Origin: Anaerolineales bacterium
Lineage (GTDB): Bacteria > Chloroflexota > Anaerolineae > Anaerolineales > Villigracilaceae
NCBI GenBank assembly: GCA_034434035.1
Contig: DAOTZM010000088.1
Location: 1-55,653, forward strand
Length of the DNA stretch: 55,653 nt
Reading direction: 5' to 3'
In this document: positions 1 to 55,653 of the stretch, piece after piece
Layout of the letters: every line of letters begins with the position of its first letter
How positions within the stretch are numbered: position 1 is the stretch's first letter
Notes under the pieces: model-generated
Told to the model about the DNA's origin: nothing
Database searches by the model: none
Seen by the model: the letters and a program-made list of their open reading frames with translations, nothing else
Made by a program: the position numbers and the translations under genes

Positions 1-53
1 TTTCACCCAGGGTTACGAATCCAAGCGAAACGCTCAAGTAAGTGAGCAGGAAT

Positions 54-674
54 TCAAGCGCGGCGGGGTGTTTCGCGGTAAAGATGGTTTTGCTGGATGT
101 AGTCATAGACCAGGGGATGGAGATAATAGCGGTAATGACCTGCATCGGCAATCCGTTGGCGCAGGGTGGAGGAGGAGATATCGAACTGGGGCGCATCGAT
201 GAACAGAATCTTGTCACAGATGCCGGGAAAAGCCCGCTGCAACGCATCGAACTCGATGCTGTCGCCAGGCCGGCGCATCACGCCAAACGCATAGACGGCG
301 GCGGCAATTTCGCGGGGGCGGTTCCAGCCCGGCAGGTCGCGCAGGGAATCCCCGCCAATTAACAAAACCAACTTCCCGGTTGGGTATTTTTCCTGGAGCA
401 GGTCAAGGGTGTCGATGGTGTAGTGCGGGCCAGGACGGTCGATTTCCACCGTAGAGAGATCGAAGCCGGGACAGCCGCTAATGGCGCAGCGCAGCATTTC
501 GAGCCGGTGTTCGAGCGGGGTGATGGGGCGTTCGGGCTTGTGCGGCGGCTGGGGCGTCAGCACCCACAAAACGCGGTCGAGTTTGAGTTGCGCCTGGGCC
601 TCGGCAGCCAGTATCAGGTGGCCGAGATGCGGCGGGTCGAACGTGCCTCCAAAAATCCCAATCAGTTGTGGCAT
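54..674 (-). CDS. nadD: nicotinate-nucleotide adenylyltransferase
   Basis: 206-aa ORF. N-terminal GIFGGTFDPPHLGH (nucleotidyltransferase HxGH motif) and C-terminal ISSSTLR motif are typical of NadD. Confidence 0.9.
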   Translation of the reverse strand: MPQLIGIFGGTFDPPHLGHLILAAEAQAQLKLDRVLWVLTPQPPHKPERPITPLEHRLEMLRCAISGCPGFDLSTVEIDRPGPHYTIDTLDLLQEKYPTGKLVLLIGGDSLRDLPGWNRPREIAAAVYAFGVMRRPGDSIEFDALQRAFPGICDKILFIDAPQFDISSSTLRQRIADAGHYRYYLHPLVYDYIQQNHLYRETPRRA

Positions 675-825
675 GGCCGAAAGTATACCTGATAAGCGGC
701 GTCCCGAAGGTTTTCCGCGCCAGTTTCTCCGGCTGGGGCAGCCTTCGGGGCGGTTTTCGTGAACCGTTGGGGGTTACAAAGATTCACTGGTTATACGCTA
801 TTTTGCTGTTTTGTAAGGAAACGTA

Positions 826-855
826 TTGAAATGGTTTTGCAATTCTATGTATAAT
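826..855 (+). promoter_or_regulatory. candidate sigma70-type promoter (TTGAAA - 18 nt - TATAAT)
   Basis: Read directly in the AT-rich intergenic region about 75 nt upstream of the 929 start codon. No experimental support. Confidence 0.35.
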
Positions 856-928
856 ATTTTTAGTTCATCCCCATAAACTCCTAATCGGATATAATTTGGG
901 AGAATTCAGATTCACGACGGAGAAGGTT

Positions 929-2347
929 ATGGCTATCAAACAATTCTCGCAGACCGACCCGCAGTGGAAAAGCAAATTGCTCGGATTCGATAAAACATCG
1001 ACCATCGGCAATTTTGGCTGCCTGCTGACCAGTTTTACGATGTGCGCCACCCACTACGGAGCGACCGACCTGACGCCGGATACGCTGAACGACAAAATGA
1101 AAGCCGTCGCAGGCTTCCAGGCCGGTACGGCTTTTATCATCGGCGGCGCGCTGGGCAGCGTGGTGTCGGGCATGAGCGTGGATTACCGCAAGGGCGCGCC
1201 GCTGGCCGAAATCGACGCTTCATTGGCCCAGGGACGCCCGGTCATCATCGAGGCCGACTGGTCGCCATCTGCCGGGCTGCAAACCCACTACATGGTGGTC
1301 TACTCCAAAGAAGGGGATGACTACCTGGTGTATGACCCGTATCCCTTTCCTGTGGACAAAGGCGTTATCAAACTCTCTGCATCGAAATACGCCCAACTGG
1401 CCGGGTCGAAAGAAGCGAATCGCATCATCACCGGCTGTTTCTTCACGCGCGGCGCGATGAAAATCGACCCGCCAACCCCGCCCAAACTGGATAAGGGCGT
1501 GTATGCCTCCTTCCCGGTCTATGCGACGGCGGACGAACTGGCCGTGCGCTCCCAGCCGATGGTCTCCGATTTCACCCTGCTAAAACGCTACCCGGTCAAC
1601 ACCGAGTTCAAAGTGCTGGAGGCCGACGCCGCCGCCAACCCCAAAATCGGCCAGCAAAACCAATGGCTGGCGGTCAAAGCGCCCGACGGGACGGAAGGCT
1701 ACACCGCCGCCTGGCTGGTCTCGAAGGCAAAAAACGCCGCCGCGCCCGCGCCCGGCACGCCGCCCGCGCCGGTTCCCGTTCCCAAGGATGCACCGGTCGT
1801 CAAAACCAATGTGGATGCGCTCAAACTGCGCTCCAAGCCCGATAACACCGAGGCCACCATCCTGAAAATGTACCCGATTGGCGCCGAGTTGAAGGTGCTG
1901 GAGCCAGGTTCCGAAGTCAAGCGCAAAGTGGGCGTGAATTTCGAGTGGCTCAAAGTGGCCGATGTGGAAGGCAAACAGGGCGTGGTTGCCGCCTGGTACG
2001 TCTCCATCGTCAGCCTGGGCGCCTTCGGCCCCGAAGCCCAGCGGCAGACAGCCGGACCGAACTTTAGCATCGAGGAAGTTCCCCCGCTGGTTCTGCGCAC
2101 CACCGAAGACGGCGTGGCGATGCGCGCCAAGCCGTATATATCCCAAGATACCCTCATCCTGCGCATGCCCAAAGGCGCGGAATTGATTGCAATGGGCCGC
2201 CAGGATACTGCCGCCAGGAAGGTTGGCAAAGCCGGGGACTGGATTCGCGTAAAAGATGTCAAAGGCAACAAGGGCTATGTAGCCGCCTGGCTGCTGGAAG
2301 AACGCCCCGAAGACCCAATTCCACAGGTCAGCCCGGCAGACTGCTAA
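929..2347 (+). CDS. papain-like (Peptidase_C39_2-like) cysteine peptidase domain followed by three bacterial SH3 (SH3b) repeats
   Basis: N-terminal Q/C/H/D pattern (FSQTDPQW, GNFGCLLTS, THYMVVY, YDPY). Three about 65-aa repeats end in (G)YxAAW(L/Y)(V/L). I prefer the ATG at 929, preceded by GGAGAAGG, over the TTG at 896. Confidence 0.65.
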   Translation: MAIKQFSQTDPQWKSKLLGFDKTSTIGNFGCLLTSFTMCATHYGATDLTPDTLNDKMKAVAGFQAGTAFIIGGALGSVVSGMSVDYRKGAPLAEIDASLAQGRPVIIEADWSPSAGLQTHYMVVYSKEGDDYLVYDPYPFPVDKGVIKLSASKYAQLAGSKEANRIITGCFFTRGAMKIDPPTPPKLDKGVYASFPVYATADELAVRSQPMVSDFTLLKRYPVNTEFKVLEADAAANPKIGQQNQWLAVKAPDGTEGYTAAWLVSKAKNAAAPAPGTPPAPVPVPKDAPVVKTNVDALKLRSKPDNTEATILKMYPIGAELKVLEPGSEVKRKVGVNFEWLKVADVEGKQGVVAAWYVSIVSLGAFGPEAQRQTAGPNFSIEEVPPLVLRTTEDGVAMRAKPYISQDTLILRMPKGAELIAMGRQDTAARKVGKAGDWIRVKDVKGNKGYVAAWLLEERPEDPIPQVSPADC

Positions 2348-2349
2348 AC

Positions 2350-2369
2350 ATCCCATGTTTTTATGGGAT
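2350..2369 (+). terminator. weak hairpin directly after the stop codon (ATCCCAT-GTTTTT-ATGGGAT)
   Basis: 7-bp stem seen in sequence. No T-run after the stem, so terminator function is uncertain. Confidence 0.3.
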
Positions 2370-2805
2370 TGAGAGAAATCAGGCCTTACTGCGAAGTACA
2401 CAGAGTTCTATTGCGCATCACCCGCACGACCTTTGTGTACTTCGCGCCCATTAAATAACGTGAATTCGAGATAGAGATTTAGCGCTTGATTGCGTGAAAA
2501 TGTTGCGCGCAAAGCCGCCAAGGCCGCCAAGTTTTTAAGTTTTCTTTTCTGTGCCGTACAAATTTAAAAAATTGAACCGCGAAGCCCGCAAAGATAGCAA
2601 AGAAATCCTGAAATCTGTGCGTTCTTGGCATTCTTCGCGGTAAAAAATCCGAGGATATACGGTAGAGAAGTTTTCTTTGCGAACTTTGCGCCTTTGCGTG
2701 AGAAAAAGCATAAAACTTAACCAGGAAATTTTATCCCGAACTGACGTTAAGTAAGGCCCGCGTCTTTTAAGAGATGGGAAGTTAGAGCAACCCAGGAAGT
2801 GCATC

Positions 2806-4905
2806 TTGACGAAATTTGCCGACCTAGAAATCAGTTTTCACAAACACGAACAGGGACAATACAGCGTGGAATTGCGTCTTTCGCTGCCCGATTCCGAAGC
2901 CGATATTCGTCCGGGCAGCGGCGCGCCGATTGTGGTGGAGTTCGATTTCTCGACCATTCAGTTGATGATTTCTGACCCCAAAGAATACGGCCTGATGCTC
3001 GCAGAAAGTTTCTTCGTGGCCGAAATGGACAAGGCCTTTGCCGAGGCGCGCGCCAGCGCCGCTGCGGCGGGTGCGCCTTTGCGGGTGCGCCTGCTGGCCG
3101 ATTCGAGCGCGCCCGAAATCAACACCCTGTACTGGGAAGCCCTGCGCAACCCCAAAGACAAGTCAGCGCTGTTTACGGGAGAAAACATCCTGCTCTCGCG
3201 TTACCTTGCGAGCGGCGACCTGCGCCCCGTCAAATTGCGCCCGCAGGGCGCGTTGAAGGCCCTGGCAGCAGCGTCCAATCCTTCCGACTTAACAGGATAC
3301 AAACTGGCGCCGGTTGATGTGGCCGGTGAACTGGGGCGGGCAAAAGATGCCCTCGGCGCGATTCCTGTCACCGAACTGGGCCGCGCTGAACCCTGTACGC
3401 TCAACGCATTGGCGGAAAAATTACGCGCTGGCTGCGACATCCTGTACCTGGCAGCGCATGGCACGGTTGCCGAGGGTGGCCCGCGCGTCTGGCTGCAAAA
3501 CGAAGACGGCAGCGCGGCCATCACCTCGGCGGAAGAAATCGTCACCCGCATCCGAGAATTGCAGAACCCCCCGCGCCTGGTGATGCTGGCCTCCTGCCAG
3601 AGCGCCGGGGACGGTAAACCGAACAAGGATACGGGACGGGTGTTGCAAGCCTTTGGCCCCGGCCTGGCGCAAGCCGGCATCCCGGCGGTGGTTGCCATGC
3701 AGGGCAATATCAGCATGGATAGCGTCAAGAAATTTCTGCCGGTCTTTTTCAGCGAGTTGCAAAAAGACGGCCAGATAGACCGCGCCCTGGCCGTGGCGCG
3801 CGGCACCATCCGCGATGCGCACGACTTCTGGATGCCGGTCTTATTCATGCGCCTGCGCAGCGGCAAAATATGGTACGTGCCAGGGGTAGGTGAAGAAGGC
3901 GATGAATTCGACAAATGGCCCGGCCTGGTCACCGCCATCCAAAACAACGCCGCCTGCACGCCCATCCTGGGGCCGGGATTGTACGAGCCGTTAATGGGTT
4001 CATGGCAGGATATCGCCGAGGGGCTGGCAAAGAAATTCGACTTCCCGCTTTCTGATGCGATGCGCCAATCTATCCCCCAGGTTGCGCAATATATTGCCAC
4101 CCATTACGACCCGGGCAGTCTGTTCGACAGCCTGGACGCCATGACTCGCAAGGCAGTGCAGGAGCGGTTTGCCAGCCAATTGCCAGACCCGCTCAAGAAA
4201 CCCGGCGCCAGCATCGAAGAACTCTTCCGCGCTGCCGGCCGCAAAGCGCGCGAGCAGGATAAAATCGAGGCTTATTGCGTGCTGGCGAATTTACCGCTGC
4301 GCATCTACATCACAACCGGCTACGACGACATGCTGGCCGACGCGCTGCGCGAAGTCGAAATCGAGGCCGAGAGCGGGGAAAAGGAGAAAAAGAAGCCCGA
4401 AGTCGTCATCTGCCCCTGGAGCGAACGCTTTTACGCGCCGTCAATCTACGATGATGAACCGGGCTATGCGCCGAGCGTCGAACGCCCGCTGGTCTATCAC
4501 CTGTTCGGGCATCGCAGCGTCCCCGATTCGATGGTGCTGACCGAAGACGATTATTTCGAGTTCCTGATGGGATTCACCGCCAACAAGAAGCGCACCCCGC
4601 CGGTCATCCCGCCGGCAGTCTTGCGCGCCCTGACCGATACCGCCCTGCTCATCCTGGGCTTCTCGCTGGATGACTGGGCCTTCCGCGCCCTGTTCCGCAC
4701 GGTGATGATTCAGCCAGGCGGCGCGCGGCGCGGACGTTACTCGCATGTTGGCATCCAACTGGAACACGACGACGCGCGCAATATGAACCCAAAGCGCGCC
4801 CGCGCCTACCTGCAAAAATACTTTGAGCAGGCGCAAATCAACCTGTATTGGGGCAAATCTGAAGATTTCCTGCGAGAACTGGCCCAACGCTGGAAGGCAG
4901 CATAA
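2806..4905 (+). CDS. CHAT (caspase-fold, clan CD) protease fused to a SIR2-like (SIR2_2 type) domain
   Basis: 699 aa. CHAT His/Cys dyad in ILYLAAHG and, 49 aa later, LVMLASCQSAG. C-terminal half has SIR2_2 landmarks: TPILGPGL, IYITTGYDDML, VYHLFGH...MVLTEDDYFEF, LILGFSLDDWAF. TTG start with AGGAAG 8 nt upstream. Confidence 0.8.
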   Translation: MTKFADLEISFHKHEQGQYSVELRLSLPDSEADIRPGSGAPIVVEFDFSTIQLMISDPKEYGLMLAESFFVAEMDKAFAEARASAAAAGAPLRVRLLADSSAPEINTLYWEALRNPKDKSALFTGENILLSRYLASGDLRPVKLRPQGALKALAAASNPSDLTGYKLAPVDVAGELGRAKDALGAIPVTELGRAEPCTLNALAEKLRAGCDILYLAAHGTVAEGGPRVWLQNEDGSAAITSAEEIVTRIRELQNPPRLVMLASCQSAGDGKPNKDTGRVLQAFGPGLAQAGIPAVVAMQGNISMDSVKKFLPVFFSELQKDGQIDRALAVARGTIRDAHDFWMPVLFMRLRSGKIWYVPGVGEEGDEFDKWPGLVTAIQNNAACTPILGPGLYEPLMGSWQDIAEGLAKKFDFPLSDAMRQSIPQVAQYIATHYDPGSLFDSLDAMTRKAVQERFASQLPDPLKKPGASIEELFRAAGRKAREQDKIEAYCVLANLPLRIYITTGYDDMLADALREVEIEAESGEKEKKKPEVVICPWSERFYAPSIYDDEPGYAPSVERPLVYHLFGHRSVPDSMVLTEDDYFEFLMGFTANKKRTPPVIPPAVLRALTDTALLILGFSLDDWAFRALFRTVMIQPGGARRGRYSHVGIQLEHDDARNMNPKRARAYLQKYFEQAQINLYWGKSEDFLRELAQRWKAA

Positions 4906-4926
4906 GGGAAGAGGAGTATTACAGGT

Positions 4927-7900
4927 ATGCCTGAAAACGCCATGAACACCACCATCGCTTCGCGCCCAAACCCGTATGTCGGCACGCGCCCCTTCAAACG
5001 AGGCGAAACCCTCTACGGGCGCGAGCAGGAAACATCCGAGCTGCTGGATTTGCTGATTGCCGAACGCATCGTCATGCTGTATTCGCCCTCCGGCGCGGGA
5101 AAGAGTTCCCTGTTGAATGCTTCCATCCTGCCCAAGATGGAAGAAAGCGGATTCGAGATATTGCCTGCGGCGCGCGTCAACCACGAACCGTCCCCCGAGG
5201 CCCAAGCAATTTCAGGCTTCAATCGCTATATTTACAGCCTGATAGTTTGCATCGAGGAGGGAGTTCCTGCCGAACACCGCTTCCCACCCGAAGAAATCGC
5301 CGCGCTGCGGCTCAAGCAATACCTGACCCGCCATCGTGAACGCGCCATCGCGTTGGACCCCGCTTACGACGATTCGCGCGCCCGGCTGCTGGTCATCGAC
5401 CAGGGTGAAGAAGTTATCACCATCGACCCGGCAGCCCGCGAGCAAAAACAGGATTTCTTCAACCAACTGGGCGAAGTCTTGCGCGACCGCAGCATTTGGA
5501 TGCTGTTCTCCCTGCGCGAGGACTATGTCGCCCGCTTCGATTCGTATATCAAACCCATCCCCACCGGCTTCGCCACCCGCTACCGACTGCGCCTGCTGCA
5601 ATCCGAGGCAGCCCTGCCCGCGATTCAAAAACCCCCGTTGCAGCACAATGTCGTCTTTACCGAGGAGGCCGCCCGCAAACTGGCCGATGACCTGCGCAAA
5701 ATGCAGGTACAGCAAGCCGACGGCACAGCCGAGGAACAACTCGGATTGTACGTCGAGCCGGTCCAGTTGCAGGTCGTCTGCCGCCGCCTGTGGAGTTCGC
5801 TCGAACGCAGCGACAATGAAATCGGCCTCGATGACCTCGAACGGGTAGGCGATGTCGATACCGCCCTGGCCGACTATTACAGTTTGCAAGCCGCCACCGT
5901 CGCCGCCAAAACCGGCGTGCGCGAACGCGCCATCCGCGAATGGTTCGACCGCAAACTCATCACCAAGCAAAATGTCCGCAGCCAGGTGCTGTTGGCGCCC
6001 GGTAAAAGCGACGGCCTGGAAAACCACGCCATTCACGAGATGGAACGCACCTACCTGGTGCGCTCCGAAAAGCGCGGCGGCTCCACCTGGTTCGAACTGG
6101 CCCACGACCGACTGATTATCCCAGTCCGTGAAAACAACCAGGCCTGGTTCGACAAACACCTGAGCGTATTACAGCGCGCCGCCGATGTCTGGAACGAACA
6201 GGGGCGCAGCGATGGCTTGCTGCTCTTTGGAAAAGATTACCTGGAGGCCGAAGAATGGGCGCGTAAGAACGCAGACTTTCTCCTGCCCCATGAATCAGAC
6301 TTTATCAATGCCTGCCACAAATACTTTGAACAGCAGAGACGCGAGCGGCAAACCAACTTCATCGTCCGCGTTCTGTTGGGCGTGAGCCTGGTGGCGCTGG
6401 CTGCCGCCATTGTCCTGTTCATCCAAGCCAGGCAGGCCGAAAACCGCGCTGAAACGGAACAATTGGCGGCGAGTTCGCTCAGGGACTTGAAGGTTGACCC
6501 AATTAACAGTCTTTTGTTGGCCGTGGAAGCCGTGCAAAACACCCAGCCGCCCCTGCCCAACGCCATTGACGCCCTGCATCGCTCCCTGCCCTCCATGCGC
6601 CTGGCGCGCACCTATTACGGACATACCGACCGGGTTTATGGCATTTCTTACAGCCCGGATGGCCGCTTGCTGGCATCCTCCAGCCGCGACGGCTCGATAA
6701 AAATTTGGGATGCCAGCGGCGCGACCCGCGACGCCCTCTACACCTTCAACATCGATACAGTCCCCAACTCGTATGGCGCAAGCAACGTCGCCTTTAGCCC
6801 GGATGGCCGCCTGCTGGCAGGGGTCAACGGGCAGGGAGAAATCGTCCTGTGGGACACTGCCACCTGGCAGGAAATCCGCCGCAAAAACAACGCCCACGCT
6901 GGGGTCATCTGGGGGCTGGCCTTCAGCCCGGATAGCCGTCTCCTGCTCACCGGCGGAGGCGACTCGCTCGTCAAACTGTGGAACGCCTCCGATTTGGGCG
7001 AAATCCACACATTTAGCGAACACCAGGATGTGGTCAACGCCGTAGCCTTCAGCCCCGATGGAACGATGATTGCCAGCGCGTCCGACGACCGCACAGCAAA
7101 AGCCTGGCGCGTTTCCGACTACAGCCGCGCTGCCTCCTACAGCCTCCCGCCGCGCATCCTCTCCAACCCGCCGCGCGTGAATAGCGTGACCTTCAGCCTC
7201 GATAACACCCGCCTGATTTCCACCTCGACCGATGGCAATGTTTATGTTTGGGACATCGCTTCTGGCGCGCAAATCATGAAAATCGGCGGGCACGACGACT
7301 GGGTCTACGGCGTTCTGGCGCGCCCCGGCTCCGATGCCGATGCCACGCAGGGCGAAATTATCACCGCCGGGGCCGACCGCTCCATCCGCATCTGGGGCGG
7401 CCTGTATGGGCGTTCCAAACTCGAATTGCGCGGTCATACCGACCAGGTTTACAGCCTGGCGCTCCACCCCACCGATGACGGCCTGCTGGCCTCCGCCAGC
7501 GCCGACCAAACGGTGCGCATCTGGGATATTTCCTGGGCCGGGAACTATGAGAGATTCACCAAGGACCTCGAAACCGAACAGGGAATTCCCGGCTATGCCG
7601 AAGATGTGGATTACAACCCGCAAGGCACGCTGCTGGCTATTCCCATCTCCCTGGCAAGGAATCCCAACGACCCCTTCCCCAATTATGGGCTTCCGGGAGA
7701 AATCCTGCTCGTCGACCCGCGCACTGGCGAACGGGACGGGCCATCCCTGCGCGGCCATAGAGCCGGTGTCTTTGCCATTGATTTCGACAGCAGCGGCCGG
7801 CGCCTGGTTTCGGCCTCTCTCGACAAAACCGCCATTATCTGGGATGTCGAAGCCCGCAATCCGCTATTCACCCTGGAACATGACAACATCGTTTACTCGG

Positions 7901-8667
7901 CAGACTATAGCCCGAATGACTGGTGGATTGCCACCGGAACGCAGACAGGCGATATAGTGCTATGGGACGCGAAGACCGGCGCGCGAATCAAATCCTTCTC
8001 CTATCGGGATATCCTGGGAACAACCGTAGACAGGAAAATCGTAGCCCAGGTGCAATTCGACACCGACAGCACCTTAATCGCCATCCAGTACCGGGAAGAT
8101 AAAAACATCTACCTGATTGACGCCCAAACCGGCGCGCTGGAAATGACCTTGCGCGGCCATGAAGACATCGTCCGCGATATCGACTTCAGCCTGGATGACG
8201 CTACCCTGGTCTCCGTAGGCGACGACGCCCGGATGATTTTGTGGGACCTGACCCCCGGCATCCCCGATGACAAGCGTATCCTTAACGTGTACCAGGAGCA
8301 CCTGGCGACCATATTCAGCGTGACCTTTTCTACGCTAGAAAACAACGAATACATCCTCAGCGCCGGGGCCGATGGCGTGGTGAAAGTCTGGAGCCGGGTC
8401 GACCCCAACAAGGATGACTGGGAAGTCGCCTATACCCTGCGCGCCTACGCCTTCGCCAACGATGACACCATCCTGGATATCGAAATTTCTCCCACCAACG
8501 AAAACGAAGTCGTGGCGGTCGTCAATGATTGGACAGCGCGCGGTTTCACCCTCTCGAAAACGGAACTGCTCGAACTGGCCAAACAGCGTCTGCGCGTCAA
8601 CCTCGATTGCCGCCAGCCCGAAGAACTGGAACCGCTCGAACAGGAAATTTGCACGATGAATCCGTAA
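4927..8667 (+). CDS. STAND-type P-loop NTPase (nSTAND-like), single TM helix, long WD40 repeat array
   Basis: 1246 aa. N-terminus NPYVGTRPF...LYGRE, Walker A SPSGAGKSS, Walker B LLVIDQGEE. Hydrophobic helix FIVRVLLGVSLVALAAAIVLFIQ (about 6358-6426). At least 12 WD40-like units (GHTDRVYGISYSPDGRLLASSSRDGSIKIWD and similar). GAGGAG Shine-Dalgarno (SD) sequence upstream of the ATG. Confidence 0.85.
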   Translation: MPENAMNTTIASRPNPYVGTRPFKRGETLYGREQETSELLDLLIAERIVMLYSPSGAGKSSLLNASILPKMEESGFEILPAARVNHEPSPEAQAISGFNRYIYSLIVCIEEGVPAEHRFPPEEIAALRLKQYLTRHRERAIALDPAYDDSRARLLVIDQGEEVITIDPAAREQKQDFFNQLGEVLRDRSIWMLFSLREDYVARFDSYIKPIPTGFATRYRLRLLQSEAALPAIQKPPLQHNVVFTEEAARKLADDLRKMQVQQADGTAEEQLGLYVEPVQLQVVCRRLWSSLERSDNEIGLDDLERVGDVDTALADYYSLQAATVAAKTGVRERAIREWFDRKLITKQNVRSQVLLAPGKSDGLENHAIHEMERTYLVRSEKRGGSTWFELAHDRLIIPVRENNQAWFDKHLSVLQRAADVWNEQGRSDGLLLFGKDYLEAEEWARKNADFLLPHESDFINACHKYFEQQRRERQTNFIVRVLLGVSLVALAAAIVLFIQARQAENRAETEQLAASSLRDLKVDPINSLLLAVEAVQNTQPPLPNAIDALHRSLPSMRLARTYYGHTDRVYGISYSPDGRLLASSSRDGSIKIWDASGATRDALYTFNIDTVPNSYGASNVAFSPDGRLLAGVNGQGEIVLWDTATWQEIRRKNNAHAGVIWGLAFSPDSRLLLTGGGDSLVKLWNASDLGEIHTFSEHQDVVNAVAFSPDGTMIASASDDRTAKAWRVSDYSRAASYSLPPRILSNPPRVNSVTFSLDNTRLISTSTDGNVYVWDIASGAQIMKIGGHDDWVYGVLARPGSDADATQGEIITAGADRSIRIWGGLYGRSKLELRGHTDQVYSLALHPTDDGLLASASADQTVRIWDISWAGNYERFTKDLETEQGIPGYAEDVDYNPQGTLLAIPISLARNPNDPFPNYGLPGEILLVDPRTGERDGPSLRGHRAGVFAIDFDSSGRRLVSASLDKTAIIWDVEARNPLFTLEHDNIVYSADYSPNDWWIATGTQTGDIVLWDAKTGARIKSFSYRDILGTTVDRKIVAQVQFDTDSTLIAIQYREDKNIYLIDAQTGALEMTLRGHEDIVRDIDFSLDDATLVSVGDDARMILWDLTPGIPDDKRILNVYQEHLATIFSVTFSTLENNEYILSAGADGVVKVWSRVDPNKDDWEVAYTLRAYAFANDDTILDIEISPTNENEVVAVVNDWTARGFTLSKTELLELAKQRLRVNLDCRQPEELEPLEQEICTMNP

Positions 8668-8684
8668 CGCGGAATTCATTCCGC
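8663..8684 (+). repeat. palindromic 22-mer CGTAACGCGGAATTCATTCCGC (copy 1; contains the stop codon of the WD40 gene)
   Basis: Exact reverse-complement copy at 13817-13838 and a 21/22 copy at 54186-54207. Followed by a second palindrome GCGAAATAAATTTCGC (8693-8708). Confidence 0.9.
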
Positions 8685-8731
8685 GCCATAATGCGAAATA
8701 AATTTCGCGCTACATAGCCAAAGGAGCGAGA

Positions 8732-10741
8732 ATGTCACAGGAATTGTTTCTCAACGGAATCGACGCCGACACCGGCGGCCCCATCGACGGAGACGATGTT
8801 GTCATCACTACCGAGATGATTGCCAAAGTGGCGCGCGGGCAGAAACTCACGCCCGAAGACCTGCGCGATGCCAAGATGCGCAAAGCCCTCGATGACCAAA
8901 AACATGAGCATTTTGGCGTGGCCGAAGGAATCGACGATACCAACCTGGCTGAAACCGGCTGGTCGGTCATCTTCCCGGCGGCCCTGCCCAAAAAATCGGT
9001 CGATGCGCTCAAGGAAGCCCTCGAACCCCTGCTCGACCATCGCCGCGAACAGGCCTCGGCCAACGCCGAAACATTCTACAAGGAAGTCATCGGCCCGGAG
9101 TTGGGCATCAAAAACGGCGAGAGCAAGAACGAGTTCCTAAAACGCTTTGGGCGCGGCCCCGGCCCGGCGGACCCGGCCAAGTTCCCCTACTATGCCCTGA
9201 TTGTCGGCTCGCCGGAAACCATCCCCTACACCTTCCAATACCAGTTGGACGTGCAATACGCCGTGGGGCGCATTTACTTCGACAAACTCGAAGACTATTA
9301 CCAGTATGCCCAGAGCGTGGTTGCCGCCGAAACCAAGAAGCTGGCGCGCGCCAGGAAAGCCGCTTTCTTTGGCGTCGCCAACCCCGACGACCGCGCTACC
9401 CAGATGAGCGCCGAACATCTCATCCAGCCGCTGGCAAAGCAAATGAAAACCCGCAAAGACTGGAAAGTGGATGTCGTCGCCCCCGAAAAAGCCACCAAAG
9501 CCAACCTGGGCAATTACATGGGCGGCAAGGATACCCCCTCCCTGCTCTTTACTGCCTCGCACGGCATGAATTTCAAGATGGGCGATCCGCGCCTGCTGCG
9601 CCACACCGGCGCCATCCTGACCCAGGACTGGCCCGGCCCCAAAGCGCGCGTCCCCATCAAGGAAGACCTGTACTTCTCCGCCGACGACATCGCTTCGAAT
9701 GCCGATGTGTTCGGCATGATTGCCTTCGTCTTTGCCTGTTATGGCGGCGGTATTCCCAAGATGGATAACTTCTACCGGCAAGCCTTTGGCTCGCAAAAAG
9801 AGATTGCCCCGTATGCCTTCATCTCGCAGTTGCCGCTCAGGCTGCTCTCCCACCCCAAGGGCGGCGCGCTGGGCGTCTTTGCGCACGTCGAACGCGCCTG
9901 GGGACAATCGATTATCTGGGACCAATCGGCAGCCGATGTCGTCACCTTTACATCAATGATTGACGCCCTGCTGAATGGCAAACCCGCCGGAGCCGCCACC
10001 GAGTACTTCAACGAACGCTACGCCGAAATCTCCACCATGCTGACCGAGGAACTGGACAACACCACCCCAGACAATCAAGATGACGTTAAAATTGCCGGAT
10101 TGTGGACCTCGAACAACGATGCCCGCAACTATGCCTTCATCGGCGACCCGGCGGTGCGGCTGGCTATCGGCGCAGCGGAAACGCCCAAGCCCGAACGCGA
10201 GAAACTCGGCGCGATTGTCAGCCAGCCCCCGGCGGCAGTCGTCGGCGCGGCGGTCAGTTTCCAGCCGGATGTCGAAGACCGCGCCCCGGCAGCAAAGGCC
10301 GCCACTTCAGGCGGCGCAGCGGTGGATTACAGTGTCCGCGACCTCTTCAGTAAAAAACCAGAACCAGGGGATGGCGCAGCCCCCGCCCCCGCCAGCGGCG
10401 GACTGAACGAATCGCTTAAAAATTTCGTCGAAAAACTGGGCAATTACCTCAGCAAAGCCCTCGACGACGCCAGCAGCCTGGAAGTCAGCACCTACGTAGC
10501 CGATGACCTGGCCGATGTAAAATATGAAAGCGGCAAATACAGCGGCGCCCGCCTGCGCGCCATAACCCGCATCAACCTCGACGGCGACACCCTGGTCTGC
10601 ATCCCGGAAAAAGACGGCGAAGTCGATACTGCCATCTGGAACATTCACCTCGAGATGGTCAAATCGGCCCAGGAAAACCGCGCGGAATTAATGAAAACCA
10701 TCGTCGGCGCGGCGACGAGCATTGTCAACATCGTCAAGTAA
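8732..10741 (+). CDS. caspase-fold (clan CD, gingipain/C25-like) cysteine protease with a C-terminal domain shared with the downstream small protein
   Basis: 669 aa. His in LLFTASHGM and Cys in IAFVFACYGGG, each after a hydrophobic strand and about 50 aa apart. YALIVGSPETIPY resembles the C25 family. Ala/Pro/Gly-rich linker, then an about 110-aa C-terminal domain. AAAGGAG SD 6 nt upstream. Confidence 0.6.
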   Translation: MSQELFLNGIDADTGGPIDGDDVVITTEMIAKVARGQKLTPEDLRDAKMRKALDDQKHEHFGVAEGIDDTNLAETGWSVIFPAALPKKSVDALKEALEPLLDHRREQASANAETFYKEVIGPELGIKNGESKNEFLKRFGRGPGPADPAKFPYYALIVGSPETIPYTFQYQLDVQYAVGRIYFDKLEDYYQYAQSVVAAETKKLARARKAAFFGVANPDDRATQMSAEHLIQPLAKQMKTRKDWKVDVVAPEKATKANLGNYMGGKDTPSLLFTASHGMNFKMGDPRLLRHTGAILTQDWPGPKARVPIKEDLYFSADDIASNADVFGMIAFVFACYGGGIPKMDNFYRQAFGSQKEIAPYAFISQLPLRLLSHPKGGALGVFAHVERAWGQSIIWDQSAADVVTFTSMIDALLNGKPAGAATEYFNERYAEISTMLTEELDNTTPDNQDDVKIAGLWTSNNDARNYAFIGDPAVRLAIGAAETPKPEREKLGAIVSQPPAAVVGAAVSFQPDVEDRAPAAKAATSGGAAVDYSVRDLFSKKPEPGDGAAPAPASGGLNESLKNFVEKLGNYLSKALDDASSLEVSTYVADDLADVKYESGKYSGARLRAITRINLDGDTLVCIPEKDGEVDTAIWNIHLEMVKSAQENRAELMKTIVGAATSIVNIVK

Positions 10742-10817
10742 TACGAATACGTTCCGAAGGCTTGCTATGATGCGTTCAAAGCACCGATAAAAATCTTCGG
10801 AACGGTTTACGAAAATT

Positions 10818-11621
10818 ATGCCTGTCTTTGAATCCACCGGAACCAGCGACCCGCTCGGTTTGTGGACATCCGCTCCACAGTCGGGAATGGTGCATTTTGG
10901 CATCGGAGACGAAGCCCTCTCCCCGCCGCCAGATGCGCCGGTCTTCCGTGTCAACTTGCCGGGCAGCAGTGAAGCAGCCAGCGAGGTCTTTGAGACCAGC
11001 GAAGCCTGGTTCGAGCGGATGAATGCAGCGCTCGAGGCTGTTCCCGACCGGCTGGATACCCTGGTCAGCCAGATGCAGGCCCGCCAGGCGGCGGGAGACT
11101 CCATCAGTTTCGACGCTGCCAGCCTGGAGGGGGAACCCGGCCCGGAGAGCGACCTGCTCCACCTGCTGGAGGACGCCTCCCAGCCCGCAGCAGCGGAGGA
11201 TGAAGGGGGAATGGCGCATTTCGGCATCGAAGAACCTATCAGCCAGGCCTGGCAGGATGCCCGGGCGCGCTTCGATGCCTTGATGGAGCAAATCAACCGC
11301 GAGGTGCTGCACTTCGCCTGGGTCGAGACCAATATTGCCGGGCAACTCATCGCCCGCAGCGAAATCGATTGGAGCGGCGACGCCACCACCCTGTGGGTCG
11401 AAAACGTCTCCGAAGAACAAAAGTCGCTCCACCACCGCGCACTCAACGTGGCCGCCCGCAGCCGCAATATGAAACTGCGCCTGTTCGTAACGGTGGCGGG
11501 CGGCGCGGCCAAAGTGACAACCCTGATGGCCGCCGGGACGCCCGTGCTGGCCTTGCCGGCTGTTTACCAGTATGTCCTGTCGATTGTCAAGCAAGTCAGG
11601 CAGCTGCAAAGCGTATCGTGA
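10818..11621 (+). CDS. hypothetical acidic protein with an internal duplication (GM[VA]HFGI motif x2) and a hydrophobic C-terminus
   Basis: 267-aa ORF co-directional with the operon. I recognise no family. C-terminal LFVTVAGGAAKVTTLMAAGTPVLALPAVYQYVLSIV is hydrophobic. The start codon is uncertain (no clear SD). Confidence 0.5.
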   Translation: MPVFESTGTSDPLGLWTSAPQSGMVHFGIGDEALSPPPDAPVFRVNLPGSSEAASEVFETSEAWFERMNAALEAVPDRLDTLVSQMQARQAAGDSISFDAASLEGEPGPESDLLHLLEDASQPAAAEDEGGMAHFGIEEPISQAWQDARARFDALMEQINREVLHFAWVETNIAGQLIARSEIDWSGDATTLWVENVSEEQKSLHHRALNVAARSRNMKLRLFVTVAGGAAKVTTLMAAGTPVLALPAVYQYVLSIVKQVRQLQSVS

Positions 11622-11701
11622 ACATTGTCCCCGGCAAACCGGCGGACTTCAAAAGCAAACAGTCCATCGGCAAGCCGATGGACTCCAAAAAAGGAGAAAA
11701 A

Positions 11702-12025
11702 ATGGCAACCAGCCCCGAACTGAAACAAGCCCTGAAAGACGCCGCCGATGCCATCGCCAAGTATGTGCAGGATGCCGCGACCATGACCGTCGAGACCCGC
11801 TACGTCGAAATGGGCGGCGAGGTCGAAAAGGCCAAACTGGCCGCCCGCACCACCGTCAAACTGGACGGCGACAGCGAATCCATCCTGCCGATGAAACAGT
11901 CCGCCGAGGGCGAACTGGTGGTCGATACGGTCGTCTATGAGATGCACCAGGAGAATGTACAGGCCGCCATCGACTACCGGGCCGAGATGCTCGACCGCCT
12001 GCTGACCGTGCTGCGCAGGGAGTAA
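11702..12025 (+). CDS. small (107 aa) protein homologous to the C-terminal domain of the 8732-10741 protease
   Basis: AAGGAG SD 6-7 nt upstream of the ATG at 11702. Aligns with protease residues about 560-669 (shared LK..L, DA, V.T, L.A.T...LDGD, VDT, H.E.V..A...RAE). Confidence 0.65.
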   Translation: MATSPELKQALKDAADAIAKYVQDAATMTVETRYVEMGGEVEKAKLAARTTVKLDGDSESILPMKQSAEGELVVDTVVYEMHQENVQAAIDYRAEMLDRLLTVLRRE

Positions 12026-12035
12026 ATTCTCGATA

Positions 12036-12070
12036 AAAACGTCCCGAAGGCTGACTGCCTTCGGGACGTT
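12036..12070. terminator. bidirectional intrinsic terminator-like hairpin (15-bp perfect stem, 5-nt loop)
   Basis: AAACGTCCCGAAGGC-TGACT-GCCTTCGGGACGTTT lies between the convergent genes ending at 12025 (+) and 12076 (-). Confidence 0.75.
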
Positions 12071-12075
12071 TGCAT

Positions 12076-13596
12076 TTAACGCCGCCTTTGCCACACCTGG
12101 TAGCGTTCGTTCTCGTAAATCACCTCCCAGGCGCGGGTGTCTTTGATTTGCTGGAAGAGCCAGCGCTGGTTGGGGGCCACCAGCAGGCCGGGATGGGCGT
12201 TTTTGGCTGCGAGCAGGGATCCAATACAGGGCCAGTCTTTCTCATTCTGGCAGGCGCGCAGGTCAATCAGGGTTTGCAGCTGCTCGGCGTAGTTCCCTTT
12301 CCACTCGCTGCCCCACAATGCGAAAACAGGAGTCCGCTCCAGCAGGTAAGGGAACCACTCGGCTTCGTTAATCTTGCCAATATAGAGATACGTCTGTGAA
12401 GGGTCGGTTTCGCCCCGCACGAACTTCGCCATCTGGAGGGAATAGACATCGATTTCCGGCTCGTAGCGGATGATTTCCGACAGGTTTCTCCCCAACCCAA
12501 GCAGGACGAGCGCGGCTGTGAGCATGGTCAACGCCCGGCGAAGGGCAGGCCGCTGGCGAAAGCGTTCGACCATCCACTCGGCAAGACCACCCGCCATCAT
12601 CGCCGCCAGGATGACCGGAAAGAACGAGGCTTCGCCCATCGCCAGGGTGAGCAGGAAGGCCAGGGGCAGGTGAAATTGTCGTCGAAACAGGAGCAGGATA
12701 AAGCCGGGTAAAGACAAAACAGCCAGGAATCCGTTGCGGGTAACGTGGGCAAGATTCTCCCAGAGATAATTCAGCGCTCCGCCGAAATCCTGAAAAAGCA
12801 AGGAAAGAAAATCGGCGTTGCGATGCGAGGAAGCGGCCATCCACAAGCTCTCGAAACCATGCCGGGCAATGACCGTCCCCAGCCAGGGGGAGGCGACGAG
12901 CAGGGCCAGCCCCAGGATTCCGAGCGCGGTCAGGGCGCGGCGCGGCTGGCCTTCGGCAACAAGAAAGGCAAATCCAACCAGCGCGGCGAACAATGTGTAA
13001 AGCAGGTGCGTGGTCAACAGCAGGCCGAGGCAGATTCCTGCCAAAACGATGAGACGCCAGGAGGGCTGCCGCAGGGCGCGCAGGTAAAACAGGAGACCGG
13101 TCAGGCACAGGGCCAGCGCCAACCCGCGCACCACCCCCGCCGACCAGACGTGGATGCTGAAGACGGATGGGGCAGTGAAAGCCAGCAGGAGCGCGGCCAA
13201 CCCGCCCCAGCGGGCGCCGGTCAGTTCACGCGCCAGGAAGTAGAAGGGGATGAGGGCCAGCAGGCCAAAAACCGGCGGAATCAGCCGCAGGTAGGCCCAG
13301 GTCGAGAGTCCCAGTTTGATGGCAACCGCAAAAATATAATGCCCGAGCGGCGGATAGACAAATGGAATGCCGCCCGGCCCATAGCGCGGAATCTCCAGCG
13401 GCAGAGCAAAATTCGCATTCGCTATTTGCTCAGCCATCTGAGCGAACATCCCGGCATAGCCAAGCGGGAGGGAGTGGCGAAAGGCGTGGAAAAAGAAAAC
13501 CGGGGCGAGGAGCAAAAGTCCTGCCATGAGCGGCAGGTGAGGTTTGAGACGAAAAGAGAAGAAAGTGAATGTAAACATGATCATTGGGAATATCAT
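12076..13596 (-). CDS. polytopic membrane protein, GT-C / ArnT-PMT-like glycosyltransferase family
   Basis: 506 aa with about 12 hydrophobic segments. N-terminal region resembles the dolichyl-phosphate-mannose/ArnT family. The assignment is by general resemblance only. Confidence 0.55.
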   Translation of the reverse strand: MIFPMIMFTFTFFSFRLKPHLPLMAGLLLLAPVFFFHAFRHSLPLGYAGMFAQMAEQIANANFALPLEIPRYGPGGIPFVYPPLGHYIFAVAIKLGLSTWAYLRLIPPVFGLLALIPFYFLARELTGARWGGLAALLLAFTAPSVFSIHVWSAGVVRGLALALCLTGLLFYLRALRQPSWRLIVLAGICLGLLLTTHLLYTLFAALVGFAFLVAEGQPRRALTALGILGLALLVASPWLGTVIARHGFESLWMAASSHRNADFLSLLFQDFGGALNYLWENLAHVTRNGFLAVLSLPGFILLLFRRQFHLPLAFLLTLAMGEASFFPVILAAMMAGGLAEWMVERFRQRPALRRALTMLTAALVLLGLGRNLSEIIRYEPEIDVYSLQMAKFVRGETDPSQTYLYIGKINEAEWFPYLLERTPVFALWGSEWKGNYAEQLQTLIDLRACQNEKDWPCIGSLLAAKNAHPGLLVAPNQRWLFQQIKDTRAWEVIYENERYQVWQRRR

Positions 13597-13816
13597 GGGC
13601 AGCAGCCAAATTCTGCGCCTTCATACTATAACCGATGGCATGAAAATTCACAACAAAATACATTTCGATTCCGGAGTCCAAAATCTCCCGATTTTGGCCG
13701 AAGTCGGGAGATTTCGGACTCTGCCTTTGACAACCAACCATCCCGAAGGTTTCTTAAGATCTTCGGGATGGTTTTCTGAAACATTACTGCCAAAATTGGG
13801 ATGGCGTGGTCCGGCA

Positions 13817-13838
13817 GCGGAATGAATTCCGCGTTACG
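13817..13838 (-). repeat. palindromic 22-mer, copy 2 (exact)
   Basis: Reverse complement is CGTAACGCGGAATTCATTCCGC, 12 nt downstream of the yeeE-rhodanese stop. Confidence 0.9.
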
Positions 13839-13849
13839 AAGTCAAATGG

Positions 13850-15151
13850 CTATCCGCAGCCACCGCCGGATTTGTCGCGTTTCATCTGTAACTGAATCTT
13901 GGGAGTAAATTCAATTTTTTCGTTCTCGATGGGGTCAGGGTCAGAACACTCGTAGCGGTCGCCCAGGGCAGCGGGGAATTTGAATCTCAGGGTTTCCTCC
14001 AGCGCGGTTGAGACGGGCTGAATTTCGGGGTCGGTATGACCGAAGACGGTAATCCAGTGGTTGATGCCGCCTTCGAGAATGTAGACATTCGGCACGCCCT
14101 CGGCGGTCAGCAGCCGCCAGGATTGGGTGGCGAGTCCCTCGTCGTTGCCCATCAGCACGTAAACGGCGTTCGGCGCGGAGGCGGCGAGCAGTTCCGGGAT
14201 GCGCGATTTCAATTGCTCGGCGGGAATATTCAGCGCGCCGCGCAGGTGGAACAGGTTGTAATCGGATTCGGAGCGCACATCCAACAGGGTCAGGATGAGT
14301 CCCTGGTCGTAACGCGCCTTGAACAGCTCCGCCGGGGTGATTTGAACCAGTCGCTGATTCAGGGCTTCCTCGGCGGAGTATTTGACCTGTGTCTCTGTCA
14401 CTTTTCCATCGGCCTGTAATTCGGGAACGGTGCGAAGGATGATGGCCTTTTCGTATTTCTGCTCGGTGGAGGGCATTCCGATAAAAACAACGGCCAGCGC
14501 CAGGACGATGATTGCGCCCGCGCCGTACAGGCGCAGCTTGGGTTCGCGGCTCATATCTTTTTTACCGATAATACGCTCCAGTTGTTCAGAACCCCAGAAC
14601 ATGAACAGCGCCATCAGGACGACCATTAGAACGACGACGCCGGTCGGCAGGCCGAAGACATCCATCAACGTGACGCGGCCAAAATATCCGGCATTGTTGT
14701 ACCAGTCGGTGAAGAAACGTTCGGTTTCACCAAACAGGAACGCGCCCACGAATCCGCCCAGCATGAACATCATGCCGTCGATTTTGCCGGTCGAGGCCGA
14801 AGCCAGCGAGGTGGTGGGACAGAACCCGCCAACAATAAAGCCAACGCCCATAATCAGCCCGCCCAGGATGCCCGACCAGAGATAGGTCGGATTGACCCAG
14901 ACCTGGCTGTAATCGAGCAAACCGAGGCTGACTGCGCCGAAGGTCAGCACCATGGCAGTGATGACGGCGGTGAACATCACTTTCAGCACGGTCAGTTCGG
15001 TGAAATAGAACTGGGCGGCCAGTTTGCGGCTGTTGCCAAAGCCCGACATTTCGAGGGTGAAGCCAAAAGCGAAGCCAATCAGTCCAAAGACGAGATAGGT
15101 CCAGGGATTGGCGGCGCTGACGTTTTGGAAGGCAAGAAGAGGAAAGTTCAT
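13850..15151 (-). CDS. YeeE/YedE-family sulfur-compound transporter half fused to a C-terminal rhodanese domain
   Basis: I prefer the start MNFPLLAF at 15151 (GAGG SD). Membrane part has GGFCPT. C-terminal rhodanese-like LLDVRSESDYNLFHLRGALNIP...YILEGGINHW. The 516-aa ORF extension overlaps the upstream gene. Confidence 0.75.
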   Translation of the reverse strand: MNFPLLAFQNVSAANPWTYLVFGLIGFAFGFTLEMSGFGNSRKLAAQFYFTELTVLKVMFTAVITAMVLTFGAVSLGLLDYSQVWVNPTYLWSGILGGLIMGVGFIVGGFCPTTSLASASTGKIDGMMFMLGGFVGAFLFGETERFFTDWYNNAGYFGRVTLMDVFGLPTGVVVLMVVLMALFMFWGSEQLERIIGKKDMSREPKLRLYGAGAIIVLALAVVFIGMPSTEQKYEKAIILRTVPELQADGKVTETQVKYSAEEALNQRLVQITPAELFKARYDQGLILTLLDVRSESDYNLFHLRGALNIPAEQLKSRIPELLAASAPNAVYVLMGNDEGLATQSWRLLTAEGVPNVYILEGGINHWITVFGHTDPEIQPVSTALEETLRFKFPAALGDRYECSDPDPIENEKIEFTPKIQLQMKRDKSGGGCG

Positions 15152-15161
15152 AGGAGCCTCG

Positions 15162-15731
15162 CTAATTCCACAATTTCCGCACGAAATAGGCCAGGCCATA
15201 GGCGCCCGCAAAGATGCAGAGCATGACCACCCATGAGCCAGCCGAAAGCACCGCTCCGCCGGTGAGGGCCTGGCCGCTGGTGCAGCCGCGCGCCATGCGC
15301 GCCCCATAGAGGAACAACATGCCGCCCACAAAGGCCAGCAGCCAGCGGGCGCGGTCAGAGATATGCGGGCCTTTGGTGGTTTCGAGTTTGACGCGGCCAA
15401 AAATCATGCCCGAGGCAAAGCCACCCAGCAGCGCGCCGAAAAAGACCGGAACCAGCCAATCATCGAGCGGGTTTTTGTCGCCGCCGGCCATGCGCAACAG
15501 GTAAGGGGTGCGGTCCACATGGTCGGGGACGAACTGGTCTTGCACGAAAACGACCAGGCGCGAGGTAGCCCCCGAGGAGCCAAGTCCGTTACCAGTCAGA
15601 AACAAGGCCAGGAACAGGACCACGCCCAGGATGACCCCGCCCAGATACGGATGCACATAGGGTTGGGCCGGGCGGTTGAAGAGGGCTTTCAGGTCAAAAG
15701 TTTTTTTGGTTGGTTTTGCTGCGAGTGCCAT
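15162..15731 (-). CDS. YeeE/YedE-family sulfur-compound transporter half
   Basis: Start MALAAKPTKK at 15731. ARGCTSGQALTGG motif is typical of YeeE/YedE. The ORF extension upstream only translates heptamer repeats. Confidence 0.75.
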   Translation of the reverse strand: MALAAKPTKKTFDLKALFNRPAQPYVHPYLGGVILGVVLFLALFLTGNGLGSSGATSRLVVFVQDQFVPDHVDRTPYLLRMAGGDKNPLDDWLVPVFFGALLGGFASGMIFGRVKLETTKGPHISDRARWLLAFVGGMLFLYGARMARGCTSGQALTGGAVLSAGSWVVMLCIFAGAYGLAYFVRKLWN

Positions 15732-15805
15732 AAGTTTCTCTCTTTCCGGGTTCGTTATTCCGGGTTCGTTATTCGGGGTTCGATATTCGTTATTCGACCA
15801 ATTTT

Positions 15806-15875
15806 CGAGTATCGAGTATCGAGTATCGAGTATCGAGTATCGAGTATCGAGTATCGAGTATCGAGTATCGAGTTT
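15806..15875. repeat. tandem heptanucleotide array (CGAGTAT x9 plus 1 variant), flanked by 14/7-mer repeats (15745-15796) and GAATTACC-type repeats (15881-15908)
   Basis: Counted directly. Lies between the cytochrome-b fusion gene (stop at 15894) and the yeeE-like start (15731). Confidence 0.95.
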
Positions 15876-15893
15876 CGCGCCACGAATTACCAA

Positions 15894-18620
15894 TTACGAA
15901 TTACCATTCTCGCTCTCCTCCACTTCCTCCCAGCCCGTGACCATGCCGCGCATGGCTTCGAGCGGTGCCGCGCCGGTGGTGGTGAGATAGACGTGTCCGA
16001 CGATAAAAGCGGCCAGCAGCCAGGCCGCCAGGCTGTGGAAAGGCGCCAGGACGGGCAGGCCGCCAAACCAACCGGCAACCTGCGGCCACTGCTGCACGCC
16101 CCACATCAGCGCGCCGGTGAGCATTTGGAGCGGGAGCAAAACGGTCAGCAGGCCGAAGTAGGTTATCTGCTGGAGCGGGTTCAATTTTTTCTCACGACGC
16201 TTCTCGAAGGGATGCGGTTCGCCCTTGAAAATCCCAACAACATAGAACTTGACCTGCACCACCATATCGTTGATGATGCCGACCGGCTTGAGGAAGTTGG
16301 GAATGTACTGGCGGACTTCGCCGGTGGTGACATGCCAGAACAGCGACATCAGGAAGTTCAGCACCAAGATGGCCGCCAGCACATTATGAATCAGCACCAT
16401 GTGGCGGAAGGAGAACGCGCCAAAGATGTCAGGACGGTGGATGGCCAGGCCGGTAAAGAGCAGGAAGACAATCGCAAAGGTCTGAAGCCAGTGCCAGAAG
16501 CGCTCGTATGCCTCGTACATGTAAACGCGCTTGAGGGCGGGCGCATGTTTGGGGTGTTTGAGCGACGAGAGATAGCGGAATGTGCCATGCCCGGCGACGC
16601 CGAACAACGTTCCGACGAAGGCCAGCGCGCCAAACCAATCAATCCAGTGGATTCGGTCGCGGCCAAAGACGTAGACGCCGTCCTTCATCGTAACCGGCTG
16701 GTAGAACAGCGCGCCATCCTCCCCGCTGATAATTTCTCCGGTCACGTTGACATTGCTATCGCTGACAAACTGCGGCAGCACGCCCGCCGGAGCATAAGCG
16801 GCCAGTTGTAAAGGCGCGGTGACGCGCGAATCGCTGGTGTGGCAGGTGGTGCATTCGCGGATGGCATGGCCGCGTCCGGCAACATTGTGATTGATGCTGT
16901 AAGGCTGCACCTGCCCCTCGATGTGCGGATTGTTCAATCCAAGCGCTTCGAGCCGGGCGGCGACAACCGCCTGCTTTTCGAAGGAATCGGTGCGCAATTC
17001 AGCCGAATCGAGCAAGCCGTTTTTATCGCTATCGAAGGCCGCCAGGATTTCGGGCGCGTACTGACCATTGACAAGATACGCGGCCTGTAAATCGAATTCG
17101 CGCACCGGGCGCGGGCCGTTCTCCCCGTCGTAAACCCAATAGAAAGATGTCACCAGGTTGTACGGGGCAAGCAGTTTTTGTCCGTCGATGTTGGTGCGCT
17201 GCATGAGAACGGGCTGGAAGCCGGTTACCAGGCTGTTGACCGTATCGCCGCCAGTCAGACCCCGGCACAAATTGGCAGGTGAACCATCCAGGCTGACCAC
17301 CGTCCAGTCGTAGGATTGGATGGCGGGGGCGTACATCTGCGGGATGTGGCAGGCTTCGCAAGCCACAACGGTCATGTGCCGTTCGGTGTAAGGCAGCCAA
17401 TCATTGTGGGCTGGAACGGCGTCGTGGCACGACTCGCAGCGCCGCATGGAATCTTTCGACTCAGGCGCGACAGTAAACTGGGCGCTCTGCCCGCGCGCGA
17501 AGTTGTGGTCGGGGCGTTGCAGGTATTCGCCGATTTCCAGTTTGCGCGGGTCGTAGGTCAGGTGGTCGGGGGAAGTCGCCGCAATGGTCTGGGCATGGAT
17601 GGGATTGTTGAGCGAGTAGTGACAATCGGTGCATTTCAGGGCGCGCTCGGCGTGGATGTCCCAGGAACGGGTCAGGGTTTGCTTGTCTTTCAGGTTGACG
17701 CCCGAAGCGGAAATTTTTTGCGCGGCAATCACCTGTCCGGTAGTGGCGGTCTTGGGATAGGACATATCGCAGGCCGAGATAACCAGCGGAGAATCGCTGC
17801 TGGCGTGGACTTCACCGTGACAGGCGGCGCAGTTTTCGTTAGCGGGGTCCTGGAGCAGGACAAATTCCGGTTTGAGTTTGCCGTCCTCGCCAAAGGCGGC
17901 GGGATTGTAGGTAAACGTCTCGCCTGACTTTTCGACCCAGCCCATGCCAACCAGGGTGGCGGTGTTGGCCTGCCCAAAGCGCCCAGCCTTGATTTCGGCG
18001 GCGCGGGCTTCCGTGTTAGGGCTGGGCAGATGGCACAGGAAGCAGTTCATCTCCATCACGCCGGAGGCCTGCCAATCCCACGCTTCCGCCTGGCCGGTTT
18101 CGGGATTGAGGAGGGAAGATTCAGGGTTGGAAGGGTCGGGGGGAATCTGTAAAAGGGAAAGTCCACTGCGGGAGGTGGTCGCCGGGCCGCCGCCGGGAAT
18201 CCGCTCCCCATAGTTCATCAACCACCCGGCGGTAGTCAGGTCGAGACGCTCATCGCCGGGCTGGGAGAGATAGCGGTAGGTGATGGGGTCCCACTTGCCG
18301 AACATGCCGTTGCTGGCGTTCAGGCCGTCCCCGGGCTGGTAAGCGCCCAGGCCGAGGTCGGCGTGGAAGCTGTGGGATTCGATGTAGGCGGCGTCGTGGC
18401 ACTGCCCGCAGGTCTGCATGGTGCTGACGGGCTGCCCGCTTTCCAAGACGTTTGCGCCGTCAGAGTCGAGCAGGGCAAAGGCCGGGTGGATGGGCGAAAC
18501 CTGTTGGGCAGGCGCAGCGGGCTGGTGGGCCAAGGCGTACGTGACGCCCAGGGCGGCGAGCGCAAGCAGGCTTAATCCGGCTGTCAGGAGCGATTTTCGA
18601 TGCAGGAAGATGGGTTTCAT
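15894..18620 (-). CDS. seven-heme c-type cytochrome fused to a membrane b-type cytochrome (FdnI/PhsC/HyaC-like) module
   Basis: Start MKPIFLHRKSLLTAGLSLLALAALG (signal/anchor) at 18620. Seven CxxCH motifs: CGQCH, CFLCH, CAACH, CTDCH, CESCH, CEACH, CTTCH. C-terminal 4-5 TM region has FWHWLQTFAIVFLLFTGLAIH. Confidence 0.75.
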   Translation of the reverse strand: MKPIFLHRKSLLTAGLSLLALAALGVTYALAHQPAAPAQQVSPIHPAFALLDSDGANVLESGQPVSTMQTCGQCHDAAYIESHSFHADLGLGAYQPGDGLNASNGMFGKWDPITYRYLSQPGDERLDLTTAGWLMNYGERIPGGGPATTSRSGLSLLQIPPDPSNPESSLLNPETGQAEAWDWQASGVMEMNCFLCHLPSPNTEARAAEIKAGRFGQANTATLVGMGWVEKSGETFTYNPAAFGEDGKLKPEFVLLQDPANENCAACHGEVHASSDSPLVISACDMSYPKTATTGQVIAAQKISASGVNLKDKQTLTRSWDIHAERALKCTDCHYSLNNPIHAQTIAATSPDHLTYDPRKLEIGEYLQRPDHNFARGQSAQFTVAPESKDSMRRCESCHDAVPAHNDWLPYTERHMTVVACEACHIPQMYAPAIQSYDWTVVSLDGSPANLCRGLTGGDTVNSLVTGFQPVLMQRTNIDGQKLLAPYNLVTSFYWVYDGENGPRPVREFDLQAAYLVNGQYAPEILAAFDSDKNGLLDSAELRTDSFEKQAVVAARLEALGLNNPHIEGQVQPYSINHNVAGRGHAIRECTTCHTSDSRVTAPLQLAAYAPAGVLPQFVSDSNVNVTGEIISGEDGALFYQPVTMKDGVYVFGRDRIHWIDWFGALAFVGTLFGVAGHGTFRYLSSLKHPKHAPALKRVYMYEAYERFWHWLQTFAIVFLLFTGLAIHRPDIFGAFSFRHMVLIHNVLAAILVLNFLMSLFWHVTTGEVRQYIPNFLKPVGIINDMVVQVKFYVVGIFKGEPHPFEKRREKKLNPLQQITYFGLLTVLLPLQMLTGALMWGVQQWPQVAGWFGGLPVLAPFHSLAAWLLAAFIVGHVYLTTTGAAPLEAMRGMVTGWEEVEESENGNS

Positions 18621-18667
18621 GGGTTCATCCGTTGCTTTATCTGGCATTGGACAGGATAAATCCTGTC

Positions 18668-20143
18668 CTACTTGCGCCCGCCCCATTTGAGGGGGTCGCC
18701 GGGGTAGCCGAGGGCTTGCCAGTCCATGCGCCCGTTTTCGCTGTGGCAATCGCTGCATTGCAGGGCGTTTTCTTTGGGCTGGACCATGTGCGTAATCGGC
18801 CAATACATGTAGGTTTCGGTGAAACCGTAATTGCCGCTGTATGCCAACCCGGTGCGTTCCTGGGCCAGGCGGAAGGCGCTATCCCAATCGAAGGTCGTCC
18901 AGTAACCATCCGGCCCGGAGGTGATGGGAGCCAGCAGGTAGTTATAGCCGGTGTCATAGGGCTGGTTGCCAACATGCAATTTGAAGGGGAAAATCTTGGC
19001 GGTCGGGTCTTTAATATCCCCGGCAACTTTGTTGATGTATGTGACCTGGGTCGGGTCGATTTTGTCGCCCAGCAGGTAGCGGTACTCCAGGTTGCCGTTG
19101 AACCACAGGTAGGTGGGTTGGACGTTTTTCTGGTAGACGAAGTTGCCCTTGATTTTCAGGTAGGTGAAGTGGTCGTCGCCAATGTCCTGGCCGGAGGTGG
19201 ACCAATCCCACGAAACTTTGGTGGGGTCCTCGACCGCAAAGGCCGGGATATGACAGGTCTGGCAGGCCACCGAGTCCGTATGCAGGTTGATGCGCTCGTC
19301 GGTGTGTGGATTCTCGTTGTGACACTGGGTGCAGGAAACCTGCTCCGCCGGGTCGATGGTGAGATTATCAACCACGAGGCGGCCCTTGACCTGGTGATTG
19401 GTGGTCACATGGCAGTCGGTGCAGATGAAGTTGTTGCGCCCCATGTGGACATCCTGGCTTTCGGATGGGTAGATGAGGCTCTGGTCGAGGTCGCCGTGCT
19501 TCACGCCGTTGCCTCCGCCGCCGTTAAAATGGCAGTTCCCGCACGACTGGCGGGTGGGCGCGGCGACCGAACCGGCGGCTGCCACCAGGTTGACGCCTTC
19601 ACGAGGATTTCCATACGAACCTTTGGCGTATCCCGATTGGGCGTGGCAGATTAAGCAGTCGACGTTTTCGGGGTTTTCAAGATTGGCGCCATAGTTGCCA
19701 TCTTGAACATTTTCGTCTTCCTGCCAGTTGTAGCCGATATGACAACTGGTGCAACTTTTCTGGTTGCCCTTCGCGCTGATGCAGAAGTTGTTCATCTGGT
19801 TGAATTTGCCGATGGTGGCCGTTTCGCCATCACGCCAGGGAATCTCGAATTCCGGGCTTTGCCAGGTCCAGTGGCTGGTCATCATCACGTCGCTGGCGGC
19901 GTTCGGGTGGCACTCCAGGCAGGCGCGGGTGATGTCGGGGCCGGTGAGGGCGGCGGGGTCAACACCCTTGAATTTGGCGGCAATGATGTCGGCGTGCGGG
20001 ACATGCACGGGATGTTTGGGAACCGCCGCCCAGGGGTCATCGAGGGCGCGGGCGCTCTTGGGCCAGAGCGCAATCAGCGGGACGAGCAGGACGGCCAGGA
20101 TGCCAATCAGTCCCAGAAGCCAGTAGGGTTTTACTTTCGTCAT
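18668..20143 (-). CDS. octaheme c-type cytochrome, tetrathionate-reductase (OTR) family-like
   Basis: 491 aa with an N-terminal TM/signal. Eight CxxCH motifs: CLECH, CTSCH, CLICH, CGNCH, CTDCH, CTQCH, CQTCH, CSDCH. N-terminal CLECH...MMTSHWTW resembles OTR. AAGGAG SD. Confidence 0.7.
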   Translation of the reverse strand: MTKVKPYWLLGLIGILAVLLVPLIALWPKSARALDDPWAAVPKHPVHVPHADIIAAKFKGVDPAALTGPDITRACLECHPNAASDVMMTSHWTWQSPEFEIPWRDGETATIGKFNQMNNFCISAKGNQKSCTSCHIGYNWQEDENVQDGNYGANLENPENVDCLICHAQSGYAKGSYGNPREGVNLVAAAGSVAAPTRQSCGNCHFNGGGGNGVKHGDLDQSLIYPSESQDVHMGRNNFICTDCHVTTNHQVKGRLVVDNLTIDPAEQVSCTQCHNENPHTDERINLHTDSVACQTCHIPAFAVEDPTKVSWDWSTSGQDIGDDHFTYLKIKGNFVYQKNVQPTYLWFNGNLEYRYLLGDKIDPTQVTYINKVAGDIKDPTAKIFPFKLHVGNQPYDTGYNYLLAPITSGPDGYWTTFDWDSAFRLAQERTGLAYSGNYGFTETYMYWPITHMVQPKENALQCSDCHSENGRMDWQALGYPGDPLKWGGRK

Positions 20144-20213
20144 TGCATTCTCCTTTGCCCTTCACCCCGGCCCTCTCCCGATGAGAGAGGGAGCAGAGGT
20201 AAAGATGCGTACA

Positions 20214-20552
20214 TTACGCGTCAATCTCTTCCATCAAGTTTGCGCGGTAGGCGATGCGGTCGCGCAGGACGCTGCGCAGCAGGTCGAGGGCCTGGATGAG
20301 GCGTTTGTCGTTCAGTTCGTATTGGATGACCACGCCCTGCCGGTTGGGGCGCACCAGGCCCCGGTCGCGCAGGATTTTCAGGTGGCGCGAGGCGGTGGGC
20401 TGGGTGATGTTCAATTCCTGGGTCAGTTCGGTCACGTTGCGCGGCTGCTCATCGAGCGCGTAGAGCAACAAAATACGGGTCGGGTCGGCGAGGGCGAAGC
20501 ACAAATCGGCTTCGAGTTGGGAAACTTCCTGGGCTAAGGTTTGTGAAATCAT
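20214..20552 (-). CDS. ArsR/SmtB-family transcriptional regulator
   Basis: 112 aa. LADPTRILLLYAL...NVTELTQELNITQPTASRHLKILRDRGLV is a winged helix-turn-helix. Confidence 0.85.
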   Translation of the reverse strand: MISQTLAQEVSQLEADLCFALADPTRILLLYALDEQPRNVTELTQELNITQPTASRHLKILRDRGLVRPNRQGVVIQYELNDKRLIQALDLLRSVLRDRIAYRANLMEEIDA

Positions 20553-20676
20553 GGTAAAGCCTGCCTTGTATGCAAATAAGCGAATATATACATATCAACT
20601 ATATCACCGCCGGGCAAACATGACATAGCGATAGTTGTCACAAAAATCGCGGAGCATTGTCATAGAAGGTGGAATC

Positions 20677-20706
20677 AAAAAGGCTGCCCTTTCGGGCAGC
20701 CTTTTT
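20677..20706. terminator. intrinsic terminator (AAAAAGGCTGCCC-TTTC-GGGCAGCCTTTTT)
   Basis: 13-bp stem flanked by A- and T-runs, 17 nt downstream of the rhodanese gene stop on the minus strand. Confidence 0.8.
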
Positions 20707-20722
20707 GATTCTTGAAAATCGT

Positions 20723-22462
20723 TTACTTCACAACCGGCAATTCCGCGGCAATCCAGGAATTCATACCGCCGTTCAGGTTGCGGACGTTGGTGTAGCCCAG
20801 GGCTTGCAGGTACATCTGGGCAACCGCGCCGCGATGACCGGAAGCGCACAACACGACGATGGGAGCGGCTTTGTCAGCGGGCAGTTGGGCCAGGTTGGCG
20901 GGCAGGTCGTTGACCGGAACCAGCACCGCGCCTGCGATGTGACCTTTTTCGTCCCATTCGGTCTGGCGGCGGACATCGAGCAGGAACGGCACCGTCCCGC
21001 CGGTGATTTCAGCGTTCAGGTCGGGGCCTTTGACCGAGCCAAAGCCGGCGGTGGGCAGGTTGGTCAGGTAGGCATCCAGGTAGGCCAGGCGGATGGCGTC
21101 TACAGCGGGGGCGGTCCCGGCAGTTGGGGCAACGGGAGCGCCTTTTTCGACGGGCAGTTCGGCCTTAACCCAGCCGTTCATGCCGCCGCCCAGGTTGACG
21201 ACATCGGCGTAACCCAGCAACCGCAGGGAAGCCATCGCATACGCGCCGCGGTGGCCGGAGGCGCAAACCACGACAATTTTCGCGTCCTGAGCGGGAAGTT
21301 TGTCCAGATTCTTGAGCAGGTCGCGGATGGGCAGGTTGACCGCGCCGGCGATAAAGCCATTGGCTTCGAGTTCAGACGGTTCGCGCACATCCACAATGAA
21401 AGGCGGATTCTCGGCCAGCATTTCATTCAGTTTTGCGCCGGAGACCGAGTAGAAGCCCTGGTCGGCGGGCAGGTTGGTCAGGAATTCGGCGAAAGTGGCA
21501 GGCCAATCGACCCAACCGACGACCGGCAGTTTGGCCGCTTTCCAGGCGTTCAGGCCGCCGTTCAGGTTGGTGACATCGGTGTAGCCCATCATGCGCAGGG
21601 CCATCAGGGTCATGCCGCCGCGGTGGCCGGAGGCGCAGTAAACGAGGACGGGGGCGTTCTTATCGGCGGGGAATTTATCCAGGCTGGTCAGGAAATCGGG
21701 GAAGGGGATGTGAGTCGCGCCTTCGATATAGCCGTCTTTGTCCCACTCAGCCTGGGAGCGAACATCCACGATAAAAGGCGACTTCTCGATGATGAATTCG
21801 GTGACTTTGTCAGATTTGACGGTGTAAAAGCCCTTATCGGCGGGCAGGCCCGAGAGGAAACCATCCAGGGCATCGAACAGGGCCTTATCTTCGACAATCG
21901 GGCTGCTGATGGCAGCCGCTTCCGCCGGGACGCCCTTTTCAAGCGGCAGGCCAGCCTTTGTCCAGGCGCCAGTTCCACCGCCCAGGTTGACGACGTTGGT
22001 ATAGCCCAACATGCGCAGGGCCATCATCGCCATGCTGCCGCGGTGGCCGGAGGCGCAGTAGATGACAATCTGGTCATCCAGGCCGGGCAGTTTATCCAGG
22101 TTTTGCAGGATACCGCGCACCGGGAGGTTGATTGCGCCTGCGATAAAGCCGTTGGCTTCCAGTTCGGCGGGTTCGCGCACATCGACCAGGAAGACGGGCT
22201 TTTCGGCCAGCTGTTCATTGAGTTTGGCCGCGCTGATGGAGCCGTAGCTCTTATCAGCCGGAACGCTGGCCCAGAACTCGGCGAAAAGGGCCATCAGGTC
22301 CAGTTCCGGCTCAGCGACAACCACCGGTTCTTCGACCACCACAGCCTCAGTGGGGGCCGGCGCCTGGGTGGGAGCGGGAGCCGGGGTAGGCGTGGCGCAG
22401 GCGCCCAGCACGAGGCTGAATAACAGCGCCATGACAACGATAAAGTGAACTTTCTTGGTCAT
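20723..22462 (-). CDS. lipoprotein with four tandem rhodanese (sulfurtransferase) domains
   Basis: Start MTKKVHF at 22462 (AAGGAGAAG SD). Lipobox LVLGAC. Four active-site loops C-A-S-G-H-R-G. Confidence 0.85.
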   Translation of the reverse strand: MTKKVHFIVVMALLFSLVLGACATPTPAPAPTQAPAPTEAVVVEEPVVVAEPELDLMALFAEFWASVPADKSYGSISAAKLNEQLAEKPVFLVDVREPAELEANGFIAGAINLPVRGILQNLDKLPGLDDQIVIYCASGHRGSMAMMALRMLGYTNVVNLGGGTGAWTKAGLPLEKGVPAEAAAISSPIVEDKALFDALDGFLSGLPADKGFYTVKSDKVTEFIIEKSPFIVDVRSQAEWDKDGYIEGATHIPFPDFLTSLDKFPADKNAPVLVYCASGHRGGMTLMALRMMGYTDVTNLNGGLNAWKAAKLPVVGWVDWPATFAEFLTNLPADQGFYSVSGAKLNEMLAENPPFIVDVREPSELEANGFIAGAVNLPIRDLLKNLDKLPAQDAKIVVVCASGHRGAYAMASLRLLGYADVVNLGGGMNGWVKAELPVEKGAPVAPTAGTAPAVDAIRLAYLDAYLTNLPTAGFGSVKGPDLNAEITGGTVPFLLDVRRQTEWDEKGHIAGAVLVPVNDLPANLAQLPADKAAPIVVLCASGHRGAVAQMYLQALGYTNVRNLNGGMNSWIAAELPVVK

Positions 22463-22510
22463 TTTCTTCTCCTTGAAAAAGGCGCGCATACCCTTGCGGG
22501 CACACGACGA

Positions 22511-23650
22511 TTAGGGCGCGCCAATCGCTGGCGGCACTTCAGGGACAATCACAGGCTGGTTGGCCTGGAGTTCCTCAGGGGAGACCTTGTCAGCGGTCAG
22601 GAAAATATCCGGGTTGCCGTGACAGGCGTTGCAGGATGCGTTCTGCGGGGTCTTGCGCTGGATGTTGTGCGGGGTGGCAAAGGCCCAGGTCGGCAGGGCG
22701 TCGAAGTTGGGCAGCAAGTTCTCGCCATAATATTCGTACGAGGTCGGCGAAATCGGGACATGCCGCACGACAACATACTCATAAGGACGATGATAGTTTT
22801 GGAGTGGATTCAACCCGATGAAGAAACTCATGTAACTGCGCTCGGTTTTGAAAAACGGATTGCCGGTTTTCTCGCTGATGGCAACATGGCAGCCATCGCA
22901 ACTCATGTAAGAAACCGAATGGCAGACCTGGCAGGCCAGTTTATCGCCGTGCAGGACGTGCTGGACAACCGGGTCACCCTGCTTGCCGACCGTTTCGTGG
23001 CAGGATTCACACGACGGACTCTGCGCGCCGGAATAACGGTTCGTCACCTGGTAGGCCGCCTGGCTGGTGTCATGACACTGGGTGCAGGCCGCTTCCGAGT
23101 TGTGCATTTCGGCCCCGCTGTGGCAGGAGATACAGTTCATGCGCCCCTGGCGGAAGTGGACATCGCCGGGGATTTCTTCATTCTTGCCGAGATATTCGTT
23201 TCCCACCCGGCTGCCGTGGCAGGCCGTGCAGTTGCGGGTCATGGATGGAGTCTTATTGATGACATGCCCGGAGATGAAACCGCCGCCAACCGAGCCTGGC
23301 TGGCTGATGTGGCAATCGCCGCAGGAGGTGTGGCAGGATGAACAATGGTTGCCAAACATCGTCTCAAGGTCTTTGTGATTTTCAGGCGCACCGCGGGCAT
23401 TCAGGGTATCCCAATAGCCGCTCAGCGAAACGTGCAGGCTCTTCTCGAAGTGTTCAGACTGGTCACCATGACATGCCGCGCAGGTTTCACCCTTGCCGCT
23501 TGGGTCGGCAACCAGGCCAGTGTGAGCAGTTTCCATATCCGGCGACTGCTGGCCTCCGTGACAATAGGTGCAGGCCATCTGACCGTGCGCGGTGGCGAGG
23601 AAGGCCTCGCGCGTGACGAACACTTTCTCCCATGGCTCCAACGGAGCCAC
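22511..23650 (-). CDS. eleven-heme c-type cytochrome lacking its own signal peptide; in frame with the upstream ORF across a UGA
   Basis: 11 CxxCH motifs counted. GTG start is only nominal. The reading frame is continuous with 23660-23923 except for the TGA at 23660-23662. Confidence 0.7.
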   Translation of the reverse strand: MAPLEPWEKVFVTREAFLATAHGQMACTYCHGGQQSPDMETAHTGLVADPSGKGETCAACHGDQSEHFEKSLHVSLSGYWDTLNARGAPENHKDLETMFGNHCSSCHTSCGDCHISQPGSVGGGFISGHVINKTPSMTRNCTACHGSRVGNEYLGKNEEIPGDVHFRQGRMNCISCHSGAEMHNSEAACTQCHDTSQAAYQVTNRYSGAQSPSCESCHETVGKQGDPVVQHVLHGDKLACQVCHSVSYMSCDGCHVAISEKTGNPFFKTERSYMSFFIGLNPLQNYHRPYEYVVVRHVPISPTSYEYYGENLLPNFDALPTWAFATPHNIQRKTPQNASCNACHGNPDIFLTADKVSPEELQANQPVIVPEVPPAIGAP

Positions 23651-23659
23651 ATCGCCCCC

Positions 23660-23923
23660 TCAGCCAACCCCTTCAGATTCAGAGCCGTGCCCGGCTTCTT
23701 CTTCCTTTGCCAGGGCAGCCAGCTTATCCTTATCGGTATGGCACTCCAGGCAGTTATCTACGACCGGAACCAGCGTGGGGAGCGGGGTGGAGGTGGCAGC
23801 AACTGCCTCACCTGTCGGCGGGATTTCGGTTGCTCCTGAGGTCGCTTGCGAAGCGCAGGCAGACAGGGTCAGGGTTGCCAGGGTGAGCGCGATGAGGTGT
23901 TTGAGTTTAATCATGGATGTCAT
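23660..23923 (-). CDS. lipoprotein signal peptide plus single-heme (CLECH) segment; probable N-terminal part of the downstream multiheme cytochrome
   Basis: 87 aa. Lipobox LTLSAC and one CxxCH. Ends in the Gly-rich ...SESEGVG, then TGA, then GGDVAPLEPW in the same frame. Confidence 0.6.
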   Translation of the reverse strand: MTSMIKLKHLIALTLATLTLSACASQATSGATEIPPTGEAVAATSTPLPTLVPVVDNCLECHTDKDKLAALAKEEEAGHGSESEGVG

Positions 23924-24145
23924 CCTTTATTTTTGCGAACTTCGTCACAGTAAAATTTTACATCGATCGCCTAACCTGAATAGTGATAGATGTAACAATC
24001 GAATATTCACCTCGCTTATGGAAAACAATAAGTTTTGGTTTGCGTTTGGGCTATAATAATGTCCTGAAGATTGATGAAAAACGGTCAAAAGCGCCCTAAA
24101 AACCTTGGGGCGGTATTTGACTCCTATCCTTCGAAAAGGAGAGTT

Positions 24146-25096
24146 ATGCTCAACCTGGATTCGCTCCGTGTTTTCCTGACAGTGGCGGAACAAAGCAGTT
24201 TCAGCGAAGCAGGCCGCCGGCTTCACCTGACCCAGCCAGCCGTCAGCCAGAGTATTCAGGGCTTGGAAAAGCATCTGGGGGTACAGTTATTCACCCGCCA
24301 GGGCCGCTCAGTGCATTTGACTGAAGCGGGACAAGTGCTGGTCTCAATGGCGCGTGAATTGCTGACAGCGGCGCAGCGCGTCGAACAGACCATGCTTTCC
24401 CTGCACGGGGAGGTTGTCGGTGAGATGTCAGTCGGCTGCTCGACAGCCTCAGGCAAGTACCTGCTGCCGGGGCTGATTGCCCGCTTCCGCCATGAATATC
24501 CACAGGTACGCATCAACGTGCTCGTCATCAGCCGCGATTCGGTCATCCACAAACTGTTATCAGGCGAGGCCGCGCTCGGTGTTTCGAGCAAGATGATCGA
24601 ACACTACGACCTGGAATACCAGGATTTCTTCAAAGACGACGTTATCCTGGTTGCGCCTGCCGGGCACCGCTGGGCGCAATATCGCAAAATCTACCCGGAC
24701 GACCTGCTCGATGAACCCATCATCCTGCGGGAAGATGCCGCCGGAACCCGGGAAGTACTGCGGGACGGCCTGCTCAAATGCGATATTTCTCCCGATATGC
24801 TGAATGTGGCAATGGTGCTGGGCAACGCCGAGGCGATTGGCATGGCGGTCGAAGAGGGTCTGGGCGTCGCCTTCATCTCCCGCCTGGCCGCCGCGCGCGG
24901 GATGGCGCTGGGGCGGCTGGTGGAAGTGGAGGTCGCGGGTATGCAACTGACCCGCAACCTGTACATGGTTCGCAACCGCCGCCAACCGCTGACCCGCATG
25001 CAGGTGGAGTTTTGGGAATTTGTCAAAAAAGCGCAACTACCGGAAGGACGCGACGCCGTGCGGCTGGAAATGTCCGAGTCGGTCAAGGCCAGATAG
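24146..25096 (+). CDS. LysR-family transcriptional regulator
   Basis: Start MLNLDSLRVFLTVAE (AAAAGGAG SD). HTH SFSEAGRRLHLTQPAVSQSIQGLE. Divergent from the cytochrome cluster. Confidence 0.9.
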   Translation: MLNLDSLRVFLTVAEQSSFSEAGRRLHLTQPAVSQSIQGLEKHLGVQLFTRQGRSVHLTEAGQVLVSMARELLTAAQRVEQTMLSLHGEVVGEMSVGCSTASGKYLLPGLIARFRHEYPQVRINVLVISRDSVIHKLLSGEAALGVSSKMIEHYDLEYQDFFKDDVILVAPAGHRWAQYRKIYPDDLLDEPIILREDAAGTREVLRDGLLKCDISPDMLNVAMVLGNAEAIGMAVEEGLGVAFISRLAAARGMALGRLVEVEVAGMQLTRNLYMVRNRRQPLTRMQVEFWEFVKKAQLPEGRDAVRLEMSESVKAR

Positions 25097-25117
25097 AATC
25101 CTCCAGCCAAAATACAA

Positions 25118-25156
25118 AGAGACTGTCACTTCAAAAAGTGACAGTCTCTCTTTTTT
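25118..25156 (+). terminator. intrinsic terminator (13-bp stem AGAGACTGTCACT/AGTGACAGTCTCT, then T-run)
   Basis: Perfect hairpin followed by CTTTTTTCC, about 22 nt after the lysR-type stop and between convergent genes. Confidence 0.8.
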
Positions 25157-25166
25157 CCAAGCGGGT

Positions 25167-26462
25167 TTACTTGACTGCGGTCAACCCCTTGGCAAACCCC
25201 TCCGCGCTGGCCTTGATGAAGGACTCGACACCGGTTTTAAGCAAACCGCCCAGGGCCGTCAGGGCTTTTTTGAGTTGGGCTTTTTCGCCTTCTTTGACCA
25301 GGCCGTCCCATTGTTGGGCGAGCAGCCAGTTGCCCAGGTCTTGGTCATCCTGCGGACGGGTGACGCGCAGCAGTTCAGCGGCCAGCCACCAGAGCACGAC
25401 CTGGGCCTGCAGGCGATAGCCGGCGCGGGATTCGGGGCTTGATTCTTGGACGAGGAACCCGCGTTTGCGCAGGTCATCCACTTCGTTACGGTAATCGGGC
25501 AGGGAGGCCAGCAGGTCATCCAGGTCGAATTCGCGGCCCGTGACCAGGCCGGGCATAGAGGACAGGGCGATGATGGCAACCGCTTTGCGGCTTTCAGGCA
25601 GCCAGGTCTGCCAGGTTTCTTTCAGGATTGGGCGGGCGGTATCGTACAGGTCGCGGGCGGCGCATTCCCAGCGCGCCAGGGATTCGGGTTCGCCGTCGTC
25701 ATAGGCGTCGCGCAGGGCGTTGGCGGCGGTTTGGAGCAGGAAGGGCTGGCCCCCGGCGGCGTGGTACAGGAATTCGGCGTCGGCTGCGCTCAAACCCGGC
25801 TGGAGCGTGGCAACCAGTTGCAGGGCGTCCTTTTTCTCGAGCGCGCCAAGCACCACCTGGGTCATGAAGTTGAAGTAGGGCGAGCCGAGGTGGCTGTAGG
25901 CGCTGGTTTTGTCGTTGAGCTGTTCCAGGTTCTGGCGGCTGGCAATCACCAAGGATAGCGAAGTATAGCGGCTGGCCAGCGAGCGCAGGCTGCCATAGAA
26001 CTCGGCCTGGTGCAGGACGGGGTGATTGAGCAGGTTGTCGAACTCATCAATCAGCAAAACCAGCCGCCAGCCAGCGGATTGCATTTGGGCCAGCAGGCGT
26101 TCGAGGCCAAAGGCGCCGAAGCCTTCGCGCTTGCTGGTGTCGTAAGCGGAAAAGATAGCCGGATGGCGGGTTTGCTTGAGTTTTTCAACCAGCGGCTGCA
26201 GGGCGATTTTCCAGAATTGCTGCTGGTCGAAAGATGCCCCCAAAGGCTGGATGTCGATGTACTGGAAGAGCAGGTTGGCGGCCAGTTCGCCATAGCGGGC
26301 TTCGCGCAGGGCCGGGTCTTGCAGGTGATGGAGCAGGCTGGTTTTGCCCATGCGCGGCTCGCCGCAAATGGCCAGCGATTGCCCGCCGTTCGACAGACGG
26401 CTGACAATGCGCCGGATTTCGCGGGCGCGGCCAATGAAGGGAGTGTGAGAGGATGAGTTCAT
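25167..26462 (-). CDS. AAA/STAND-like ATPase, paralogous to the N-terminal module of the DGR target
   Basis: 431 aa. FIGRAREI...LAICGEPRMGKTSLL (Walker A) and LVLLIDEFDNL (Walker B). Same motif order as in 29339-32026. Confidence 0.7.
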   Translation of the reverse strand: MNSSSHTPFIGRAREIRRIVSRLSNGGQSLAICGEPRMGKTSLLHHLQDPALREARYGELAANLLFQYIDIQPLGASFDQQQFWKIALQPLVEKLKQTRHPAIFSAYDTSKREGFGAFGLERLLAQMQSAGWRLVLLIDEFDNLLNHPVLHQAEFYGSLRSLASRYTSLSLVIASRQNLEQLNDKTSAYSHLGSPYFNFMTQVVLGALEKKDALQLVATLQPGLSAADAEFLYHAAGGQPFLLQTAANALRDAYDDGEPESLARWECAARDLYDTARPILKETWQTWLPESRKAVAIIALSSMPGLVTGREFDLDDLLASLPDYRNEVDDLRKRGFLVQESSPESRAGYRLQAQVVLWWLAAELLRVTRPQDDQDLGNWLLAQQWDGLVKEGEKAQLKKALTALGGLLKTGVESFIKASAEGFAKGLTAVK

Positions 26463-26484
26463 GGAGCGTTTCTCCGGTAGAAGA

Positions 26485-26677
26485 ATGTACCACAGGCTTC
26501 AGCCTGTAAATCACTGCCTGAAGGCGGTGCGGATGTACCACAGGCTTCAGCCTGTAAATCACTGCCTGAAGGCAGCGCGGATGTACCACAGGCTTCAGCC
26601 TGTAAATCACCGCCTGAAGGCAGCGCGGATGTACCACAGGCTTCAGCCTGTAAATCGCCGCCTGAAGGCGGCGGTAC
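26485..26677 (+). repeat. REP array: four abutting 48-nt units, each with two hairpins
   Basis: Unit is ATGTACCACAGGCTTCAGCCTGTAAATCACTGCCTGAAGGCGGTGCGG. Hairpins ACAGGC-TTCA-GCCTGT and CACTGCC-TGAA-GGCGGTG. Period 48 nt starting at 26485, 26533, 26581, 26629. Confidence 0.9.
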
Positions 26678-26679
26678 GG

Positions 26680-27324
26680 TTACTGATTCAAAAAGACATA
26701 CGGGTAATCTTGCCAATTTTCAACCAATCCCGCTTTGACCGGGTTGTTGAGAATGTACGAGACAATTCGTTCAAGTTCGCGTTCATCGCGCGCAACATGG
26801 TCGTAGCTCTCGCGCCGCCAAAAAGCGCCCTGCCGATTAAGCATCAGATTGGCCCGGCGCGCGGTTCGTCCTTTGAGCAAAAACAAGGCGTAAGAGAGCG
26901 GCGTTTGCTGTTTGCCGTCTTTGGATGGCGGCGGAAGGGGAATATCTTGCGTATCTACCAGTAGATGGACATGGGTGGACATGACGCAGTACGCGCGCAA
27001 GTGATATTGTTCCGGGTGAAGCAGATGGATTTGCTCGCAAACCATCCGCGCAATTTCTGCTTGCGCAAGCCACCGAGGCCCCTGACCCTGGTCGAGATAG
27101 TCGTCATAGCGTTTGAAAAGTCGTTTCGATAGCCGATACAATTCTTCGCGGCGGTTTGGCTGTTCTTCGGCTTGCAGTTGACGGCGCGCAGATTCATAAT
27201 CCGCCTGAATTTGGGCAACGACCGGTTGGGGCAGGCTGCCTTCCAGTCCAAACGTCACAAAGAAAGTGGCGTTGGCAAGATGCCAGTGAGGCAGGCGGCG
27301 GATAAAGAATTCTTTTTGGGTCAT
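26680..27324 (-). CDS. REP-associated tyrosine transposase (RAYT; IS200/IS605 Y1 HUH family)
   Basis: 214 aa from MTQKEFFIRRLPHW. HUH motif STHVHLLV and catalytic-Tyr region SYDHVARD. Flanked on both sides by the same REP. Confidence 0.85.
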   Translation of the reverse strand: MTQKEFFIRRLPHWHLANATFFVTFGLEGSLPQPVVAQIQADYESARRQLQAEEQPNRREELYRLSKRLFKRYDDYLDQGQGPRWLAQAEIARMVCEQIHLLHPEQYHLRAYCVMSTHVHLLVDTQDIPLPPPSKDGKQQTPLSYALFLLKGRTARRANLMLNRQGAFWRRESYDHVARDERELERIVSYILNNPVKAGLVENWQDYPYVFLNQ

Positions 27325-27330
27325 GAGGTA

Positions 27331-27379
27331 ATGTACCACAGGCTTCAGCCTGTAAGCCGCCGCCTGATGGCGGCGGTAC
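27331..27379 (+). repeat. single REP unit of the 26485 family
   Basis: ATGTACCACAGGCTTCAGCCTGTAAGCCGCCGCCTGATGGCGGCGGTAC, directly upstream of the RAYT start. Confidence 0.9.
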
Positions 27380-27610
27380 AGCGCGGCCAATGAATGGGGG
27401 GTTGGGATGAAAAATTCATGGAACATTTCTCCAAATTTAATGTTGCCGGGCATCAAGGCAGGGCGCAGGATGCCCGGCTTTTGGATATTTGCCACCCCGC
27501 AGGCGGGATGACGGGAATGACCGGCGCTCGATTTCAAAACACGCCCGGGCAATCTTCACTTTTGGCTGCAACTGCCCGGATTCTGGTCGTGAAATTACAA
27601 AGAAATCGGT

Positions 27611-27746
27611 CGGAGGCAACGGAAGCCGACATTGTTGTTGGTATTGTCTGGCGTGTTCCTGTTGCGATTCGAGACGCGCAGGTTGTTATCGTTGTTGTTC
27701 CACCCTGGCCTGACCCGCCAGGGCAGGCGAGCCGCCACGCAGAACC
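27611..27746 (-). other. DGR template repeat (TR), interrupted by a 25-nt insertion (27703-27727)
   Basis: 111 nt colinear with the VR at 29349-29459. All 19 mismatches are at TR adenines on the coding strand. TR encodes AAC/AAT-rich ...WNNNDNNLRVSNRNRNTPDNTNNNVGFRCL. Confidence 0.9.
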
Positions 27747-27766
27747 CGTTCCGGCATTCCCAGGAT

Positions 27767-28111
27767 TTACGGCAGGGAGGGCAGGCTTTTCAGCCAGCCG
27801 CCCAACAGCCTGCCGATTTCCGTCAGAGCATTTACGGCATATTCATATTGTTTGGCGTCCATCAATTTGCGCGCATGACTCAGGCGCAGGTAAAAGCGGG
27901 CTTTGTCCAGTTCCAGGTCAGCCTGGGCCAGGGCCGCGCGGGTTTGCGCGGGACGGGTGGCCGCCAACAGGCATTCGTGAAATCCAAACAGGCTGTCTTC
28001 CAGCCGCTTTGCCAGCCGAAAGCGCTCGCTTTTGGGATAACCCTAGGCGTGATTCAACGTCCAGAGCAGGAAATCATAGGTCTTGCTGAAAATTGGTGAT
28101 TGCTGGGACAC
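27767..28111 (-). pseudogene. avd: DGR accessory variability determinant (Avd, four-helix-bundle family) with an in-frame TAG
   Basis: GTG at 28111 with GAAGGAGG SD. Reads SPIFSKTYDFLLWTLNHA-TAG-GYPKSERFRLAKRLEDSL...EIGRLLGGWLKSL. The TAG is at 28043-28045. The gene overlaps the RT 3' end by 38 nt. Confidence 0.75.
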
Positions 28112-29198
28112 GCGAGCCTCCTTCGGGGGACACAAACCGAATTTCACGAAAAATGGACTGGCGCAGGCGCCAGGTATCGCCATGCGCGGCATGGGCCACC
28201 CAGGCCTGGACGCGGGCTTTGACCGCTTTTTGCTCAATTTGGCCGGCATGGTAACGCGCGGCCAGCGCCTTCAATCGCCGCCGGGCGTGGACAACTTTAC
28301 GACGTTTGAGCCGCCTGTGGTCTGGGAAGACCCGGAAGCCCAAAAACGGGAGGCCAATGCGCGTGGGGCGCGGCTGGGCGCTGTTTTCATGCACGGTCAG
28401 GCGCAAACCGGCCAGGAATTGGATGACCTGCCCGCGCCAGCGATTTAATTCTGCCTTGTCATTTGAAAAAAGCAGCATATCATCGACATAGCGAACATAG
28501 CCCTGGCACTTGAGCGTACGTTTGATGAACTGGTCGAGCGGGTTGAGATAGACATTCGCCAAAAACTGGCTGGTGAGATTTCCGATTGGCAAACCGCGCG
28601 GCTTATTGATGGCAAACAAATCATCACCGGGAAAATAGACCGGCTCATATTCTTCCTGCAAAACGCCCTCGCCGCTGGCAAGGATGAGCCGGCACAAACC
28701 CAGGATTTTCTCGTTTTGGATGTTCTTTTGCAAGTTTGCCAGCAAAACAGCATGGTCAATGGACGGGAAAAACTGGCGCGCATCCAGCGGCAGGACGCAG
28801 GCAAAACGGCGCATATAGTGGGCGCAGCGGTCGAGCGCGGCATGGGTGCCCTTGCCTTTGCGGTTGGCGTAGGTATCGAAGATGAATTTGCGCTCAAAAA
28901 TTGGCTCGATGATGTTCACCAGGGCATGATGCACAACCCGGTCACGAAAGGGCGCGGCGGAAATCAGGCGTTTTTTGGGGTCATGCACATAGAAACTGAC
29001 ATACTGGCCCGGCTGGTAACGGCCTTCGCGCAGTTCAGATTGTAATTGGGGCAGTTCGTTTTCGAGGTTATATTCAAAGCCTGCCACTGAAGCGCGGCCG
29101 CGCCGGCCTTTGGCGGCTTTTTTGTAGGCCGAAAGCAGGTTTTCAAACGAAATCAGCCGTTCCCACAGCCAGGGGTCTTCGCTTTGACGCCTGTTCAC
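28074..29198 (-). CDS. DGR reverse transcriptase
   Basis: 374 aa from the GTG at 29198 (AAGGAGG SD). ISAAPFRDRVVHHAL, DGR-specific LPIGNLTSQ, and catalytic YVDD. A TR/VR pair is adjacent. Confidence 0.9.
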   Translation of the reverse strand: MNRRQSEDPWLWERLISFENLLSAYKKAAKGRRGRASVAGFEYNLENELPQLQSELREGRYQPGQYVSFYVHDPKKRLISAAPFRDRVVHHALVNIIEPIFERKFIFDTYANRKGKGTHAALDRCAHYMRRFACVLPLDARQFFPSIDHAVLLANLQKNIQNEKILGLCRLILASGEGVLQEEYEPVYFPGDDLFAINKPRGLPIGNLTSQFLANVYLNPLDQFIKRTLKCQGYVRYVDDMLLFSNDKAELNRWRGQVIQFLAGLRLTVHENSAQPRPTRIGLPFLGFRVFPDHRRLKRRKVVHARRRLKALAARYHAGQIEQKAVKARVQAWVAHAAHGDTWRLRQSIFREIRFVSPEGGSRVPAITNFQQDL

Positions 29199-29250
29199 TG
29201 CAAAACCTCCTTTCCCTGGTTTGCAGGCTAAAGCCTGCGATACGATTTGC

Positions 29251-29280
29251 AAAAAAAATAACGCGACCCGCTGCGCGGGG
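29251..29280 (-). terminator. candidate terminator between the target gene and the RT (GC hairpin CCCGC-GCA-GCGGG, then T8)
   Basis: Minus strand reads CCCCGCGCAGCGGGTCGCGTTATTTTTTTT. The stem is short and 8 nt from the T-run. Confidence 0.35.
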
Positions 29281-29338
29281 AAGACAGGAGCGCAGAACGC
29301 CCTTCGGGCGCAGAAAATCAGAAACCAGAATACCAGAA

Positions 29339-32026
29339 TTAAGGCGAGCGGAGGCAACGGAAGCCGACACTGACGACGGTATCGCCCGGCGTGAGCCAGA
29401 AGCGAAGCGAGACGCGCAGGTAGTTATCGTAGTTGACCCACGAGCCGCCACGCAGAACCTTACTGGAGCCATTTTCGGGCCCGGTCGGGTTTTCGAGCGC
29501 GCCGCTCGGGTAATTGCCGTACCAATCGCCGACCCACTCCCAGACATTACCAGCCATGTCGTACAGGCCATAGCCGTTGGGTTGGAAGGTCTTAACGTCA
29601 ATCGGCGAGTCGGGAAGACAGGGGCCATATTGCGCGCCGTTCTTCGCGCCGTGAGTACATACCGGGGCTTCGCCGCCCCAGGGGTATGCTTTGCCAGCCA
29701 ACCCGCCGCGCGCGGCGTATTCCCACTCGGCTTCGGTGGGTAAACGAACGGTTGTTGAGCCTGTCGGAACACCGCCAGCCCATTCGCAGTAGGCGTTGGC
29801 CTTGTTCCAATCCACATAAACCACCGGGGAATTGGGGCTGCTGTTGTAATATCCCAAGTCAGAAGGCGGCTGACAGACCCCGGCATCCACGCACTTTTTG
29901 TACATGTCGTTGGTGACTTCGTGCTCGTCCATCCAGAAGGCATCCAGCCTCACGCTGTGAACCGGCTTTTCATCACTACCGCCATTTTCCGAACCCATCT
30001 GGAAGGTACCGCCTGGAACATAAACCATCACCATGCCATCCGCTTCGCGCGGGGCGGATGCAGCGCCAGGGTGGGGGGTGTTGGTCGGGGTGGGGGTAAA
30101 GGTGGGGGTGATGGTTGGAGTCTGCGAGGGGGTCAGGGTGATGGTGGGCGTCAGGGTGGGGGTGGGCGTCAGGGTGGGGGTAAAAGTAGGGGCAAAGGTA
30201 CCAAAGACGCCAACGCGGGCATCGACGGCGGTCTGGAAGGCCGCGCCGCCAAAGGATGCCGAGAAAATGAGCAGCAAAATCACAAACGTGCCGCTCAGGC
30301 CGGCCAGGGCCAGGTTGTTGCGCAGCCAAATGCGCCAGGCGGGCGGGCGCTGTTTATCTTCGCGCGCGGCGCGGGCCAGCAGGTCGGCGGCGCTTTCGGC
30401 GTCTTTGCCGCGCTCGTAGGCGTAACCGGGCTGGCGCGCGACCGCTTTTTGCAGGAATTCCACCGCCCGCTGCCACTCGCCGCGCTGGAGGGCCTGGCGG
30501 CCTTCTAGGTAGTTGAAGGCCAGTTCTTTCTCTTCGCGCTCGAACTGCCTGATTTTCTCGACCCCGGCGCGGGCTTCGGGGTTGCCGCCATCCAGCCCAA
30601 GCACTTTTTCATAGAGCGCCAGGCGGGCGGCATCGTCACCGGCGGCCTGCGCTTGCTGTAAATAGACCTGCGCCAGGCGCGGGCGGGCCACCGAGGGCGC
30701 AAATTCGAGCAGTTTTTCCAGTTTTTCGCGGGCTTCGGCCAGCCGCCCGCCGCCAATCAGAATTTCGGCCAGCATTTCGTTGGCGCGCAGGTGGTTCGGG
30801 TTGATGCCCACCGCCTGTTCCAACAGATTTTCGGCCCGTTCCAGGCTGCCCTGGGCGTAAAAAGCCTCGGCAGCCTGGAAGAGATTATCGGCGGCCGGCA
30901 GGATTCGGTCGAGTTCGGTCTGGGTGCGGCTGAGCGGGTGGTATTTCGCCAGCCAGCGGCGCAGCAACTCGACCCGGAAAATGTGGCCGCCATCGGCCGG
31001 TTCGAGGATGTCCCAATCGGCAAGCATTTGGGGCGCGTTTTGCAGTTCACGAATCAGGATGCGCACGCCGCTCTCGCGCAGGATGTGTTCGAGGCGAACT
31101 TCATCTACCACTTCGCGCCCGGCCCCGGCCAGGGCAGCGCTGACGACTTTCTCCGCCGGCCCCAGCCCGTTCCACAACCATTCGAGCATGTTGCGGCTGG
31201 AATCGAGGGTCGGTTCGACGGCTTCTTCAATCATCTGCGCTGTGACCTTGGGCGGCGCATCCGGCTCTTCGTCGTAGGCGCTCTCCCAGACCTGCGAACA
31301 GAGGGCCTGGGTCAGGTAGGCGTGGCCGCGCGTCAGGTCGTAGAGCGCCTCGAGGGCTTTTTGCGGCCAGTACAGGCTTTCGTTCTGCTCTGAAAGCCGC
31401 GCCAGTTTGAAGGTGTCTTCCCTTGCGAGCAGCGAGACGCGCTTCGATTCAACGCCCTTGAAGACCGAGAGCGCCAGGCTGCTCAGGTCGGTGATGTTGC
31501 GCCCCAAGACAAAGACGAATTGCAGGCGCAGCGGGTCGAGGGCCAGCAATTCGCGCAGGTAGGGAAAAAACTCCCTGGCGGCGCTGCCCGTTTGCGGGTC
31601 GGCCAGCACGTCGAACTCGTCGAAGAGCAGCACCAGCGACTGGCCGCCGCCCAAAGCCTCCAGGCGCTGTTTCATCCAGACGCGGAAGGGTTCGGTATCC
31701 GCGTTCGAGAGAGTCGGCGCGGGCCAGCCGAGCGTATCCGCAATTTTGCGGGCCAGTTCGGCCAGCAGGCGCGGCAGGGGCCAGGCGGCTTTGTCTTGCA
31801 AATCAAAATAAACCGCGTGGTAAGGCCCCTCGGCGGGCAGGCGCGCGGTCAGGTATTGCAGCATGGAGGTCTTGCCGATGCGCCGCTGGCCGTAGAGGGT
31901 GATGGCGTTTTTGGCCGGGTTATTCAGCGCGCGCAGCACGTCGCGCAGCGCGTCGGCGCGGCCCACGAAGGCGGCGCTGTTGCCGACCGGGTCGCCGGCG
32001 ATGTAGGGGTTGAGGGGGATGGGCAT
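29339..32026 (-). CDS. DGR target: STAND-like ATPase, TPR, TM helix, Thr/Pro linker, FGE-sulfatase (C-type lectin fold) domain
   Basis: 895 aa from [15 protein letters not shown] at 32026. Walker [13 protein letters not shown], Walker [15 protein letters not shown]-like repeats, then [21 protein letters not shown]. (T/P)-rich linker, then FGE-type motifs ([38 protein letters not shown]). Confidence 0.85.
29349..29459 (-). other. DGR variable repeat (VR) at the 3' end of the target gene
   Basis: Encodes [36 protein letters not shown]. Differs from the TR only at TR-adenine positions. Confidence 0.9.
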
Positions 32027-32062
32027 ACCTGGCAATCTCCATGTGTACCGCAGGGATACATG

Positions 32063-32158
32063 CGTACCGCAGGCTTCAGCCTGTGGATTCACCGCCTGAA
32101 GGCAGCGCGGATGTACCGCAGGCTTCAGCCTGTAAAGCACCGCCTGAAGACAGGGGTA
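32063..32158 (+). repeat. two REP units of the 26485 family (plus a degenerate partial copy upstream)
   Basis: CGTACCGCAGGCTTCAGCCTGTGGATTCACCGCCTGAAGGCAGCGCGG and ATGTACCGCAGGCTTCAGCCTGTAAAGCACCGCCTGAAGACAGGGGTAC. Confidence 0.85.
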
Positions 32159-32275
32159 CTTTTCATGCAAAAGTATACAACAAAATCGAAAAGTGAAGCC
32201 CTCCCCGCCGGCGCGCGTTTAACATGGCAGGCGCGATACGATGGAAAATCGGGTATACTTTCCCCGCTTAAGCCT

Positions 32276-34075
32276 ATGTCTGAATATATTCGTAACTTCT
32301 GTATTATCGCTCACGTCGACCACGGCAAATCAACCCTGGCCGACCGTTTGTTGCAGGTCACCGGCACGATTTCGGACCGGGAGATGACCGAGCAAGTATT
32401 GGATTCGATGGATTTGGAACGCGAAAAAGGCGTGACCATCAAGGCCTCGGCGGTGCGCATGAACTATCGCGCCAGAGACGGCAAAGATTATGAACTGAAT
32501 CTCATCGATACCCCCGGCCATGTCGATTTTGGCTACGAAGTCTCGCGCGCGCTGCTGGCCTGCGAGGGCGCACTGCTGGTGGTGGACGCCACCCAGGGAA
32601 TCGAGGCGCAAACGCTCGCCAACCTGTACGCCGCGCTGGATGCCGACCTGGAAATTATTCCCGTTATCAACAAGATTGACCTGCCCTCGGCCCATCCCGA
32701 TGAAGTGGCGGAGGACATCTCCGCGCTGATTGGGGGCCGGGCCGAGGAGGTGATTCAAATCTCGGCCAAAGCCGGGCTGAACGTGGAAGCGGTGCTGGAG
32801 GCGATTGTCCAAAAGGTGCCGCCGCCGGTTGGCGAGGGCGAGAAGCCGCTCAAGGCCTTGATTTTCGACTCGCATTACGATTCGTATAAAGGCGTGATTT
32901 GCTACGTCCGCGTGGTGGAGGGGGCGGTAACGGCCAATGACACCCTGCGGATGATGACGGTCGGGACGGAGGTTAAGCCCATCGAAGTGGGAATTTTTGC
33001 CCCCACGCTGAAACCTGTCAGCCGGTTGACAGCAGGAGAAGTCGGCTACATCGCTACCGGCCTGAAAACCGTCCACGATGCCCGCGTGGGAGATACCATC
33101 ACCAAGGTCAATGCTCCTGCGGCAGAATCCCTGCCCGGGTATCGCCATCCCAAACCGATGGTATTTGCCGGCATTTACCCGGTGGACGCGGACGATTACA
33201 GCGACCTGCGCGACGCGCTCGAAAAACTGCAACTGAACGACGCTTCGCTGACCTACGAGCCGGAAACTTCGCAGGCGATTGGATTCGGTTTCCGGGCCGG
33301 GTTCCTGGGGCTGTTCCACATGGAGATTATCCAGGAGCGTATCGAGCGCGAGTATGACCTGGATGTGCTGTTTACCGCGCCTTCGGTGGAATACGAAGCG
33401 GTGACGGTGACGGGCGAGACGCTGCTGATCGATTCCCCGGCGCAGCTGCCCGACGAGAGCAAATTGGTCGAAATCCGCGAGCCGTGGATGAATATCGAGA
33501 TTATCACCCCGGTTGATTTTTACGGCCCGATTATGGAACTGGTGACCAAGCGGCGCGGCACGTTCAAGAGCCAGGAATACCCGGCCCCGCGCCGCGTGCA
33601 GTTGAACTTCCAGATTCCGCTGGCCGAGTTGATTGTGGACTTTTTCGATGAGTTGAAGAGCCGCACCAAGGGCTACGCCTCGCTCGATTACCAGTTTGCC
33701 GAATACCGCCCCGACCAATTGCAAAAACTGGAGATTTTGGTCAACGGCGAGCCGGTGGATGCGCTGGCGGCGATTGTGCATAACAAGGACGCCTACCACA
33801 AAGGCCAGCGGCTGATTACCAAACTGAAAGACATCATCCCGCGCCAGATGTTCGATGTCGCCATCCAGGCTGCCTCGGCGGGGCGCATTATCAGCCGGGC
33901 AAACGTGAAGGCGCTGCGCAAGGATGTGCTGGCAAAATGCTACGGCGGCGACATCACCCGCAAGAAAAAACTGCTGGAGAAGCAGAAAAAAGGCAAGCGC
34001 CGCATGAAAATGGTCGGCAGCGTCGAACTCCCGCAGGATGCGTTTATGGCGGTCTTGAAACTGGGGGATGAATAA
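32276..34075 (+). CDS. lepA: translation elongation factor 4
   Basis: [48 protein letters not shown], and C-terminal LepA-specific region. About 599 aa. Confidence 0.95.
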
Positions 34076-34196
34076 ATTGGCAAATGAGCGCGAATCCCGC
34101 AACATGCGAACGCGCGCGTAAAGATGCGTGGAGCGTGTTTCGTTATATTTTCTGTTTGCGAATGGCCCGGCGTATGTTGAATTACGGAATGAGTGT

Positions 34197-35207
34197 ATGA
34201 AAGATTTACGACGCATGTTGCCTGGATTGTTGGTCAGCCTGACACTGGTGGCGGCAATCTTATATTTTGTTGATTTGCCAGCCGTGCTGGAGGCCTTCAA
34301 GAAGGCCAACTACGGCCTGCTGCTGGTCGTGTTCCTGATGGGCGCGGCCTGGCTGCTGGCGCGCGGCGTGGTCTGGCGGACGCTGCTGCGCGAGCGCGCT
34401 TCGTACCGGGATGTGTTCCTGACCCTGATGGAAGGCTACCTGCTGAACAACTTCCTGCCCTTCCGCCTGGGCGAAATCGGACGGGCCTTCCTGCTCAGCC
34501 GCAAATCCGAGATGAAGTTCGTCGAAATCCTGCCGACCATCGTCATCGAGCGCGTCACCGACCTGGTGTTTTCGGCGGCGATTCTGATTGCGGCGGTGCC
34601 TTTTGTGGTCGGGGCTGGCGGCGCGGAGCGGATTGCCTTCCTCATCGGCGGGGCGATGCTGCTGGGGCTGGCCGCCATGTACGCCCTGGCGCGCAACCGT
34701 CAGTGGGCGTTGGATGTCTTTCATAATGTAAGCCACCGCTGGCCGGTCGCGCAGCGATTGGGCGGCAGTTTCCTGGAGGCCTTCCTGACCGGCCTGGGCG
34801 TGTTGACCAATCCCTGGCTTTCGGCGCGCTTTTTCGGCTGGATGGCGCTCAACTGGGGCATGGCAATTGTTCAATATTACCTGCTGGCGCTGGCCTATTA
34901 TCCGCAGGCCGAGCCGGTCTGGGGCCTGTTCTCGCTCGGCGCGGCGGCCTTCGGCGGGGCGATTCCCTCGCTGCCGGGCGCGGTCGGCACGCTGGAAGGC
35001 GCTTACGGCGGCGCGCTGACCCTGCTTTCGGGCGACCAATCGACCGCCCTGGCAATTGCCCTCACCTGGCGGGTATTTAACTACACCTATACCCTGACCT
35101 TCGGGCTATACGGCCTGTCACGCGAGGGGCAGACGATTGGCGGTCTGTACCGGGAGTTGATGAAGTTGACGAACAGGGAGCAGGGGAACGGGCAGGCAGG
35201 TGGTTGA
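34197..35207 (+). CDS. flippase-like / lysylphosphatidylglycerol-synthase TM-region (UPF0104) family membrane protein
   Basis: Polytopic. NNFLPFRLGEIGRAFLL is typical of the family. ATG at 34197. Confidence 0.65.
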   Translation: MKDLRRMLPGLLVSLTLVAAILYFVDLPAVLEAFKKANYGLLLVVFLMGAAWLLARGVVWRTLLRERASYRDVFLTLMEGYLLNNFLPFRLGEIGRAFLLSRKSEMKFVEILPTIVIERVTDLVFSAAILIAAVPFVVGAGGAERIAFLIGGAMLLGLAAMYALARNRQWALDVFHNVSHRWPVAQRLGGSFLEAFLTGLGVLTNPWLSARFFGWMALNWGMAIVQYYLLALAYYPQAEPVWGLFSLGAAAFGGAIPSLPGAVGTLEGAYGGALTLLSGDQSTALAIALTWRVFNYTYTLTFGLYGLSREGQTIGGLYRELMKLTNREQGNGQAGG

Positions 35208-35265
35208 CTTGCCCTTTGCAAAGTTAGCGAATGAATGAGCAAATCTGGTAGGATAAAATAACTGC

Positions 35266-36957
35266 ATGACAAACTTGGTAACACAACTATCCTTTCTTGA
35301 AGCACCAGAGGATACGATTCCTGGAGTCGAAACCCATAATGGCGAACAACCAGAAACCTATACTGGCATGTACGCAATGCACAAGTATTGGTCCAAAAAA
35401 CCATATAATCTGGTTTCTTTGTATATTGAAAAGTATTCAAAAACTAACGATTTAGTTCTTGACCCGTTTTGCGGTTCAGGTGTTACTGTTACAGAAAGTA
35501 TCAGACTAAGGCGACGCGCTATAGGCGTGGATATAAATCCAACCGCCATTATCTCTACGAAAATGGGACTTACGCATGTAGATGTAAAAACCCTTAAGAA
35601 AAGTTTCGATTTTTTACGTTCAGAAGTAGAGCAGGAAATCAGCAATCTTTATCAAACAAATTGTCCAAAATGTGGAAATACGCAAGCAATTGCAACTCAT
35701 ACTATCTGGAATGGGGAACAGATTGATGAGATATGGGTAGAATGTAAAGCATGTGGAAATTCTAAAGCGATAAAAAAACCTTCCGCTGGTGACAGACTTG
35801 CCGCATTAGAACCTATTCGACCAGCGGCCTGGTATCCCACGACTTTATTGTTAGAAAACAGTCGCATCAATGCTAAAGCGGGGATGCGCGTTTGTGATTT
35901 ATTTACGCCTCGCGCGCTATCGAATTTGTCTTTGCTCTTGGACAAAATTCGACAAATTGAGGATGAGCAAATCAAAGCAGTCATGGAGTTTTGCTTTAGC
36001 GCAATGCTCCCACAAGCCAGTAATATGGTTTTTGTAATCCGTCGTCGCGGAAAGACATATGGCACAGGCGAAAGCAATGAAACCAAAGCAGAAGTTGGAA
36101 GTTGGGTTATTGGCTATTGGATACCATCAGAACATTTTGAAATTCATGTTTGGCGATGTTTTGAAAATCGATTCAAGAGAATTTTGAAAGGCAAACAGGA
36201 AGTAAATCACGCTATTCCGTCTTATATTGGTGAATTCTCGTTATTTGACGACCTTGAAAAATCCCAAGATGGCTATTTGGTTCAAAAAGGAACGGCGACA
36301 GACCTTTCTTTCATTAACTCTAATTCGATAGATTATATTTTTACAGACCCGCCACACGGCAATCGAATACCGTATCTCGAACTTAGCCTGATGTGGAACT
36401 CATGGCTTAATTACGATTTTGACTTGGAAAACGAAATCATAATATCTGAGTCAAAGGTTCGCAAAAAAGGCGTTAGAGACTACGAACAAAGGCTTAAGAC
36501 AGCATTTAGCGAAATGTGGCGAGTCCTCAAAGCAGATGGACATGCTTCAATCGCATTCAACAGCCTGGATGATGATACATGGCTTTCACTTCTAAACACT
36601 TTATTAGCCGCAGGTTTTGAAATAAAAGAAATAACCCCCCTCGAATATTCTGCCCGTTCTGTGGTGCAAGACACCCGCAAAAATGCGCTCAAAACAGACT
36701 TTATAATTACCTGTCAAAAACGATTGGCGGAGACTCGTCAACAAATTACTTATGGTTACACTGAAAAAGAACTACTGTCAGCTCTTGAAAATTATCTAAA
36801 AAATCGCAAGAACGGCGCAGAAACTTACGAGATATTGAACCATCTCCTGGTTGCAAGCATTCCTACAGGGACAATTTTCAAGGTATCACAAATCGTTGAG
36901 TATGTAAAAAAGGTTGCTGCCTTTTTTAACGGACGCTGGCAATTCAATCTATCCTGA
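35266..36957 (+). CDS. DNA methyltransferase (N6-adenine/N4-cytosine type, alpha motif order) with a Zn-ribbon insert
   Basis: Motif I LDPFCGSGVT is N-terminal. CPKCGN...CKACGN. Motif IV IFTDPPHG about 300 aa downstream. The region is AT-rich. Confidence 0.8.
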   Translation: MTNLVTQLSFLEAPEDTIPGVETHNGEQPETYTGMYAMHKYWSKKPYNLVSLYIEKYSKTNDLVLDPFCGSGVTVTESIRLRRRAIGVDINPTAIISTKMGLTHVDVKTLKKSFDFLRSEVEQEISNLYQTNCPKCGNTQAIATHTIWNGEQIDEIWVECKACGNSKAIKKPSAGDRLAALEPIRPAAWYPTTLLLENSRINAKAGMRVCDLFTPRALSNLSLLLDKIRQIEDEQIKAVMEFCFSAMLPQASNMVFVIRRRGKTYGTGESNETKAEVGSWVIGYWIPSEHFEIHVWRCFENRFKRILKGKQEVNHAIPSYIGEFSLFDDLEKSQDGYLVQKGTATDLSFINSNSIDYIFTDPPHGNRIPYLELSLMWNSWLNYDFDLENEIIISESKVRKKGVRDYEQRLKTAFSEMWRVLKADGHASIAFNSLDDDTWLSLLNTLLAAGFEIKEITPLEYSARSVVQDTRKNALKTDFIITCQKRLAETRQQITYGYTEKELLSALENYLKNRKNGAETYEILNHLLVASIPTGTIFKVSQIVEYVKKVAAFFNGRWQFNLS

Positions 36958-36967
36958 TGGAGTTTTC

Positions 36968-38071
36968 ATGCCTTCCGATTTCAACGTTTTACGCAAGTTA
37001 TATGACGATAACAAGTTTGTTGAATTACTGCGCCATCCAAACGGAATTTTCTGGCTTAAGCTTCGCTCAATTTCAAGAGCGGAGCAAATGCGACAATTTT
37101 GTCAACAGATTCAGTTTGACACCGAACTTTTTCAAGGTCGTCAATTATTTGAACAGGTTTACAACCATAAGCCAGATAATCAGGCTTTAGAGAATTTTAT
37201 TCGGAAATGGTTCCAACAAGAACGAGCCGAAAGACAGAAAAACGAAAACTATATCATTTCCCAACTGTACCAAATGAAGGAATTTGATTGGGGCGGTTTG
37301 TACCAAAACTCGCTTGAACAAACAATCGTGGACAATTACATCAAAAGAATACAAAATTGGGACGAACTTAATTCGGCTATTGACAACGAAATTCATGTCA
37401 GCATGAAAGGCTATGTTCAATGTTCTTGGTATAACCACTGGTCATCTATCTTGATTGAAGACATATTCAAAGACCATCCTTCAGTTTTACCTGCAATGGG
37501 GTTGGTGAAAAAAGTTGATTTCTTCATCCACAATTTCCCCTTTGATTTGAAAGTGACTAATTTTCCTGATGGGTATATGGAAATATTACGCAGGGCAGAA
37601 GGTCTACGACCTGAATTGACCTTACTAAAAGCCTTCTGCCGTCAACAAGGAATATGGTTTGATAACGGAAAGCCTGCCAGTGTTCTTTTCTCAGAACTTT
37701 TATCGAAAGTAACGGAGCATCCCTCGCAAGTCGCGCAAGAATTCATCGCTGATTTCAACGCAACTCGAATGCGGTTACTGCAACAAACTATCGAAAACCC
37801 AGAGTCGCTAAAAATTTGGCTTTATGAAAATCAAGGCGTCCGCAGGTTCGACGCATCTAATCGCTTTTTCCTCGTCCTGGTGAATGCGAATGACTTTGAC
37901 AAAAGTTGGAAATTAAAGCGCAACAAGGACTTATTGGCAAAGTCTATTCATTCTCACCTGGACGAGATGAATCCCAACACTATGGAAAATCTGCGTGTAG
38001 AGTTTCAATGGCAAAACGAAAATTATGAAACCTACGCTGACATGTTGTTCGTTGTTGTTGATAAAAGTTGA
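36968..38071 (+). CDS. putative Type II restriction endonuclease partner of the adjacent methyltransferase
   Basis: 367 aa, starts 11 nt after the MTase stop, same low GC. I recognise no family. Possible PD-(D/E)xK-like VDFFIHNFPFDLKV. The call rests on context. Confidence 0.45.
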   Translation: MPSDFNVLRKLYDDNKFVELLRHPNGIFWLKLRSISRAEQMRQFCQQIQFDTELFQGRQLFEQVYNHKPDNQALENFIRKWFQQERAERQKNENYIISQLYQMKEFDWGGLYQNSLEQTIVDNYIKRIQNWDELNSAIDNEIHVSMKGYVQCSWYNHWSSILIEDIFKDHPSVLPAMGLVKKVDFFIHNFPFDLKVTNFPDGYMEILRRAEGLRPELTLLKAFCRQQGIWFDNGKPASVLFSELLSKVTEHPSQVAQEFIADFNATRMRLLQQTIENPESLKIWLYENQGVRRFDASNRFFLVLVNANDFDKSWKLKRNKDLLAKSIHSHLDEMNPNTMENLRVEFQWQNENYETYADMLFVVVDKS

Positions 38072-38121
38072 CAAGGCAGGCTCTTGGAAGCCAAAAGGCA
38101 AGAGATGGAGGTTGTTTTTTG

Positions 38122-39147
38122 ATGAAGCGCAATTATTTCGTCACCGGCGGAGCCGGGTTCATTGGCTCGAACTATGTTTCGCGGCTGTTGGAGCGCGGCG
38201 AGCAGGTGACGGTTTACGATAATCTCTCGCGGGCGGGCGCGCCGCGCAACCTGAAGTGGCTGCAAGAGACCTACGGCGAGAAATCTTTCCGCCTGGTGGT
38301 GGGCGATGTGCGCGATTCGGCACAGTTGGCCGTCGCGGCGCGCGAGGCGGATGTGATTGTCCATCTCGCCGGGCAGGTGGCGGTGACGACCTCGGTGGTC
38401 AAACCGCGCGAGGATTTCGAGATTAACGCCCTGGGTACTTTTAACGCGCTGGAAGCGGCGCGCCTGAACGAGCGTCAGCCGGTTTTCATCTACTCGTCCA
38501 CGAACAAAGTCTACGGCGGGATGGAGGATGTCCGGGTCGTCGAGCGCGGCGGGCGCTGGGAATACGAATCCCTGCCGTTTGGGGCGTCCGAATCCCAGCC
38601 GCTCGATTTCCATTCTCCGTATGGGTGCAGCAAAGGCGCCGGCGACCAGTATGTGCGCGATTATTATCGGATGTACGGTATCCCAACGGTTGTTTTAAGA
38701 CAATCGTGCGTCTATGGGCCGCGTCAGTTCGGCGTGGAAGACCAGGGCTGGGTGGCGTGGTTCGTCATTGCGGCGGTGATGGGGCGTCCCATCACAATTT
38801 ACGGCGACGGCAAGCAAATCCGCGACCTGCTGCACGTCTACGATTTGTGCGACGCTTACGACACCGTCATCCAGAACATTGAAAAAGTCAAAGGCGAAGT
38901 GTTCAACCTGGGCGGCGGGCCGGGGAATACGATGTCCATTTGGACGGAGTTCGGGCCGAAGTTGGAGAAACTGCTCGGCAGGCCGGTTCCCGTTTCGAGC
39001 GGCGACTGGCGTCCCGGCGACCAAAAAGTCTTTGTGGCCGACATCCGCAAGGCGGAGCAATTGCTCGGCTGGAAACCCAAATTCGATGTCGATCGCGGAG
39101 TGAAACAGCTGTTCGATTGGGTCAACACAAACAAGCACCTGTTCTAA
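38122..39147 (+). CDS. NAD-dependent sugar-nucleotide epimerase/dehydratase (extended SDR)
   Basis: VTGGAGFIGSN Rossmann motif and YGCSKGAGDQY (YxxxK). Confidence 0.85.
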   Translation: MKRNYFVTGGAGFIGSNYVSRLLERGEQVTVYDNLSRAGAPRNLKWLQETYGEKSFRLVVGDVRDSAQLAVAAREADVIVHLAGQVAVTTSVVKPREDFEINALGTFNALEAARLNERQPVFIYSSTNKVYGGMEDVRVVERGGRWEYESLPFGASESQPLDFHSPYGCSKGAGDQYVRDYYRMYGIPTVVLRQSCVYGPRQFGVEDQGWVAWFVIAAVMGRPITIYGDGKQIRDLLHVYDLCDAYDTVIQNIEKVKGEVFNLGGGPGNTMSIWTEFGPKLEKLLGRPVPVSSGDWRPGDQKVFVADIRKAEQLLGWKPKFDVDRGVKQLFDWVNTNKHLF

Positions 39148-39150
39148 AGT

Positions 39151-40308
39151 ATGAAAATCCTGACCGTCCTCACCTACTACCGTCCCCACACCTCCGGCCT
39201 GACGATTTACGCCGAGCGGCTGGCCGAGGCCTTTGCCCGGCGCGGACACGAAGTGACCGTGCTGACTTCGCATTTCGACAACTCCACGCCCGCCGAGGAA
39301 ATCCGCAACGGCGTGAAGATTGTCCGCGCGCCGGTTTTGTTCCGGGTCAGCAAAGGCGTGATTATGCCGACCTTCGGCTGGCTGGCCTGGAAATATGCCG
39401 CCCAAAACGATGTCGTCCAGATGCACCTGCCGCAGTTCGACGCGCCCGGTTTTGCAGCCCGCGCCCGGCTGATGGGCAAACTGGCAATTCTCACCTATCA
39501 CTGCGACTTGCAACTGCCTTCCGGGCTGTTCAACCGGCTCGTCAATGCAGTTGTGGACTTCCAAAATCACAGCGCGGCCATCCTGGCAAATCACATTATT
39601 ACCTATACGCAGGATTATGCCGACCACTCGCCCTTCCTGTCGCGCTATAAGCATAAACTGACGCCCATCCTGCCGCCGGTGCAGTTGCCCGCTGTCCAGC
39701 GCGAGGCGATTGAGACCTTTGCGCGGGAACACCAAACCACCCAGAAACGTCCCGTCATTGGCATGGCAACCCGCTTTGCCAGCGAAAAAGGCGTCGAAAT
39801 CCTGCTCGAGGCGCTCCCGGCCATTTTCGAGAAATATCCCCATGCCCAGGTTTTGTTCGCGGGCCAGCATCTCAACGTGATGGGCGAGGAAAGGTATTTC
39901 GAGCGGCTTGCGCCCCTAATCCGCGTATACGAGGCCCAGGGCAAGTGGACTTTCCTCGGCAACCTGAACCCAAGCCAGATGGCGGCCTTCTATCCCAACC
40001 TGGATGTGCTGGTCGTCCCCAGCCTGAACTCGACCGAGGCGTTTGGGCTGGTGCAAATCGAAGCGATGATGAACAACGTCCCGTGCGTGGCCTCCGCCCT
40101 GCCCGGGGTGCGGCGGCCGGTGCAGATGACCGGCATGGGCAAAGTCGCGCCGATTGGCGATTCCGTTAAGTTGGCTGAATCCATGCTGGAGATTTTGGGC
40201 GACCCTGAAACATATCGCCGCAACCCCGCCGAGATTGCCCGCCCCTACGACCCCGATTCGGTGGCAGCGGAGTATGAAAAACTGTTTGCGCGGCTGAAAG
40301 CCAAATAA
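39151..40308 (+). CDS. glycosyltransferase, GT4 (GT-B) family
   Basis: 385 aa. MKILTVLTYYRPHTSGL N-terminus and C-terminal EAFGLVQIEAMM motif (E-x7-E). Confidence 0.8.
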   Translation: MKILTVLTYYRPHTSGLTIYAERLAEAFARRGHEVTVLTSHFDNSTPAEEIRNGVKIVRAPVLFRVSKGVIMPTFGWLAWKYAAQNDVVQMHLPQFDAPGFAARARLMGKLAILTYHCDLQLPSGLFNRLVNAVVDFQNHSAAILANHIITYTQDYADHSPFLSRYKHKLTPILPPVQLPAVQREAIETFAREHQTTQKRPVIGMATRFASEKGVEILLEALPAIFEKYPHAQVLFAGQHLNVMGEERYFERLAPLIRVYEAQGKWTFLGNLNPSQMAAFYPNLDVLVVPSLNSTEAFGLVQIEAMMNNVPCVASALPGVRRPVQMTGMGKVAPIGDSVKLAESMLEILGDPETYRRNPAEIARPYDPDSVAAEYEKLFARLKAK

Positions 40309-40378
40309 CCCGCTAATCCCCGCCAAACTGCACTCACTCTTAAAATTTCGTGACGATTGGCGTAGATTGGTGGATGCT

Positions 40379-40771
40379 TCACGGCATTACCTTGAACCCC
40401 TGCTCCTTAAAATGCTCATCGAAAGTAAACACGGATTCAATCCGCAGGCGGCGCATGGTGGCAAAAGAGGAACAATCCACCAGGCTGAGAGGGCGGCGGT
40501 TGGCGGTCAGGACGCTGTCGATGGCGTCCTCATGTTCTTCAGGGCCGAGCCAGTCTATCTCTACGACAGGTAGAATGTCTTGCGAGAGCGTTCGAAGCGC
40601 TTCCAAGCCTAGACGACTCTGCACCAGGGCAATGGTTTCAACCAGGGCATAACTGTTGGTAATAAAGCTGGTCGCTTTGACTCGCTCTGCCCAAAGCATC
40701 TCTGCTTTCAGATGATTGATGTCCTTAACATCCATGATTGCGAGAAAGGCGGACGTATCCACATAAATCAT
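40379..40771 (-). CDS. vapC: PIN-domain toxin (VapC type)
   Basis: MIYVDTSAFLAI..., conserved acidic residues, C-terminal SLVDCSSFATM...FTFDEHF. 4-nt overlap with the upstream antitoxin gene. Confidence 0.85.
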   Translation of the reverse strand: MIYVDTSAFLAIMDVKDINHLKAEMLWAERVKATSFITNSYALVETIALVQSRLGLEALRTLSQDILPVVEIDWLGPEEHEDAIDSVLTANRRPLSLVDCSSFATMRRLRIESVFTFDEHFKEQGFKVMP

Positions 40772-41103
40772 TGTATGCTCTCCGCGAAGTATTTATCGTG
40801 ATTAATTGATACATCGGTTTTTCCTTCGATGTCATGATATCCTTCACGGTCAATTTTTTCCAAAGCCTCCAACGCCCGGCGGCGCTTTTCCTCCATCGTC
40901 GGCGCTTGGGGAGCAACGACAATATACGTTGCTACGCTCTCACGCACCAGTTTTGAAACCGATGTTTTGCGGGCCTCTGCCAATTCTTTCAGGGCTTTTA
41001 CCTGCTCTTCCGTCAATTGCACCATCATTCGTTTCATGCGCGCCTCCAAAAGCGATATCACTTTTTCAAATCTGCTATCATTATACGGCGATTTTGTATC
41101 CAT
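40768..41103 (-). CDS. ribbon-helix-helix antitoxin (VapB/CopG-like)
   Basis: MVQLTEEQVKALKELAEARKTSVSKLVRESV RHH signature. The start may be the internal Met at 41037. Confidence 0.7.
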   Translation of the reverse strand: MDTKSPYNDSRFEKVISLLEARMKRMMVQLTEEQVKALKELAEARKTSVSKLVRESVATYIVVAPQAPTMEEKRRRALEALEKIDREGYHDIEGKTDVSINHDKYFAESIQ

Positions 41104-41203
41104 TTCTTAACAAATTTTTCCCAAAATCAGGGCAAAATCAATTAATATGCAAATTCGACAGTAAACTGTCGGACTCCACAGGCGGCAAGCCGCCGGACTC
41201 CAA

Positions 41204-42058
41204 ATGCATGATATTGGTGACAGAATGACTCAACCCCTAGCGGCCAATCAAAAATCCAAAATCCAAAATCCAAAATCGAAAGATTTTCTGTTCCTCCACG
41301 CCCGCGACCTGCCCTATTTCCGCGCCCTGCTGCGGGCGGTGGAATCGCGCTTTTACCAGGATTTGGAGTTGCCCTCCCCCACCCTCGATGTAGGCTGCGG
41401 CGACGGGCATTTTGCCCAGTTGACTTTCGACCGCAGGCTGGAAGCCGGCCTCGACCCCTGGGCCGGGCCCATTCATGAAGCCGGGACGCGCGGCGTCTAC
41501 GAGGTGCTGACCGAGGCCGACGGCGCGAACATGCCCTACCCCGATGGATATTTCGGCAGCGCCCTCAGCAACTCAGTGCTGGAGCATATCCCCCGCCTCG
41601 ACGCGGTGCTGGTCGAGACAGCGCGCGTGCTGAAACCCGGCGCGCCCTTCGTCTTTTGCGTCCCCAACCATAACTTCCTGCCGAATCTCTCGGCGGCGCG
41701 CTTTTTCGATACGATTGGGTTGAAGCCGCTGGCGCGCGCCTATCGGGCTTTCTTCAACAAAATTTCGCGGCATGTTACCTGCGAGGACGCCCCCGCCTGG
41801 ACCGCGCGCCTGGAAAAAGCCGGTTTCAGGGTGGAGAAATACTGGCATTACTTCTCACCCGCCGCCCTGGCAACGCTCGAATGGGGGCATTATCTTGGCC
41901 TGCCATCGTTAATCATCCACTTTTTGACCCGCAAATGGCATCTCACCCATGCCCGCTGGAACTTTGCGCCCATCATGGCGCTCATCCGCAAGTATTACGA
42001 AGAGCCTGTCCCGCAAGAAAAAGGCGCATACACGTTCTATATTGCCCGGCGAATGTAA
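41204..42058 (+). CDS. class I SAM-dependent methyltransferase
   Basis: LDVGCGDGHF motif I, then LKPGAPFVFCVPN. The N-terminus contains the heptamer repeat AAAATCC x4 (41251-41278), so the true start is uncertain. Confidence 0.75.
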   Translation: MHDIGDRMTQPLAANQKSKIQNPKSKDFLFLHARDLPYFRALLRAVESRFYQDLELPSPTLDVGCGDGHFAQLTFDRRLEAGLDPWAGPIHEAGTRGVYEVLTEADGANMPYPDGYFGSALSNSVLEHIPRLDAVLVETARVLKPGAPFVFCVPNHNFLPNLSAARFFDTIGLKPLARAYRAFFNKISRHVTCEDAPAWTARLEKAGFRVEKYWHYFSPAALATLEWGHYLGLPSLIIHFLTRKWHLTHARWNFAPIMALIRKYYEEPVPQEKGAYTFYIARRM

Positions 42059-42071
42059 GGAGTGTTGACGC

Positions 42072-44318
42072 ATGACCAAACCCCTCAACGAACCCAGTGT
42101 TCTCGACTACATAAAATCGAAACTCAACCCCTGGCAGAAGGAAAAAATTGAAATCCCGCTGGATGAAACTGCCATCGAACAGACAACTGCCAAAGAGACG
42201 GTAAGTGCGCGGCCCGGGTTTGCTTTGCAACTCCCCGCCCACCGTCCCTGGCGGACGGCCCTGGCAATTGGGGTGGCCTTGTTCGCGCAGTGGACTATCG
42301 AACAAGAGGTGAGGCCCATCGAAACCCAGATGCTCCTGTTCGCAATTGGCGCATATTTCCTGGCGTTTGTCCTGCTGGCCTGGGCCATGCTGGTCAAAGA
42401 GTTCGCCCTGCCCGAAACGGAAACGGTCGAGCCGCAGACCGACCCACAGACCTTTCGGCGGGTCATATTCCTGGCGGCGATTGTGCTGGCGGGGGTGGCG
42501 TTTACCCAGTTCGGCAGGAATGCTCAAAATCAGCACTTGTTCACATCACTCAACCTGACTCTCTGGCTGGGTTCGATTTCCCTGTTCACATACGGTCTGT
42601 GGCTGGGAGACCCCAACAAACCTCCGCTGTGGCGGCGCGCGCTGGATTTCTTGAAACGTGACCGGTGGCAGGTTACACTCACCCGCTCCGGGCTGCTCCT
42701 GCTGGGCGCCATAGCCCTGGTCCTGTTCTTTCGACTCTATAACCTAAATGGCGTCATCGCCGAACCGTTCAGCGACCATGCCGAGAAATTGATGGATGTC
42801 TACGATGTGACCCAGGGACAGTATTTCGTTTTCTTCGAGCGCAATACCGGGCGTGAATTCATCCAATTCTATTGGACAGCGCTGGTGGCCTGGATATTCG
42901 ACACCGGCCTGACCTTCATGAGCCTGAAACTCGGCACGGCCCTGATTGGCCTGTTCGCCCTGCCCTATATCTACCTGCTCGGCAAAGAAGTCGGCGGAAC
43001 GCGCGTGGCCCTGTTCGCCCTGCTGCTGGCCGGGACGGCCTACTGGCTCAACACCACCAGCCGCATCGGATTAAGATACCCGCTCTACCCGGCCTTCGCC
43101 GCGCCAGTCTTGTACCACCTCGTGCGCGGGCTGCGCCACCAAAGCCGCAACGATTTCATCCTGGCCGGGCTGTTCCTGGGGCTGGGATTGCACGGTTACA
43201 GTCCATTCCGCTTCGTGCCGTTTGCAGTGGTTCTGGGAGTCGGGCTGTATCTCCTCCACGCCACGTCGAAGGGCTTCCGCAAACAGACCCTGACGATGTT
43301 CGTGATGCTGGTGCTGGCCTCGGTCATTGTCTTCCTGCCGCTCGGACGTTACGCTATCGACCGCCCGGATATGTTCGCCTACCGCGCCCTAACGCGCATC
43401 GCGGGTGATAACCTGCCCCAAGCAGAAACTCCCGTGGAGCGGTTTTGGAAAAGCCTGACCAGCCCGGTGAACACCGAAACAGATGACCCGCTTTACAAGG
43501 TTTTTTTCGACAATACCTTTAAGTCGCTCATTATGTTTCAGTATGATAATGGCGGCATCTGGGTGCATTCCATCCCGGGCCGCCCAGCGCTGGATTTCGT
43601 TTCGGCAGGGCTATACACCCTGGGATGCGCTTTCCTGCTCGTGCGCTACCTCGTTAGACGCAACTGGCTCGACTTGTTCTTGCTGCTCTCGATTCCGCTC
43701 TTGATGATGCCCTCCATTCTTTCGCTGGCGTTTCCGGGGGAGAATCCCTCGCTCAACCGCACGGGAGCGGCGGCGGTGGTGGTGTTCGTCATCGCGGCGC
43801 AGATGCTGGATGGACTGTACACCGGCTTGCGGGGAGTCCGCTCCGCGCAGGGAAAGGCCGGGGCCGGAAACAAGGTTTTCGCCGTGACAATTGTCCTCGC
43901 GCTGCTGGCGATTTCGATTTTCCAAAATTATTACCTGGAGTTCGACCGGTTCGCCAAGCAGTTTCGCGCCGGGGCGTGGAATACATCGGACATGGGCCGG
44001 GTGATTCGCGCGTTCGTGGCGGCTGGCAATGACGTGGATAACGCCTGGGTTGTGCCGTATCCGTATTGGGTCGATACGCGCCTGGTAGGTATCCAGACCG
44101 GCTACCCGAACCGTGACGCCGCGCTGTGGCCGGAGGAGTTCGAGCGCACGCTGGATACGCCAGGCAACAAGCTGTTCATTGTGAAAGACGAAGACCTGGA
44201 CAGCCTGGGGCTGCTGCGCGGGTTATATCCAAGCGGCGCGCTGGGCAAGTTCGATTCTCCCGTCGAAGGCAAAGATTTCTGGATTTTTACCGTCCCTGAC
44301 TCTATCACTGGCGAATAA
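42072..44318 (+). CDS. polytopic membrane protein, GT-C (family 39/ArnT-like) glycosyltransferase
   Basis: 748 aa with many TM segments followed by a soluble C-terminal domain. Call rests on general family resemblance. Confidence 0.55.
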   Translation: MTKPLNEPSVLDYIKSKLNPWQKEKIEIPLDETAIEQTTAKETVSARPGFALQLPAHRPWRTALAIGVALFAQWTIEQEVRPIETQMLLFAIGAYFLAFVLLAWAMLVKEFALPETETVEPQTDPQTFRRVIFLAAIVLAGVAFTQFGRNAQNQHLFTSLNLTLWLGSISLFTYGLWLGDPNKPPLWRRALDFLKRDRWQVTLTRSGLLLLGAIALVLFFRLYNLNGVIAEPFSDHAEKLMDVYDVTQGQYFVFFERNTGREFIQFYWTALVAWIFDTGLTFMSLKLGTALIGLFALPYIYLLGKEVGGTRVALFALLLAGTAYWLNTTSRIGLRYPLYPAFAAPVLYHLVRGLRHQSRNDFILAGLFLGLGLHGYSPFRFVPFAVVLGVGLYLLHATSKGFRKQTLTMFVMLVLASVIVFLPLGRYAIDRPDMFAYRALTRIAGDNLPQAETPVERFWKSLTSPVNTETDDPLYKVFFDNTFKSLIMFQYDNGGIWVHSIPGRPALDFVSAGLYTLGCAFLLVRYLVRRNWLDLFLLLSIPLLMMPSILSLAFPGENPSLNRTGAAAVVVFVIAAQMLDGLYTGLRGVRSAQGKAGAGNKVFAVTIVLALLAISIFQNYYLEFDRFAKQFRAGAWNTSDMGRVIRAFVAAGNDVDNAWVVPYPYWVDTRLVGIQTGYPNRDAALWPEEFERTLDTPGNKLFIVKDEDLDSLGLLRGLYPSGALGKFDSPVEGKDFWIFTVPDSITGE

Positions 44319-44320
44319 GC

Positions 44321-47300
44321 ATGATGAAAAATTTTCGTTCCCGCACCCTGTTCGACTTGTTGTTCGTGCTGGTATTGGTTGGCGCGGCGTATTTTCGGCT
44401 GATGGGTCTCAATTGGGACCAGAGCCAGCACCTGCACCCCGACGAGCGCTTCCTGACGATGGTCTCGACCGCGCTCAGGCCGGTGGAGAGTTTTTCAGAA
44501 TATTTCGACACCGCCAATTCGACTCTCAACCCGCACAACCGGGGCTACGGGTTCTATGTGTATGGCACGCTGCCGGTGTTCATCGTGCGCCACGCCGCCG
44601 AGTGGATGACGCAGGGGGCCGCGCAGGCAGCCAGGTATCTTTTCGAGAACGGCGAAGATGGATTTTTCGCCCCGCTGATGATCTGGCTGGCGGCGACGCC
44701 CAATTGGGCCGGGTACGATGAAATTACGTTGGTGGGGCGCGTCTTTGCGGCACTCTCCGATTTGGGTTCGATTGTATTGCTCTACCTGATTGCGGCGCGG
44801 TTGTACGGGCGCAAGGCGGCCCTGCTGGCGGCGGCGTTCTCCGCGCTGGCGGTGATGCAAATCCAACAGGCGCATTTTTACGTGGTGGATAGTTTTGCCA
44901 ATTTCTTCATCTTCCTGGCAACGTTCTTCGCAGTGGAAGTGATGACGGGGCGCGAGGATGCGCGATTTGAGTTCAATGTCTCGACGCTGCTCGACAACCG
45001 AGGCTGGAAATCGCTGGCGCGGATGGCGCTTTCTCCGCTGACGCTGAACGTTCTCGGCTTTGGGATTGCCCTGGGCGCGGCAGTGGCATCCAAACTGAAC
45101 GCGGCCCCGCTGGCCATCCTGCTGCCCGGGGCGCTGCTGGCCCGGTATTGGATGACAACGGACGCGACAACGGATGAAACGGAGAAGCGGAGTGTAAAAA
45201 CGGATTCAGAAACGGATGGCTGGCGCAATACGGATACACGGATAGAAGCAGCGGATGAAGCGGAAAAACGGGACGCGGAAGCGGATACGGCAGCAACCAA
45301 ATTTCGAATAACGAATATCGAATCTCGAATTACCAATCACCGCTTATCCATCGAAGCATCCCTCGTCCTGCTCATCCTTGGCGCATTTTTCTCGGTGCTG
45401 GCGTTTCGGGTGTTCCAGCCGTATGCCTTTAGCGGGCCGGGATTCTTTGGCATGACGCCCAACCCGCAGTGGGTGCAAAACATCAGCGACCAACGCAATC
45501 AGGCGAGCGGGGACGTTGATTTCCCGCCCGCCTTGCAGTGGGCGCGGCGGCCGGTTTGGTTTTCTGGCTACAACATCCTGGCCTGGGGCCTGGGCTGGCC
45601 GCTCGGCCTGCTGGCCGTGGCCGGGTTCCTGTACATGGGCTGGCGCATGTTAAAAGGCGAGTGGAAACCCCACATCCTGCTGTGGGGCTGGACGGCGTTC
45701 TACTTCGCCTGGCAATCGACGCAATGGAATCCCACCATGCGCTACCAATTGCCCATTTACCCGCTGCTGGCGATGTTTGCGGCCTGGTTCATCTTCAACG
45801 GCCCGCGACCGGCGAATTACCAATTACGAATGACGAATTTCGTCTCACGTTTCGCTTACCCCATCCTGGCCGTTGCAGTCCTGCTCGGCACGCTCGCCTG
45901 GACGTATGCCTACACCCGCATCTACACCCGCGAGCATTCCCGCGTGCAGGCCACCCGTTGGATTTTCCAAAACGTGCCTGGGCCGATTAACCTGAAAATC
46001 CAAAAAGACGACGGGACGGTCTACAACCAGCCACTCTCCATGCCTTATGGCTATGTGTTCGCGCCGGGCAATATTCCATATAACTTGCCGTTTATGGCTG
46101 CTGCTTCTGGCGAAATGAAAGAAATCGTCGTCGGTTACGCGGTCGATTTTACCCAGAATGGCGAGCAGACCCTTTCAGCGCGGCTCTCATCCGACTCCAC
46201 TTTTGCGCCAGAAACTATCCTGGCAACTGCCACGCTGACGGCAGACTTTGGGCCGCGCAACAACCCCAAGGGACAATCGTACACGCTGACCTTTGATACC
46301 CCCGTCACGCTCGATAAAAACCGCACCTACTACCTGTGGCTGGAATCCAGCACCCTGCTGTCTATAAGCGGCGCATCACCCATCCATGAGACCTCATGGG
46401 ATGACGGCCTGCCCCTGCGCATGGACGGCTACGACGCCTACGGCGGCATCTACCAGGGCGGCCTGAACTTCGAGATGTATTGGGACGATAACGACGAAAA
46501 ACTGGAACGCTTCATCGGCAGCCTCGACAGCGGAGATTACGTTTTCATCACGTCCAACCGCCAGTGGGCAACCACAACCCGCGTGCCGGAACGCTACCCG
46601 CTGACAACGGCCTTCTATCGCGCCCTGATTGGCTGCCCCGCTGAAAAGGATGTCATCTGGTGCTACAACGTCGCCGAAGCGGGCATGTTCCAGGGACAGT
46701 TGGGCTACGAACTGGTCGAAACCTTCACATCCTATCCTGAACTCTTCGGCTGCCAGTTTAATACCCAATTCGCCGAGGAAGCCTTCACCGTCTATGACGC
46801 GCCCAAAGTGCTGATTTTCAAGAAGACGGACGCCTACAACACCGCCGCCGTCCGCGCCATCCTGGAAACGGTGGATTTGTCGAAAGTGGTGCGCATCACC
46901 CCGCGCCAGGCGAGCAACTATCCCGGCGACCTGATGCTTCCCGCCGGACGGCTCTCGTGGCAGAGAGTCAGCGGGACATGGAGCGAGTTGTTTTCCTACG
47001 ATTGGCCGCAAAACGCCGCTCCGCTCCTGGGATTGCTGCTCTGGTATTTCGCCATCGGTGTTCTCGGCCTGTTCACCTGGCCCCTGCTGCGCCTGCTCCT
47101 GCCCGGCTTGAACGACAAAGGCTACCCGCTCTCGCGCCTGGCCGGACTGTTGTTCCTGGCCTGGTTCGCCTGGATGGTCGGCTCGCTCGGCGGGGAATAC
47201 AGCCGCGCGACGATTGCGGGGGGCTGCGGGTTGATTCTTCTGCTCGGGGCAGCCGCCTTCTGGAAGCAGCGAGACGCCATCGCCGCCGAGTGGCGCGGCA

Positions 47301-49438
47301 GCCGGCGTTACTTCCTGCTGGTCGAAGTCCTTTTCCTGGCCTTCTTCCTGGTTGATTTCGGCATCCGGCTCGGCAATCCCGATTTATGGCATCCGGGGCG
47401 CGGCGGCGAACGTCCGATGGACTTCTCCTACCTGAACGCCATCCTGAAAAGCACAGCCTTCCCGCCCTACGACCCCTGGTACGCGGGCGGCTATATCAAT
47501 TATTACTACTGGGGCTTCGTGCTGGTCGGCACGCCCATCAAACTGCTCGGAATCGTGCCATCCATTGCCTATAACTTCGTCCTACCTACGCTATTTGCCA
47601 TGCTCGGCCTGGGCGGGTTCTCGGTGGCCTGGAATCTGGTATCCGGCGTCAGGTATCAGGTGTCAGGAAACGACCCCGGCAATCCTTCAACATTCAACCT
47701 TCAACTCCTGGCCGGGCTGGCGGCAGGCGCCGGGCTGGTGCTGGTGGGCAACCTGGGAACCATCCGGCTTGTGTACCACGCCTTGCAAAAAATGATTGTT
47801 CCCAACGCCGTCATGGAGGACCCCTCGGTATCGGTCTTCCAGCACCTGGGCTGGGCTTTGCAAGGGCTGGGAAAAATCCTGACAGGCGAACCCTTGCCCA
47901 TCGGCTGGGGCGAGTGGTATTGGGCCCCCAGCCGCGTCATGCCGGTCGGCGACCTGGCGATTACCGAATTCCCGCTCTTTACGTTTATGTACAGCGACCT
48001 GCACGCCCACATGATCGCCCTGCCGTTAACCGCGCTGGTCATTGCCTGGGCGCTTTCCACGCTCCTGGCGCGCAACTTAAGCCGCTGGGGCTGGCTGGCG
48101 ACCCTGGCCTTTGGCGGGCTGGTCATCGGCGCGCTGCGTCCCACCAACACCTGGGATTTCCCAACCTACCTGGCGCTCGGCGCGCTCGTGGCGGGTTATT
48201 CCGCCTTTCGTTATGTGGAGATTGGGGACGCGCCCCGCTTCGGGCTTTCCCCGCTCATCCAGCGCGTCATCCTGGCCCTGGGCGTGATGACACTCCTGAC
48301 TTTATTCGCGCTCCTGTTCTACCAGCCCTTTGCCCGCTGGTACGGCCTCGGCTACTCGAGCGCCGACCTGTGGAAAAACGAGAAGACGCCCATCTGGTCG
48401 TATCTCACCCACTGGGGCTTGTTCCTGTTCGTCATCGTCTCGTGGATGACCTGGGAAACCCGCCAGTGGATGGCGCAGACGCCCATCTCGGCGCTGGCAA
48501 AGCTCAAGCCCTACACCATCCTGCTCGAAATCGCCCTGGCCCTGCTGGCAGCGCTCACCCTGCTGCTGCAATTCATCCTGGATGTGCGGGTCGCCTGGCT
48601 GGCCTTCCCGCTGGCAGCCTGGGCTTTGCTGCTCATGCTGCGCCCCGGCCAACCCGATTCCAAACGGATGGTCTTGTTCATGGTCGGCACCGGGCTGGTC
48701 CTGACACTGGTGGTCGAATTCATCGTCCTGGTCGGCGATATTGGCCGCATGAACACCGTCTTCAAGTTTTACCTGCAAGTATGGGTACTCTTTGCCGTTA
48801 GCGCGGCGGCGGGCTTCGGCTGGCTGCTGGAGGAATTCGACCAGTGGAGCGACAACTGGCGCAACGCCTGGTACACCGCCGCCACCCTGCTGTTTGCCGG
48901 GGCCTTGCTGTACCTCTTCACCGGCAGCATGGACAAAATCCGCGACCGGATGAGCGCCGAAACGCCCTTCACCTTCGACAGCATGGAATACATGCGCACT
49001 TCGACCTACTGGGACCAGCAAGAGATGACCCTGGCCGAAGACTATGACGCCATCCGCTGGATGCAGGAGAACATCGAAGGCACGCCGGTCATCGTGGAAG
49101 CCAACACCCCCGAATACCGCTGGGGAACGCGCTACACCATCTACACCGGCCTGCCGGGCGTCGTCGGCTGGAACTGGCACCAGCGCCAGCAGCGCGCGCT
49201 CTTCCCGTCCAACTGGGTTACAGACCGGGTGGAGGCCGTGCGATTCTTCTACGATACATCCAGCGGCGAATATGCCCGCGAGTTCCTGTCGAAATACAAC
49301 GTCGAGTACATCATCGTTGGGCAACTGGAACGCATCTATCACCCTGAAGGCATCGAAAAATTCGAGCGCTACAACGGGAGTTTGTGGAACAAAGTCTACG
49401 AAAATGGGCAAACCGCCATCTACGAGGTGATTCGGTGA
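44321..49438 (+). CDS. giant membrane protein with a DUF2298 / Chlor_Arch_YYY domain
   Basis: 1705 aa. N-terminal HLHPDERF motif, YINYYYWGF (YYY motif), dozens of TM helices. Confidence 0.75.
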   Translation: MMKNFRSRTLFDLLFVLVLVGAAYFRLMGLNWDQSQHLHPDERFLTMVSTALRPVESFSEYFDTANSTLNPHNRGYGFYVYGTLPVFIVRHAAEWMTQGAAQAARYLFENGEDGFFAPLMIWLAATPNWAGYDEITLVGRVFAALSDLGSIVLLYLIAARLYGRKAALLAAAFSALAVMQIQQAHFYVVDSFANFFIFLATFFAVEVMTGREDARFEFNVSTLLDNRGWKSLARMALSPLTLNVLGFGIALGAAVASKLNAAPLAILLPGALLARYWMTTDATTDETEKRSVKTDSETDGWRNTDTRIEAADEAEKRDAEADTAATKFRITNIESRITNHRLSIEASLVLLILGAFFSVLAFRVFQPYAFSGPGFFGMTPNPQWVQNISDQRNQASGDVDFPPALQWARRPVWFSGYNILAWGLGWPLGLLAVAGFLYMGWRMLKGEWKPHILLWGWTAFYFAWQSTQWNPTMRYQLPIYPLLAMFAAWFIFNGPRPANYQLRMTNFVSRFAYPILAVAVLLGTLAWTYAYTRIYTREHSRVQATRWIFQNVPGPINLKIQKDDGTVYNQPLSMPYGYVFAPGNIPYNLPFMAAASGEMKEIVVGYAVDFTQNGEQTLSARLSSDSTFAPETILATATLTADFGPRNNPKGQSYTLTFDTPVTLDKNRTYYLWLESSTLLSISGASPIHETSWDDGLPLRMDGYDAYGGIYQGGLNFEMYWDDNDEKLERFIGSLDSGDYVFITSNRQWATTTRVPERYPLTTAFYRALIGCPAEKDVIWCYNVAEAGMFQGQLGYELVETFTSYPELFGCQFNTQFAEEAFTVYDAPKVLIFKKTDAYNTAAVRAILETVDLSKVVRITPRQASNYPGDLMLPAGRLSWQRVSGTWSELFSYDWPQNAAPLLGLLLWYFAIGVLGLFTWPLLRLLLPGLNDKGYPLSRLAGLLFLAWFAWMVGSLGGEYSRATIAGGCGLILLLGAAAFWKQRDAIAAEWRGSRRYFLLVEVLFLAFFLVDFGIRLGNPDLWHPGRGGERPMDFSYLNAILKSTAFPPYDPWYAGGYINYYYWGFVLVGTPIKLLGIVPSIAYNFVLPTLFAMLGLGGFSVAWNLVSGVRYQVSGNDPGNPSTFNLQLLAGLAAGAGLVLVGNLGTIRLVYHALQKMIVPNAVMEDPSVSVFQHLGWALQGLGKILTGEPLPIGWGEWYWAPSRVMPVGDLAITEFPLFTFMYSDLHAHMIALPLTALVIAWALSTLLARNLSRWGWLATLAFGGLVIGALRPTNTWDFPTYLALGALVAGYSAFRYVEIGDAPRFGLSPLIQRVILALGVMTLLTLFALLFYQPFARWYGLGYSSADLWKNEKTPIWSYLTHWGLFLFVIVSWMTWETRQWMAQTPISALAKLKPYTILLEIALALLAALTLLLQFILDVRVAWLAFPLAAWALLLMLRPGQPDSKRMVLFMVGTGLVLTLVVEFIVLVGDIGRMNTVFKFYLQVWVLFAVSAAAGFGWLLEEFDQWSDNWRNAWYTAATLLFAGALLYLFTGSMDKIRDRMSAETPFTFDSMEYMRTSTYWDQQEMTLAEDYDAIRWMQENIEGTPVIVEANTPEYRWGTRYTIYTGLPGVVGWNWHQRQQRALFPSNWVTDRVEAVRFFYDTSSGEYAREFLSKYNVEYIIVGQLERIYHPEGIEKFERYNGSLWNKVYENGQTAIYEVIR

Positions 49439-49794
49439 GCCAGATTTACCACATCACCACCCGCGACGCCGCGCTGGCAGCCCGCCAAACCGGGTTGTAT
49501 CGCTCTGAAAGCCTGCAAACCGAGGGCTTCATCCACTTCTCACAGCGTCACCAGGTTTTGGACGTGGCAAACGCCTTTTATCGCGGACAGGCCAACCTGG
49601 TCATTCTCGTCGTCGAGCCGTCCCGCCTGAAAGCGGAACTGCGTTACGAAGCGCCGGCCCACCCCTCGGTTTCCCCATCCGCCCCAGGCCCGGAGAATCA
49701 ATTCCCTCATCTCTACGGCCCTTTAAACATGGACGCCGTCCTCGAAGTGGTTGATTTTCCCCCCGGCGCGGACGGCCTCTTCAGCCTGCCCTGA
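49435..49794 (+). CDS. DUF952-family protein
   Basis: IYHITTRD...GFIHFS...FPHLYGPL motifs. GTG start overlaps the upstream stop (GTGA). Confidence 0.75.
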   Translation: MSQIYHITTRDAALAARQTGLYRSESLQTEGFIHFSQRHQVLDVANAFYRGQANLVILVVEPSRLKAELRYEAPAHPSVSPSAPGPENQFPHLYGPLNMDAVLEVVDFPPGADGLFSLP

Positions 49795-49886
49795 ACGTTC
49801 TGGTTTTCCAGTTTCCTGGTTGTCCGGTTCTCCGGTTTTCCAGCGTTCGAGCATTTCGACATCCGAATAACGACGATCGAGCATCT

Positions 49887-52403
49887 ATGTTCTCCTTCTT
49901 CCTCTGGTATCTCACCCTCTCCCTGCTCGGCCTGCTGACCTTCCCGCTGGCCTGGCGGCTCTTCCCGGCCCTGGCCGACCGGGGCTATAGTTTCAGCCGC
50001 GCGCTCGGCTTGCTCTTGTGGGCTTTCATCTTCTGGCTGGCGGTTTCCTTCGGCCTGATTCGGAACGACAGCGGCGGGATTCTGCTGGCATTGGTGGTGC
50101 TGGCCGGGGTTTCGGCGTGGGCAATAGGAAAGATGAAAGATGACATAGCAAGAGATGAAAGAGAAGAAGGTCAACCAACATCTTTCATCTTCCATCTTTT
50201 ACCCTTGAAATCCTGGTTCAAAGCCAACCGCGCCCTGGTCATCACGATCGAAGTCCTGTTCCTGGCTGCCTTTGCCTTCATGGCTTTTGTGCGCGCCAAC
50301 AACCCCGAAAACATCGGCACCGAAAAGCCGATGGAACTGGCCTTCATCAACGCCATCCTGCGCTCGCCGACCTTCCCGCCGCACGACCCCTGGCTTTCAG
50401 GGTATGCCATTTCGTATTACTACTTCGGCTATATCATGGCTGCCATGCTGGCAAAATTCACGCTCACCAGCGGGAGCGTGGCCTTCAACCTGATGCTCGC
50501 CCTGGTCTTTGCCTTGAGCGCGCTGGGCGCATTCGGCCTGCTCTACAACCTGCTGGCCGCTTACTGGAAAAAGTCCGCGCCCGAAAAGCCGCTTCTGGCG
50601 CTCGCCTCGCTGCTGGGGCCGTTCTCCCTGCTCATCCTCAGCAACGCGCAGGGATTTCTCGAATTCCTGCACGCGCGCGGAATCGGCTGGACGGGTCAGC
50701 CCGGCGACTCGAACCTGTGGACAACGCTCGGCGGGCTGGCGCGGCCCAATCTCTGGGCCTACAACTTCTGGACCTGGCTCGACATCAAGGACCTGCGCGA
50801 AATCCCGTCCCTGACCGGCGAACCGCGCTTCTGGTTCTGGTGGCGCGCCTCGCGCGTGGTGCAAGATTACGACCTGATGGGCAACTTCGTCGAGGTCATC
50901 GACGAATTCCCCTTCTTCTCCTACCTGCTCGGCGACCTGCACCCGCACGTTCTGGCGATGCCCTTTGGCCTGCTGGCGGCGGGGCTGGCGCTCAACCTGT
51001 TCCTGGGCGGCTGGCAGGGAGAAGTCAACCTGAAATGGTTCAAACTACCCATCCGCGCCGAGGGATTCATCACCCTGGCGATTGTGCTGGGCGGGCTGGC
51101 CTTCCTCAACACCTGGGATTTTCCCATCTACCTGGCGGTTGCGGCGGGGGCCTTGGTTCTGTCCCTGGCGCAGGAACGCGGCTGGGGCTGGGACCTGCTC
51201 GAAGACTTTCTGAAATTCTCCATCCCGCTGGGGATTCTGAGCATCGCGCTGTACCTGCCCTTTTACGTGACCTTCTCCTCGCAGGCGGGCGGCATCCTGC
51301 CCAATGTCATCTTCCCGACGCGCGGGGCGCACCTGTGGGTCATGTTCGGGACGCTGTTCACGCCGCTCTTCCTGTTCCTGGTTCACACTGCCAAAAGCCG
51401 CGCCGCCAACTGGAAAACCGGTTTCTTGCTGACGGTTGGATTGGCAGCCCTGCTCGCGCTGTTCTCGCTGGGAATCACAGTGATTGCGGCGCAAACCGAC
51501 GCCGGGCGGGTGCTTATCAGTTCACAGGGTGTCAGTTCTCTCGGCAATGTGCTGGGCGAGGCCTTCGCGCGGCGATTGGCTTTTAGCGGCGGCCTGCTGA
51601 CGCTGGTGCTGCTCATCGGGGCGGCGATTGCTCATTTAGCGGTCAGGCAGGAGCCAGCCGAGTCTGAACCAGAGCGCAACCCGCTCCCGTTTGTGTGGAT
51701 GTTCATCCTGTTCGGCGGCCTGCTCGTCCTCGCCCCCGAATTCGTCTACCTGCGCGACCAGTTCGGGACGCGCATGAATACCATCTTCAAATTTTATTAC
51801 CAGGCCTGGGCGCTGTGGTCGATTGCGGCAGCCTTTGGCGCGGTGGTACTACTGCGCGAAGCGCGCGGCCTGCGGCTGGCCGTCGGCGGCGTCATCCTGG
51901 CAGTGACGCTAATGGTGGGTTTGGCCTATCCCATCCTGTCGCTGCCCAACAAGACGAACAAATTCAATGTCAACAATCCAGACGCGCGCACCCTCGACAG
52001 TGCAGCCTACCTGATGAATTATCATCCCGATGACTATATGGCGATTCAGTACCTGCAAACCCTGCCGCTGGGCGTGGTGGCCGAGGCGGTCGGCGGCAGT
52101 TACAGCGAGTTCGCGCGGGTTGCCACCCACACCGGCCACCCCAACGTGTTGAACTGGCCGGGACACGAAGGACAGTGGCGCGGCGGGTACAAGGAACAAG
52201 GCACGCGCGGAGACGACATTGCGGCCCTCTACCAGGCAACCGACTGGGAAACCGCGCGCGCCATCATCGAACAATACAATATCCGCTACGTTTACATTGG
52301 CCCGCTGGAACGCGGCGCATATATGATTTACGAAGATAAATTCGCCATCTTCCTGCGCGAAATCTACCGCCAGGGGCAGGTGGTGATTTATGAAGTGCCG
52401 TAG
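49887..52403 (+). CDS. membrane protein with a DUF2298 / Chlor_Arch_YYY domain
   Basis: 838 aa. AISYYYFGY (YYY motif), HPHVLAMPF, many TM helices. Paralogous to the C-terminal half of 44321-49438. Confidence 0.75.
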   Translation: MFSFFLWYLTLSLLGLLTFPLAWRLFPALADRGYSFSRALGLLLWAFIFWLAVSFGLIRNDSGGILLALVVLAGVSAWAIGKMKDDIARDEREEGQPTSFIFHLLPLKSWFKANRALVITIEVLFLAAFAFMAFVRANNPENIGTEKPMELAFINAILRSPTFPPHDPWLSGYAISYYYFGYIMAAMLAKFTLTSGSVAFNLMLALVFALSALGAFGLLYNLLAAYWKKSAPEKPLLALASLLGPFSLLILSNAQGFLEFLHARGIGWTGQPGDSNLWTTLGGLARPNLWAYNFWTWLDIKDLREIPSLTGEPRFWFWWRASRVVQDYDLMGNFVEVIDEFPFFSYLLGDLHPHVLAMPFGLLAAGLALNLFLGGWQGEVNLKWFKLPIRAEGFITLAIVLGGLAFLNTWDFPIYLAVAAGALVLSLAQERGWGWDLLEDFLKFSIPLGILSIALYLPFYVTFSSQAGGILPNVIFPTRGAHLWVMFGTLFTPLFLFLVHTAKSRAANWKTGFLLTVGLAALLALFSLGITVIAAQTDAGRVLISSQGVSSLGNVLGEAFARRLAFSGGLLTLVLLIGAAIAHLAVRQEPAESEPERNPLPFVWMFILFGGLLVLAPEFVYLRDQFGTRMNTIFKFYYQAWALWSIAAAFGAVVLLREARGLRLAVGGVILAVTLMVGLAYPILSLPNKTNKFNVNNPDARTLDSAAYLMNYHPDDYMAIQYLQTLPLGVVAEAVGGSYSEFARVATHTGHPNVLNWPGHEGQWRGGYKEQGTRGDDIAALYQATDWETARAIIEQYNIRYVYIGPLERGAYMIYEDKFAIFLREIYRQGQVVIYEVP

Positions 52404-52447
52404 GGCCAGTATCCAGTATCGCACATCAAAGGTAAAATCAGATTCTC

Positions 52448-54190
52448 ATGGAAAATTCCACCCGTTCCCGTGATTGGCAATTTTGGCTCTACGCTCTGGC
52501 CTTCGCGCTGGCGCTGACCCTGCGCCTGCTGCGCCTGGATGCCTGGCCTCTGACCGATGAAGAAGCCCGCTGGGCCATGCAATCCTTCGACCTTGCAAAG
52601 GGTCTGCGCCCGGAAATTGGCCCGCAGCCCGGCTATGTCTTGTTGACCTCGCTCGCTTTTTTCGTCTTTCAGGCCGGTGAATTCACGGCGCGGCTCGTCC
52701 CTGCCCTGTTTGGCGCGGCGCTCGTGCTGGCCCCCTATTTCTTCCGCGACCGGCTGGGCGAGAAAGCCGCCCTCGCGCTGGCCTTCCTGCTAGCCTTCGA
52801 CCCCGGTTTCCTGGCGATGTCGAAACTGGCGGGCAGCCCCATCCTCGCTGTTGGCGCGCTGGTTCTGGCCTGGGGCGCATGGAGAAATGGAAAAACCCGC
52901 GCCGCCGGGATGCTGGCCGGCCTGTCCCTGCTGGGCGGGCCGCAGTTGTGGCCGGGACTGATTGGCCTGGCCGTTGCGTGGGGGGTATCCACCCGCATCG
53001 TCCCCAACCTGGCAATCATCCGGTTCGAGCGCGGCGAACTCTCCCGCGCCCTGATTTACGCCGCCGGGACCTTCCTGGTAGTTGGCAGCCTGTTCCTGTT
53101 TGCGCCGGGCGGCCTGGGCGCGGGGTGGCAGTCGTTGGCGGCTTATTTCGGCAGTTGGGTTGACTTTGAAAGCGCCGCCTTGCCCTATTTTGGAGACTTC
53201 GTGCCTGCCCGGCGTCTGCTGATTGCGCTCCTCGTCTATCAATTCCCGGCGCTCCTCCTGGCCGCCGTCTCGCTGGTTCGCGGCATCATTGACCGTGACG
53301 ACCAGACAATCGCCTTGGGAGTATGGCTGCTTGTTGCGCTGGTACTGGCGCTGGCCAACCCCGGGCGGCAGGTGTTCGACCTGGCCTGGGCGCTGCTCCC
53401 GCTGTGGACATTGGCCGCGCTCGAAGTAGCCCGGCATCTCAACCCCATCCAGGGTGAAACCTGGGAAACGCTCGGCATGATGGCCTTCACCATCCTCCTC
53501 CTCGTGTTTGCAGGCCTGAATTTCACCGGCCTTTCCCTCAACACATTTGCTCCCGAACAAGCGCAACCGCGCTTGCTGCTGCTAGGCATATCGCTGATTT
53601 TGCTGGCCTTGAGCATCTTCCTCGTGGCCTATGGCTGGTCAGTCTCCGTCGCTGCGCAGGGCAGCGTGTGGGGCGGGTTGGTCATCCTGCTCGTCTGGAA
53701 TTTAGCCACTGCTATGGCCGCGGGCGGACTGCGCATCTACCAGACCGCCGAAATGTGGCCGCCGGGTCTGCCCGCCCGCTATTCCGGCTATCTTGCCACG
53801 CAACTGCGCGAAATCGAACGTTGGAAACTGCAGCCAGCCCAGCCGCTGACCATTACCGTCTCCGGCATCGACTCCCCTGCCCTGCGCTGGACGCTGCGTG
53901 ACTGGAGCGTCACCTACACCAACGCTGTTGCGCTGACCGAAAACCCGGAAGTGCTGATTGTACCGGCAGCCACCGACCCCGCTGGGGAGCGCGGGGCAAG
54001 CAGCCCCGAACTCCAGGCCAGCTACCGTGGTCAGGATTTCATCTGGCGCGCCCAGGCTTACTGGGATGAATTCCAAGCCGCCGACTGGCTGCGATGGATA
54101 TTCCATCACCAGGCTACCGAAGGACAGGAAGCGTTTATCCTGTGGGTGCGAGGCGACTTGTTCATTGACTCGCAAAACCAGATTCCGTAA
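52448..54190 (+). CDS. polytopic membrane protein, GT-C-like (TIGR03663-like family that accompanies Chlor_Arch_YYY genes)
   Basis: 580 aa. N-terminal LRLLRLDAWPLTDEEA and about 12 TM segments. Confidence 0.55.
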   Translation: MENSTRSRDWQFWLYALAFALALTLRLLRLDAWPLTDEEARWAMQSFDLAKGLRPEIGPQPGYVLLTSLAFFVFQAGEFTARLVPALFGAALVLAPYFFRDRLGEKAALALAFLLAFDPGFLAMSKLAGSPILAVGALVLAWGAWRNGKTRAAGMLAGLSLLGGPQLWPGLIGLAVAWGVSTRIVPNLAIIRFERGELSRALIYAAGTFLVVGSLFLFAPGGLGAGWQSLAAYFGSWVDFESAALPYFGDFVPARRLLIALLVYQFPALLLAAVSLVRGIIDRDDQTIALGVWLLVALVLALANPGRQVFDLAWALLPLWTLAALEVARHLNPIQGETWETLGMMAFTILLLVFAGLNFTGLSLNTFAPEQAQPRLLLLGISLILLALSIFLVAYGWSVSVAAQGSVWGGLVILLVWNLATAMAAGGLRIYQTAEMWPPGLPARYSGYLATQLREIERWKLQPAQPLTITVSGIDSPALRWTLRDWSVTYTNAVALTENPEVLIVPAATDPAGERGASSPELQASYRGQDFIWRAQAYWDEFQAADWLRWIFHHQATEGQEAFILWVRGDLFIDSQNQIP

Positions 54191-54207
54191 CGCGGAATTT
54201 ATTCCGC
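54186..54207 (+). repeat. palindromic 22-mer, copy 3 (one mismatch; contains the stop codon of the 52448 gene)
   Basis: CGTAACGCGGAATTTATTCCGC. Flanks (TCCGTAA..., ...CCATAAT) are also shared with copy 1. Confidence 0.9.
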
Positions 54208-54239
54208 AGCCATAATTCCCTGAAAGGTTGCATTTTTCC

Positions 54240-54917
54240 ATGCCCCTTCCCTCCATCATCGCCATCGACGGGCCTGCCGCGTCGGGCAAATCTACGCTAG
54301 GTTTCCGTCTGGCGGAAGTTCTTGGTTATTTATATTTCGACACCGGTTTGATGTATCGCGCCGTCACCTGGCTGGCCCTCAACCAGGGCATTGATGTCAA
54401 CGACGAGTCCGCTGTCACCCGCCTGGCAGAAGACGTTCCCATCGAAGTGACCGCGCCCTCGCTGGAAGATGGCCGGGCCTGCGACGTGGTCGTGGATGGA
54501 CACGACATTACCTGGGAGATTCGCAAACCCGAAGTGGATGCCAACGTCTCGGTCGTTTCGGCCTATCCGGGCGTGCGCAAAGCGCTCAGCACCCAGCAGC
54601 GCCGGATTGGGATGCGCGGGCGGGTGGTGATGGTGGGACGCGATATCGGTACGGTCGTCTTGCCCGAAGCCGACTTGAAAATCTACCTGGATGCTTCGTC
54701 CGAAGAACGCGCCAACCGCCGTCACAAAGAAATCATAGGGCGCGGAGGCCGCGCCAATTACGCGGATGTGCTGGGGAAAGTCCGCGACCGCGACCGGATT
54801 GACTCGACCCGCGCGGTTGCCCCGCTCAAACCCGCCGCTGACGCCGTGATTCTCGATTCTGACGCGCTCGACGCCGACGAAGTCTTCGAAAAAGCCTACG
54901 ATTTGTGCAAAGCATGA
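54240..54917 (+). CDS. cmk: cytidylate kinase
   Basis: IIAIDGPAASGKST P-loop and YFDTGLMYRA. ATG at 54240 preferred over TTG at 54228. Confidence 0.9.
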   Translation: MPLPSIIAIDGPAASGKSTLGFRLAEVLGYLYFDTGLMYRAVTWLALNQGIDVNDESAVTRLAEDVPIEVTAPSLEDGRACDVVVDGHDITWEIRKPEVDANVSVVSAYPGVRKALSTQQRRIGMRGRVVMVGRDIGTVVLPEADLKIYLDASSEERANRRHKEIIGRGGRANYADVLGKVRDRDRIDSTRAVAPLKPAADAVILDSDALDADEVFEKAYDLCKA

Positions 54918-55609
54918 GCGCGCCCTACCGTGTCCCGCTCCGCAACCGGCTCAGCCGCGCCCTGCTGCGGCCCGTCTTTCGCGGCCTGTTCCACCTGCTC
55001 GCGCGAGTTGCCATTCAGGGCGTCGAGAATGTCCCTTACGGAAAACCGTATATCGCGGTCATCAACCACATCTCGACCTTCGACCCGCCCTTTGCGCTGT
55101 CCTTCTGGCCGGAAGATATCGAAGCCCTGGGCGCTTCGGATATTTGGGAACGCGCCGGCTTCGGGCAAAACCTTCTGGTGCGGCTGTTCGGCGCGACGCC
55201 CGTCCGGCGCGGCGAGTATGACCGCCGGGCGCTGGAGCGGGTGGCGCATGTCCTCAAATCTGGCTATCCGCTCTTGATGTCACCCGAAGGCGGACGGACT
55301 CATTCGGTCGCCATGCGGCAGGCCAAACCGGGGTTGGCGTTCCTGGTGGAGATGACGAATATGCCGGTCGTGCCGGCGGGGATTACCGGCACAACGGATG
55401 ATTTTTTCAAAAAAGCCATACGCGGCCTGCGCCCCCCACTGACAATGACCATCGGTGAGCCGATTACCCTGCCCCCGGTGGAGGGACGCGGCGAGGCGCG
55501 GCGCGAATGCCGCCAGCGCAACACCGACCTGGTGATGTCACAGATTGCCGGGCTGCTGCCGCAGGAGTATCGCGGGTATTACGCTGAAACAGCAATCGCG
55601 CCAGAGTAG
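54914..55609 (+). CDS. plsC: 1-acyl-sn-glycerol-3-phosphate acyltransferase-like (PlsC family)
   Basis: NHISTFD (HxxxxD) and MSPEGGRT motifs. ATGA overlap with the cmk stop. Confidence 0.8.
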   Translation: MSAPYRVPLRNRLSRALLRPVFRGLFHLLARVAIQGVENVPYGKPYIAVINHISTFDPPFALSFWPEDIEALGASDIWERAGFGQNLLVRLFGATPVRRGEYDRRALERVAHVLKSGYPLLMSPEGGRTHSVAMRQAKPGLAFLVEMTNMPVVPAGITGTTDDFFKKAIRGLRPPLTMTIGEPITLPPVEGRGEARRECRQRNTDLVMSQIAGLLPQEYRGYYAETAIAPE

Positions 55610-55653
55610 GCGCGATTTTTATTTTGGAGTCCAGCGGCTTGCCGCTGAATTTG

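Follow-up and report, generated by a model that had tools for sequence, protein, structure and literature searches.

An operon in the window, by which is meant the whole stretch of 55,653 nucleotides of an Anaerolineales genome that was analysed, resembles a device for cell suicide or lysis that is triggered by proteases. It comprises five genes, g1 to g5, probably joined by an upstream hydrolase gene, U483. Tentatively, it can be read as a receptor-gated cascade running from a CHAT protease to a C25 protease and releasing a membrane- or wall-directed effector, with g3, g4 and g5 as the output module. These three genes are the constant part of the family, while the SIR2 and WD40 domains are optional. 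They have one homologous domain of about 100 amino acids in common, here called the D domain. It is predicted to be an alpha/beta domain and appears, like the trio itself, to be undescribed.

Layout and borders of the operon

The five open reading frames are co-directional on the plus strand, with gaps of 21, 64, 76 and 80 nt. When they were re-derived, the genes and spacing given by an earlier, sequence-only reading of this DNA were recovered; public gene calls contain the same products of 699, 1246, 669 and 267 amino acids. Its domain assignments (CHAT, SIR2_2, nSTAND1, WD40 and Peptidase_C25) were likewise found with Pfam. The features are as follows.

826-855, plus strand: sigma-70-like promoter candidate (TTGAAA, 18 nt, TATAAT; 11/12 matches; consensus match only)
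929-2347, plus strand: U483, Peptidase_C39_2-like cysteine peptidase with C-terminal bacterial SH3 (SH3_3) repeats (Pfam)
2459-2747, no strand assigned: genome-specific insertion of about 290 nt (spacer alignment to locus L002; boundaries approximate)
2806-4905, plus strand: g1, 699 aa, CHAT fused to a SIR2_2-like domain
3067-3822, plus strand: g1 CHAT, residues 88-339 (Pfam E 1.6e-25; His218/Cys263)
4303-4818, plus strand: g1 SIR2_2-like domain, residues 500-671 (Pfam E 9e-18)
4927-8667, plus strand: g2, 1246 aa, nSTAND1, transmembrane (TM) helix and WD40 array
4972-6210, plus strand: g2 nSTAND1 NTPase, residues 16-428 (Pfam E 5e-30)
6361-6417, plus strand: g2 TM helix, residues 479-497
6601-8406, plus strand: g2 WD40 array, about two propellers, residues ~559-1160 (Pfam)
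8732-10741, plus strand: g3, 669 aa, N-terminal segment of ~60 aa, C25-like protease, linker and D domain
8909-8935, plus strand: g3 motif site 1, HFGVAEGID, residues 60-68, at the end of the N-terminal segment
9188-10162, plus strand: g3 C25-like protease, residues 153-477 (H277/C336)
10325-10348, plus strand: g3 motif site 2, inter-domain linker, residues 532-539
10397-10714, plus strand: g3 D domain, residues ~556-661
10818-11621, plus strand: g4, 267 aa, acidic N-terminal half, D domain and hydrophobic helical hairpin
10890-10910, 11103-11117 and 11214-11234, plus strand: g4 V-S/H-F(-G) loop motifs, residues 25-31, 96-100 and 133-139
11259-11501, plus strand: g4 D domain, residues 148-228 (hhalign 94.5% probability, E 7.5e-8)
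11469-11591, plus strand: g4 hydrophobic helical hairpin rich in small residues, residues ~218-258
11702-12025, plus strand: g5, 107 aa, stand-alone D domain (predicted helix, three to four strands, helix)
12037-12071, no strand assigned: hairpin with a perfect 15-bp stem and 5-nt loop (-29 kcal/mol, z -5.7)

Purine runs resembling Shine-Dalgarno sequences precede g1, g2, g3 and g5, and none was found upstream of g4, in agreement with the earlier statement that most of the genes have good ones. The terminator proposed downstream is also present: its perfect stem lies between g5 and a convergent glycosyltransferase gene on the minus strand. The T-run occurs on the minus strand only and is absent from the plus strand, and the hairpin is likely to be a bidirectional terminator.

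The operon had been taken to start at g1, a border that probably does not hold, as the overlooked U483 is likely to belong to it as a sixth member. In 21 loci this gene lies next to the operon in the same direction, its spacer to the next gene measures 0-177 nt in 20 related loci, and where g1-g2 are missing it directly abuts g3. The repeat-laden leader upstream of g1 does exist (2348-2805, 458 nt, 44% GC, with eight heptamers of the CGCAAAG/CTTTGCG type), but most of it is a genome-specific insertion. The spacer aligns with that of L002 at its two ends only, about 290 of its 458 nt are missing from the closest comparable relative, and heptamers lie within the insertion in direct and inverted order. 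The promoter candidate 5' of the hydrolase gene may possibly serve the whole operon. By its domains, U483 looks like an endolysin or autolysin, and no signal peptide, TM or hydrophobic segment was found in it. In four other loci, an endolysin-like gene encoding M23 and four SH3_3 domains is situated 3' of g5. The operon and the wall hydrolase are tied by adjacency only. The locus is surrounded by housekeeping genes rather than a defence island, and no PADLOC system matches the operon.

Core and partner genes across three phyla

Synteny was followed in 80 related loci of Chloroflexota, Cyanobacteria and Acidobacteria, 44 of which are fully flanked (7 kb or more on each side). The genes g3-g4(-g5) occur in nearly all 80. 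CHAT is encoded in 34 of the 44 fully flanked loci, and together with an nSTAND1-like NTPase in 32; in the remaining ten, CHAT and STAND are both absent within 10 kb. The notion of a conserved syntenic unit thus holds across the three phyla, but that of a fixed five-gene composition does not, g1-g2 being a cassette that is present or absent between U483 and g3. The operon is conserved in filamentous Chloroflexi and cyanobacteria. At least five partner architectures exist, in varying gene order: CHAT-SIR2 with nSTAND1-TM-WD40, CHAT-nSTAND1-CHASE2, CHAT-nSTAND1, CHAT-x-HEAT and nSTAND1-TPR. In other lineages CHAT is directly fused to nSTAND1. A search for phage-borne relatives gave none.

The catalytic dyads on which the sequence-only reading relied are conserved: that of CHAT is kept in 33/33 aligned g1 homologues, and H277/C336 is invariant in an alignment of 12 g3 sequences. 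The Peptidase_C25 match of g3 (E 2.7e-7) scores 30.6 bits, with the cut-off at 23, and g3 retains 50-95% identity across the order. In g2, the Walker A (GAGKSS) and Walker B (VIDQGEE) motifs are both conserved. The TM helix at residues 479-497 was confirmed as well, and 34 of 35 homologues carry one such helix between NTPase and propellers. Since these proteins span the membrane once, the sensor of g2 probably lies on the exterior of the cell, which would make the WD40 repeats extracytoplasmic. The soluble, apoptosome-like sensing proposed earlier does not agree with this helix, nor with the use of CHASE2 in cyanobacterial versions. The sensor diverges fastest (median WD40 identity 34%) and the C25 domain, at 77%, most slowly.

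The D domain and a recurrent loop motif

That g5 is paralogous to the C-terminal domain of g3, as proposed earlier, is borne out by BLASTP (E 4e-10) and hhalign (96% probability, E 1.4e-9), while the D domain of g4 had been missed. No match to the D domain was obtained in Pfam, PADLOC, PHROG, NCBIfam or PDB, and neither g4 nor g5 belongs to a Pfam family. Conserved in 883 clusters, g4 also keeps its C-terminal hydrophobic hairpin. Its acidic character was confirmed for the N-terminal half (26 D/E versus 4 K/R); the tail, described earlier as hydrophobic, is only moderately so. The hairpin is borderline, with a family median Kyte-Doolittle value of 1.58 and no 19-residue window of at least 1.6 in this protein. 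An AF2 model (pLDDT 83, pTM 0.80) has a compact soluble fold, for which no structural neighbour was found in PDB or BFVD; neither sequence nor fold resembles any PHROG or BFVD entry.

A loop motif, [S/H]-[F/Y]-G-φ-x-[D/E], also missed earlier, recurs at five sites that are fixed in position and flexible, namely g3 positions 61 and 533 and g4 positions 27, 98 and 135. On average, g3 has 1.07 copies and g4 1.02, compared with 0.13 and 0.03 in shuffled sequences, an 8- to 30-fold enrichment; the motif is essentially absent from g1, g2 and g5, where it does not exceed the shuffled expectation. At each site, 84-99% of sequences retain the Phe (or Phe/Tyr), and the g4 sites coincide with low-pLDDT loops of the otherwise confident model. 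A natural in-frame split of g3, located between the protease domain and motif site 2, occurs in loci L045 and L047. The sites are suggestive of processing sites; they could also serve for docking rather than cleavage.

Possible mechanisms and related systems

In the favoured, tentative reading, an extracytoplasmic cue would make g2 oligomerise in an NTP-dependent manner and activate CHAT through induced proximity. CHAT, and then the activated C25 protease, would cut g3 and g4 at the motifs, removing the N-terminal peptide of g3, detaching its D domain and stripping the acidic half from g4. The freed D-domain proteins might co-assemble, with the g4 hairpin attacking the membrane, and membrane damage would allow the signal-less C39/SH3b hydrolase to reach the peptidoglycan and lyse the cell. 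A STAND-controlled proteolytic cascade, as already put forward by the sequence-only reading, is the natural interpretation of the intact CHAT and C25 dyads, the g2 Walker motifs and the conserved synteny; the TM helix, D-domain homology, loop motif, g3 split, wall hydrolases and sensor divergence also speak for the cascade. Against it count the borderline hairpin and soluble fold of g4, the housekeeping setting, the lack of phage-borne relatives and structural neighbours, and the hydrolase link by adjacency. Moreover, the motifs persist in the 10/44 loci without CHAT and STAND, so that the core may work on its own.

Such autonomy is central to an unlikely alternative, in which U483-g3-g4-g5 would be a vertically inherited unit, acting for example in developmental autolysis or remodelling of filament or cell wall, and g1-g2 an unrelated conflict cassette inserted by chance. 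Those ten loci, the g3 identity across the order and the housekeeping surroundings are in line with it, as are four loci (L007, L012, L015 and L016) that lack g1-g2, have U483 abutting g3 and in several cases lie in the same chromosomal context beside nadD. A single chance insertion is nevertheless hard to reconcile with the distribution of CHAT and nSTAND1: in three phyla they occur repeatedly by the core, variously fused, on one flank or the other and with changed gene order (L021, L072, cyanobacteria, L049, L043). A WD40 remnant in L037 suggests secondary loss. It is also doubtful that the C25-like protease is itself an executioner degrading many proteins like PCaspase, restrained until cleavage of the D-domain regulators g4 and g5, which would be counterparts of PCi in the role of inhibitor, decoy substrate or chaperone (10.1101/2023.06.23.546230). 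The C25 domain is indeed the most conserved part, g5 as a bare copy of the g3 C-terminus would suit a competitor or cap, and the acidic half of g4, with several copies of the motif, would suit a decoy or bait. However, a well-folded protein with a conserved hairpin in 883 clusters exceeds the needs of an inhibitor, and g5 was not detected in cyanobacterial loci, where g3 and g4 persist.

Quite improbable is the model advanced earlier, in which a cytosolic apoptosome-like STAND oligomer triggers proteolysis and, in parallel, SIR2-mediated NAD+ depletion as in Thoeris, DSR and Avs5. In its favour are the SIR2_2 match (E 9e-18), weak ThsA matches in PADLOC, and the presence of SIR2 in 27/44 fully flanked loci. 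Yet two independent PDB alignments give the same register, placing G505 at ThsA N112 and F567 at H152, and with both catalytic residues missing NAD+ depletion is poorly supported. The Gly is restricted to this clade, most g1 homologues keeping the Asn of TTN[YF]D; Phe replaces the His in nearly all of the 33 aligned homologues, although a conserved His lies two residues N-terminal of the canonical position. Furthermore, SIR2 is dispensable in cyanobacterial (where it is absent) and other variants, and, given the TM helix, the sensor would not be cytosolic. The domain is probably a non-catalytic adaptor or ligand-binding module. A SIR2_2 fold beside a STAND NTPase is reminiscent of ThsA, DSR and SIR2-STAND Avs, from which g1 differs in these residues and in the optional nature of SIR2.

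For the favoured cascade, the type III-B CRISPR system provides a precedent of a CHAT-to-second-protease relay: there, a sensor activates SAVED-CHAT, which activates PCaspase (Steens et al., bioRxiv 10.1101/2023.06.23.546230). In both cases, genes for another clan-CD cysteine protease and for small accessory proteins accompany that for CHAT. Here, however, the sensor is a membrane nSTAND1 NTPase instead of a cA3-binding SAVED domain, the second protease C25-like instead of C14 (PF00656), the accessories D-domain proteins instead of a sigma factor, inhibitor or kinase, and cleavage is a proposal. Pore formers unleashed by proteases are a further precedent, among protease-effector modules with Pepco, EACC1, MBL, alpha/beta-hydrolase or bacterial gasdermin (PMC12642450). 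These also place a protease beside a small latent effector, swap sensors freely (including transmembrane STANDs), offer a precedent for double-site cleavage and are enriched in cyanobacteria and other multicellular bacteria. They have one protease rather than two; the present operon differs also in the lack of Pfam families for g4 and g5 and of structural neighbours for g4, and in having one domain in three genes, fused in one to the protease itself.

The nSTAND1/EACC1-type conflict systems of multicellular bacteria (Kaur et al., PMC7159879, PMC8195603) have the same nSTAND1 clade, caspase-superfamily effectors, repeat sensors and bias towards filamentous bacteria. The small domain common to adjacent genes recalls their EAD coupling principle, but it is a predicted alpha/beta domain not described before, and no EAD, Death-like or EACC1 domain was detected here; text searches of both papers found no mention of a C25-like protease. 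A signal-less peptidoglycan-hydrolase-like enzyme with SH3b repeats beside a small hydrophobic-hairpin protein resembles phage holin-endolysin cassettes, from which the operon differs in the lack of phage similarity of g4, in the adjacency-based hydrolase tie and in a proposed trigger by proteolysis instead of holin timing. Finally, a STAND NTPase with WD40 propellers over a caspase-fold cascade of initiator and executioner is reminiscent of the Apaf-1 apoptosome, although no CARD or Death-fold adaptor is present, the receptor is membrane-anchored with its propellers beyond the TM helix, and the NTPase is of the nSTAND1 clade, not an AP-ATPase.

Layout of the locus

Judged by its closest relatives, the window stems from a MAG of the Anaerolineales (Chloroflexota). 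The locus is organised much as the sequence-only reading had proposed, that is, as five co-directional genes, most of them with Shine-Dalgarno sequences, followed by a terminator. The open reading frames (ORFs) are present on the + strand with gaps of 21, 64, 76 and 80 nt between g1 and g5, and the public gene calls on the same contig give products of 699, 1246, 669 and 267 aa that are identical to the ORFs. Purine-rich Shine-Dalgarno-like runs are found before g1, g2, g3 and g5, and none before g4. The terminator stem is a perfect 15-bp hairpin at 12037-12071 (-29 kcal/mol, z -5.7).

Genes and upstream elements of the locus
2806-4905, + strand: g1, 699 aa (ORF and public gene call)
4927-8667, + strand: g2, 1246 aa (ORF and public gene call)
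8732-10741, + strand: g3, 669 aa (ORF and public gene call)
10818-11621, + strand: g4, 267 aa (ORF and public gene call)
11702-12025, + strand: g5, 107 aa (ORF)
929 (ATG) to 2347, + strand: U483, the upstream gene, with a Peptidase_C39_2 domain and SH3_3 repeats (Pfam)
826-855: good sigma-70-like promoter match upstream of U483
2459-2747 (approximate): about 290 nt inserted between U483 and g1, not present in L002, a close relative

The upstream gene U483 is a co-directional neighbour in 21 loci. The spacers, measured in 20 related loci, are 0-177 nt long, and U483 abuts g3 directly in L007, L012, L015 and L016, where g1 and g2 are missing. No signal peptide was found in its product, and a comparison of its peptidase domain with PDB sequences gave nothing relevant. 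In four other Chloroflexota loci, an endolysin-like gene combining M23 with four SH3_3 domains lies 3' of g5. These linked wall hydrolases suggest a lytic endpoint.

The 458-nt spacer between U483 and g1, previously described as a leader, has this length in the window alone. Both of its ends can be aligned with the L002 spacer, which has 164 nt, and what lies between them is the insertion, so that the "leader" is no conserved regulatory element; a conserved regulatory leader or riboswitch was rejected on this ground. The insertion carries eight heptamers of the CGCAAAG/CTTTGCG/CGCGAAG type in direct and inverted arrangement, and no second copy of it exists elsewhere in the window. A small mobile or repeat element is conceivable, as is an array of binding sites. 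Scans of the whole window for tRNA genes and Rfam families gave no match.

The CHAT-SIR2 protein and the membrane receptor

The domains assigned earlier to the first two products were recovered with Pfam. In g1, the CHAT protease (PF12770; E 1.6e-25, 90.5 bits against a cut-off of 24) has its clan-CD dyad in the motifs AAHG (H218) and ASCQS (C263), which are kept in 33/33 homologues aligned. The SIR2_2 profile also matches (E 9e-18, 65.1 bits against a cut-off of 24.5). In two independent alignments, ITTGYD of g1 falls on WTTNYD of the ThsA structures 6lhx and 8wc0, and YHLFGH on YKMHGD or YKLHGD. N112 and H152 of ThsA, which we take to be the catalytic pair, thus have G505 and F567 as their counterparts. 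Among the 33 homologues, the N112 position is Gly in the window's own clade alone (five sequences) and Asn in most others, the H152 position is Phe in nearly all, and a conserved His is situated two residues upstream of the latter. Since both canonical residues are absent from the g1 protein of the window, the NAD+ depletion once ascribed to this domain is no safe inference. The domain is apparently a non-catalytic pseudo-enzyme, as judged from its sequence, and an altered catalytic mechanism may be envisaged. It is a warning against inferring NADase activity from a Pfam match.

In the second protein, g2, a long WD40 array accompanies an nSTAND1 NTPase (PF20703; E 5e-30, 105.9 bits against a cut-off of 27.1). 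Walker A (GAGK[ST]S) and Walker B (hhhhDQ[FG]EE) are conserved across homologues. Between the NTPase and the propellers there is a single strongly hydrophobic helix (residues 479-497, Kyte-Doolittle 2.66), and such a helix is found in 34/35 homologues regardless of the type of repeat. The cyanobacterial counterpart carries CHASE2, an extracytoplasmic sensor domain. With an NTPase that has to be cytoplasmic, the most likely place of the sensor is outside the cell. This predicted topology does not agree with a soluble, cytosolic form of the apoptosome-like system that had been put forward, and it sets the locus apart from the Apaf-1, NLR and Avs receptors. A membrane-spanning g2 points to the reading of signals from the exterior, an unusual trait in STAND immunity.

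The g3-g4-g5 core and its common domain

The third gene does encode a second clan-CD cysteine protease, with a match to Pfam Peptidase_C25 (30.6 bits against a cut-off of 23) and a dyad, H277 (SHG) and C336 (FACYGGG), that is invariant in a 12-sequence alignment. The relationship to C25 is distant, and a profile search of PDB sequences with g3 found no match. Gingipains and PorU are secreted proteins, having a signal peptide or a T9SS C-terminal domain. In g3, there is no N-terminal hydrophobic segment and the C-terminus is formed by a domain of about 100 aa, here called the D domain, so that gingipain-type secretion features are absent.

The view of g5 as a paralogue of the g3 C-terminus holds (BLASTP E 4e-10; profile-profile 96%), as does that of g4 as an acidic protein without known family: its N-terminal half has 26 D/E against 4 K/R. 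Neither g4 nor g5 has a match in Pfam; a scan of 45 g5 and 44 g4 homologues with E up to 5 gave scattered chance matches and no family, and PADLOC, NCBIfam and PHROGs returned no match for g3, g4 or g5. A full profile search assigns 883 clusters at 50% identity to the g4 family, of which the best 150 are mostly proteins of 250-300 aa with a single domain architecture, some being shorter.

With shallow profiles, g5 and g4 were related at a probability of 22%, and g4 and g3 not at all. Deeper profiles were decisive: when the D domain was built from g5 together with the g3 C-termini and compared by hhalign with the C-terminal half of g4 (312 sequences), the probability was 94.5% (E 7.5e-8) over 81 columns, that is, the whole domain. 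Hence g3, g4 and g5 all carry one homologous D domain. It makes up g5 by itself, is joined to the C-terminal side of the protease in g3, and in g4 lies between the acidic N-terminal half and a hydrophobic hairpin rich in small residues. The AlphaFold2 model of g4 (pLDDT 83, pTM 0.80) has in residues 143-234 the topology of g5, for which the model is weaker (pLDDT 69) with a clear topology: a helix, three to four strands and a helix. Foldseek gave no match at E < 0.1 for the g5 and g4 models against the PDB, nor for the g4 model against BFVD.

The D domain repeatedly gives non-significant Foldseek and Pfam matches to alpha-beta-beta-beta-alpha folds, namely dsRBD and ribosome hibernation factor/S30AE. 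These weak dsRBD- and HPF-like matches (TM 0.2-0.3, E >= 0.02) were given no weight: the topology is alike, and homology is unsupported.

In the diverged genomes L045 and L047, an in-frame split directly behind the protease domain divides g3, and linker and D domain form a gene of their own; a covalent linkage of protease and D domain is thus unnecessary. Other variants are three tandem g3 paralogues followed by one g4 (L078:7782-14107), a g3 with about 900 aa of unannotated sequence fused to its N-terminus (L077:7727-11983), and a g3 followed by an alpha/beta-hydrolase-like gene and then by a second g3 devoid of the D domain (L044:9977-14833).

A second element common to g3 and g4 is a short loop motif. 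The pattern [FYW]G[ILVM]x[DE], counted against shuffled sequences, occurs 1.07 times per g3 (0.13 in shuffles) and 1.02 times per g4 (0.03 in shuffles), and essentially never in g1, g2 and g5, where it does not exceed the shuffled expectation. Column profiles from alignments of 186 g3 and 312 g4 sequences place the copies at fixed alignment positions, five sites in g3 and g4 together.

Motif sites and their column profiles
g3, 60-68: H78 F74 G87 V79 x E89 G92 x D95
g3, 532-539: N/D, Y/F 94, G74, φ, x, D72
g4, 25-29: V-S-F96-G
g4, 96-100: V-S-F95
g4, 133-139: V-S-F/Y99-G79-φ-x-E/D82

The three g4 sites fall on the sole low-confidence loops of its AlphaFold2 model, and the second g3 site is situated in the inter-domain linker, downstream of the natural split point. 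Some CHAT and caspase-like proteases of bacteria accept large hydrophobic P1 residues. The motif loops are candidate processing sites, a docking motif being the alternative; together, the recurrence of the motif and the natural split of g3 offer five precise candidate cleavage sites.

Partners, possible mode of action and known systems

The g3 family counts at least 5,886 proteins in a 90%-clustered collection and 547 matching stretches in a collection with one genome per species; in 2.9 million viral contigs no relatives of g3 were found. The 80 best loci were compared by tblastn, six-frame ORF clustering and custom HMMs. In nearly all of them g3 and g4 occur together, usually with g5 next. 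Partners were counted where each flank covers at least 7 kb, which applies to 44 loci. CHAT is found in 34/44, CHAT with an nSTAND1-like NTPase in 32/44 and a SIR2-like domain in 27/44, while all three are absent in 10/44. As to the co-occurrence of the core with STAND and CHAT-SIR2 genes, CHAT and STAND accompany it in most of these loci, and SIR2 is optional. The arrangement is variable.

Partner architectures around the core (Pfam)
Window and many Anaerolineales: CHAT-SIR2 with nSTAND1-TM-WD40 upstream of the core
L021, L072: CHAT-SIR2 and nSTAND1-TM-WD40 pair downstream of g5
Nostoc, Leptolyngbya, Pantanalinema: CHAT-nSTAND1-CHASE2 downstream of g4 (SIR2 and g5 not detected in these loci)
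L049: CHAT-nSTAND1
L039, L043, L073: CHAT-x-HEAT
L043: nSTAND1-TPR

That CHAT/nSTAND1 turn up again and again beside the g3-g4-g5 core, in changed arrangements and in three phyla, speaks for a functional connection of the two, SIR2 and WD40 being interchangeable accessories. The gradient of conservation agrees with a constant core and variable accessories: in 24 complete loci, the C25 domain is closest to that of the window (median identity 77%), before the STAND module (64%), CHAT (58%), g4 (41%) and the WD40 sensor (34%). In L037, a complete Anaerolineales chromosome without g1 and g2, a 301-aa WD40-only ORF (L037:9036-9941) directly 5' of g3 suggests a remnant of a deleted STAND-WD40 gene and a secondary loss of g1-g2. 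In the cyanobacterial loci L050, L058, L060, L061 and L067 (about 2000-17600), g3-g4 lie inside a conserved cluster with an FhaC-type two-partner-secretion transporter, a filamentous-haemagglutinin-like giant protein, a secreted TPR-CHAT protein, CHAT-nSTAND1-CHASE2 and DUF928.

In the best-supported, though tentative, reading, g1-g5 can be regarded as a receptor-gated cascade leading from the CHAT to the C25-like protease, with a lytic end. The domains, catalytic residues, synteny, D-domain homology, and motif enrichment and placement were observed here, and each dynamic step of the cascade is inferred. An extracytoplasmic cue would oligomerise the membrane STAND protein g2, and the CHAT protease g1 would be activated by proximity, beside which may be set the fusion of CHAT to STAND in other lineages. 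CHAT, and then the C25-like protease, would act on g3 and g4, with the motif loops as processing sites. The freed D-domain proteins could assemble, the g4 hairpin might damage the membrane, and the signal-less wall hydrolase U483 would reach the wall, upon which the cell would lyse.

Other explanations have to be weighed against this cascade. The core does exist without CHAT, nSTAND1 and SIR2, and the locus might consist of two unrelated units that are merely adjacent; given the recurrence of the association in rearranged form, this seems unlikely. There is likewise a small chance that g3 is a broad executioner and g4 and g5 its regulators. Very unlikely is the NADase/apoptosome model of the sequence-only reading: the SIR2 and STAND-WD40 domains on which it was built are present, but the former lacks the canonical residues and the latter is divided by the membrane helix.

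The cascade could be imagined to form part of an undescribed, widespread programmed-lysis pathway of filamentous bacteria, in which a transmembrane STAND receptor with an outward propeller, TPR or CHASE2 sensor would respond to an extracellular cue and drive a two-tier clan-CD cascade. CHAT and then the C25-like protease would cut a new family of D-domain proteins at an [S/H]-[F/Y]-G motif serving this purpose, and the freed hetero-oligomer would breach the membrane and release a holin-independent, signal-less wall hydrolase. As a whole, this extension is rather doubtful. If true, it would be the bacterial counterpart of death-receptor pathways and not of the cytosolic apoptosome.

Work on STAND-plus-protease conflict systems and on protease-unleashed effectors is active, and their logic is already known. 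It is shared by the SAVED-CHAT to PCaspase cascade (10.1101/2023.06.23.546230), by conflict systems of multicellular bacteria (PMC7159879, PMC8195603) and by protease-unleashed effectors (PMC12642450). New are three parts of the locus: the output module, the membrane-spanning receptor and the pseudo-enzyme-like SIR2, which is apparently non-catalytic. The executioner here is C25-like, whereas PCaspase belongs to C14; the C14 profile (PF00656) has no match in g3, in which Peptidase_C25 alone matched. Unlike in the known frameworks, the effector or accessory proteins form an unannotated family sharing one domain with their own protease. Pepco, of about 117 aa and encoded beside a protease, has an N-terminal amphipathic helix, strands of an oligomeric barrel and a cleaved, disordered, charged/proline-rich C-terminal tail (PMC12642450). 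Set beside this description, g5 has 107 aa, belongs to a protease operon and begins with a helix followed by strands; its C-terminus is predicted to be a long helix and no disordered tail, and its 45 members have no Pfam match. The description of EACC1 does not fit g4: 44 g4 members gave no Pfam match, no segment of g4 reaches Kyte-Doolittle 1.6, and g4 lies 3' of the protease. It does possess a small-residue patch, VAGGAAK. Gasdermin was found neither with Pfam or PADLOC nor among the Foldseek PDB matches (best E 0.19, TM < 0.2).

That no characterised system has this composition was upheld by PADLOC, which matched no catalogued system; PADLOC-DB 2.0 gave weak domain-level matches for g1 (ThsA, SAVED_CHAT) and a repeat match for g2. 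In the open-access literature, we found general frameworks only and no description of a C25-like protease with such partners. Neither the domain nor the defence databases queried contain the output module (C25-like protease, g4 and g5), yet it is represented in 547 stretches. If the reading is confirmed, bacterial programmed cell death would gain a new family of effectors and a layout resembling that of death receptors. The locus bears on how multicellular bacteria sacrifice cells.

The surroundings of the locus are no defence island. Other neighbours are housekeeping genes (nadD, PMT_2 glycosyltransferase, rhodanese/sulfur transport, multihaem cytochromes). A multihaem c-type cytochrome cluster at 15894-23650 (- strand), with MtrC/MtrF-like domains and a cytochrome b561 fusion, is accompanied by rhodanese and sulfur-transport genes and is probably respiratory or extracellular electron-transfer machinery. 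A second STAND-type gene at 29339-32170 (- strand, 942 aa) combines an AAA_16/AAA_35 ATPase with TPR and an FGE-sulfatase domain, an architecture that recalls the FGE-sulfatase-sensor conflict systems reported for multicellular bacteria; it adjoins a gene for a 658-aa protein (32330-34309, - strand) without Pfam match. With a third STAND-like gene at 25167-26462 (- strand, 430 aa; nSTAND2/AAA_35 matches), the segment has several STAND NTPases. Within a low-GC island at 35000-38100 (40-45% against about 59% GC), one ORF encodes an N6/N4 DNA methylase bearing a Lar-like zinc ribbon (35266-36957) and another, of 385 aa, is unannotated (36914-38071); the island is probably a horizontally acquired restriction-modification-like cassette. 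At 42072-52403 (+ strand), a PMT_2 glycosyltransferase is followed by two very large DUF2298 membrane proteins (1705 and 838 aa).

Follow-up and report, generated by a model that had tools for sequence, protein, structure and literature searches.

A previously unannotated α/β domain shared by a predicted gingipain-like protease and two neighbouring proteins of a conserved gene cassette

Background

In bacterial conflict systems centred on NTPases, death-like domains termed EAD1-11 (effector-associated domains) have been described by Kaur, Burroughs, Iyer and Aravind; they couple the NTPase to an effector, and most of them are all-α (PMC7159879, PMC8195603). The same two papers provide the context for conflict systems linked to CHAT and STAND proteins. 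Small partners of peptidases are known from two-gene systems, namely the trypsin-co-occurring small domains Trypco1 and Trypco2 and the EACC1-caspase pairs (PMC7159879). EACC1 is defined by one conserved transmembrane helix in which small residues abound, and is encoded 5' of the caspase-fold protein; this constant small component beside the protease was proposed to act through proteolytic activation (PMC7159879).

Here we describe a locus within a stretch of 55,653 nucleotides from an Anaerolineales bacterium (contig DAOTZM010000088.1 of assembly GCA_034434035.1; hereafter the window), for which a first-pass annotation had noted that the C-terminus of a protease resembles the product of a small gene nearby. 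An arrangement of this kind, with an interaction domain both on a caspase-fold protease and free, is found in animals in the death-fold recruitment of caspases and in CARD-only and PYD-only proteins. Among bacteria, gasdermin-protease operons and CHAT or caspase-like defence effectors offer themselves for comparison as well.

Results

The protease tail and the small protein are copies of one domain

The open reading frames for the protease and the small protein are present as first annotated (Table 1), and the aligned segments quoted from them are correct. In a BLASTP comparison of the two proteins, protease residues 558-654 aligned with residues 7-97 of the small protein at 30% identity (E 4e-10). 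An HMM made from 43 homologues of the small protein matched about 115 homologues of the protease at their C-terminus (HMM positions ~2-103; E 1e-11 to 1e-5), and an HMM of the C-terminal copy on the protease (CTD) matched 105 of 105 small proteins with a best E of 6e-15. When the CTD and small-protein profiles were compared by hhalign, 97 columns aligned with a probability of 97.2% (E 3.1e-11). In the columns common to both, T32, A48, T50, G56, P63, H82 and R93 are invariant, and D55, D57, D75 and V86 are conserved to at least 90%. Both the pairwise and the profile comparison are significant and bear out the proposed similarity, marking protease residues ~557-664 and the 107-aa protein as homologous.

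Table 1 Features of the cassette and the genes upstream of it, in window coordinates
Feature	Position	Strand	Evidence
Sigma-70-like promoter candidate upstream of the gene string	826..855	+	TTGAAA-18-TATAAT, 11/12, consensus match only
Peptidase_C39_2 + SH3 protein, 483 aa	896..2347	+	Pfam SH3_3 E 1.3e-12, Peptidase_C39_2 E 2.2e-6
CHAT (caspase-fold) + SIR2_2 protein, 699 aa	2806..4905	+	Pfam CHAT E 1.6e-25, SIR2_2 E 9.4e-18
nSTAND1 NTPase with hydrophobic helix 478-500 and WD40 propellers, 1246 aa	4927..8667	+	Pfam nSTAND1 E 4.7e-30, WD40 E 1.6e-82
Gingipain-like (C25, clan CD) cysteine protease + linker + C-terminal domain copy, 669 aa	8732..10741	+	Pfam, AF2, Foldseek
Motif HFGVAEGID, protease residues 60-68	8909..8935	+	Conservation, 97 sequences
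Linker motif FQPD, protease residues 510-513	10259..10270	+	Conservation, 97 sequences
Linker motif N[YF]G[IL]xDxFKK (here VDYSVRDLFSKK), protease residues 531-542	10322..10357	+	Column counts
Copy 1 of the shared domain, protease residues ~557-669	10400..10741	+	BLASTP, HMM, hhalign, AF2
Middle protein, 267 aa: N-terminal motif region, domain copy, hydrophobic tail	10818..11621	+	144 homologues, alignment
Copy 2 of the shared domain, middle-protein residues ~138-236	11229..11525	+	hhalign, HMM with shuffled controls
Copy 3, stand-alone domain-only protein, 107 aa	11702..12025	+	BLASTP/HMM homology, homologues, codon pattern, AF2
GC-rich hairpin, CGTCCCGAAGGC ... GCCTTCGGGACG, 3' of the last gene	12040..12068	+	Both arms found; 11-bp; right after stop

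The region is rich in GC and long spurious ORFs are common in it, which would speak for a chance or compositional similarity or for a small ORF that is not a gene. The chance of this is next to nil: besides the profile-profile E of 3e-11 and the hundreds of conserved homologues of both partners, the small ORF has a ribosome-binding site (AGGAG ~8 nt upstream of the ATG), is followed by a hairpin that is a probable terminator, and differs from its relatives mainly at third codon positions (for example 11/2/45 differences at positions 1/2/3 against locus L011). We conclude that the small ORF represents a genuine gene, which is conserved in relatives, with 105 stand-alone homologues of 104-120 aa and 50-97% identity (mean column identity 65%), and whose product is the domain alone, with neither motif nor tail nor enzyme.

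The first-pass annotation had spoken of a duplicated module, once fused and once free; the homology of these two copies stands, but the number of copies in the cassette is three, as the 267-aa protein encoded between them holds another. The combined profile of small protein and CTD matched the middle-protein family with E 6.7e-5 (hhalign probability 64%), and an HMM of middle-protein residues 138-240 matched, almost from end to end and at E<0.01, 130 of 369 proteins that bear the domain, compared with 0 of 369 shuffled controls; the window's own middle-protein copy scores weakly alone (E about 0.01-0.2). The polar residues of the domain (VET, ART, GD, H and R) are mostly kept here too. No Pfam family was found among the 144 homologues of the middle protein. 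Three [VI][SH]F[GD] motifs conserved in the homologue alignment lie in its N-terminal region (nt 10890-10910, 11103-11117 and 11214-11234). Its tail is hydrophobic and rich in small residues; no 19-residue window of the middle and small proteins reaches a Kyte-Doolittle value of 1.6, the middle-protein tail having 1.42, below the transmembrane threshold.

The domain has a predicted α/β fold

The shared domain is a real, previously unannotated α/β domain of ~100 residues and constitutes a new family. In the predicted fold, an N-terminal helix is followed by a β-meander, whose turn ART-x-[VI]-x-[LW]-DGD is conserved, and by a long C-terminal helix in which an H and an R are conserved (α-β-meander-α). 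Both copies modelled by AF2 have this layout, with a meander of 3-5 strands: H558-580, E582-589, E597-604, E607-615, E620-623 and H633-668 in the protease, and H4-26, E29-37, E45-53, E58-66, E72-74 and H76-106 in the small protein. The monomer models are only moderately confident (pLDDT 55-82 for the protease copy and 66 for the small protein). Searches of Pfam, NCBIfam, PADLOC and the PDB gave no match to the domain, and Foldseek found no structural neighbour of its model in the PDB. In the 2025 copy of Pfam-A, no EAD, death-like, TRADD-N, Trypco or EACC model was matched by the window proteins at E<=0.1 or by 37 domain sequences at E<=10.

Two candidate folds were rejected. The six-helix all-α death fold (CARD/DD/DED/PYD) disagrees with the α/β models, which are of moderate confidence, and no death-fold match appeared in the Foldseek PDB search; the death-fold resemblance that had been suggested for the domain was therefore given up, whereas the associated view of a duplicated module with adaptor-like logic is supported. 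The type IX secretion C-terminal domain (Por_Secre_tail type) is all-β with ~80 residues, while two long helices are predicted here and Pfam gave no match. A further lead was the YbaB/EbfC-like fold, which has ~110 aa arranged as helix, three strands and helix. PF02575 (YbaB) was absent from the Pfam matches of the 37 domain members at E<=10, and a YbaB chain was absent from the PDB sequence search and from the 50 Foldseek matches listed for the query model of pLDDT 66; at this model confidence, a kinship in fold may exist all the same.

The protease is a predicted C25 peptidase with an intact dyad

The protease matched Peptidase_C25 (PF01364) with E 2.7e-7 and 30.6 bits against a cut-off of 23. 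Its AF2 model (pLDDT 80, pTM 0.73) gave RgpB and Kgp as the top five Foldseek matches (E 3.5e-6 to 2.5e-5; best RgpB 1cvr), followed by TPR-CHAT, SAVED-CHAT and separase. H277 and C336 are invariant in 97 homologues. With a score above the cut-off, a modelled caspase/gingipain fold and the conserved His and Cys, the protein is assigned to C25, and its predicted catalytic dyad H277/C336 is intact. Identity to gingipains is very distant (12-15%); the protease shares with RgpB and Kgp (MEROPS C25, clan CD) the core fold and the arrangement of the catalytic His and Cys, but has neither Ig-like domains nor a type IX secretion C-terminal domain, and its genomic context is cytoplasmic and of conflict-system type. 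By eye, no signal peptide was noted at the N-terminus.

Between the core and the domain, AF2 places a disordered linker of ~40 residues. The motif N[YF]G[IL]xDxFKK lies in it, ~20 residues before the domain (pLDDT <50 for 519-558), and a motif of the same type precedes the domain also in stand-alone linker+domain proteins and in P0386, a C39_2-SH3 peptidase. FQPD (F 93, Q 97, P 94, D 93; n=97) is modelled at pLDDT ~93 and packed with the core. HFGVAEGID (H 83, F/Y 91, G 91, V 87, E 94, G 93, D 94; n=97) sits between a low-confidence N-terminal segment and the folded core, with pLDDT 43-49 for residues 41-60 and 83 for 61-70.

Ahead of folded modules in both the 267-aa protein and the protease, a motif of the form [HSN][FY]G[VIL]x[DE] recurs; it is conserved although the segments around it are variable or disordered, and it is absent from the small protein. 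In its strict form it occurs three times in the 18 window proteins, each time within the cassette. It is most likely a processing or recognition site. The model packs linker residues 481-515, with FQPD among them, into the protease core, and likewise the N-terminal motif from G62 onwards; these stretches may be structural rather than cleavage sites.

Three genes form a conserved cassette

Judged by homology and gene order, a peptidase with the domain, a ~265-aa protein and a domain-only protein are encoded one after the other in a conserved cassette. The peptidase is usually gingipain-like C25, occasionally C39-SH3. Of the 45 genome loci in which sufficient DNA upstream is available, spanning Anaerolineae, Chloroflexus, Thermomicrobiales and Myxococcota, 44 have the genes in this order, with the small gene beside the domain-bearing protease. 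The order also holds when loci are collected from the protease side; at one locus (L063) a domain-bearing protease has no partner genes nearby. The middle gene always lies between the other two, and the small gene is always last and often overlaps the preceding gene, which suggests a fixed stoichiometry.

Fissions and fusions show the module to be autonomous and portable, both free and as part of an effector. Linker and domain form, in one clade, a separate 169-aa gene with its own ATG (L026, 8692-9201), a split scored in 11 loci. P0386 carries the domain at its C-terminus, with a middle-protein homologue encoded next, and four tandem copies within one Trypsin-nSTAND1-WD40 protein (P0346) suggest that copies pack against each other. 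Among the best 150 representatives, the fusion partners are 57 C25-like peptidases, one C39_2-SH3 protein and the one Trypsin-nSTAND1-WD40 protein, all of them peptidases. Identity between the three classes is ~30%, compared with 50-97% among orthologues, which marks the copies as old, specialised paralogue classes and speaks for a hetero-complex of fixed composition and against a generic homotypic adaptor.

CHAT and STAND genes lie upstream of most cassettes

Of the 37 genome loci for which 9 kb or more of DNA upstream is available, 20 have the C39_2-SH3 gene, 25 the CHAT-SIR2 gene and 26 the nSTAND1-WD40 gene. In about 70% of loci, CHAT-SIR2 and nSTAND1-WD40 genes lie just upstream of the cassette, the same as in the window. 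Most loci link CHAT with a STAND or repeat sensor, as CHAT-SIR2 with nSTAND1-WD40, as CHAT-HEAT or as a CHAT-nSTAND1-WD40 fusion; some cassettes have no STAND or CHAT gene within 10 kb, and coupling to such genes is thus not obligatory. The C39_2-SH3 protein is a syntenic neighbour and probably accessory. The hydrophobic helix of the window's nSTAND1-WD40 protein has a Kyte-Doolittle maximum of 2.66 at residue 479. Domain HMMs did not match the window's nSTAND1-WD40, CHAT-SIR2 and C39-SH3 proteins at E<=10. These three genes and the downstream cassette apparently form one operon.

Discussion

From sequence comparison, the domain family is new and its logic adaptor-like, in the style of effector-associated domains. 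As in EADs, a small non-catalytic module occurs both on effectors that are enzymes (here peptidases) and on further proteins of the locus. In both cases the module is portable from one type of effector to another, is enriched among filamentous or multicellular bacteria, here filamentous Chloroflexi, and is encoded next to STAND NTPase, CHAT and SIR2 genes. Unlike EADs, the domain described here is α/β with long terminal helices and lacks an EAD or death-like Pfam match; its range of fusion partners is much narrower, and copies in adjacent genes are not closest relatives but belong to three ancient specialised classes in a fixed three-gene cassette. Moreover, the window's nSTAND1 NTPase carries no copy, and the domain is therefore not an NTPase-effector coupler as the EADs are; sharing between NTPase and effector was seen only in the distant P0346.

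With Trypco and EACC1 systems the cassette shares a small protein obligatorily encoded beside a peptidase in a conflict-type system. However, its domain is also fused to the peptidase, which is C25-like or C39-like instead of the trypsin of the Trypco systems, and, unlike EACC1, the middle and small proteins have no clear transmembrane helix and are encoded 3' of the protease. The Trypco1, Trypco2 and EACC1 models of Pfam did not match the cassette proteins, nor did Trypco in NCBIfam. The CARD-only and PYD-only logic of animals is paralleled by the same domain on a caspase-fold protease and on a free protein, with a STAND-WD40 (Apaf-1-like) gene nearby; the fold is unrelated, the STAND protein lacks the domain, and the interaction is putative here. 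Gasdermin-protease operons likewise combine a caspase-fold protease gene with NTPase or repeat sensors and a ~260-aa protein with a hydrophobic C-terminal part, and activation of the middle protein by cleavage, as in those operons, is plausible. Its hydrophobic segment is weak, though, and neither gasdermin nor any other Pfam family was matched; the shared-domain tethering proposed here is not a feature of gasdermin systems.

Taking as established the homology, the gene order, the fissions and fusions, the motif conservation and, from the model, a protease fold with intact dyad, we infer that the three specialised paralogous copies bind one another. The domain would tether the caspase-fold protease to a probable substrate or effector, the 265-aa protein, together with the domain-only subunit as a cap or regulator, in one hetero-oligomer, a reading to which we give an even chance. 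In the order of events that we envisage, cleavage at the motif would release the protease core from its N-terminal segment and tail, and would set free the domain and hydrophobic tail of the middle protein, while the small protein, with neither motif nor tail, would escape cleavage and, as one of the subunits, cap, stabilise or restrain the assembly. Located downstream of the C39-SH3, CHAT-SIR2 and membrane-anchored nSTAND1-WD40 genes in what appears to be one operon, the cassette is probably the output arm of a STAND/CHAT-triggered proteolytic cascade, which would be of conflict or cell-death type in multicellular bacteria.

Since the small protein lacks the conserved linear motif, the earlier idea that it serves as a decoy substrate is disfavoured. 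It may instead be a competitor for the surface of the middle protein or the protease tail, keeping protease and substrate apart until it is removed by a trigger, as CARD-only or PYD-only proteins do in mammals. Its reduction to the strongly conserved domain and the stoichiometry suggested by its gene position are in line with this, but fit a structural subunit equally well, and the small-class residues HQxNV and LPM are also present in the four copies of P0346, where they are built into a sensor protein; we therefore consider such an inhibitor unlikely. A prodomain function, with the C-terminal domain folding back on the protease as autoinhibitor or chaperone and the free copy inhibiting the active site in trans, would have precedents in the prodomain control of gingipains and of many proteases of clan CD; one of the best structural matches is the RgpB pro-mature complex, and the conserved linker motifs could serve as pseudosubstrates. 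The long disordered linker, the third copy in a non-protease protein and the presence of the domain on an unrelated papain-fold C39 peptidase and an NTPase protein, which indicates a surface not fitted to one active site, make this very unlikely.

Several polar residues are conserved (T, T, DGD, D, H, R), and such residues are seen more typically where a ligand or metal is bound than in a domain that serves only as adaptor. Those of the shared domain are invariant across the small and CTD classes and mostly present in the middle protein, and about two thirds of the loci encode a SIR2 domain; the three proteins could thus be regulated allosterically, without binding each other, by a metal or by a small molecule such as a nucleotide-derived signal from SIR2 or another enzyme. 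Yet some cassettes lack SIR2 and either stand alone or have CHAT-HEAT or CHAT-nSTAND1 as partner, the searches revealed no likeness to a known ligand-binding family or structure, and three co-transcribed paralogues in fixed order and four tandem copies are more simply explained by mutual packing, so that ligand sensing seems quite improbable to us.

Extending the tethering proposal, the cassette could be a self-contained proteolytic executioner, in which the homotypic α/β domain would take the part of the death folds of animals and pre-assemble protease, substrate and domain-only brake until a CHAT/STAND signal leads to cleavage at HFG-type motifs. The freed domain and hydrophobic tail of the 267-aa protein would then oligomerise or attack the membrane and kill or arrest the cell. 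We regard this full scheme as possible but doubtful; if true, it would mean that an adaptor fold for caspase-type cascades had evolved independently, and it would add a new effector family to those of multicellular bacteria.

As a minor observation, a 10-bp inverted repeat related to the hairpin behind the small gene is located between the protease and middle genes at 10748-10804.

Gene string of the cassette

The cassette lies at the end of six tightly packed ORFs spanning 896-12025 of the window on the + strand; positions of these genes and of the conserved short motifs are compiled in the table below. The 267-aa and 107-aa proteins matched no family in Pfam, NCBIfam or PADLOC, and scans of further family members (37 and 39 sequences) at E<=10 gave no match to any family either.

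Genes of the string and conserved motifs of the cassette proteins
Feature	Position	Strand	Basis or remark
Peptidase_C39_2 + SH3	896-2347	+	Pfam
CHAT + SIR2_2	2806-4905	+	Pfam
nSTAND1 + WD40	4927-8667	+	Pfam
Peptidase_C25, 669 aa	8732-10741	+	Pfam, 30.6 bits (cut-off 23)
Middle protein, 267 aa	10818-11621	+	
Small protein, 107 aa	11702-12025	+	ORF; no Pfam match
HFGVAEGID	protease residues 60-68		conserved
FQPD	protease residues 510-513		nearly invariant; related motif
N[YF]G[IL]xDxFKK	protease, ~20 residues before the C-terminal domain (CTD)		conserved
[VI][SH]F[GD]	middle protein, three sites, of which the last directly precedes the domain		conserved

One domain in three proteins

By BLASTP the small protein (residues 7-97) is 30% identical to the protease at residues 558-654 (E 4e-10). 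A profile of 43 small proteins matched some 115 protease homologues at their C-terminus with E-values of 1e-11 to 1e-5 and was covered almost end to end in these matches, while the reciprocal profile, built from protease tails, recovered 105 of 105 small proteins. When the CTD profile was compared with the small-protein profile, hhalign returned 97% probability and an E-value of 3e-11, and seven columns (T32, A48, T50, G56, P63, H82, R93) were invariant in both classes. The homology between protease C-terminus and 107-aa protein claimed in the first-pass annotation is thus true and non-trivial, as BLASTP, profile search and hhalign agree. The small ORF, treated there as a gene, is a conserved coding gene: AGGAG as ribosome binding site is located about 8 nt 5' of the ATG and a GC-rich hairpin 3' of the stop codon, nucleotide differences to relatives are concentrated in third codon positions, and a word-indexed search yielded 105 homologues, all of them stand-alone proteins of about 104-120 aa. 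The named homologues derive from Anaerolineae or Chloroflexi MAGs.

The middle protein, encoded between the protease and small genes and represented by 144 homologues, resembles the domain at residues ~138-236 (AWVETN...LIARSEIDWSGDATTLW...LHHRALNVAARSR versus MTVETR...LAARTTVKLDGDSESIL...MHQENVQAAIDYR). Scores were weak when a single sequence was used; hhalign of the combined small-protein and CTD profile against the middle-protein family gave an E-value of 6.7e-5. With a profile of residues 138-240, built from 120 homologues, matches at E<0.01 that were in register over the full length were obtained for 130 of the 369 proteins bearing the domain and for none of 369 shuffled controls. By these comparisons the presence of a third domain copy in the middle protein is well supported. 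A transmembrane helix in the tail of this protein was also considered; hydropathy gave no support for it. Identity between the three domain classes is only ~30%, versus 50-97% among orthologues of one class, and the classes are therefore old, specialised paralogues.

Predicted structure of the protease and the domain

The full-length protease, modelled with AF2 from an alignment of 97 sequences (pLDDT 80, pTM 0.73), was nearest to the gingipains RgpB and Kgp, followed by TPR-CHAT, SAVED-CHAT and separase, and H277 and C336 were invariant. The model consists of a confident core (61-515), a disordered stretch (519-558) and a domain (558-668) in which a β-meander lies between an initial helix and a long final one. 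The same order of elements was obtained when the small protein was modelled separately (pLDDT 66). This predicted fold is α/β and therefore not a death fold, so that the death-fold resemblance suggested at first was not borne out. With the small-protein model, Foldseek found nothing below E 0.7 in the PDB, and its cystatin-like and NTF2-like matches (E about 3) were disregarded. A PDB sequence search with the protease and the domain profile retrieved nothing meaningful, the best match being a chaperonin at E 0.049. A YbaB-like fold, considered as a lead, was without support in Pfam scan, PDB sequence search and Foldseek.

Conservation and neighbourhood of the cassette

With each species represented by one genome, the scan revealed 54 loci, two from Myxococcota and nearly all from Chloroflexota, Anaerolineae among them. 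Upstream DNA reached 3.3 kb or more in 45 loci; 44 of these kept the order of a C25-like protease with the domain, middle protein and small protein, as did two of the three loci found from the protease side. In the third, L063, the domain-bearing protease (6001-7974) is an orphan, with neither a middle nor a small gene in the 3.6 kb that follow it. The wider synteny of L063 (sigma-70, DUF8173, AAT, cytidylyltransferase) is as in locus L001.

Among the 37 loci whose upstream DNA extends over 9 kb or more, nSTAND1-WD40 was present in 26 and CHAT-SIR2 in 25. At other loci the cassette adjoins a gene for CHAT-HEAT or for a fused CHAT-nSTAND1-WD40 protein, and some cassettes have none of these within 10 kb. 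Additional paralogous C25-like protease genes lacking the C-terminal domain adjoin three cassettes (L042, L048, L058), which suggests that the protease family expanded locally there.

Fission and fusion of the domain

When 1.84 billion representatives were searched exhaustively with the profile, the domain family comprised 727 clusters (50% identity) at E<=1e-3. Of the best 150 of the 727 clusters, 57 are C25-like fusions and 50 are stand-alone proteins; in 41 the domain is preceded by an N-terminal extension (mostly linker plus domain), and two are stand-alone proteins that also matched the middle-protein profile.

At L026 (7240-9201), one gene encodes the 479-aa protease core and a separate, adjacent one the linker plus domain (169 aa), starting from its own ATG 12 nt past the protease stop codon. 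The same split occurs in L024, L027, L029, L030, L032, L035 and L040, a whole clade, and is a natural fission of the single protease gene of the window.

Two of the 41 extended proteins show other combinations. P0386 (L059, 102-1973) consists of C39_2-SH3, linker and domain and is followed by a gene for a middle-protein homologue; this architecture ties the upstream C39-SH3 gene of the window to the system. P0346 (L060, 3896-11923; 2675 aa) combines Trypsin_2, nSTAND1, four tandem domain copies (residues 972-1333) and WD40; a CHAT gene comes next, and a phage-type integrase gene is near. Judged by these arrangements, the domain is autonomous and portable.

A recurring motif in variable segments

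Short motifs of the type [HSN][FY]G[VIL]x[DE] are kept within otherwise variable or disordered segments of the protease and the middle protein, and are retained in the separately encoded tail proteins and in P0386 (PVSFGLFD in its linker). The strict form occurred three times in the 18 window proteins scanned, always within the cassette, and was absent from the small protein, which disfavours the earlier option that this protein is a decoy substrate. The motif positions are consistent with processing sites between folded modules, but in the model parts of the motif-bearing stretches lie packed on the core of the protease, against this reading.

Role of the domain and relation to known conflict systems

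The domain is best explained as a hetero-oligomerisation module: this reading accounts for the constant company of the three genes, for the split and fused forms, for the copies in tandem and for the specialised paralogues. Such a module would join the caspase-fold protease, a dedicated partner (the middle protein, substrate- or effector-like in appearance) and a domain-only subunit, with the motifs as putative sites of processing where folded modules meet. Rival readings regard the small protein as a domain-only inhibitor, or the domain as an autoinhibitory prodomain or as a ligand-binding regulatory domain, the last being suggested by conserved polar residues. A link via the domain between the protease and the nSTAND1 protein encoded next to it was rejected because the latter carries no copy. 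The adaptor idea of the first-pass annotation is partly right: the module is duplicated, autonomous and portable, but bears no likeness to a death fold.

In multicellular bacteria, conflict systems of the STAND/caspase type are regarded as following the logic of animal apoptosis and inflammasomes; to our knowledge, very few adaptor and output modules of these systems are defined, and fewer still have been tested. Neighbours and literature place the cassette among the NTPase/caspase conflict systems (PMC7159879, PMC8195603). The domain fits none of the adaptor or companion families described there: EAD (effector-associated domain), EACC1 and Trypco were rejected, as they gave no match and differ in anatomy, and the test defining EADs was negative at the window locus because its nSTAND1 NTPase lacks the domain. 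The domain family matched no entry in Pfam, NCBIfam, PADLOC or PDB, and the literature search found no description of the three-gene cassette. New here are the unannotated domain family, the fixed cassette with three copies and the candidate processing motif. The natural fission and fusion variants point to interacting parts, and the compact set of three or four proteins lends itself to studies of protease recruitment, zymogen activation and effector release. The family also offers an annotation handle for thousands of Chloroflexi 'hypothetical proteins'.

Further features of the window

A strongly hydrophobic 23-residue segment (FIVRVLLGVSLVALAAAIVLFI; Kyte-Doolittle 2.66) was detected at residues 478-500 of the nSTAND1-WD40 protein (nt ~6358-6426), between the NTPase and the WD40 propellers, and the L026 homologue likewise has one. 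This segment implies a putative membrane-spanning STAND protein with sensor and NTPase on opposite sides, a topology that is unusual among STAND NTPases.

GC-rich hairpins with the common arm CGYCCCGAAGGC (five matches observed, 0.9 expected) at 700-752, 10748-10804 and 12040-12068 border the gene string, one of them separating the protease gene from the middle gene; terminators or attenuators are possible identities, as is a small repeat family. Between divergent genes, 15744-15877 contains two tandem arrays, a 14-mer repeated 3.2 times (15744-15788) and the 7-mer TCGAGTA repeated 10.4 times (15805-15877). Finally, the GC content drops sharply to 0.40 at 36001-38000, compared with about 0.58-0.60 elsewhere, which suggests a foreign or recently acquired segment.

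Follow-up and report, generated by a model that had tools for sequence, protein, structure and literature searches.

A probable selenocysteine-containing dodecaheme cytochrome with a four-domain rhodanese partner, next to a separate octaheme cytochrome unit, in an Anaerolineales genome

The window, meaning the whole 55,653-nucleotide stretch of Anaerolineales DNA that was analysed, contains two neighboring gene groups, termed here unit 1 and unit 2. Every gene named in an earlier sequence-only reading was recovered where it had been placed, all on the minus strand except the divergent LysR gene. The features are as follows.

24071..25096, plus strand: LysR-family regulator, divergent (Pfam HTH_1 and LysR_substrate)
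23923..22511, minus strand: lipoprotein dodecaheme c-type cytochrome, predicted selenoprotein (470 codons including one UGA)
23662..23660, minus strand: in-frame UGA, read as probable selenocysteine
23633..23649, minus strand: predicted bacterial SECIS-type hairpin U-GGCUCC-GUU-GGAGCC-A (sequence and fold)
22489..20723, minus strand: 4x rhodanese lipoprotein, 588 aa (Pfam PF00581 in four stretches, E=1e-83; four CASGHRG loops)
~20706..20675, minus strand: intrinsic terminator, end of unit 1 (direct reading)
20626..20598, minus strand: promoter-like ATGTCA-17-TATAGT with TG, 5' of ArsR
20552..20214, minus strand: regulator of the ArsR/SmtB family, at the head of unit 2 (PF01022; NF033788)
20143..18668, minus strand: c-type cytochrome with eight hemes, of the OTR family (TIGR04315; PDB 1sp3)
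18620..15894, minus strand: 7-heme c-type/cytochrome b fusion, 908 aa, putative quinol dehydrogenase (PF01292; seven CxxCH)
15731..15162, minus strand: YeeE/YedE half-transporter 1 (PF04143, profile positions 167-309)
15151..13850, minus strand: YeeE/YedE half-transporter 2 with a rhodanese-homology domain (PF04143 positions 7-195 and PF00581)

The first cytochrome had been described as a lipoprotein with "1+11" hemes. The heme counts hold, as an 87-aa ORF (23923..23660) encodes a lipoprotein signal and one CxxCH and a 379-aa ORF (23650..22511) encodes eleven more, but the two are read here as a single gene, with both ORFs in one frame and a single TGA between them. Read across this codon, the protein consists of a signal with the lipobox LSAC, heme 1 (CLECH), the sequence G-V-G-U-G-G, and then the eleven CxxCH motifs. 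Since c-type hemes need attachment outside the cytoplasm, the lack of a signal peptide on the downstream 379-aa ORF counts in favor of selenocysteine (Sec) readthrough. Among the best 80 of the 363 species genomes that encode the cytochrome, the same codon is TGA in 80/80 and the frame is kept on both flanks (ES.G.G-U-GG.VAPLEPWEK); across 81 sequences the site is TGA in every one and TAA or TAG in none. In 77/79 homologues a CxxCH precedes the Sec codon and 10-12 more follow it. TGA also serves as the ordinary stop for 5/26 other genes of the window, and so the genetic code is not reassigned.

Downstream of the UGA, a hairpin begins after 11 nt and places its apical loop G at 17 nt, in agreement with the published bacterial SECIS model, where a small loop opens with a G at a distance of 16-37 nt from that codon (PMC13188914). 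Third-position variation in codons +4 to +8 (GTG GCT CCG TTG GAG) is zero in the 81 sequences, against ~0.8-2.0 bits at degenerate codons near the hairpin in the same set. On this comparative evidence the cytochrome is very probably a selenoprotein with a bacterial SECIS element, and apparently represents a previously unannotated selenoprotein family. That the TGA is instead a real stop, in a locus that is a pseudogene or codes for two proteins, one a small lipoprotein with a single heme and the other with 11 hemes, is highly improbable: database gene callers all split or truncate the gene (117/120 best matches start at [MV]APLEPW) and a GTG codon lies directly 5' of APLEPW, but the 11-heme protein would have no export signal, the conserved TGA, frame and flanking peptide and the frozen synonymous sites of the hairpin codons all speak against a stop, full-length homologues with a sense codon (Cys/Leu) are known, and a pseudogene would not remain intact over 55-96% identity.

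Homologue P0103 carries Cys (TGT) at the Sec position, as do 8 of 26 divergent full-length representatives (GCGG/CCGG/SCGG), and in these the APLEPW motif that encodes the hairpin is degenerate. About half of the divergent representatives have neither Sec nor Cys, so that neither the fold nor each single family member depends on the residue. A search of 2.4 Mb of DNA returned no tRNA-Sec or SelD.

The best 80 of the 363 genomes are all Anaerolineae, and their loci contain the cytochrome in 80 cases, the rhodanese in 76 and LysR in 67, so that co-conservation within unit 1 (67-80 of 80 genomes for the three genes) is borne out. The 4x rhodanese gene lies directly 3' of the Sec-cytochrome in 76/80 loci, and four loops of the CxxxxR[GASTN] type, in most cases C-x-S-G-x-R, are present in 62/71 rhodanese homologues. 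Two members of the cytochrome family, P0156 and P0179, are cytochrome-rhodanese fusions, and the rhodanese neighbor is absent beside both non-Sec variants examined (Cys, Leu). The LysR homologues are mostly divergent and upstream of the cytochrome; in the window the true LysR start is likely the ATG at 24146 (MLNLDSL...). Some unit 1 loci also contain genes that could provide quinol input, namely a QrcD/NrfD-like and a DsrO/NrfC-like gene (17 of 80), a membrane-anchored multiheme cytochrome (14 of 80) or a DsrMK-like membrane Fe-S protein (10 of 80).

Unit 2 was followed with the 7-heme/cytochrome b gene as anchor in 80 metagenome loci. The order of its five genes (ArsR-OTR-c7/cytochrome b-YeeE-YeeE) is kept in metagenome contigs at 55-65% identity, making it a conserved operon of its own. 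YeeE1 was found in 72 loci, 3' of the anchor, OTR in 68, YeeE2 in 58 and ArsR in 45, shortfalls that mostly reflect contigs ending within or before the gene, so that ArsR lies 5' of OTR in at least 45/80. The ArsR protein, which has a single Cys, scored 79.5 bits against NF033788 (cutoff 55) and matched PF01022, and scores against the BigR and TsoR models were below cutoff. OTR-family membership of the octaheme cytochrome is robust by sequence comparison, with 536 bits against TIGR04315 (cutoff 375), E=1e-127 to PDB 1sp3, eight CxxCH motifs, and GK and NNFC conserved where Lys56 and Cys64 lie in the 1sp3 alignment.

The 908-aa fusion has its PF01292 cytochrome b domain at the C-terminus (residues 702-896) and reached 132 bits, below cutoff, with the PhsC-like model NF011582. 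YeeE half 2 has one additional transmembrane helix and a rhodanese-homology domain, and it ends in ...KRDKSGGGCG, a tail whose GGCG-COOH end is invariant in 49/49 homologues. Placed behind the extra helix, the rhodanese-homology domain probably faces outward. The earlier description of a split YeeE with a rhodanese on its second half is correct for the split and the domain, with the correction that this domain has 'GNDEG' as its active-site loop and no catalytic Cys.

The two units had been proposed as a single cluster, and synteny does not support its co-conservation as a whole. They adjoin in only ~8/80 and 6-7/80 loci (about 10%), the former being unit 1 loci with the OTR/c7-cytochrome b unit near the Sec-cytochrome. 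Within the window, a terminator and the promoter-like site lie between them. The terminator noted earlier was seen by direct reading as a perfect intrinsic type after the rhodanese gene (AAAAAGGCTGCCC-GAAA-GGGCAGCCTTTTT, also read as AAAAAGGCTGCCC-GAAA-GGGCAGCCTTTTTGATT); a simple terminator scan did not return it. We are confident that the region comprises two separately conserved units. The suggestion that such genes would be unusual for this lineage is likewise contradicted by the spread of the cytochrome among Anaerolineae, and OTR has already been reported from Chloroflexota MAGs.

The closest published parallel to unit 1 is the Geobacter extHIJKL cluster, which encodes a rhodanese lipoprotein (ExtH) and a Sec-containing pentaheme protein (ExtKL) and also has a divergent LysR (PMC6148476). 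ExtKL is MccSep (GSU2937-2936 of Geobacter sulfurreducens), shown in 2026 to be a polysulfide reductase essential for S0 respiration, which also reduces selenite and uses Sec as catalytic nucleophile (PMC13510729). Unit 1 shares the divergent LysR, a rhodanese-family lipoprotein and an extracytoplasmic multiheme c-type cytochrome whose gene is cut by an in-frame UGA with a SECIS hairpin, is mis-annotated as two ORFs, and has homologues that alternate between Sec and Cys. The two cytochromes nevertheless have no detectable similarity: MccSep chains 9wt8/9wt9, present in the PDB set searched, were not matched, and the NCBIfam ExtKL model NF040886 gave no match even at E<=10. The unit 1 protein has 12 hemes rather than 5, and its Sec is N-terminal, between hemes 1 and 2 in GxGUGG, whereas that of MccSep lies in a C-terminal Ig-like domain loop (DGUP). 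Unlike MccSep, it has no conserved Cys outside its CxxCH motifs and hence none able to ligate heme, so that the MccSep mechanism of a His/Cys-heme with Sec cannot apply as published. In addition, unit 1 has four rhodanese domains and no ExtI porin or ExtJ, and it is found in Anaerolineae, while MccSep is reported mainly from Desulfobacterota and Nitrospirota (PMC13510729).

A second parallel lies in the rhodanese-type carrier of unit 1, which is proposed to pass sulfane sulfur to a quinol-linked terminal reductase. In the Sud/Psr system of Wolinella succinogenes, a periplasmic rhodanese-type polysulfide-sulfur transferase feeds polysulfide reductase. Psr belongs to the molybdoenzymes and has an NrfD-type anchor; the reductase proposed here would be a heme/Sec protein, and its carrier is four-domain and lipid-anchored.

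The octaheme protein of unit 2 is a clear relative of Shewanella oneidensis OTR (1sp3), but unlike the Shewanella protein it is encoded in a conserved operon together with ArsR, the 7-heme/cytochrome b fusion and the split YeeE-rhodanese, a context for which no description was found in the papers searched. The fusion resembles CbcL/PhsC-type systems in joining a cytochrome b membrane domain to a multiheme c domain. CbcL is one earlier case of a menaquinol oxidase built in this way, and PhsC is the nearest model for the b domain of the fusion; the fusion differs in having seven hemes instead of nine, and both PhsC and hydrogenase cytochrome b models scored below cutoffs. YeeE imports thiosulfate, relayed through cysteines to a partner Cys (PMC11073785). 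The window proteins share with YeeE/YeeD (TsuA/TsuB) and SoxT the PF04143 fold, conserved Cys-containing motifs, a partner domain with a conserved Cys and a nearby ArsR-type regulator (PMC11073785; PMC11582611), but the transporter is split in two genes and its partner is not the TusA-like YeeD but the rhodanese-homology domain with the Cys-bearing tail.

These comparisons suggest that unit 1 may act outside the cytoplasm, anchored in the membrane, as a reductase of sulfane sulfur in the form of polysulfide/S0 and possibly of selenite as well. Sulfane sulfur would be caught by the rhodanese cysteines as persulfides, the Sec selenolate would attack the S-S bond, and electrons arriving via the heme chain would release sulfide. 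The quinol pool would supply these electrons by way of whatever quinol-oxidising module is encoded in the genome. Unit 2 would be a separate quinol-to-OTR pathway, most likely for tetrathionate or a related S/N oxyanion, in which a product or signal of thiosulfate type could cross the membrane through the YeeE pair and be sensed by ArsR. The analysis shows the gene models, the Sec codon with its SECIS, the family assignments and the two conservation units; which substrates are used, which way electrons flow and what Sec does is what we infer. Considered as a whole, the reading of a sulfane-sulfur reductase beside a separate quinol-to-OTR unit is evenly balanced between right and wrong, and the functional claim for unit 1, reduction of sulfane sulfur, is offered slightly more tentatively.

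The strongest competing proposal, though unlikely, is that unit 1 handles selenium, with the Sec-cytochrome reducing selenite/Se(0) at the cell surface, the rhodaneses carrying perselenide for selenoprotein assimilation or detoxification, and LysR responding to selenium. The best NCBIfam family of the window LysR is NF040786, 'selenium metabolism-associated LysR' (259.8 bits, cutoff 250), which is also the best LysR family at three distant loci (203-227 bits, below cutoff) and fits a selenium role equally well, but the family name comes from gene neighborhood rather than a tested ligand. NF041203, 'rhodanese-related (seleno)protein', also gives a score with the rhodanese repeats, but this score is the sum of four weak domain matches, and the Sec site of that family is Ser here. 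MccSep reduces selenite at appreciable rates (PMC13510729), and loss of the porin gene extI impairs selenite and tellurite reduction in Geobacter (PMC6148476); that ambiguity was nonetheless settled for polysulfide by a 5-fold lower K0.5 and the S0-respiration phenotype (PMC13510729). A 12-heme protein with a four-domain carrier in hundreds of species would also be heavy machinery for a trace element.

An oxidative direction is improbable. Rhodanese-bound sulfane sulfur, thiosulfate or sulfide would then be oxidised at the Sec-cytochrome or OTR, with electrons passing to the quinone pool or another acceptor as in TsdA/SoxAX cytochromes. In vitro, OTR and cytochromes of the TsdA type can run in both directions, but described Anaerolineae such as Bellilinea caldifistulae and Thermanaerothrix live by strictly anaerobic fermentation. 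The conserved neighborhood has no Sox, sHdr or terminal oxidase genes, and the quinone modules found with it, being of Qrc/Nrf/DsrMK type, are of a kind that usually sends electrons outward, even though the MccSep authors point to a relation with the reverse TsdA/SoxAX reaction (PMC13510729) and the YeeE-like SoxT imports sulfur for oxidation and signalling to ArsR-type repressors (PMC11582611).

Equally improbable is a role of unit 1 in extracellular electron transfer as a generic surface conduit, with Fe(III), humics or partner cells receiving the electrons and with Sec and rhodanese as accessories; despite weak similarity of the lipoprotein cytochrome to Pfam MtrC/MtrF-domain and DmsE families, and partial Fe(III)/Mn(IV) oxide reduction sustained by extHIJKL alone in Geobacter (PMC6148476), it leaves unexplained the costly, strictly conserved Sec, the near-obligate rhodanese, the fusions and the rhodanese loss beside non-Sec variants.

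Returning to sulfane-sulfur reduction, no report of sulfur respiration by cultured Anaerolineae with this locus was found in the literature searched. The original proposal of one quinol-linked periplasmic sulfur pathway survives in its gene content, as the OTR octaheme, the CbcL/PhsC-type fusion, the YeeE/YedE pair and rhodaneses whose active sites are intact point to extracytoplasmic, quinone-linked sulfur chemistry, but not as a single co-conserved pathway. The most informative feature of the region is one that proposal did not contain, the in-frame UGA, and the Sec it probably encodes would tie unit 1 to the MccSep/ExtH polysulfide-reductase system of Geobacter rather than to tetrathionate or thiosulfate chemistry.

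The gene list that the sequence-only reading drew up for 23923–13850 was confirmed: the open reading frames, motifs and domains, and the divergent LysR gene, are all found in the window. Its terminator is also genuine and is followed, before the ArsR gene, by promoter-like -35 and -10 elements.

Gene content of 23923–13850 and the divergent regulator
24071..25096, divergent from the minus-strand set: LysR gene
within 23923..22511, minus: 87-aa ORF with lipoprotein signal LSAC and one CxxCH
within 23923..22511, minus, downstream of the 87-aa ORF: 379-aa ORF with eleven CxxCH
22489..20723, minus: 588-aa rhodanese lipoprotein with four Pfam rhodanese domains
~20706..20675: intrinsic terminator, AAAAAGGCTGCCC-GAAA-GGGCAGCCTTTTT, read in the sequence
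minus, between rhodanese lipoprotein and octaheme cytochrome: ArsR/SmtB regulator
20143..18668, minus: octaheme cytochrome, TIGR04315 536.2 bits (cutoff 375), E=1e-127 against Shewanella OTR 1sp3
18620..15894, minus: 908-aa c7/cytb fusion with seven CxxCH, PF01292 cytochrome b domain at the C-terminus
minus: pair of half-size PF04143 (YeeE/YedE) genes, with a rhodanese-homology domain at the end of the second

The 87-aa and 379-aa ORFs share one frame and are separated by a single TGA (23662..23660), in the context ...SESEGVG-TGA-GGDVAPLEPWEKVF.... A c-type cytochrome requires a signal peptide, and the 379-aa ORF is without one. Among the best 120 of 2495 relatives returned by a protein search, 117 start exactly at [MV]APLEPW, which indicates that gene callers cut this cytochrome at one common place. 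With each species represented by a single genome, a scan detected a relative in 363 genomes; the best 80 of these all belong to Anaerolineae, and the cultured Bellilinea caldifistulae GOMI-1 and Thermanaerothrix solaris are among them. In all 80 species loci, as in the window, TGA, never TAA or TAG, stands five codons ahead of APLEPW, and the sequence ES.G.G-U-GG.VAPLEPWEK is kept in frame on either side of it.

A hairpin, GGCUCC-GUU-GGAGCC, begins 11 nt 3' of the UGA, and its loop G, 17 nt from the UGA, falls within the range of the bacterial SECIS model, in which a stem-loop just downstream carries a G in a small apical loop 16–37 nt from the UGA (PMC13188914). The hairpin codons GTG GCT CCG TTG GAG show zero synonymous variation across 81 sequences, compared with third-position entropies of ~0.8–2.0 bits at comparable codons nearby; the stem is invariant in this set, hence no covariation can be counted. 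The hairpin appears when the 81 nt around the UGA are folded, with a whole-segment z-score that is unremarkable (-0.76), so the case for a SECIS element rests on the comparative data. Rfam, applied to the whole window at gathering thresholds, gave no match to a curated RNA family, SECIS included. The close homologue P0103 has TGT (Cys) at the Sec codon with the hairpin still intact, and a second close homologue has TTA (Leu); the Cys and Leu variants examined, two in number, are without a rhodanese neighbour. A HMMER scan over 1.8 billion representatives recovered 179 cytochrome-family clusters at E<=1e-30. Cys occupies the Sec site (GCGG, CCGG or SCGG) in 8 of 26 divergent full-length members (P0150, P0160, P0163, P0171, P0172, P0183, P0197 and P0217), and Leu or other residues also occur. 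APLEPW is degenerate in these eight members, as expected if the RNA imposes its invariance in the Sec forms.

Global reassignment of TGA, such as to Gly, which the surrounding glycines might suggest, was ruled out, as 5 of the 26 other genes in the window end in TGA. ARAGORN detected no tRNA-Sec in the window and 162 loci, and selA, selB, selC and selD were found neither in the window nor in 2.4 Mb of locus DNA (~15 kb per genome); the tblastn search for SelD in that DNA used an E. coli query, and its lack of a match is uninformative at this length per genome. In total, the comparative evidence strongly supports the prediction that the Anaerolineae cytochrome constitutes a multiheme selenoprotein family, one that is apparently undescribed. 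Nothing relevant on a cytochrome selenoprotein in Anaerolineae or Chloroflexota, and no paper describing the family, came up in literature searches, and searches for S0 reduction tied to multiheme cytochromes in Anaerolineae likewise found nothing relevant. A 2026 review gives ExtKL, a GSU2204-type protein and some OTR-family members as the only cytochrome-related prokaryotic selenoproteins.

Every database examined has the cytochrome gene either cut short or in two pieces, and NCBIfam has no model for it; its products are named "hypothetical protein" or, wrongly, "thiosulfate/3-mercaptopyruvate sulfurtransferase" (JGI, including many rhodanese-free members). Two members, P0156 and P0179, are natural fusions of the cytochrome family with two C-terminal rhodanese domains, and the JGI name was probably transferred from fusions like these. 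PDB sequence and profile searches with the cytochrome gave generic multiheme matches only, the best of which (28pb, "cytochrome c", E=8e-7) spans two haem motifs. An AlphaFold2 model of P0103, a natural Cys-type homologue, was poor (pLDDT 56, below 50 in the Sec region); it had no match in the PDB by Foldseek and does not inform the location of Sec.

The divergent LysR, the Sec-cytochrome and the rhodanese lipoprotein, referred to here as unit 1, amount to the same parts list as the Geobacter extHIJKL cluster, in which ExtH is likewise a lipoprotein of the rhodanese type and a LysR gene lies divergent upstream (PMC6148476). ExtKL, or MccSep, is a pentaheme selenoprotein that reduces polysulfide and that S0 respiration requires; it reduces selenite too, and its catalytic Sec lies in a DGUP loop beside a His/Cys-ligated haem (Mihara et al., Sci Adv 2026, PMC13510729). 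The ExtKL model NF040886 did not match the Sec-cytochrome at E<=10, and the MccSep chains 9wt8 and 9wt9, present in the searched PDB, were matched neither by phmmer (E<=10) nor by the profile search (E<=1). Whereas MccSep has five CxxCH motifs and carries Sec in a loop of a C-terminal Ig-like domain, the Sec-cytochrome has 1 + 10–12 motifs, with Sec between haem 1 and haem 2 in GxGUGG. In MccSep a non-motif Cys provides the His/Cys haem ligation; in 80 full-length translations of the Sec-cytochrome, by contrast, Cys reaches 95% or more only at the lipobox position and in the CxxCH pairs. Membership in the MccSep/ExtKL family is therefore ruled out by the lack of similarity and by the differences in haem count, Sec position, motif and Cys content, and we infer that the Sec-cytochrome and its rhodanese would be a functional analogue of MccSep and ExtH that is unrelated in sequence.

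When the window proteins were searched by tblastn against the 80 genome loci, the Sec-cytochrome was present in 80, the rhodanese directly downstream of it in 76, and LysR, mostly divergent, in 67. The rhodanese lipoprotein is read as the dedicated, obligate or near-obligate partner of the predicted selenoprotein family. Its catalytic loop, of the C-x5-R type, occurs as CASGHRG in each of the four domains, and four catalytic-type loops are found in 62 of 71 homologues. The window LysR scores 259.8 bits against NF040786, "selenium metabolism-associated LysR", above the cutoff of 250; this is also the best family for the LysRs of three related loci (L027, L047 and L076), at 203–227 bits and below that cutoff.

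The ArsR, OTR, c7/cytb and two YeeE genes (unit 2) adjoin unit 1 only in the closest relatives (L001–L003) and a few other loci, where they are rearranged or partial. Scanning metagenomes with the c7/cytb fusion as anchor gave 80 loci at 55–93% identity, in which the order ArsR-OTR-c7/cytb-YeeE1-YeeE2 is kept (45, 68, 80, 72 and 58 of 80, respectively), missing genes being mostly a matter of contigs that stop within or before the gene. The Sec-cytochrome/rhodanese pair was found in only 6–7 of these 80 loci, in three arrangements. What had been read as a single cluster is thus two independently conserved operons that are neighbours only sometimes.

Upstream of unit 1, 17 of the 80 genome loci encode a QrcD/NrfD-like membrane protein with a DsrO/NrfC-like Tat-exported Fe-S protein, and 14 encode a multiheme cytochrome anchored in the membrane by its C-terminus; this set is a candidate quinol-oxidising partner. 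The QrcD/NrfD-like set lies 2.5–5 kb upstream of the Sec-cytochrome in L037, L067, L079 and ~14 more loci, and the window does not have it. Downstream, ~10 of the 80 encode a DsrMK-like membrane Fe-S protein. These differing quinone-interacting modules suggest that unit 1 is a terminal module joined to the quinone pool in different ways.

Assignment of the unit 2 octaheme cytochrome to the OTR family, already on record from Chloroflexota MAGs, is solid by sequence criteria: beyond its TIGR04315 score, it matches PF11783 (E=4e-60), its translation holds eight CxxCH, and alignment to 1sp3 keeps GK and NNFC at the positions of Lys56, the reported haem ligand, and the neighbouring Cys64. The c7/cytb fusion carries PF01292 at residues 702–896 (83.6 bits against 30.1), and in architecture it resembles CbcL, a menaquinol oxidase, as that protein is described. 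Its b domain is closest to PhsC, the thiosulfate reductase cytochrome b subunit, at 132.2 bits, below the NF011582 cutoff of 204. In the spacer between c7/cytb and YeeE1 are a 7-nt microsatellite (TCGAGTA x10.4, 15805–15877) and a 14-nt repeat (x3.2, 15744–15788); the 7-mer has two copies in the closest relative, L001, and none in nine other related loci, indicating a lineage-specific expansion.

The two YeeE genes cover complementary halves of PF04143 (profile 167–309 and 7–195), both above the Pfam cutoff, and fall far below the cutoffs of the NCBIfam TsuA and YedE models; TsoR, TsoB and selenium-YedE, weakly matched by unit 2 genes and all far below cutoff, were rejected. The YeeE-fused rhodanese domain is without a catalytic Cys (loop GNDEG, conserved as "msNDE"). 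Behind the YeeE half lies an additional transmembrane helix, and the YeeE C-terminus is cytoplasmic in YeeE-YeeD structures (PMC11073785), so that the fused domain probably faces outward, where it could pass sulfur species to the channel. The same protein ends in ...KRDKSGGGCG (C-terminus at 13850–13880), with GGCG-COOH invariant in 49 of 49 homologues; a Cys placed in this way among glycines is similar to the GxG-U/C-GG site found in the cytochrome family (GGGCGG in P0197 and P0217). The ArsR has a single Cys and scores 47.1 bits against 155 for the BigR/SqrR-type model NF040642, and was rejected as a two-Cys persulfide sensor. The most economical reading of unit 2 is that OTR would reduce tetrathionate or a related oxyanion in a quinol-dependent way, with YeeE moving a thiosulfate-type product and ArsR sensing it. 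The interpretation of the region as one sulfur-respiratory pathway is partly supported: a sulfur role is kept as a reading of each unit, and the joining of the two is not.

Genes like those of conflict systems lie on both sides of the respiratory genes.

Conflict-system-like genes flanking the respiratory genes
2806–4905: CHAT-SIR2
4927–8667: nSTAND1-WD40
8732–10741: C25-like peptidase
25167–26462: STAND/AAA NTPase
28074–29357: reverse transcriptase
29339–32170: AAA-TPR-FGE-sulfatase protein

A 48-nt unit is repeated 3.9 times at 96% identity (26485–26673) between the STAND-NTPase gene and the next ORFs, upstream of the reverse-transcriptase gene. A low-GC island at ~35000–38000 (0.40–0.42 compared with ~0.59 elsewhere), which holds a DNA methylase gene (35266–36957) and an unassigned 385-aa ORF, has the look of a restriction-modification cassette gained by horizontal transfer.

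As lipoproteins, the cytochrome and the rhodanese of unit 1 are both placed at the outer surface of the cytoplasmic membrane. There, the four rhodanese cysteines would capture sulfane sulfur from polysulfide or S0, the Sec selenolate, on its flexible glycine-flanked segment, would attack the persulfide or polysulfide, and the haem chain would reduce the Se-S adduct with release of sulfide. Sec could be a nucleophile that swings on this segment, or might even bind a haem axially, taking sulfane sulfur straight from the persulfides of the four-domain rhodanese with no Cys-ligated haem involved. By analogy with MccSep, polysulfide (and possibly selenite) reductase activity is the proposed function. 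Taken as a whole, the following proposal is put forward tentatively, as rather less likely than not: the cytochrome would represent a selenoprotein family not recognised before, in which a haem-plus-selenium chalcogen reductase evolved independently for the second time, with Sec drawing on rhodanese persulfides. The main rivals to sulfane-sulfur reduction are that unit 1 is selenium-specific, for which the LysR family name NF040786 and the selenite activity of MccSep both speak, that it works in the oxidative direction, or that it serves generic extracellular electron transfer.

In anoxic sediments, aquifers and anaerobic digesters, Anaerolineae rank among the most abundant bacteria, and they are usually regarded as simple fermenters. 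If chalcogen reduction by the Sec-cytochrome is borne out, these abundant "fermentative" bacteria would be cryptic reducers of S0 and polysulfide (or selenium), able to dump electrons on elemental sulfur, polysulfide or selenium, and the assignment of sulfur and selenium cycling in metagenomes would change. The hypothesis is directly testable in the cultured carriers B. caldifistulae GOMI-1 and T. solaris, and the GxGUGG and APLEPW/SECIS signature offers a simple means to correct hundreds of annotations. Haem-plus-selenocysteine cleavage of S-S bonds, first shown in Geobacter in 2026, would then have arisen more than once and would work without a Cys-ligated haem.

Follow-up and report, generated by a model that had tools for sequence, protein, structure and literature searches.

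Whether a DGR can go on rewriting its target once its template repeat (TR) carries a palindrome that the VR lacks is the question raised by a locus on contig DAOTZM010000088.1 (assembly GCA_034434035.1) of an Anaerolineales bacterium. The sequence studied was the whole 55,653-nt stretch, referred to here as the window, with the DGR on its minus strand. The features on which the argument depends are collected in Table 1, together with the comparable inserts of related loci.

Along the minus strand the locus runs from the target gene through the reverse transcriptase (RT) gene, the bAvd gene and the TR to the spacer, a layout common to all of the loci fetched for comparison. The RT matches Pfam RVT_1 (E 2.6e-18), and its LPIGNLTSQ and VDD motifs are invariant in an alignment that includes the window; its homologues number 8000, the closest of which come from Anaerolineales (Chloroflexota) assemblies. 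The target ORF (32170..29339, with an uncertain start) ends in an FGE-sulfatase domain (E 1.1e-59, residues 715-941 of 943) that holds the VR, the 3' end of which lies 10 nt before the stop codon. Gapped TR/VR alignments were made with A-tolerant, gap-strict scoring, and they place the TR (27746..27611) and the VR (29459..29349) in register with no gap other than the 25 nt of the insertion. The two repeats are 80% identical over the roughly 92-93 nt that lie 3' of the insertion, all of the mismatches (19/19) fall at TR adenines, and the IMH of the VR (...CCTCCGCTCG) stands against an IMH* in the TR (...CCTCCGACCG), a contrast that the relatives show equally. With the exception of the interrupted accessory gene, the element in the window has the sequence hallmarks of a DGR.

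Among the known systems closest to this locus are the DGR of Bordetella phage BPP-1 and those of clade 5D. As in BPP-1, the VR differences are A-specific and are accompanied by a bAvd gene and an IMH/IMH* pair; the gene order of the window (target, RT, avd, TR) is, by contrast, unlike that of BPP-1. In multicellular bacteria, filamentous Chloroflexi among them, DGRs of clade 5D diversify "antigen sensors" of the STAND-NTPase/C-type-lectin type (Doré et al., bioRxiv 10.1101/2023.09.22.558884), and the window resembles them in its STAND ATPase target with a C-terminal FGE/CLec domain, its Anaerolineales host and its nSTAND neighbour. A G+C-rich inverted repeat (GCGCCC GAA GGGCGT; window 29297-29311, minus strand) is found about 38 nt downstream of the VR and may be the counterpart of the BPP-1 target-recognition hairpin.

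Table 1. Coordinates of the DGR, of the neighbouring RAYT/REP block and of linker inserts in related loci (feature, position, strand, remarks; window positions unless a locus is named).
Target gene	29339..32170	-	943 aa; STAND-type ATPase, TPR, PT-rich linker, C-terminal FGE-sulfatase (C-type-lectin fold)
VR	29349..29459	-	3' end of target gene; without the 25 nt
DGR reverse transcriptase	28074..29192	-	372 aa; apparently intact; LPIGNLTSQ and YVDD present
bAvd accessory gene	27767..28111	-	PF22296, E 1.6e-16; GTG start, not ATG; in-frame TAG at 28045..28043
Upstream strand of predicted cPRT-Stop duplex	27751..27764	-	CCTGGGAATGCCGG; directly after avd stop codon
TR 5' invariant block	27728..27746	-	GGTTCTGCGTGGCGGCTCG; zero adenines; 19/19 match to VR
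TR-only insertion	27703..27727	-	25 nt; minus strand CCTGCCCTGGCGGGTCAGGCCAGGG; 7-bp stem, 7-nt loop
Mutable TR part, adenine-rich	27611..27702	-	3' end IMH*-like ...CCTCCGACCG; 19 A-to-N differences from VR
Spacer (Sp) RNA region	27420..27610	-	3' of TR; sequence kept in relatives; 3' limit approximate
Spacer strand pairing with 27751-27764	27512..27525	-	GCCGGTCATTCCCG; followed by stem-loop and A-rich run
RAYT-like gene	27324..26680	-	NCBIfam REP_Tyr_transpos, E 4.5e-20, 72 bits (cut-off 80)
48-nt double-hairpin REP-like units	26485-26677 (four tandem), 27331-27379 (one)		flank RAYT-like gene
L003/L004/L005 insert	L003:1541-1558		18 nt CCCCATTTGGGGGTAAGC; three independent assemblies; VR not on L003 contig
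L099 insert	L099:3899-3916		18 nt CCCCGAAAGCGGGCAAGC; VR without hairpin
L012 insert	L012:5458-5471		14 nt CCTTTGGTGGGCAA; VR without hairpin

The original prediction, made from the sequence of the window, had located the TR-only insertion exactly to the base. It reads CCCTGGCCTGACCCGCCAGGGCAGG on the plus strand and separates the 19-nt 5' block from the remaining TR, falling between the TCG (Ser) and TGG (Trp) codons of an encoded RGGSW, with one G of ambiguous placement at the junction; its 3' edge lies 3-4 nt before the first AAC. As had also been pointed out, the length is not a multiple of 3, so that the 25 nt cannot stay in frame and copying them into the VR would frameshift the target. 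The 7-bp inverted repeat reported within the insertion (CCCTGGC/GCCAGGG) is real and folds with -14.1 kcal/mol when the insert is taken alone, although a perfect stem of equal or greater length arises in 4.5% of shuffled inserts and an equal or lower energy in 11% (22/200 for the 25-mer alone). Given its G+C-rich composition, the stem thus exceeds chance only modestly. The linker without the insert folds too, into a small stem-loop (GUUCUGCGGG/CUCGUGGAAC, -13.8 kcal/mol, z -2.9), and in the window the insert is predicted to pair partly with the 5' block, so that this native stem-loop grows into a stem of about 19 bp (-28.7 kcal/mol). As the source of the insert, a snap-back event with the neighbouring 5' arm as template was considered and rejected, the similarity being only partial (GGCGGGTCAGGCCA vs GGCGAGCCGCCA). 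An Rfam scan of positions 26400-28200 returned weak chance matches and nothing else.

Comparison with related loci establishes which of the two repeats has changed. The sample comprised the loci of the closest RT homologues and 80 genome loci (100 loci fetched). An examination of related TRs had been proposed along with the original prediction, and those of L001 (RT 92% identical), L006 (81%), L007 (77%), L010, L098 and L100 are all uninterrupted. Among some 50 distinct TRs that share the skeleton ...TGC-GNGGNGGNTC-GTGGAAC..., extra sequence between GGCTC and GTGG is present in the window only, and the RGGSW-type motif is contiguous in 120/120 related target proteins. Because the TRs of the nearest relatives are uninterrupted and the motif is contiguous in these 120 targets, the TR must have gained the 25 nt rather than the VR having lost them; the insertion is lineage-specific and derived. 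Scans with the TR pattern gave no match in viral contigs and five loci in metagenomes, none of them interrupted.

The assertion accompanying the original prediction, that interrupted TRs had not been described, went too far. TR and VR differ in length in 25/372 DGRs (7%), mostly by small amounts beside AAC, which has been ascribed to slippage (Wu et al. 2018, PMC5758913). The window shares with these cases a difference in TR and VR length, here one that is not a multiple of 3. In contrast to the slippage indels, which are short and lie at or within AAC repeats, the insert is a non-repetitive 25-nt palindrome placed in the invariant 5' block and derived in the TR, and it is a different kind of event from the catalogued length differences. 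Engineered TRs provide a second comparison, since tags or introns that Guo et al. placed in the BPP-1 TR in 2008 were reportedly transferred to the VR. In a reconstruction of the BPP-1 DGR in E. coli, the VR likewise received the 18 nt of a kanR repair reporter that only the TR contained (PMC12875486). The window resembles such constructs in having extra TR sequence with VR homology on both sides but departs from them in that its insert is not in the VR.

The position of the insertion is best understood from the structure of the DGR RNA. In BPP-1, the spacer forms a duplex, the "cPRT Stop", with a segment immediately 5' of the TR, and the cDNA ends just before this duplex (Handa et al., bioRxiv 10.1101/2023.10.23.563531). 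The RNA of the window is predicted to be organized in the same way, with an upstream strand that pairs with the spacer and is followed there by a stem-loop and an A-rich run, and with TR/VR homology that begins 4-5 nt after the Stop strand, where the BPP-1 cDNA ends. The Stop strands were chosen by a motif-anchored duplex search, which favours pairing, and with this choice 93.9% of cells in the 12-bp duplex are paired across 15 distinct versions. Both sides have changed in 6/12 pairs, none of 500 shuffles reaches the score, and strands slid out of register pair in 30-56% of cells; the predicted duplex is backed by covariation. A whole-length RNAduplex comparison of the upstream sequence with the spacer was uninformative.

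Counted from where the Stop strand ends up to the Trp codon, the linker is 22-23 nt long in at least 13 lineages, compared with 48 nt in the window, 41 nt in L003, 41 nt in L099 and 37 nt in L012. The insertion therefore lies in a linker of normally fixed length, which joins the Stop strand to the first mutable AAC codon. The window differs from BPP-1 in having a hairpin that parts the mutable template from the Stop strand; no such element is described for the BPP-1 RNA, and our literature search met with no account of hairpins in the Stop-to-template linker. The surroundings of the Stop strand vary in other respects. In L013, L015, L019, L024, L026, L077 and L095 a strong stem-loop, often with a GNRA- or UUCG-like tetraloop, follows the avd stop codon and precedes the Stop strand (the stem of L026 has 12-13 bp); the closest relatives of the window do without it. 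In L006, L007, L010, L098 and L099 the avd ORF runs on into the TR (133-140 aa), so that the end of avd, the Stop strand and the start of the TR overlap.

What the insertion should do to the element depends on whether the 5' block is ordinarily rewritten. In 47/53 related loci the 5' block of the TR equals that of its own VR, despite 24 sequence versions, which indicates that this block is normally overwritten from the TR and hence that conversion tracts and cDNA normally pass the insertion site. With the 5' block co-converted as a rule, the 25 nt would be expected in the VR, along with a frameshift. A full-length cDNA made from the interrupted TR would transfer the 25 nt to the target, whose reading frame would shift at GGS|W, in the lectin fold. 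A VR that is free of the insertion, next to a 19-nt block that is still perfect, would then mean either that the insertion is recent and has been followed by no successful full-length event, or that such events are lost. From these patterns we infer that the cDNA would read through the hairpin, that the segment would be transferred into the VR and that the element is at present inactive.

A second lesion of the locus, overlooked in the original prediction, is found in avd. Codon 23 of this gene is TAG, compared with GAG (Glu) in its homologues of L001, L003 and L006, and three adjacent codons at the site differ from L001 (HA*G vs HTES). The gene, which has 114 aa in the window as in L001 and L003, is recognizable, but with this stop codon it does not have the sequence of a functional bAvd. 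The rest of avd aligns without gaps, and its codon differences from L001 (28 synonymous, 9 non-synonymous) show that it was under purifying selection until recently. Recoding of TAG was ruled out as an explanation for the stop, as other long ORFs in the window end with TAG. Nonsense mutations in avd abolish the activity of the BPP-1 DGR in E. coli (PMC12875486). Over the locus as a whole, the TR and Sp region of the window (27420-27766) is 94.5% identical to that of L001 (L001:1911-2225), compared with 89-90% for the RT and avd genes; between these two loci the DGR RNA is conserved more strongly than its partner proteins.

The balance of this evidence tips toward a DGR whose rewriting activity ceased recently, leaving the VR allele frozen through early decay or a "lock". 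This was the first of the three explanations offered, without preference, with the original prediction, and it fits best because the insertion is derived, the 19 nt upstream of it still match the VR perfectly and avd carries the TAG. The reading also agrees with what is known of the clade, in which stem-loop repeats and mobile elements often bring about the degeneration of DGR loci (Doré et al., bioRxiv 10.1101/2023.09.22.558884). Around the DGR of the window, too, there are mobile-element and stem-loop repeats, and parts of the DGR are degenerate; a RAYT/REP block beside the spacer fits such transposon-driven decay. The damage described in clade 5D consists of RT or TR regions replaced by MITE-like arrays or transposons, whereas the window has a single 25-nt hairpin in an otherwise intact TR. 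Doubt is cast on a locked element by the RT, TR adenines, spacer and target ORF, all of which are intact, and by the fact that both lesions come from one assembled sequence, in which the TAG, a single-base change, might reflect strain variation or an error. Should the element indeed be locked, the locus would be an ordinary snapshot of DGR shutdown that marks when a diversified receptor allele became fixed. Among uninterrupted relatives, VRs are identical across samples or assemblies in L001/L002 and in L007/L008/L009/L014, and these cellular DGRs look quiescent at the consensus level, so that VR identity between samples says nothing about whether an element is active.

It had also been suggested that cDNA synthesis or homing ends at the hairpin, and this proposal fared better in relatives than in the window itself. 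Its general form is that the hairpin is tolerated or useful, either because the RT pauses or ends there or because only conversions with a downstream junction survive, with diversification confined to the 3' 92 nt and the hairpin serving as the template's new 5' limit; for the window we regard it as unlikely, if far from negligible. The relevant evidence comes from hairpins in the same linker of other lineages. The inserts of L003 (with L004 and L005), L099 and L012 follow directly on ...TGC, 10 nt upstream of the window's site, and are unrelated in sequence to that of the window. They form G+C-rich stems with adjacent bases and are mutually alignable (12/18 between L003 and L099), and the RTs of the three lineages, which are not sisters, are 67-70% identical. 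Either one old insertion followed by patchy loss or transfer, or a site-specific recurrent process, could account for these hairpins; all three may go back to one event, which weighs against a tolerated hairpin.

RT and avd are intact in all three of these lineages, and the TR/VR mismatches fall at A in 13/14 cases in L012 and in 21/21 in L099. In the latter two loci the TR matches the VR from the 3' base of the hairpin onward, and the TR further upstream has diverged from the VR. Thus, a linker hairpin is not lethal in itself; it is compatible with a live-looking DGR, of which it then appears to mark the 5' limit of conversion. For the window, L012 and L099 the VR is confirmed to lack the stem-forming linker segment, and a protein search with the target C-terminus for the VR of the L003 lineage gave no close orthologue. 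Across about 330 nt of TR and spacer in ten lineages, indels of at least 10 nt occur at these two linker sites only, and the pooled inserts form stems more often than do shuffled inserts. In L003 and L099 the insert length is divisible by 3, and transfer to the VR would add PPFGGK or PPKAGK to the target (for L003, VL-PPFGGK-RGGSW). In the more distant L023, which aligns less cleanly, a hairpin insert of 22 nt occupies a third position.

The spacing makes a tolerated hairpin hard to accept for the window. Between its hairpin and the first mutable codon there are just the 4 nt GTGG, where L012 and L099 have 14-16 invariant nt; a cDNA that ended at the hairpin would keep almost no fixed 3' anchor. 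The nonsense codon in avd speaks against it as well, as does the 100% identity of the upstream 19 nt to the VR, which makes the event young and not yet tried by time. A broader claim would be that the Stop-to-template linker is a recurrent site at which the DGR RNAs of this clade gain and keep functional G+C-rich stem-loops, and that the hairpin of the window is a repositioned boundary rather than damage. We consider this speculative and distinctly unlikely; as a possibility, such stem-loops might make the RT pause or end and so set the 5' end of the tract, or they might shield the cDNA 3' end from exonucleases (ExoI). The comparative pattern of hairpins is nevertheless the part worth pursuing, even with the window's own feature most likely being damage. 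How the cDNA or conversion tract acquires its 5' end is a poorly understood step of mutagenic retrohoming, for which L012 and L099 are natural test cases, and linker hairpins suggest a simple design rule for restricting the edited window in engineered DGRs.

Length differences of other kinds were seen in several related loci. In L088 the VR has 19 nt more than the TR, in the form of a tandem-like copy; it is also the longer repeat in L069 (by 58 nt), in L095 (by 21 nt) and, near the IMH, in L026 (by 19 nt), and in L077 the TR is the longer of the two by 5 nt.

A source of the 25 nt compatible with a locked DGR would be a small mobile palindromic element (REP- or MITE-like), placed for example by the nearby RAYT, and we judge this improbable. 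The RAYT-like gene is 380 nt away and adjoins arrays of 48-nt double hairpins, the whole block sitting between the spacer and the neighbouring nSTAND gene; in relatives the block is absent and the spacer abuts the nSTAND gene. MITE-like stem-loops are, moreover, known to degrade DGR parts in the clade (Doré et al., bioRxiv 10.1101/2023.09.22.558884). The insert shares with REP/RAYT systems a short G+C-rich hairpin and the proximity of a RAYT-like gene and REP-like arrays, but it is unlike the local REP units in sequence and unlike REP elements generally in being single-copy in the window. No further copy is present in the 55 kb of the window with up to 3 mismatches allowed, the 25-mer is absent from the 100 related loci fetched, direct and inverted k-mer matches to a possible donor in the window are at chance level (a 9-mer shared with sequence 59 nt upstream is not significant), and any target-site duplication is at most 1 nt. 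Many copies of CCCTGGCGGGTCAGGCCAGGG in the genome would indicate a mobile REP-like element, and their absence, together with that of a second VR, a local event. Near the block, a 37-nt direct repeat (26439-26475 vs 27396-27432, 73% identical) includes the nSTAND gene start and looks like a duplication of that start on both sides of the RAYT/REP insertion. Further REP-like copies are found at the 5' edge of the target ORF (32063-32159).

An assembly or sequencing artefact is another explanation for the insertion, and the lineage is represented by one assembled sequence, with no identical contig found and a best RT match of 92%. Both flanks are, however, perfectly colinear with the TRs of relatives, a clean, non-repetitive 25-nt palindrome is atypical of consensus errors, and an analogous insert recurs in the three independent assemblies L003, L004 and L005, all of which makes an artefact highly improbable. 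The remaining proposal, that a second cognate VR elsewhere in the genome holds the 25 nt, can scarcely be credited: some DGRs, including members of the clade, do have several targets (Doré et al., bioRxiv 10.1101/2023.09.22.558884), but the window contains neither a second VR nor a second FGE-type domain, the segment would not be in frame, and an RGGSW-type motif broken by such a segment is seen in none of the 120 related targets.

Elsewhere in the window, four imperfect repeats of about 400 nt (20723-22489, minus strand) encode a protein with four rhodanese domains, and a multihaem cytochrome gene (22511-23650) adjoins it; neither gene is tied to the DGR.
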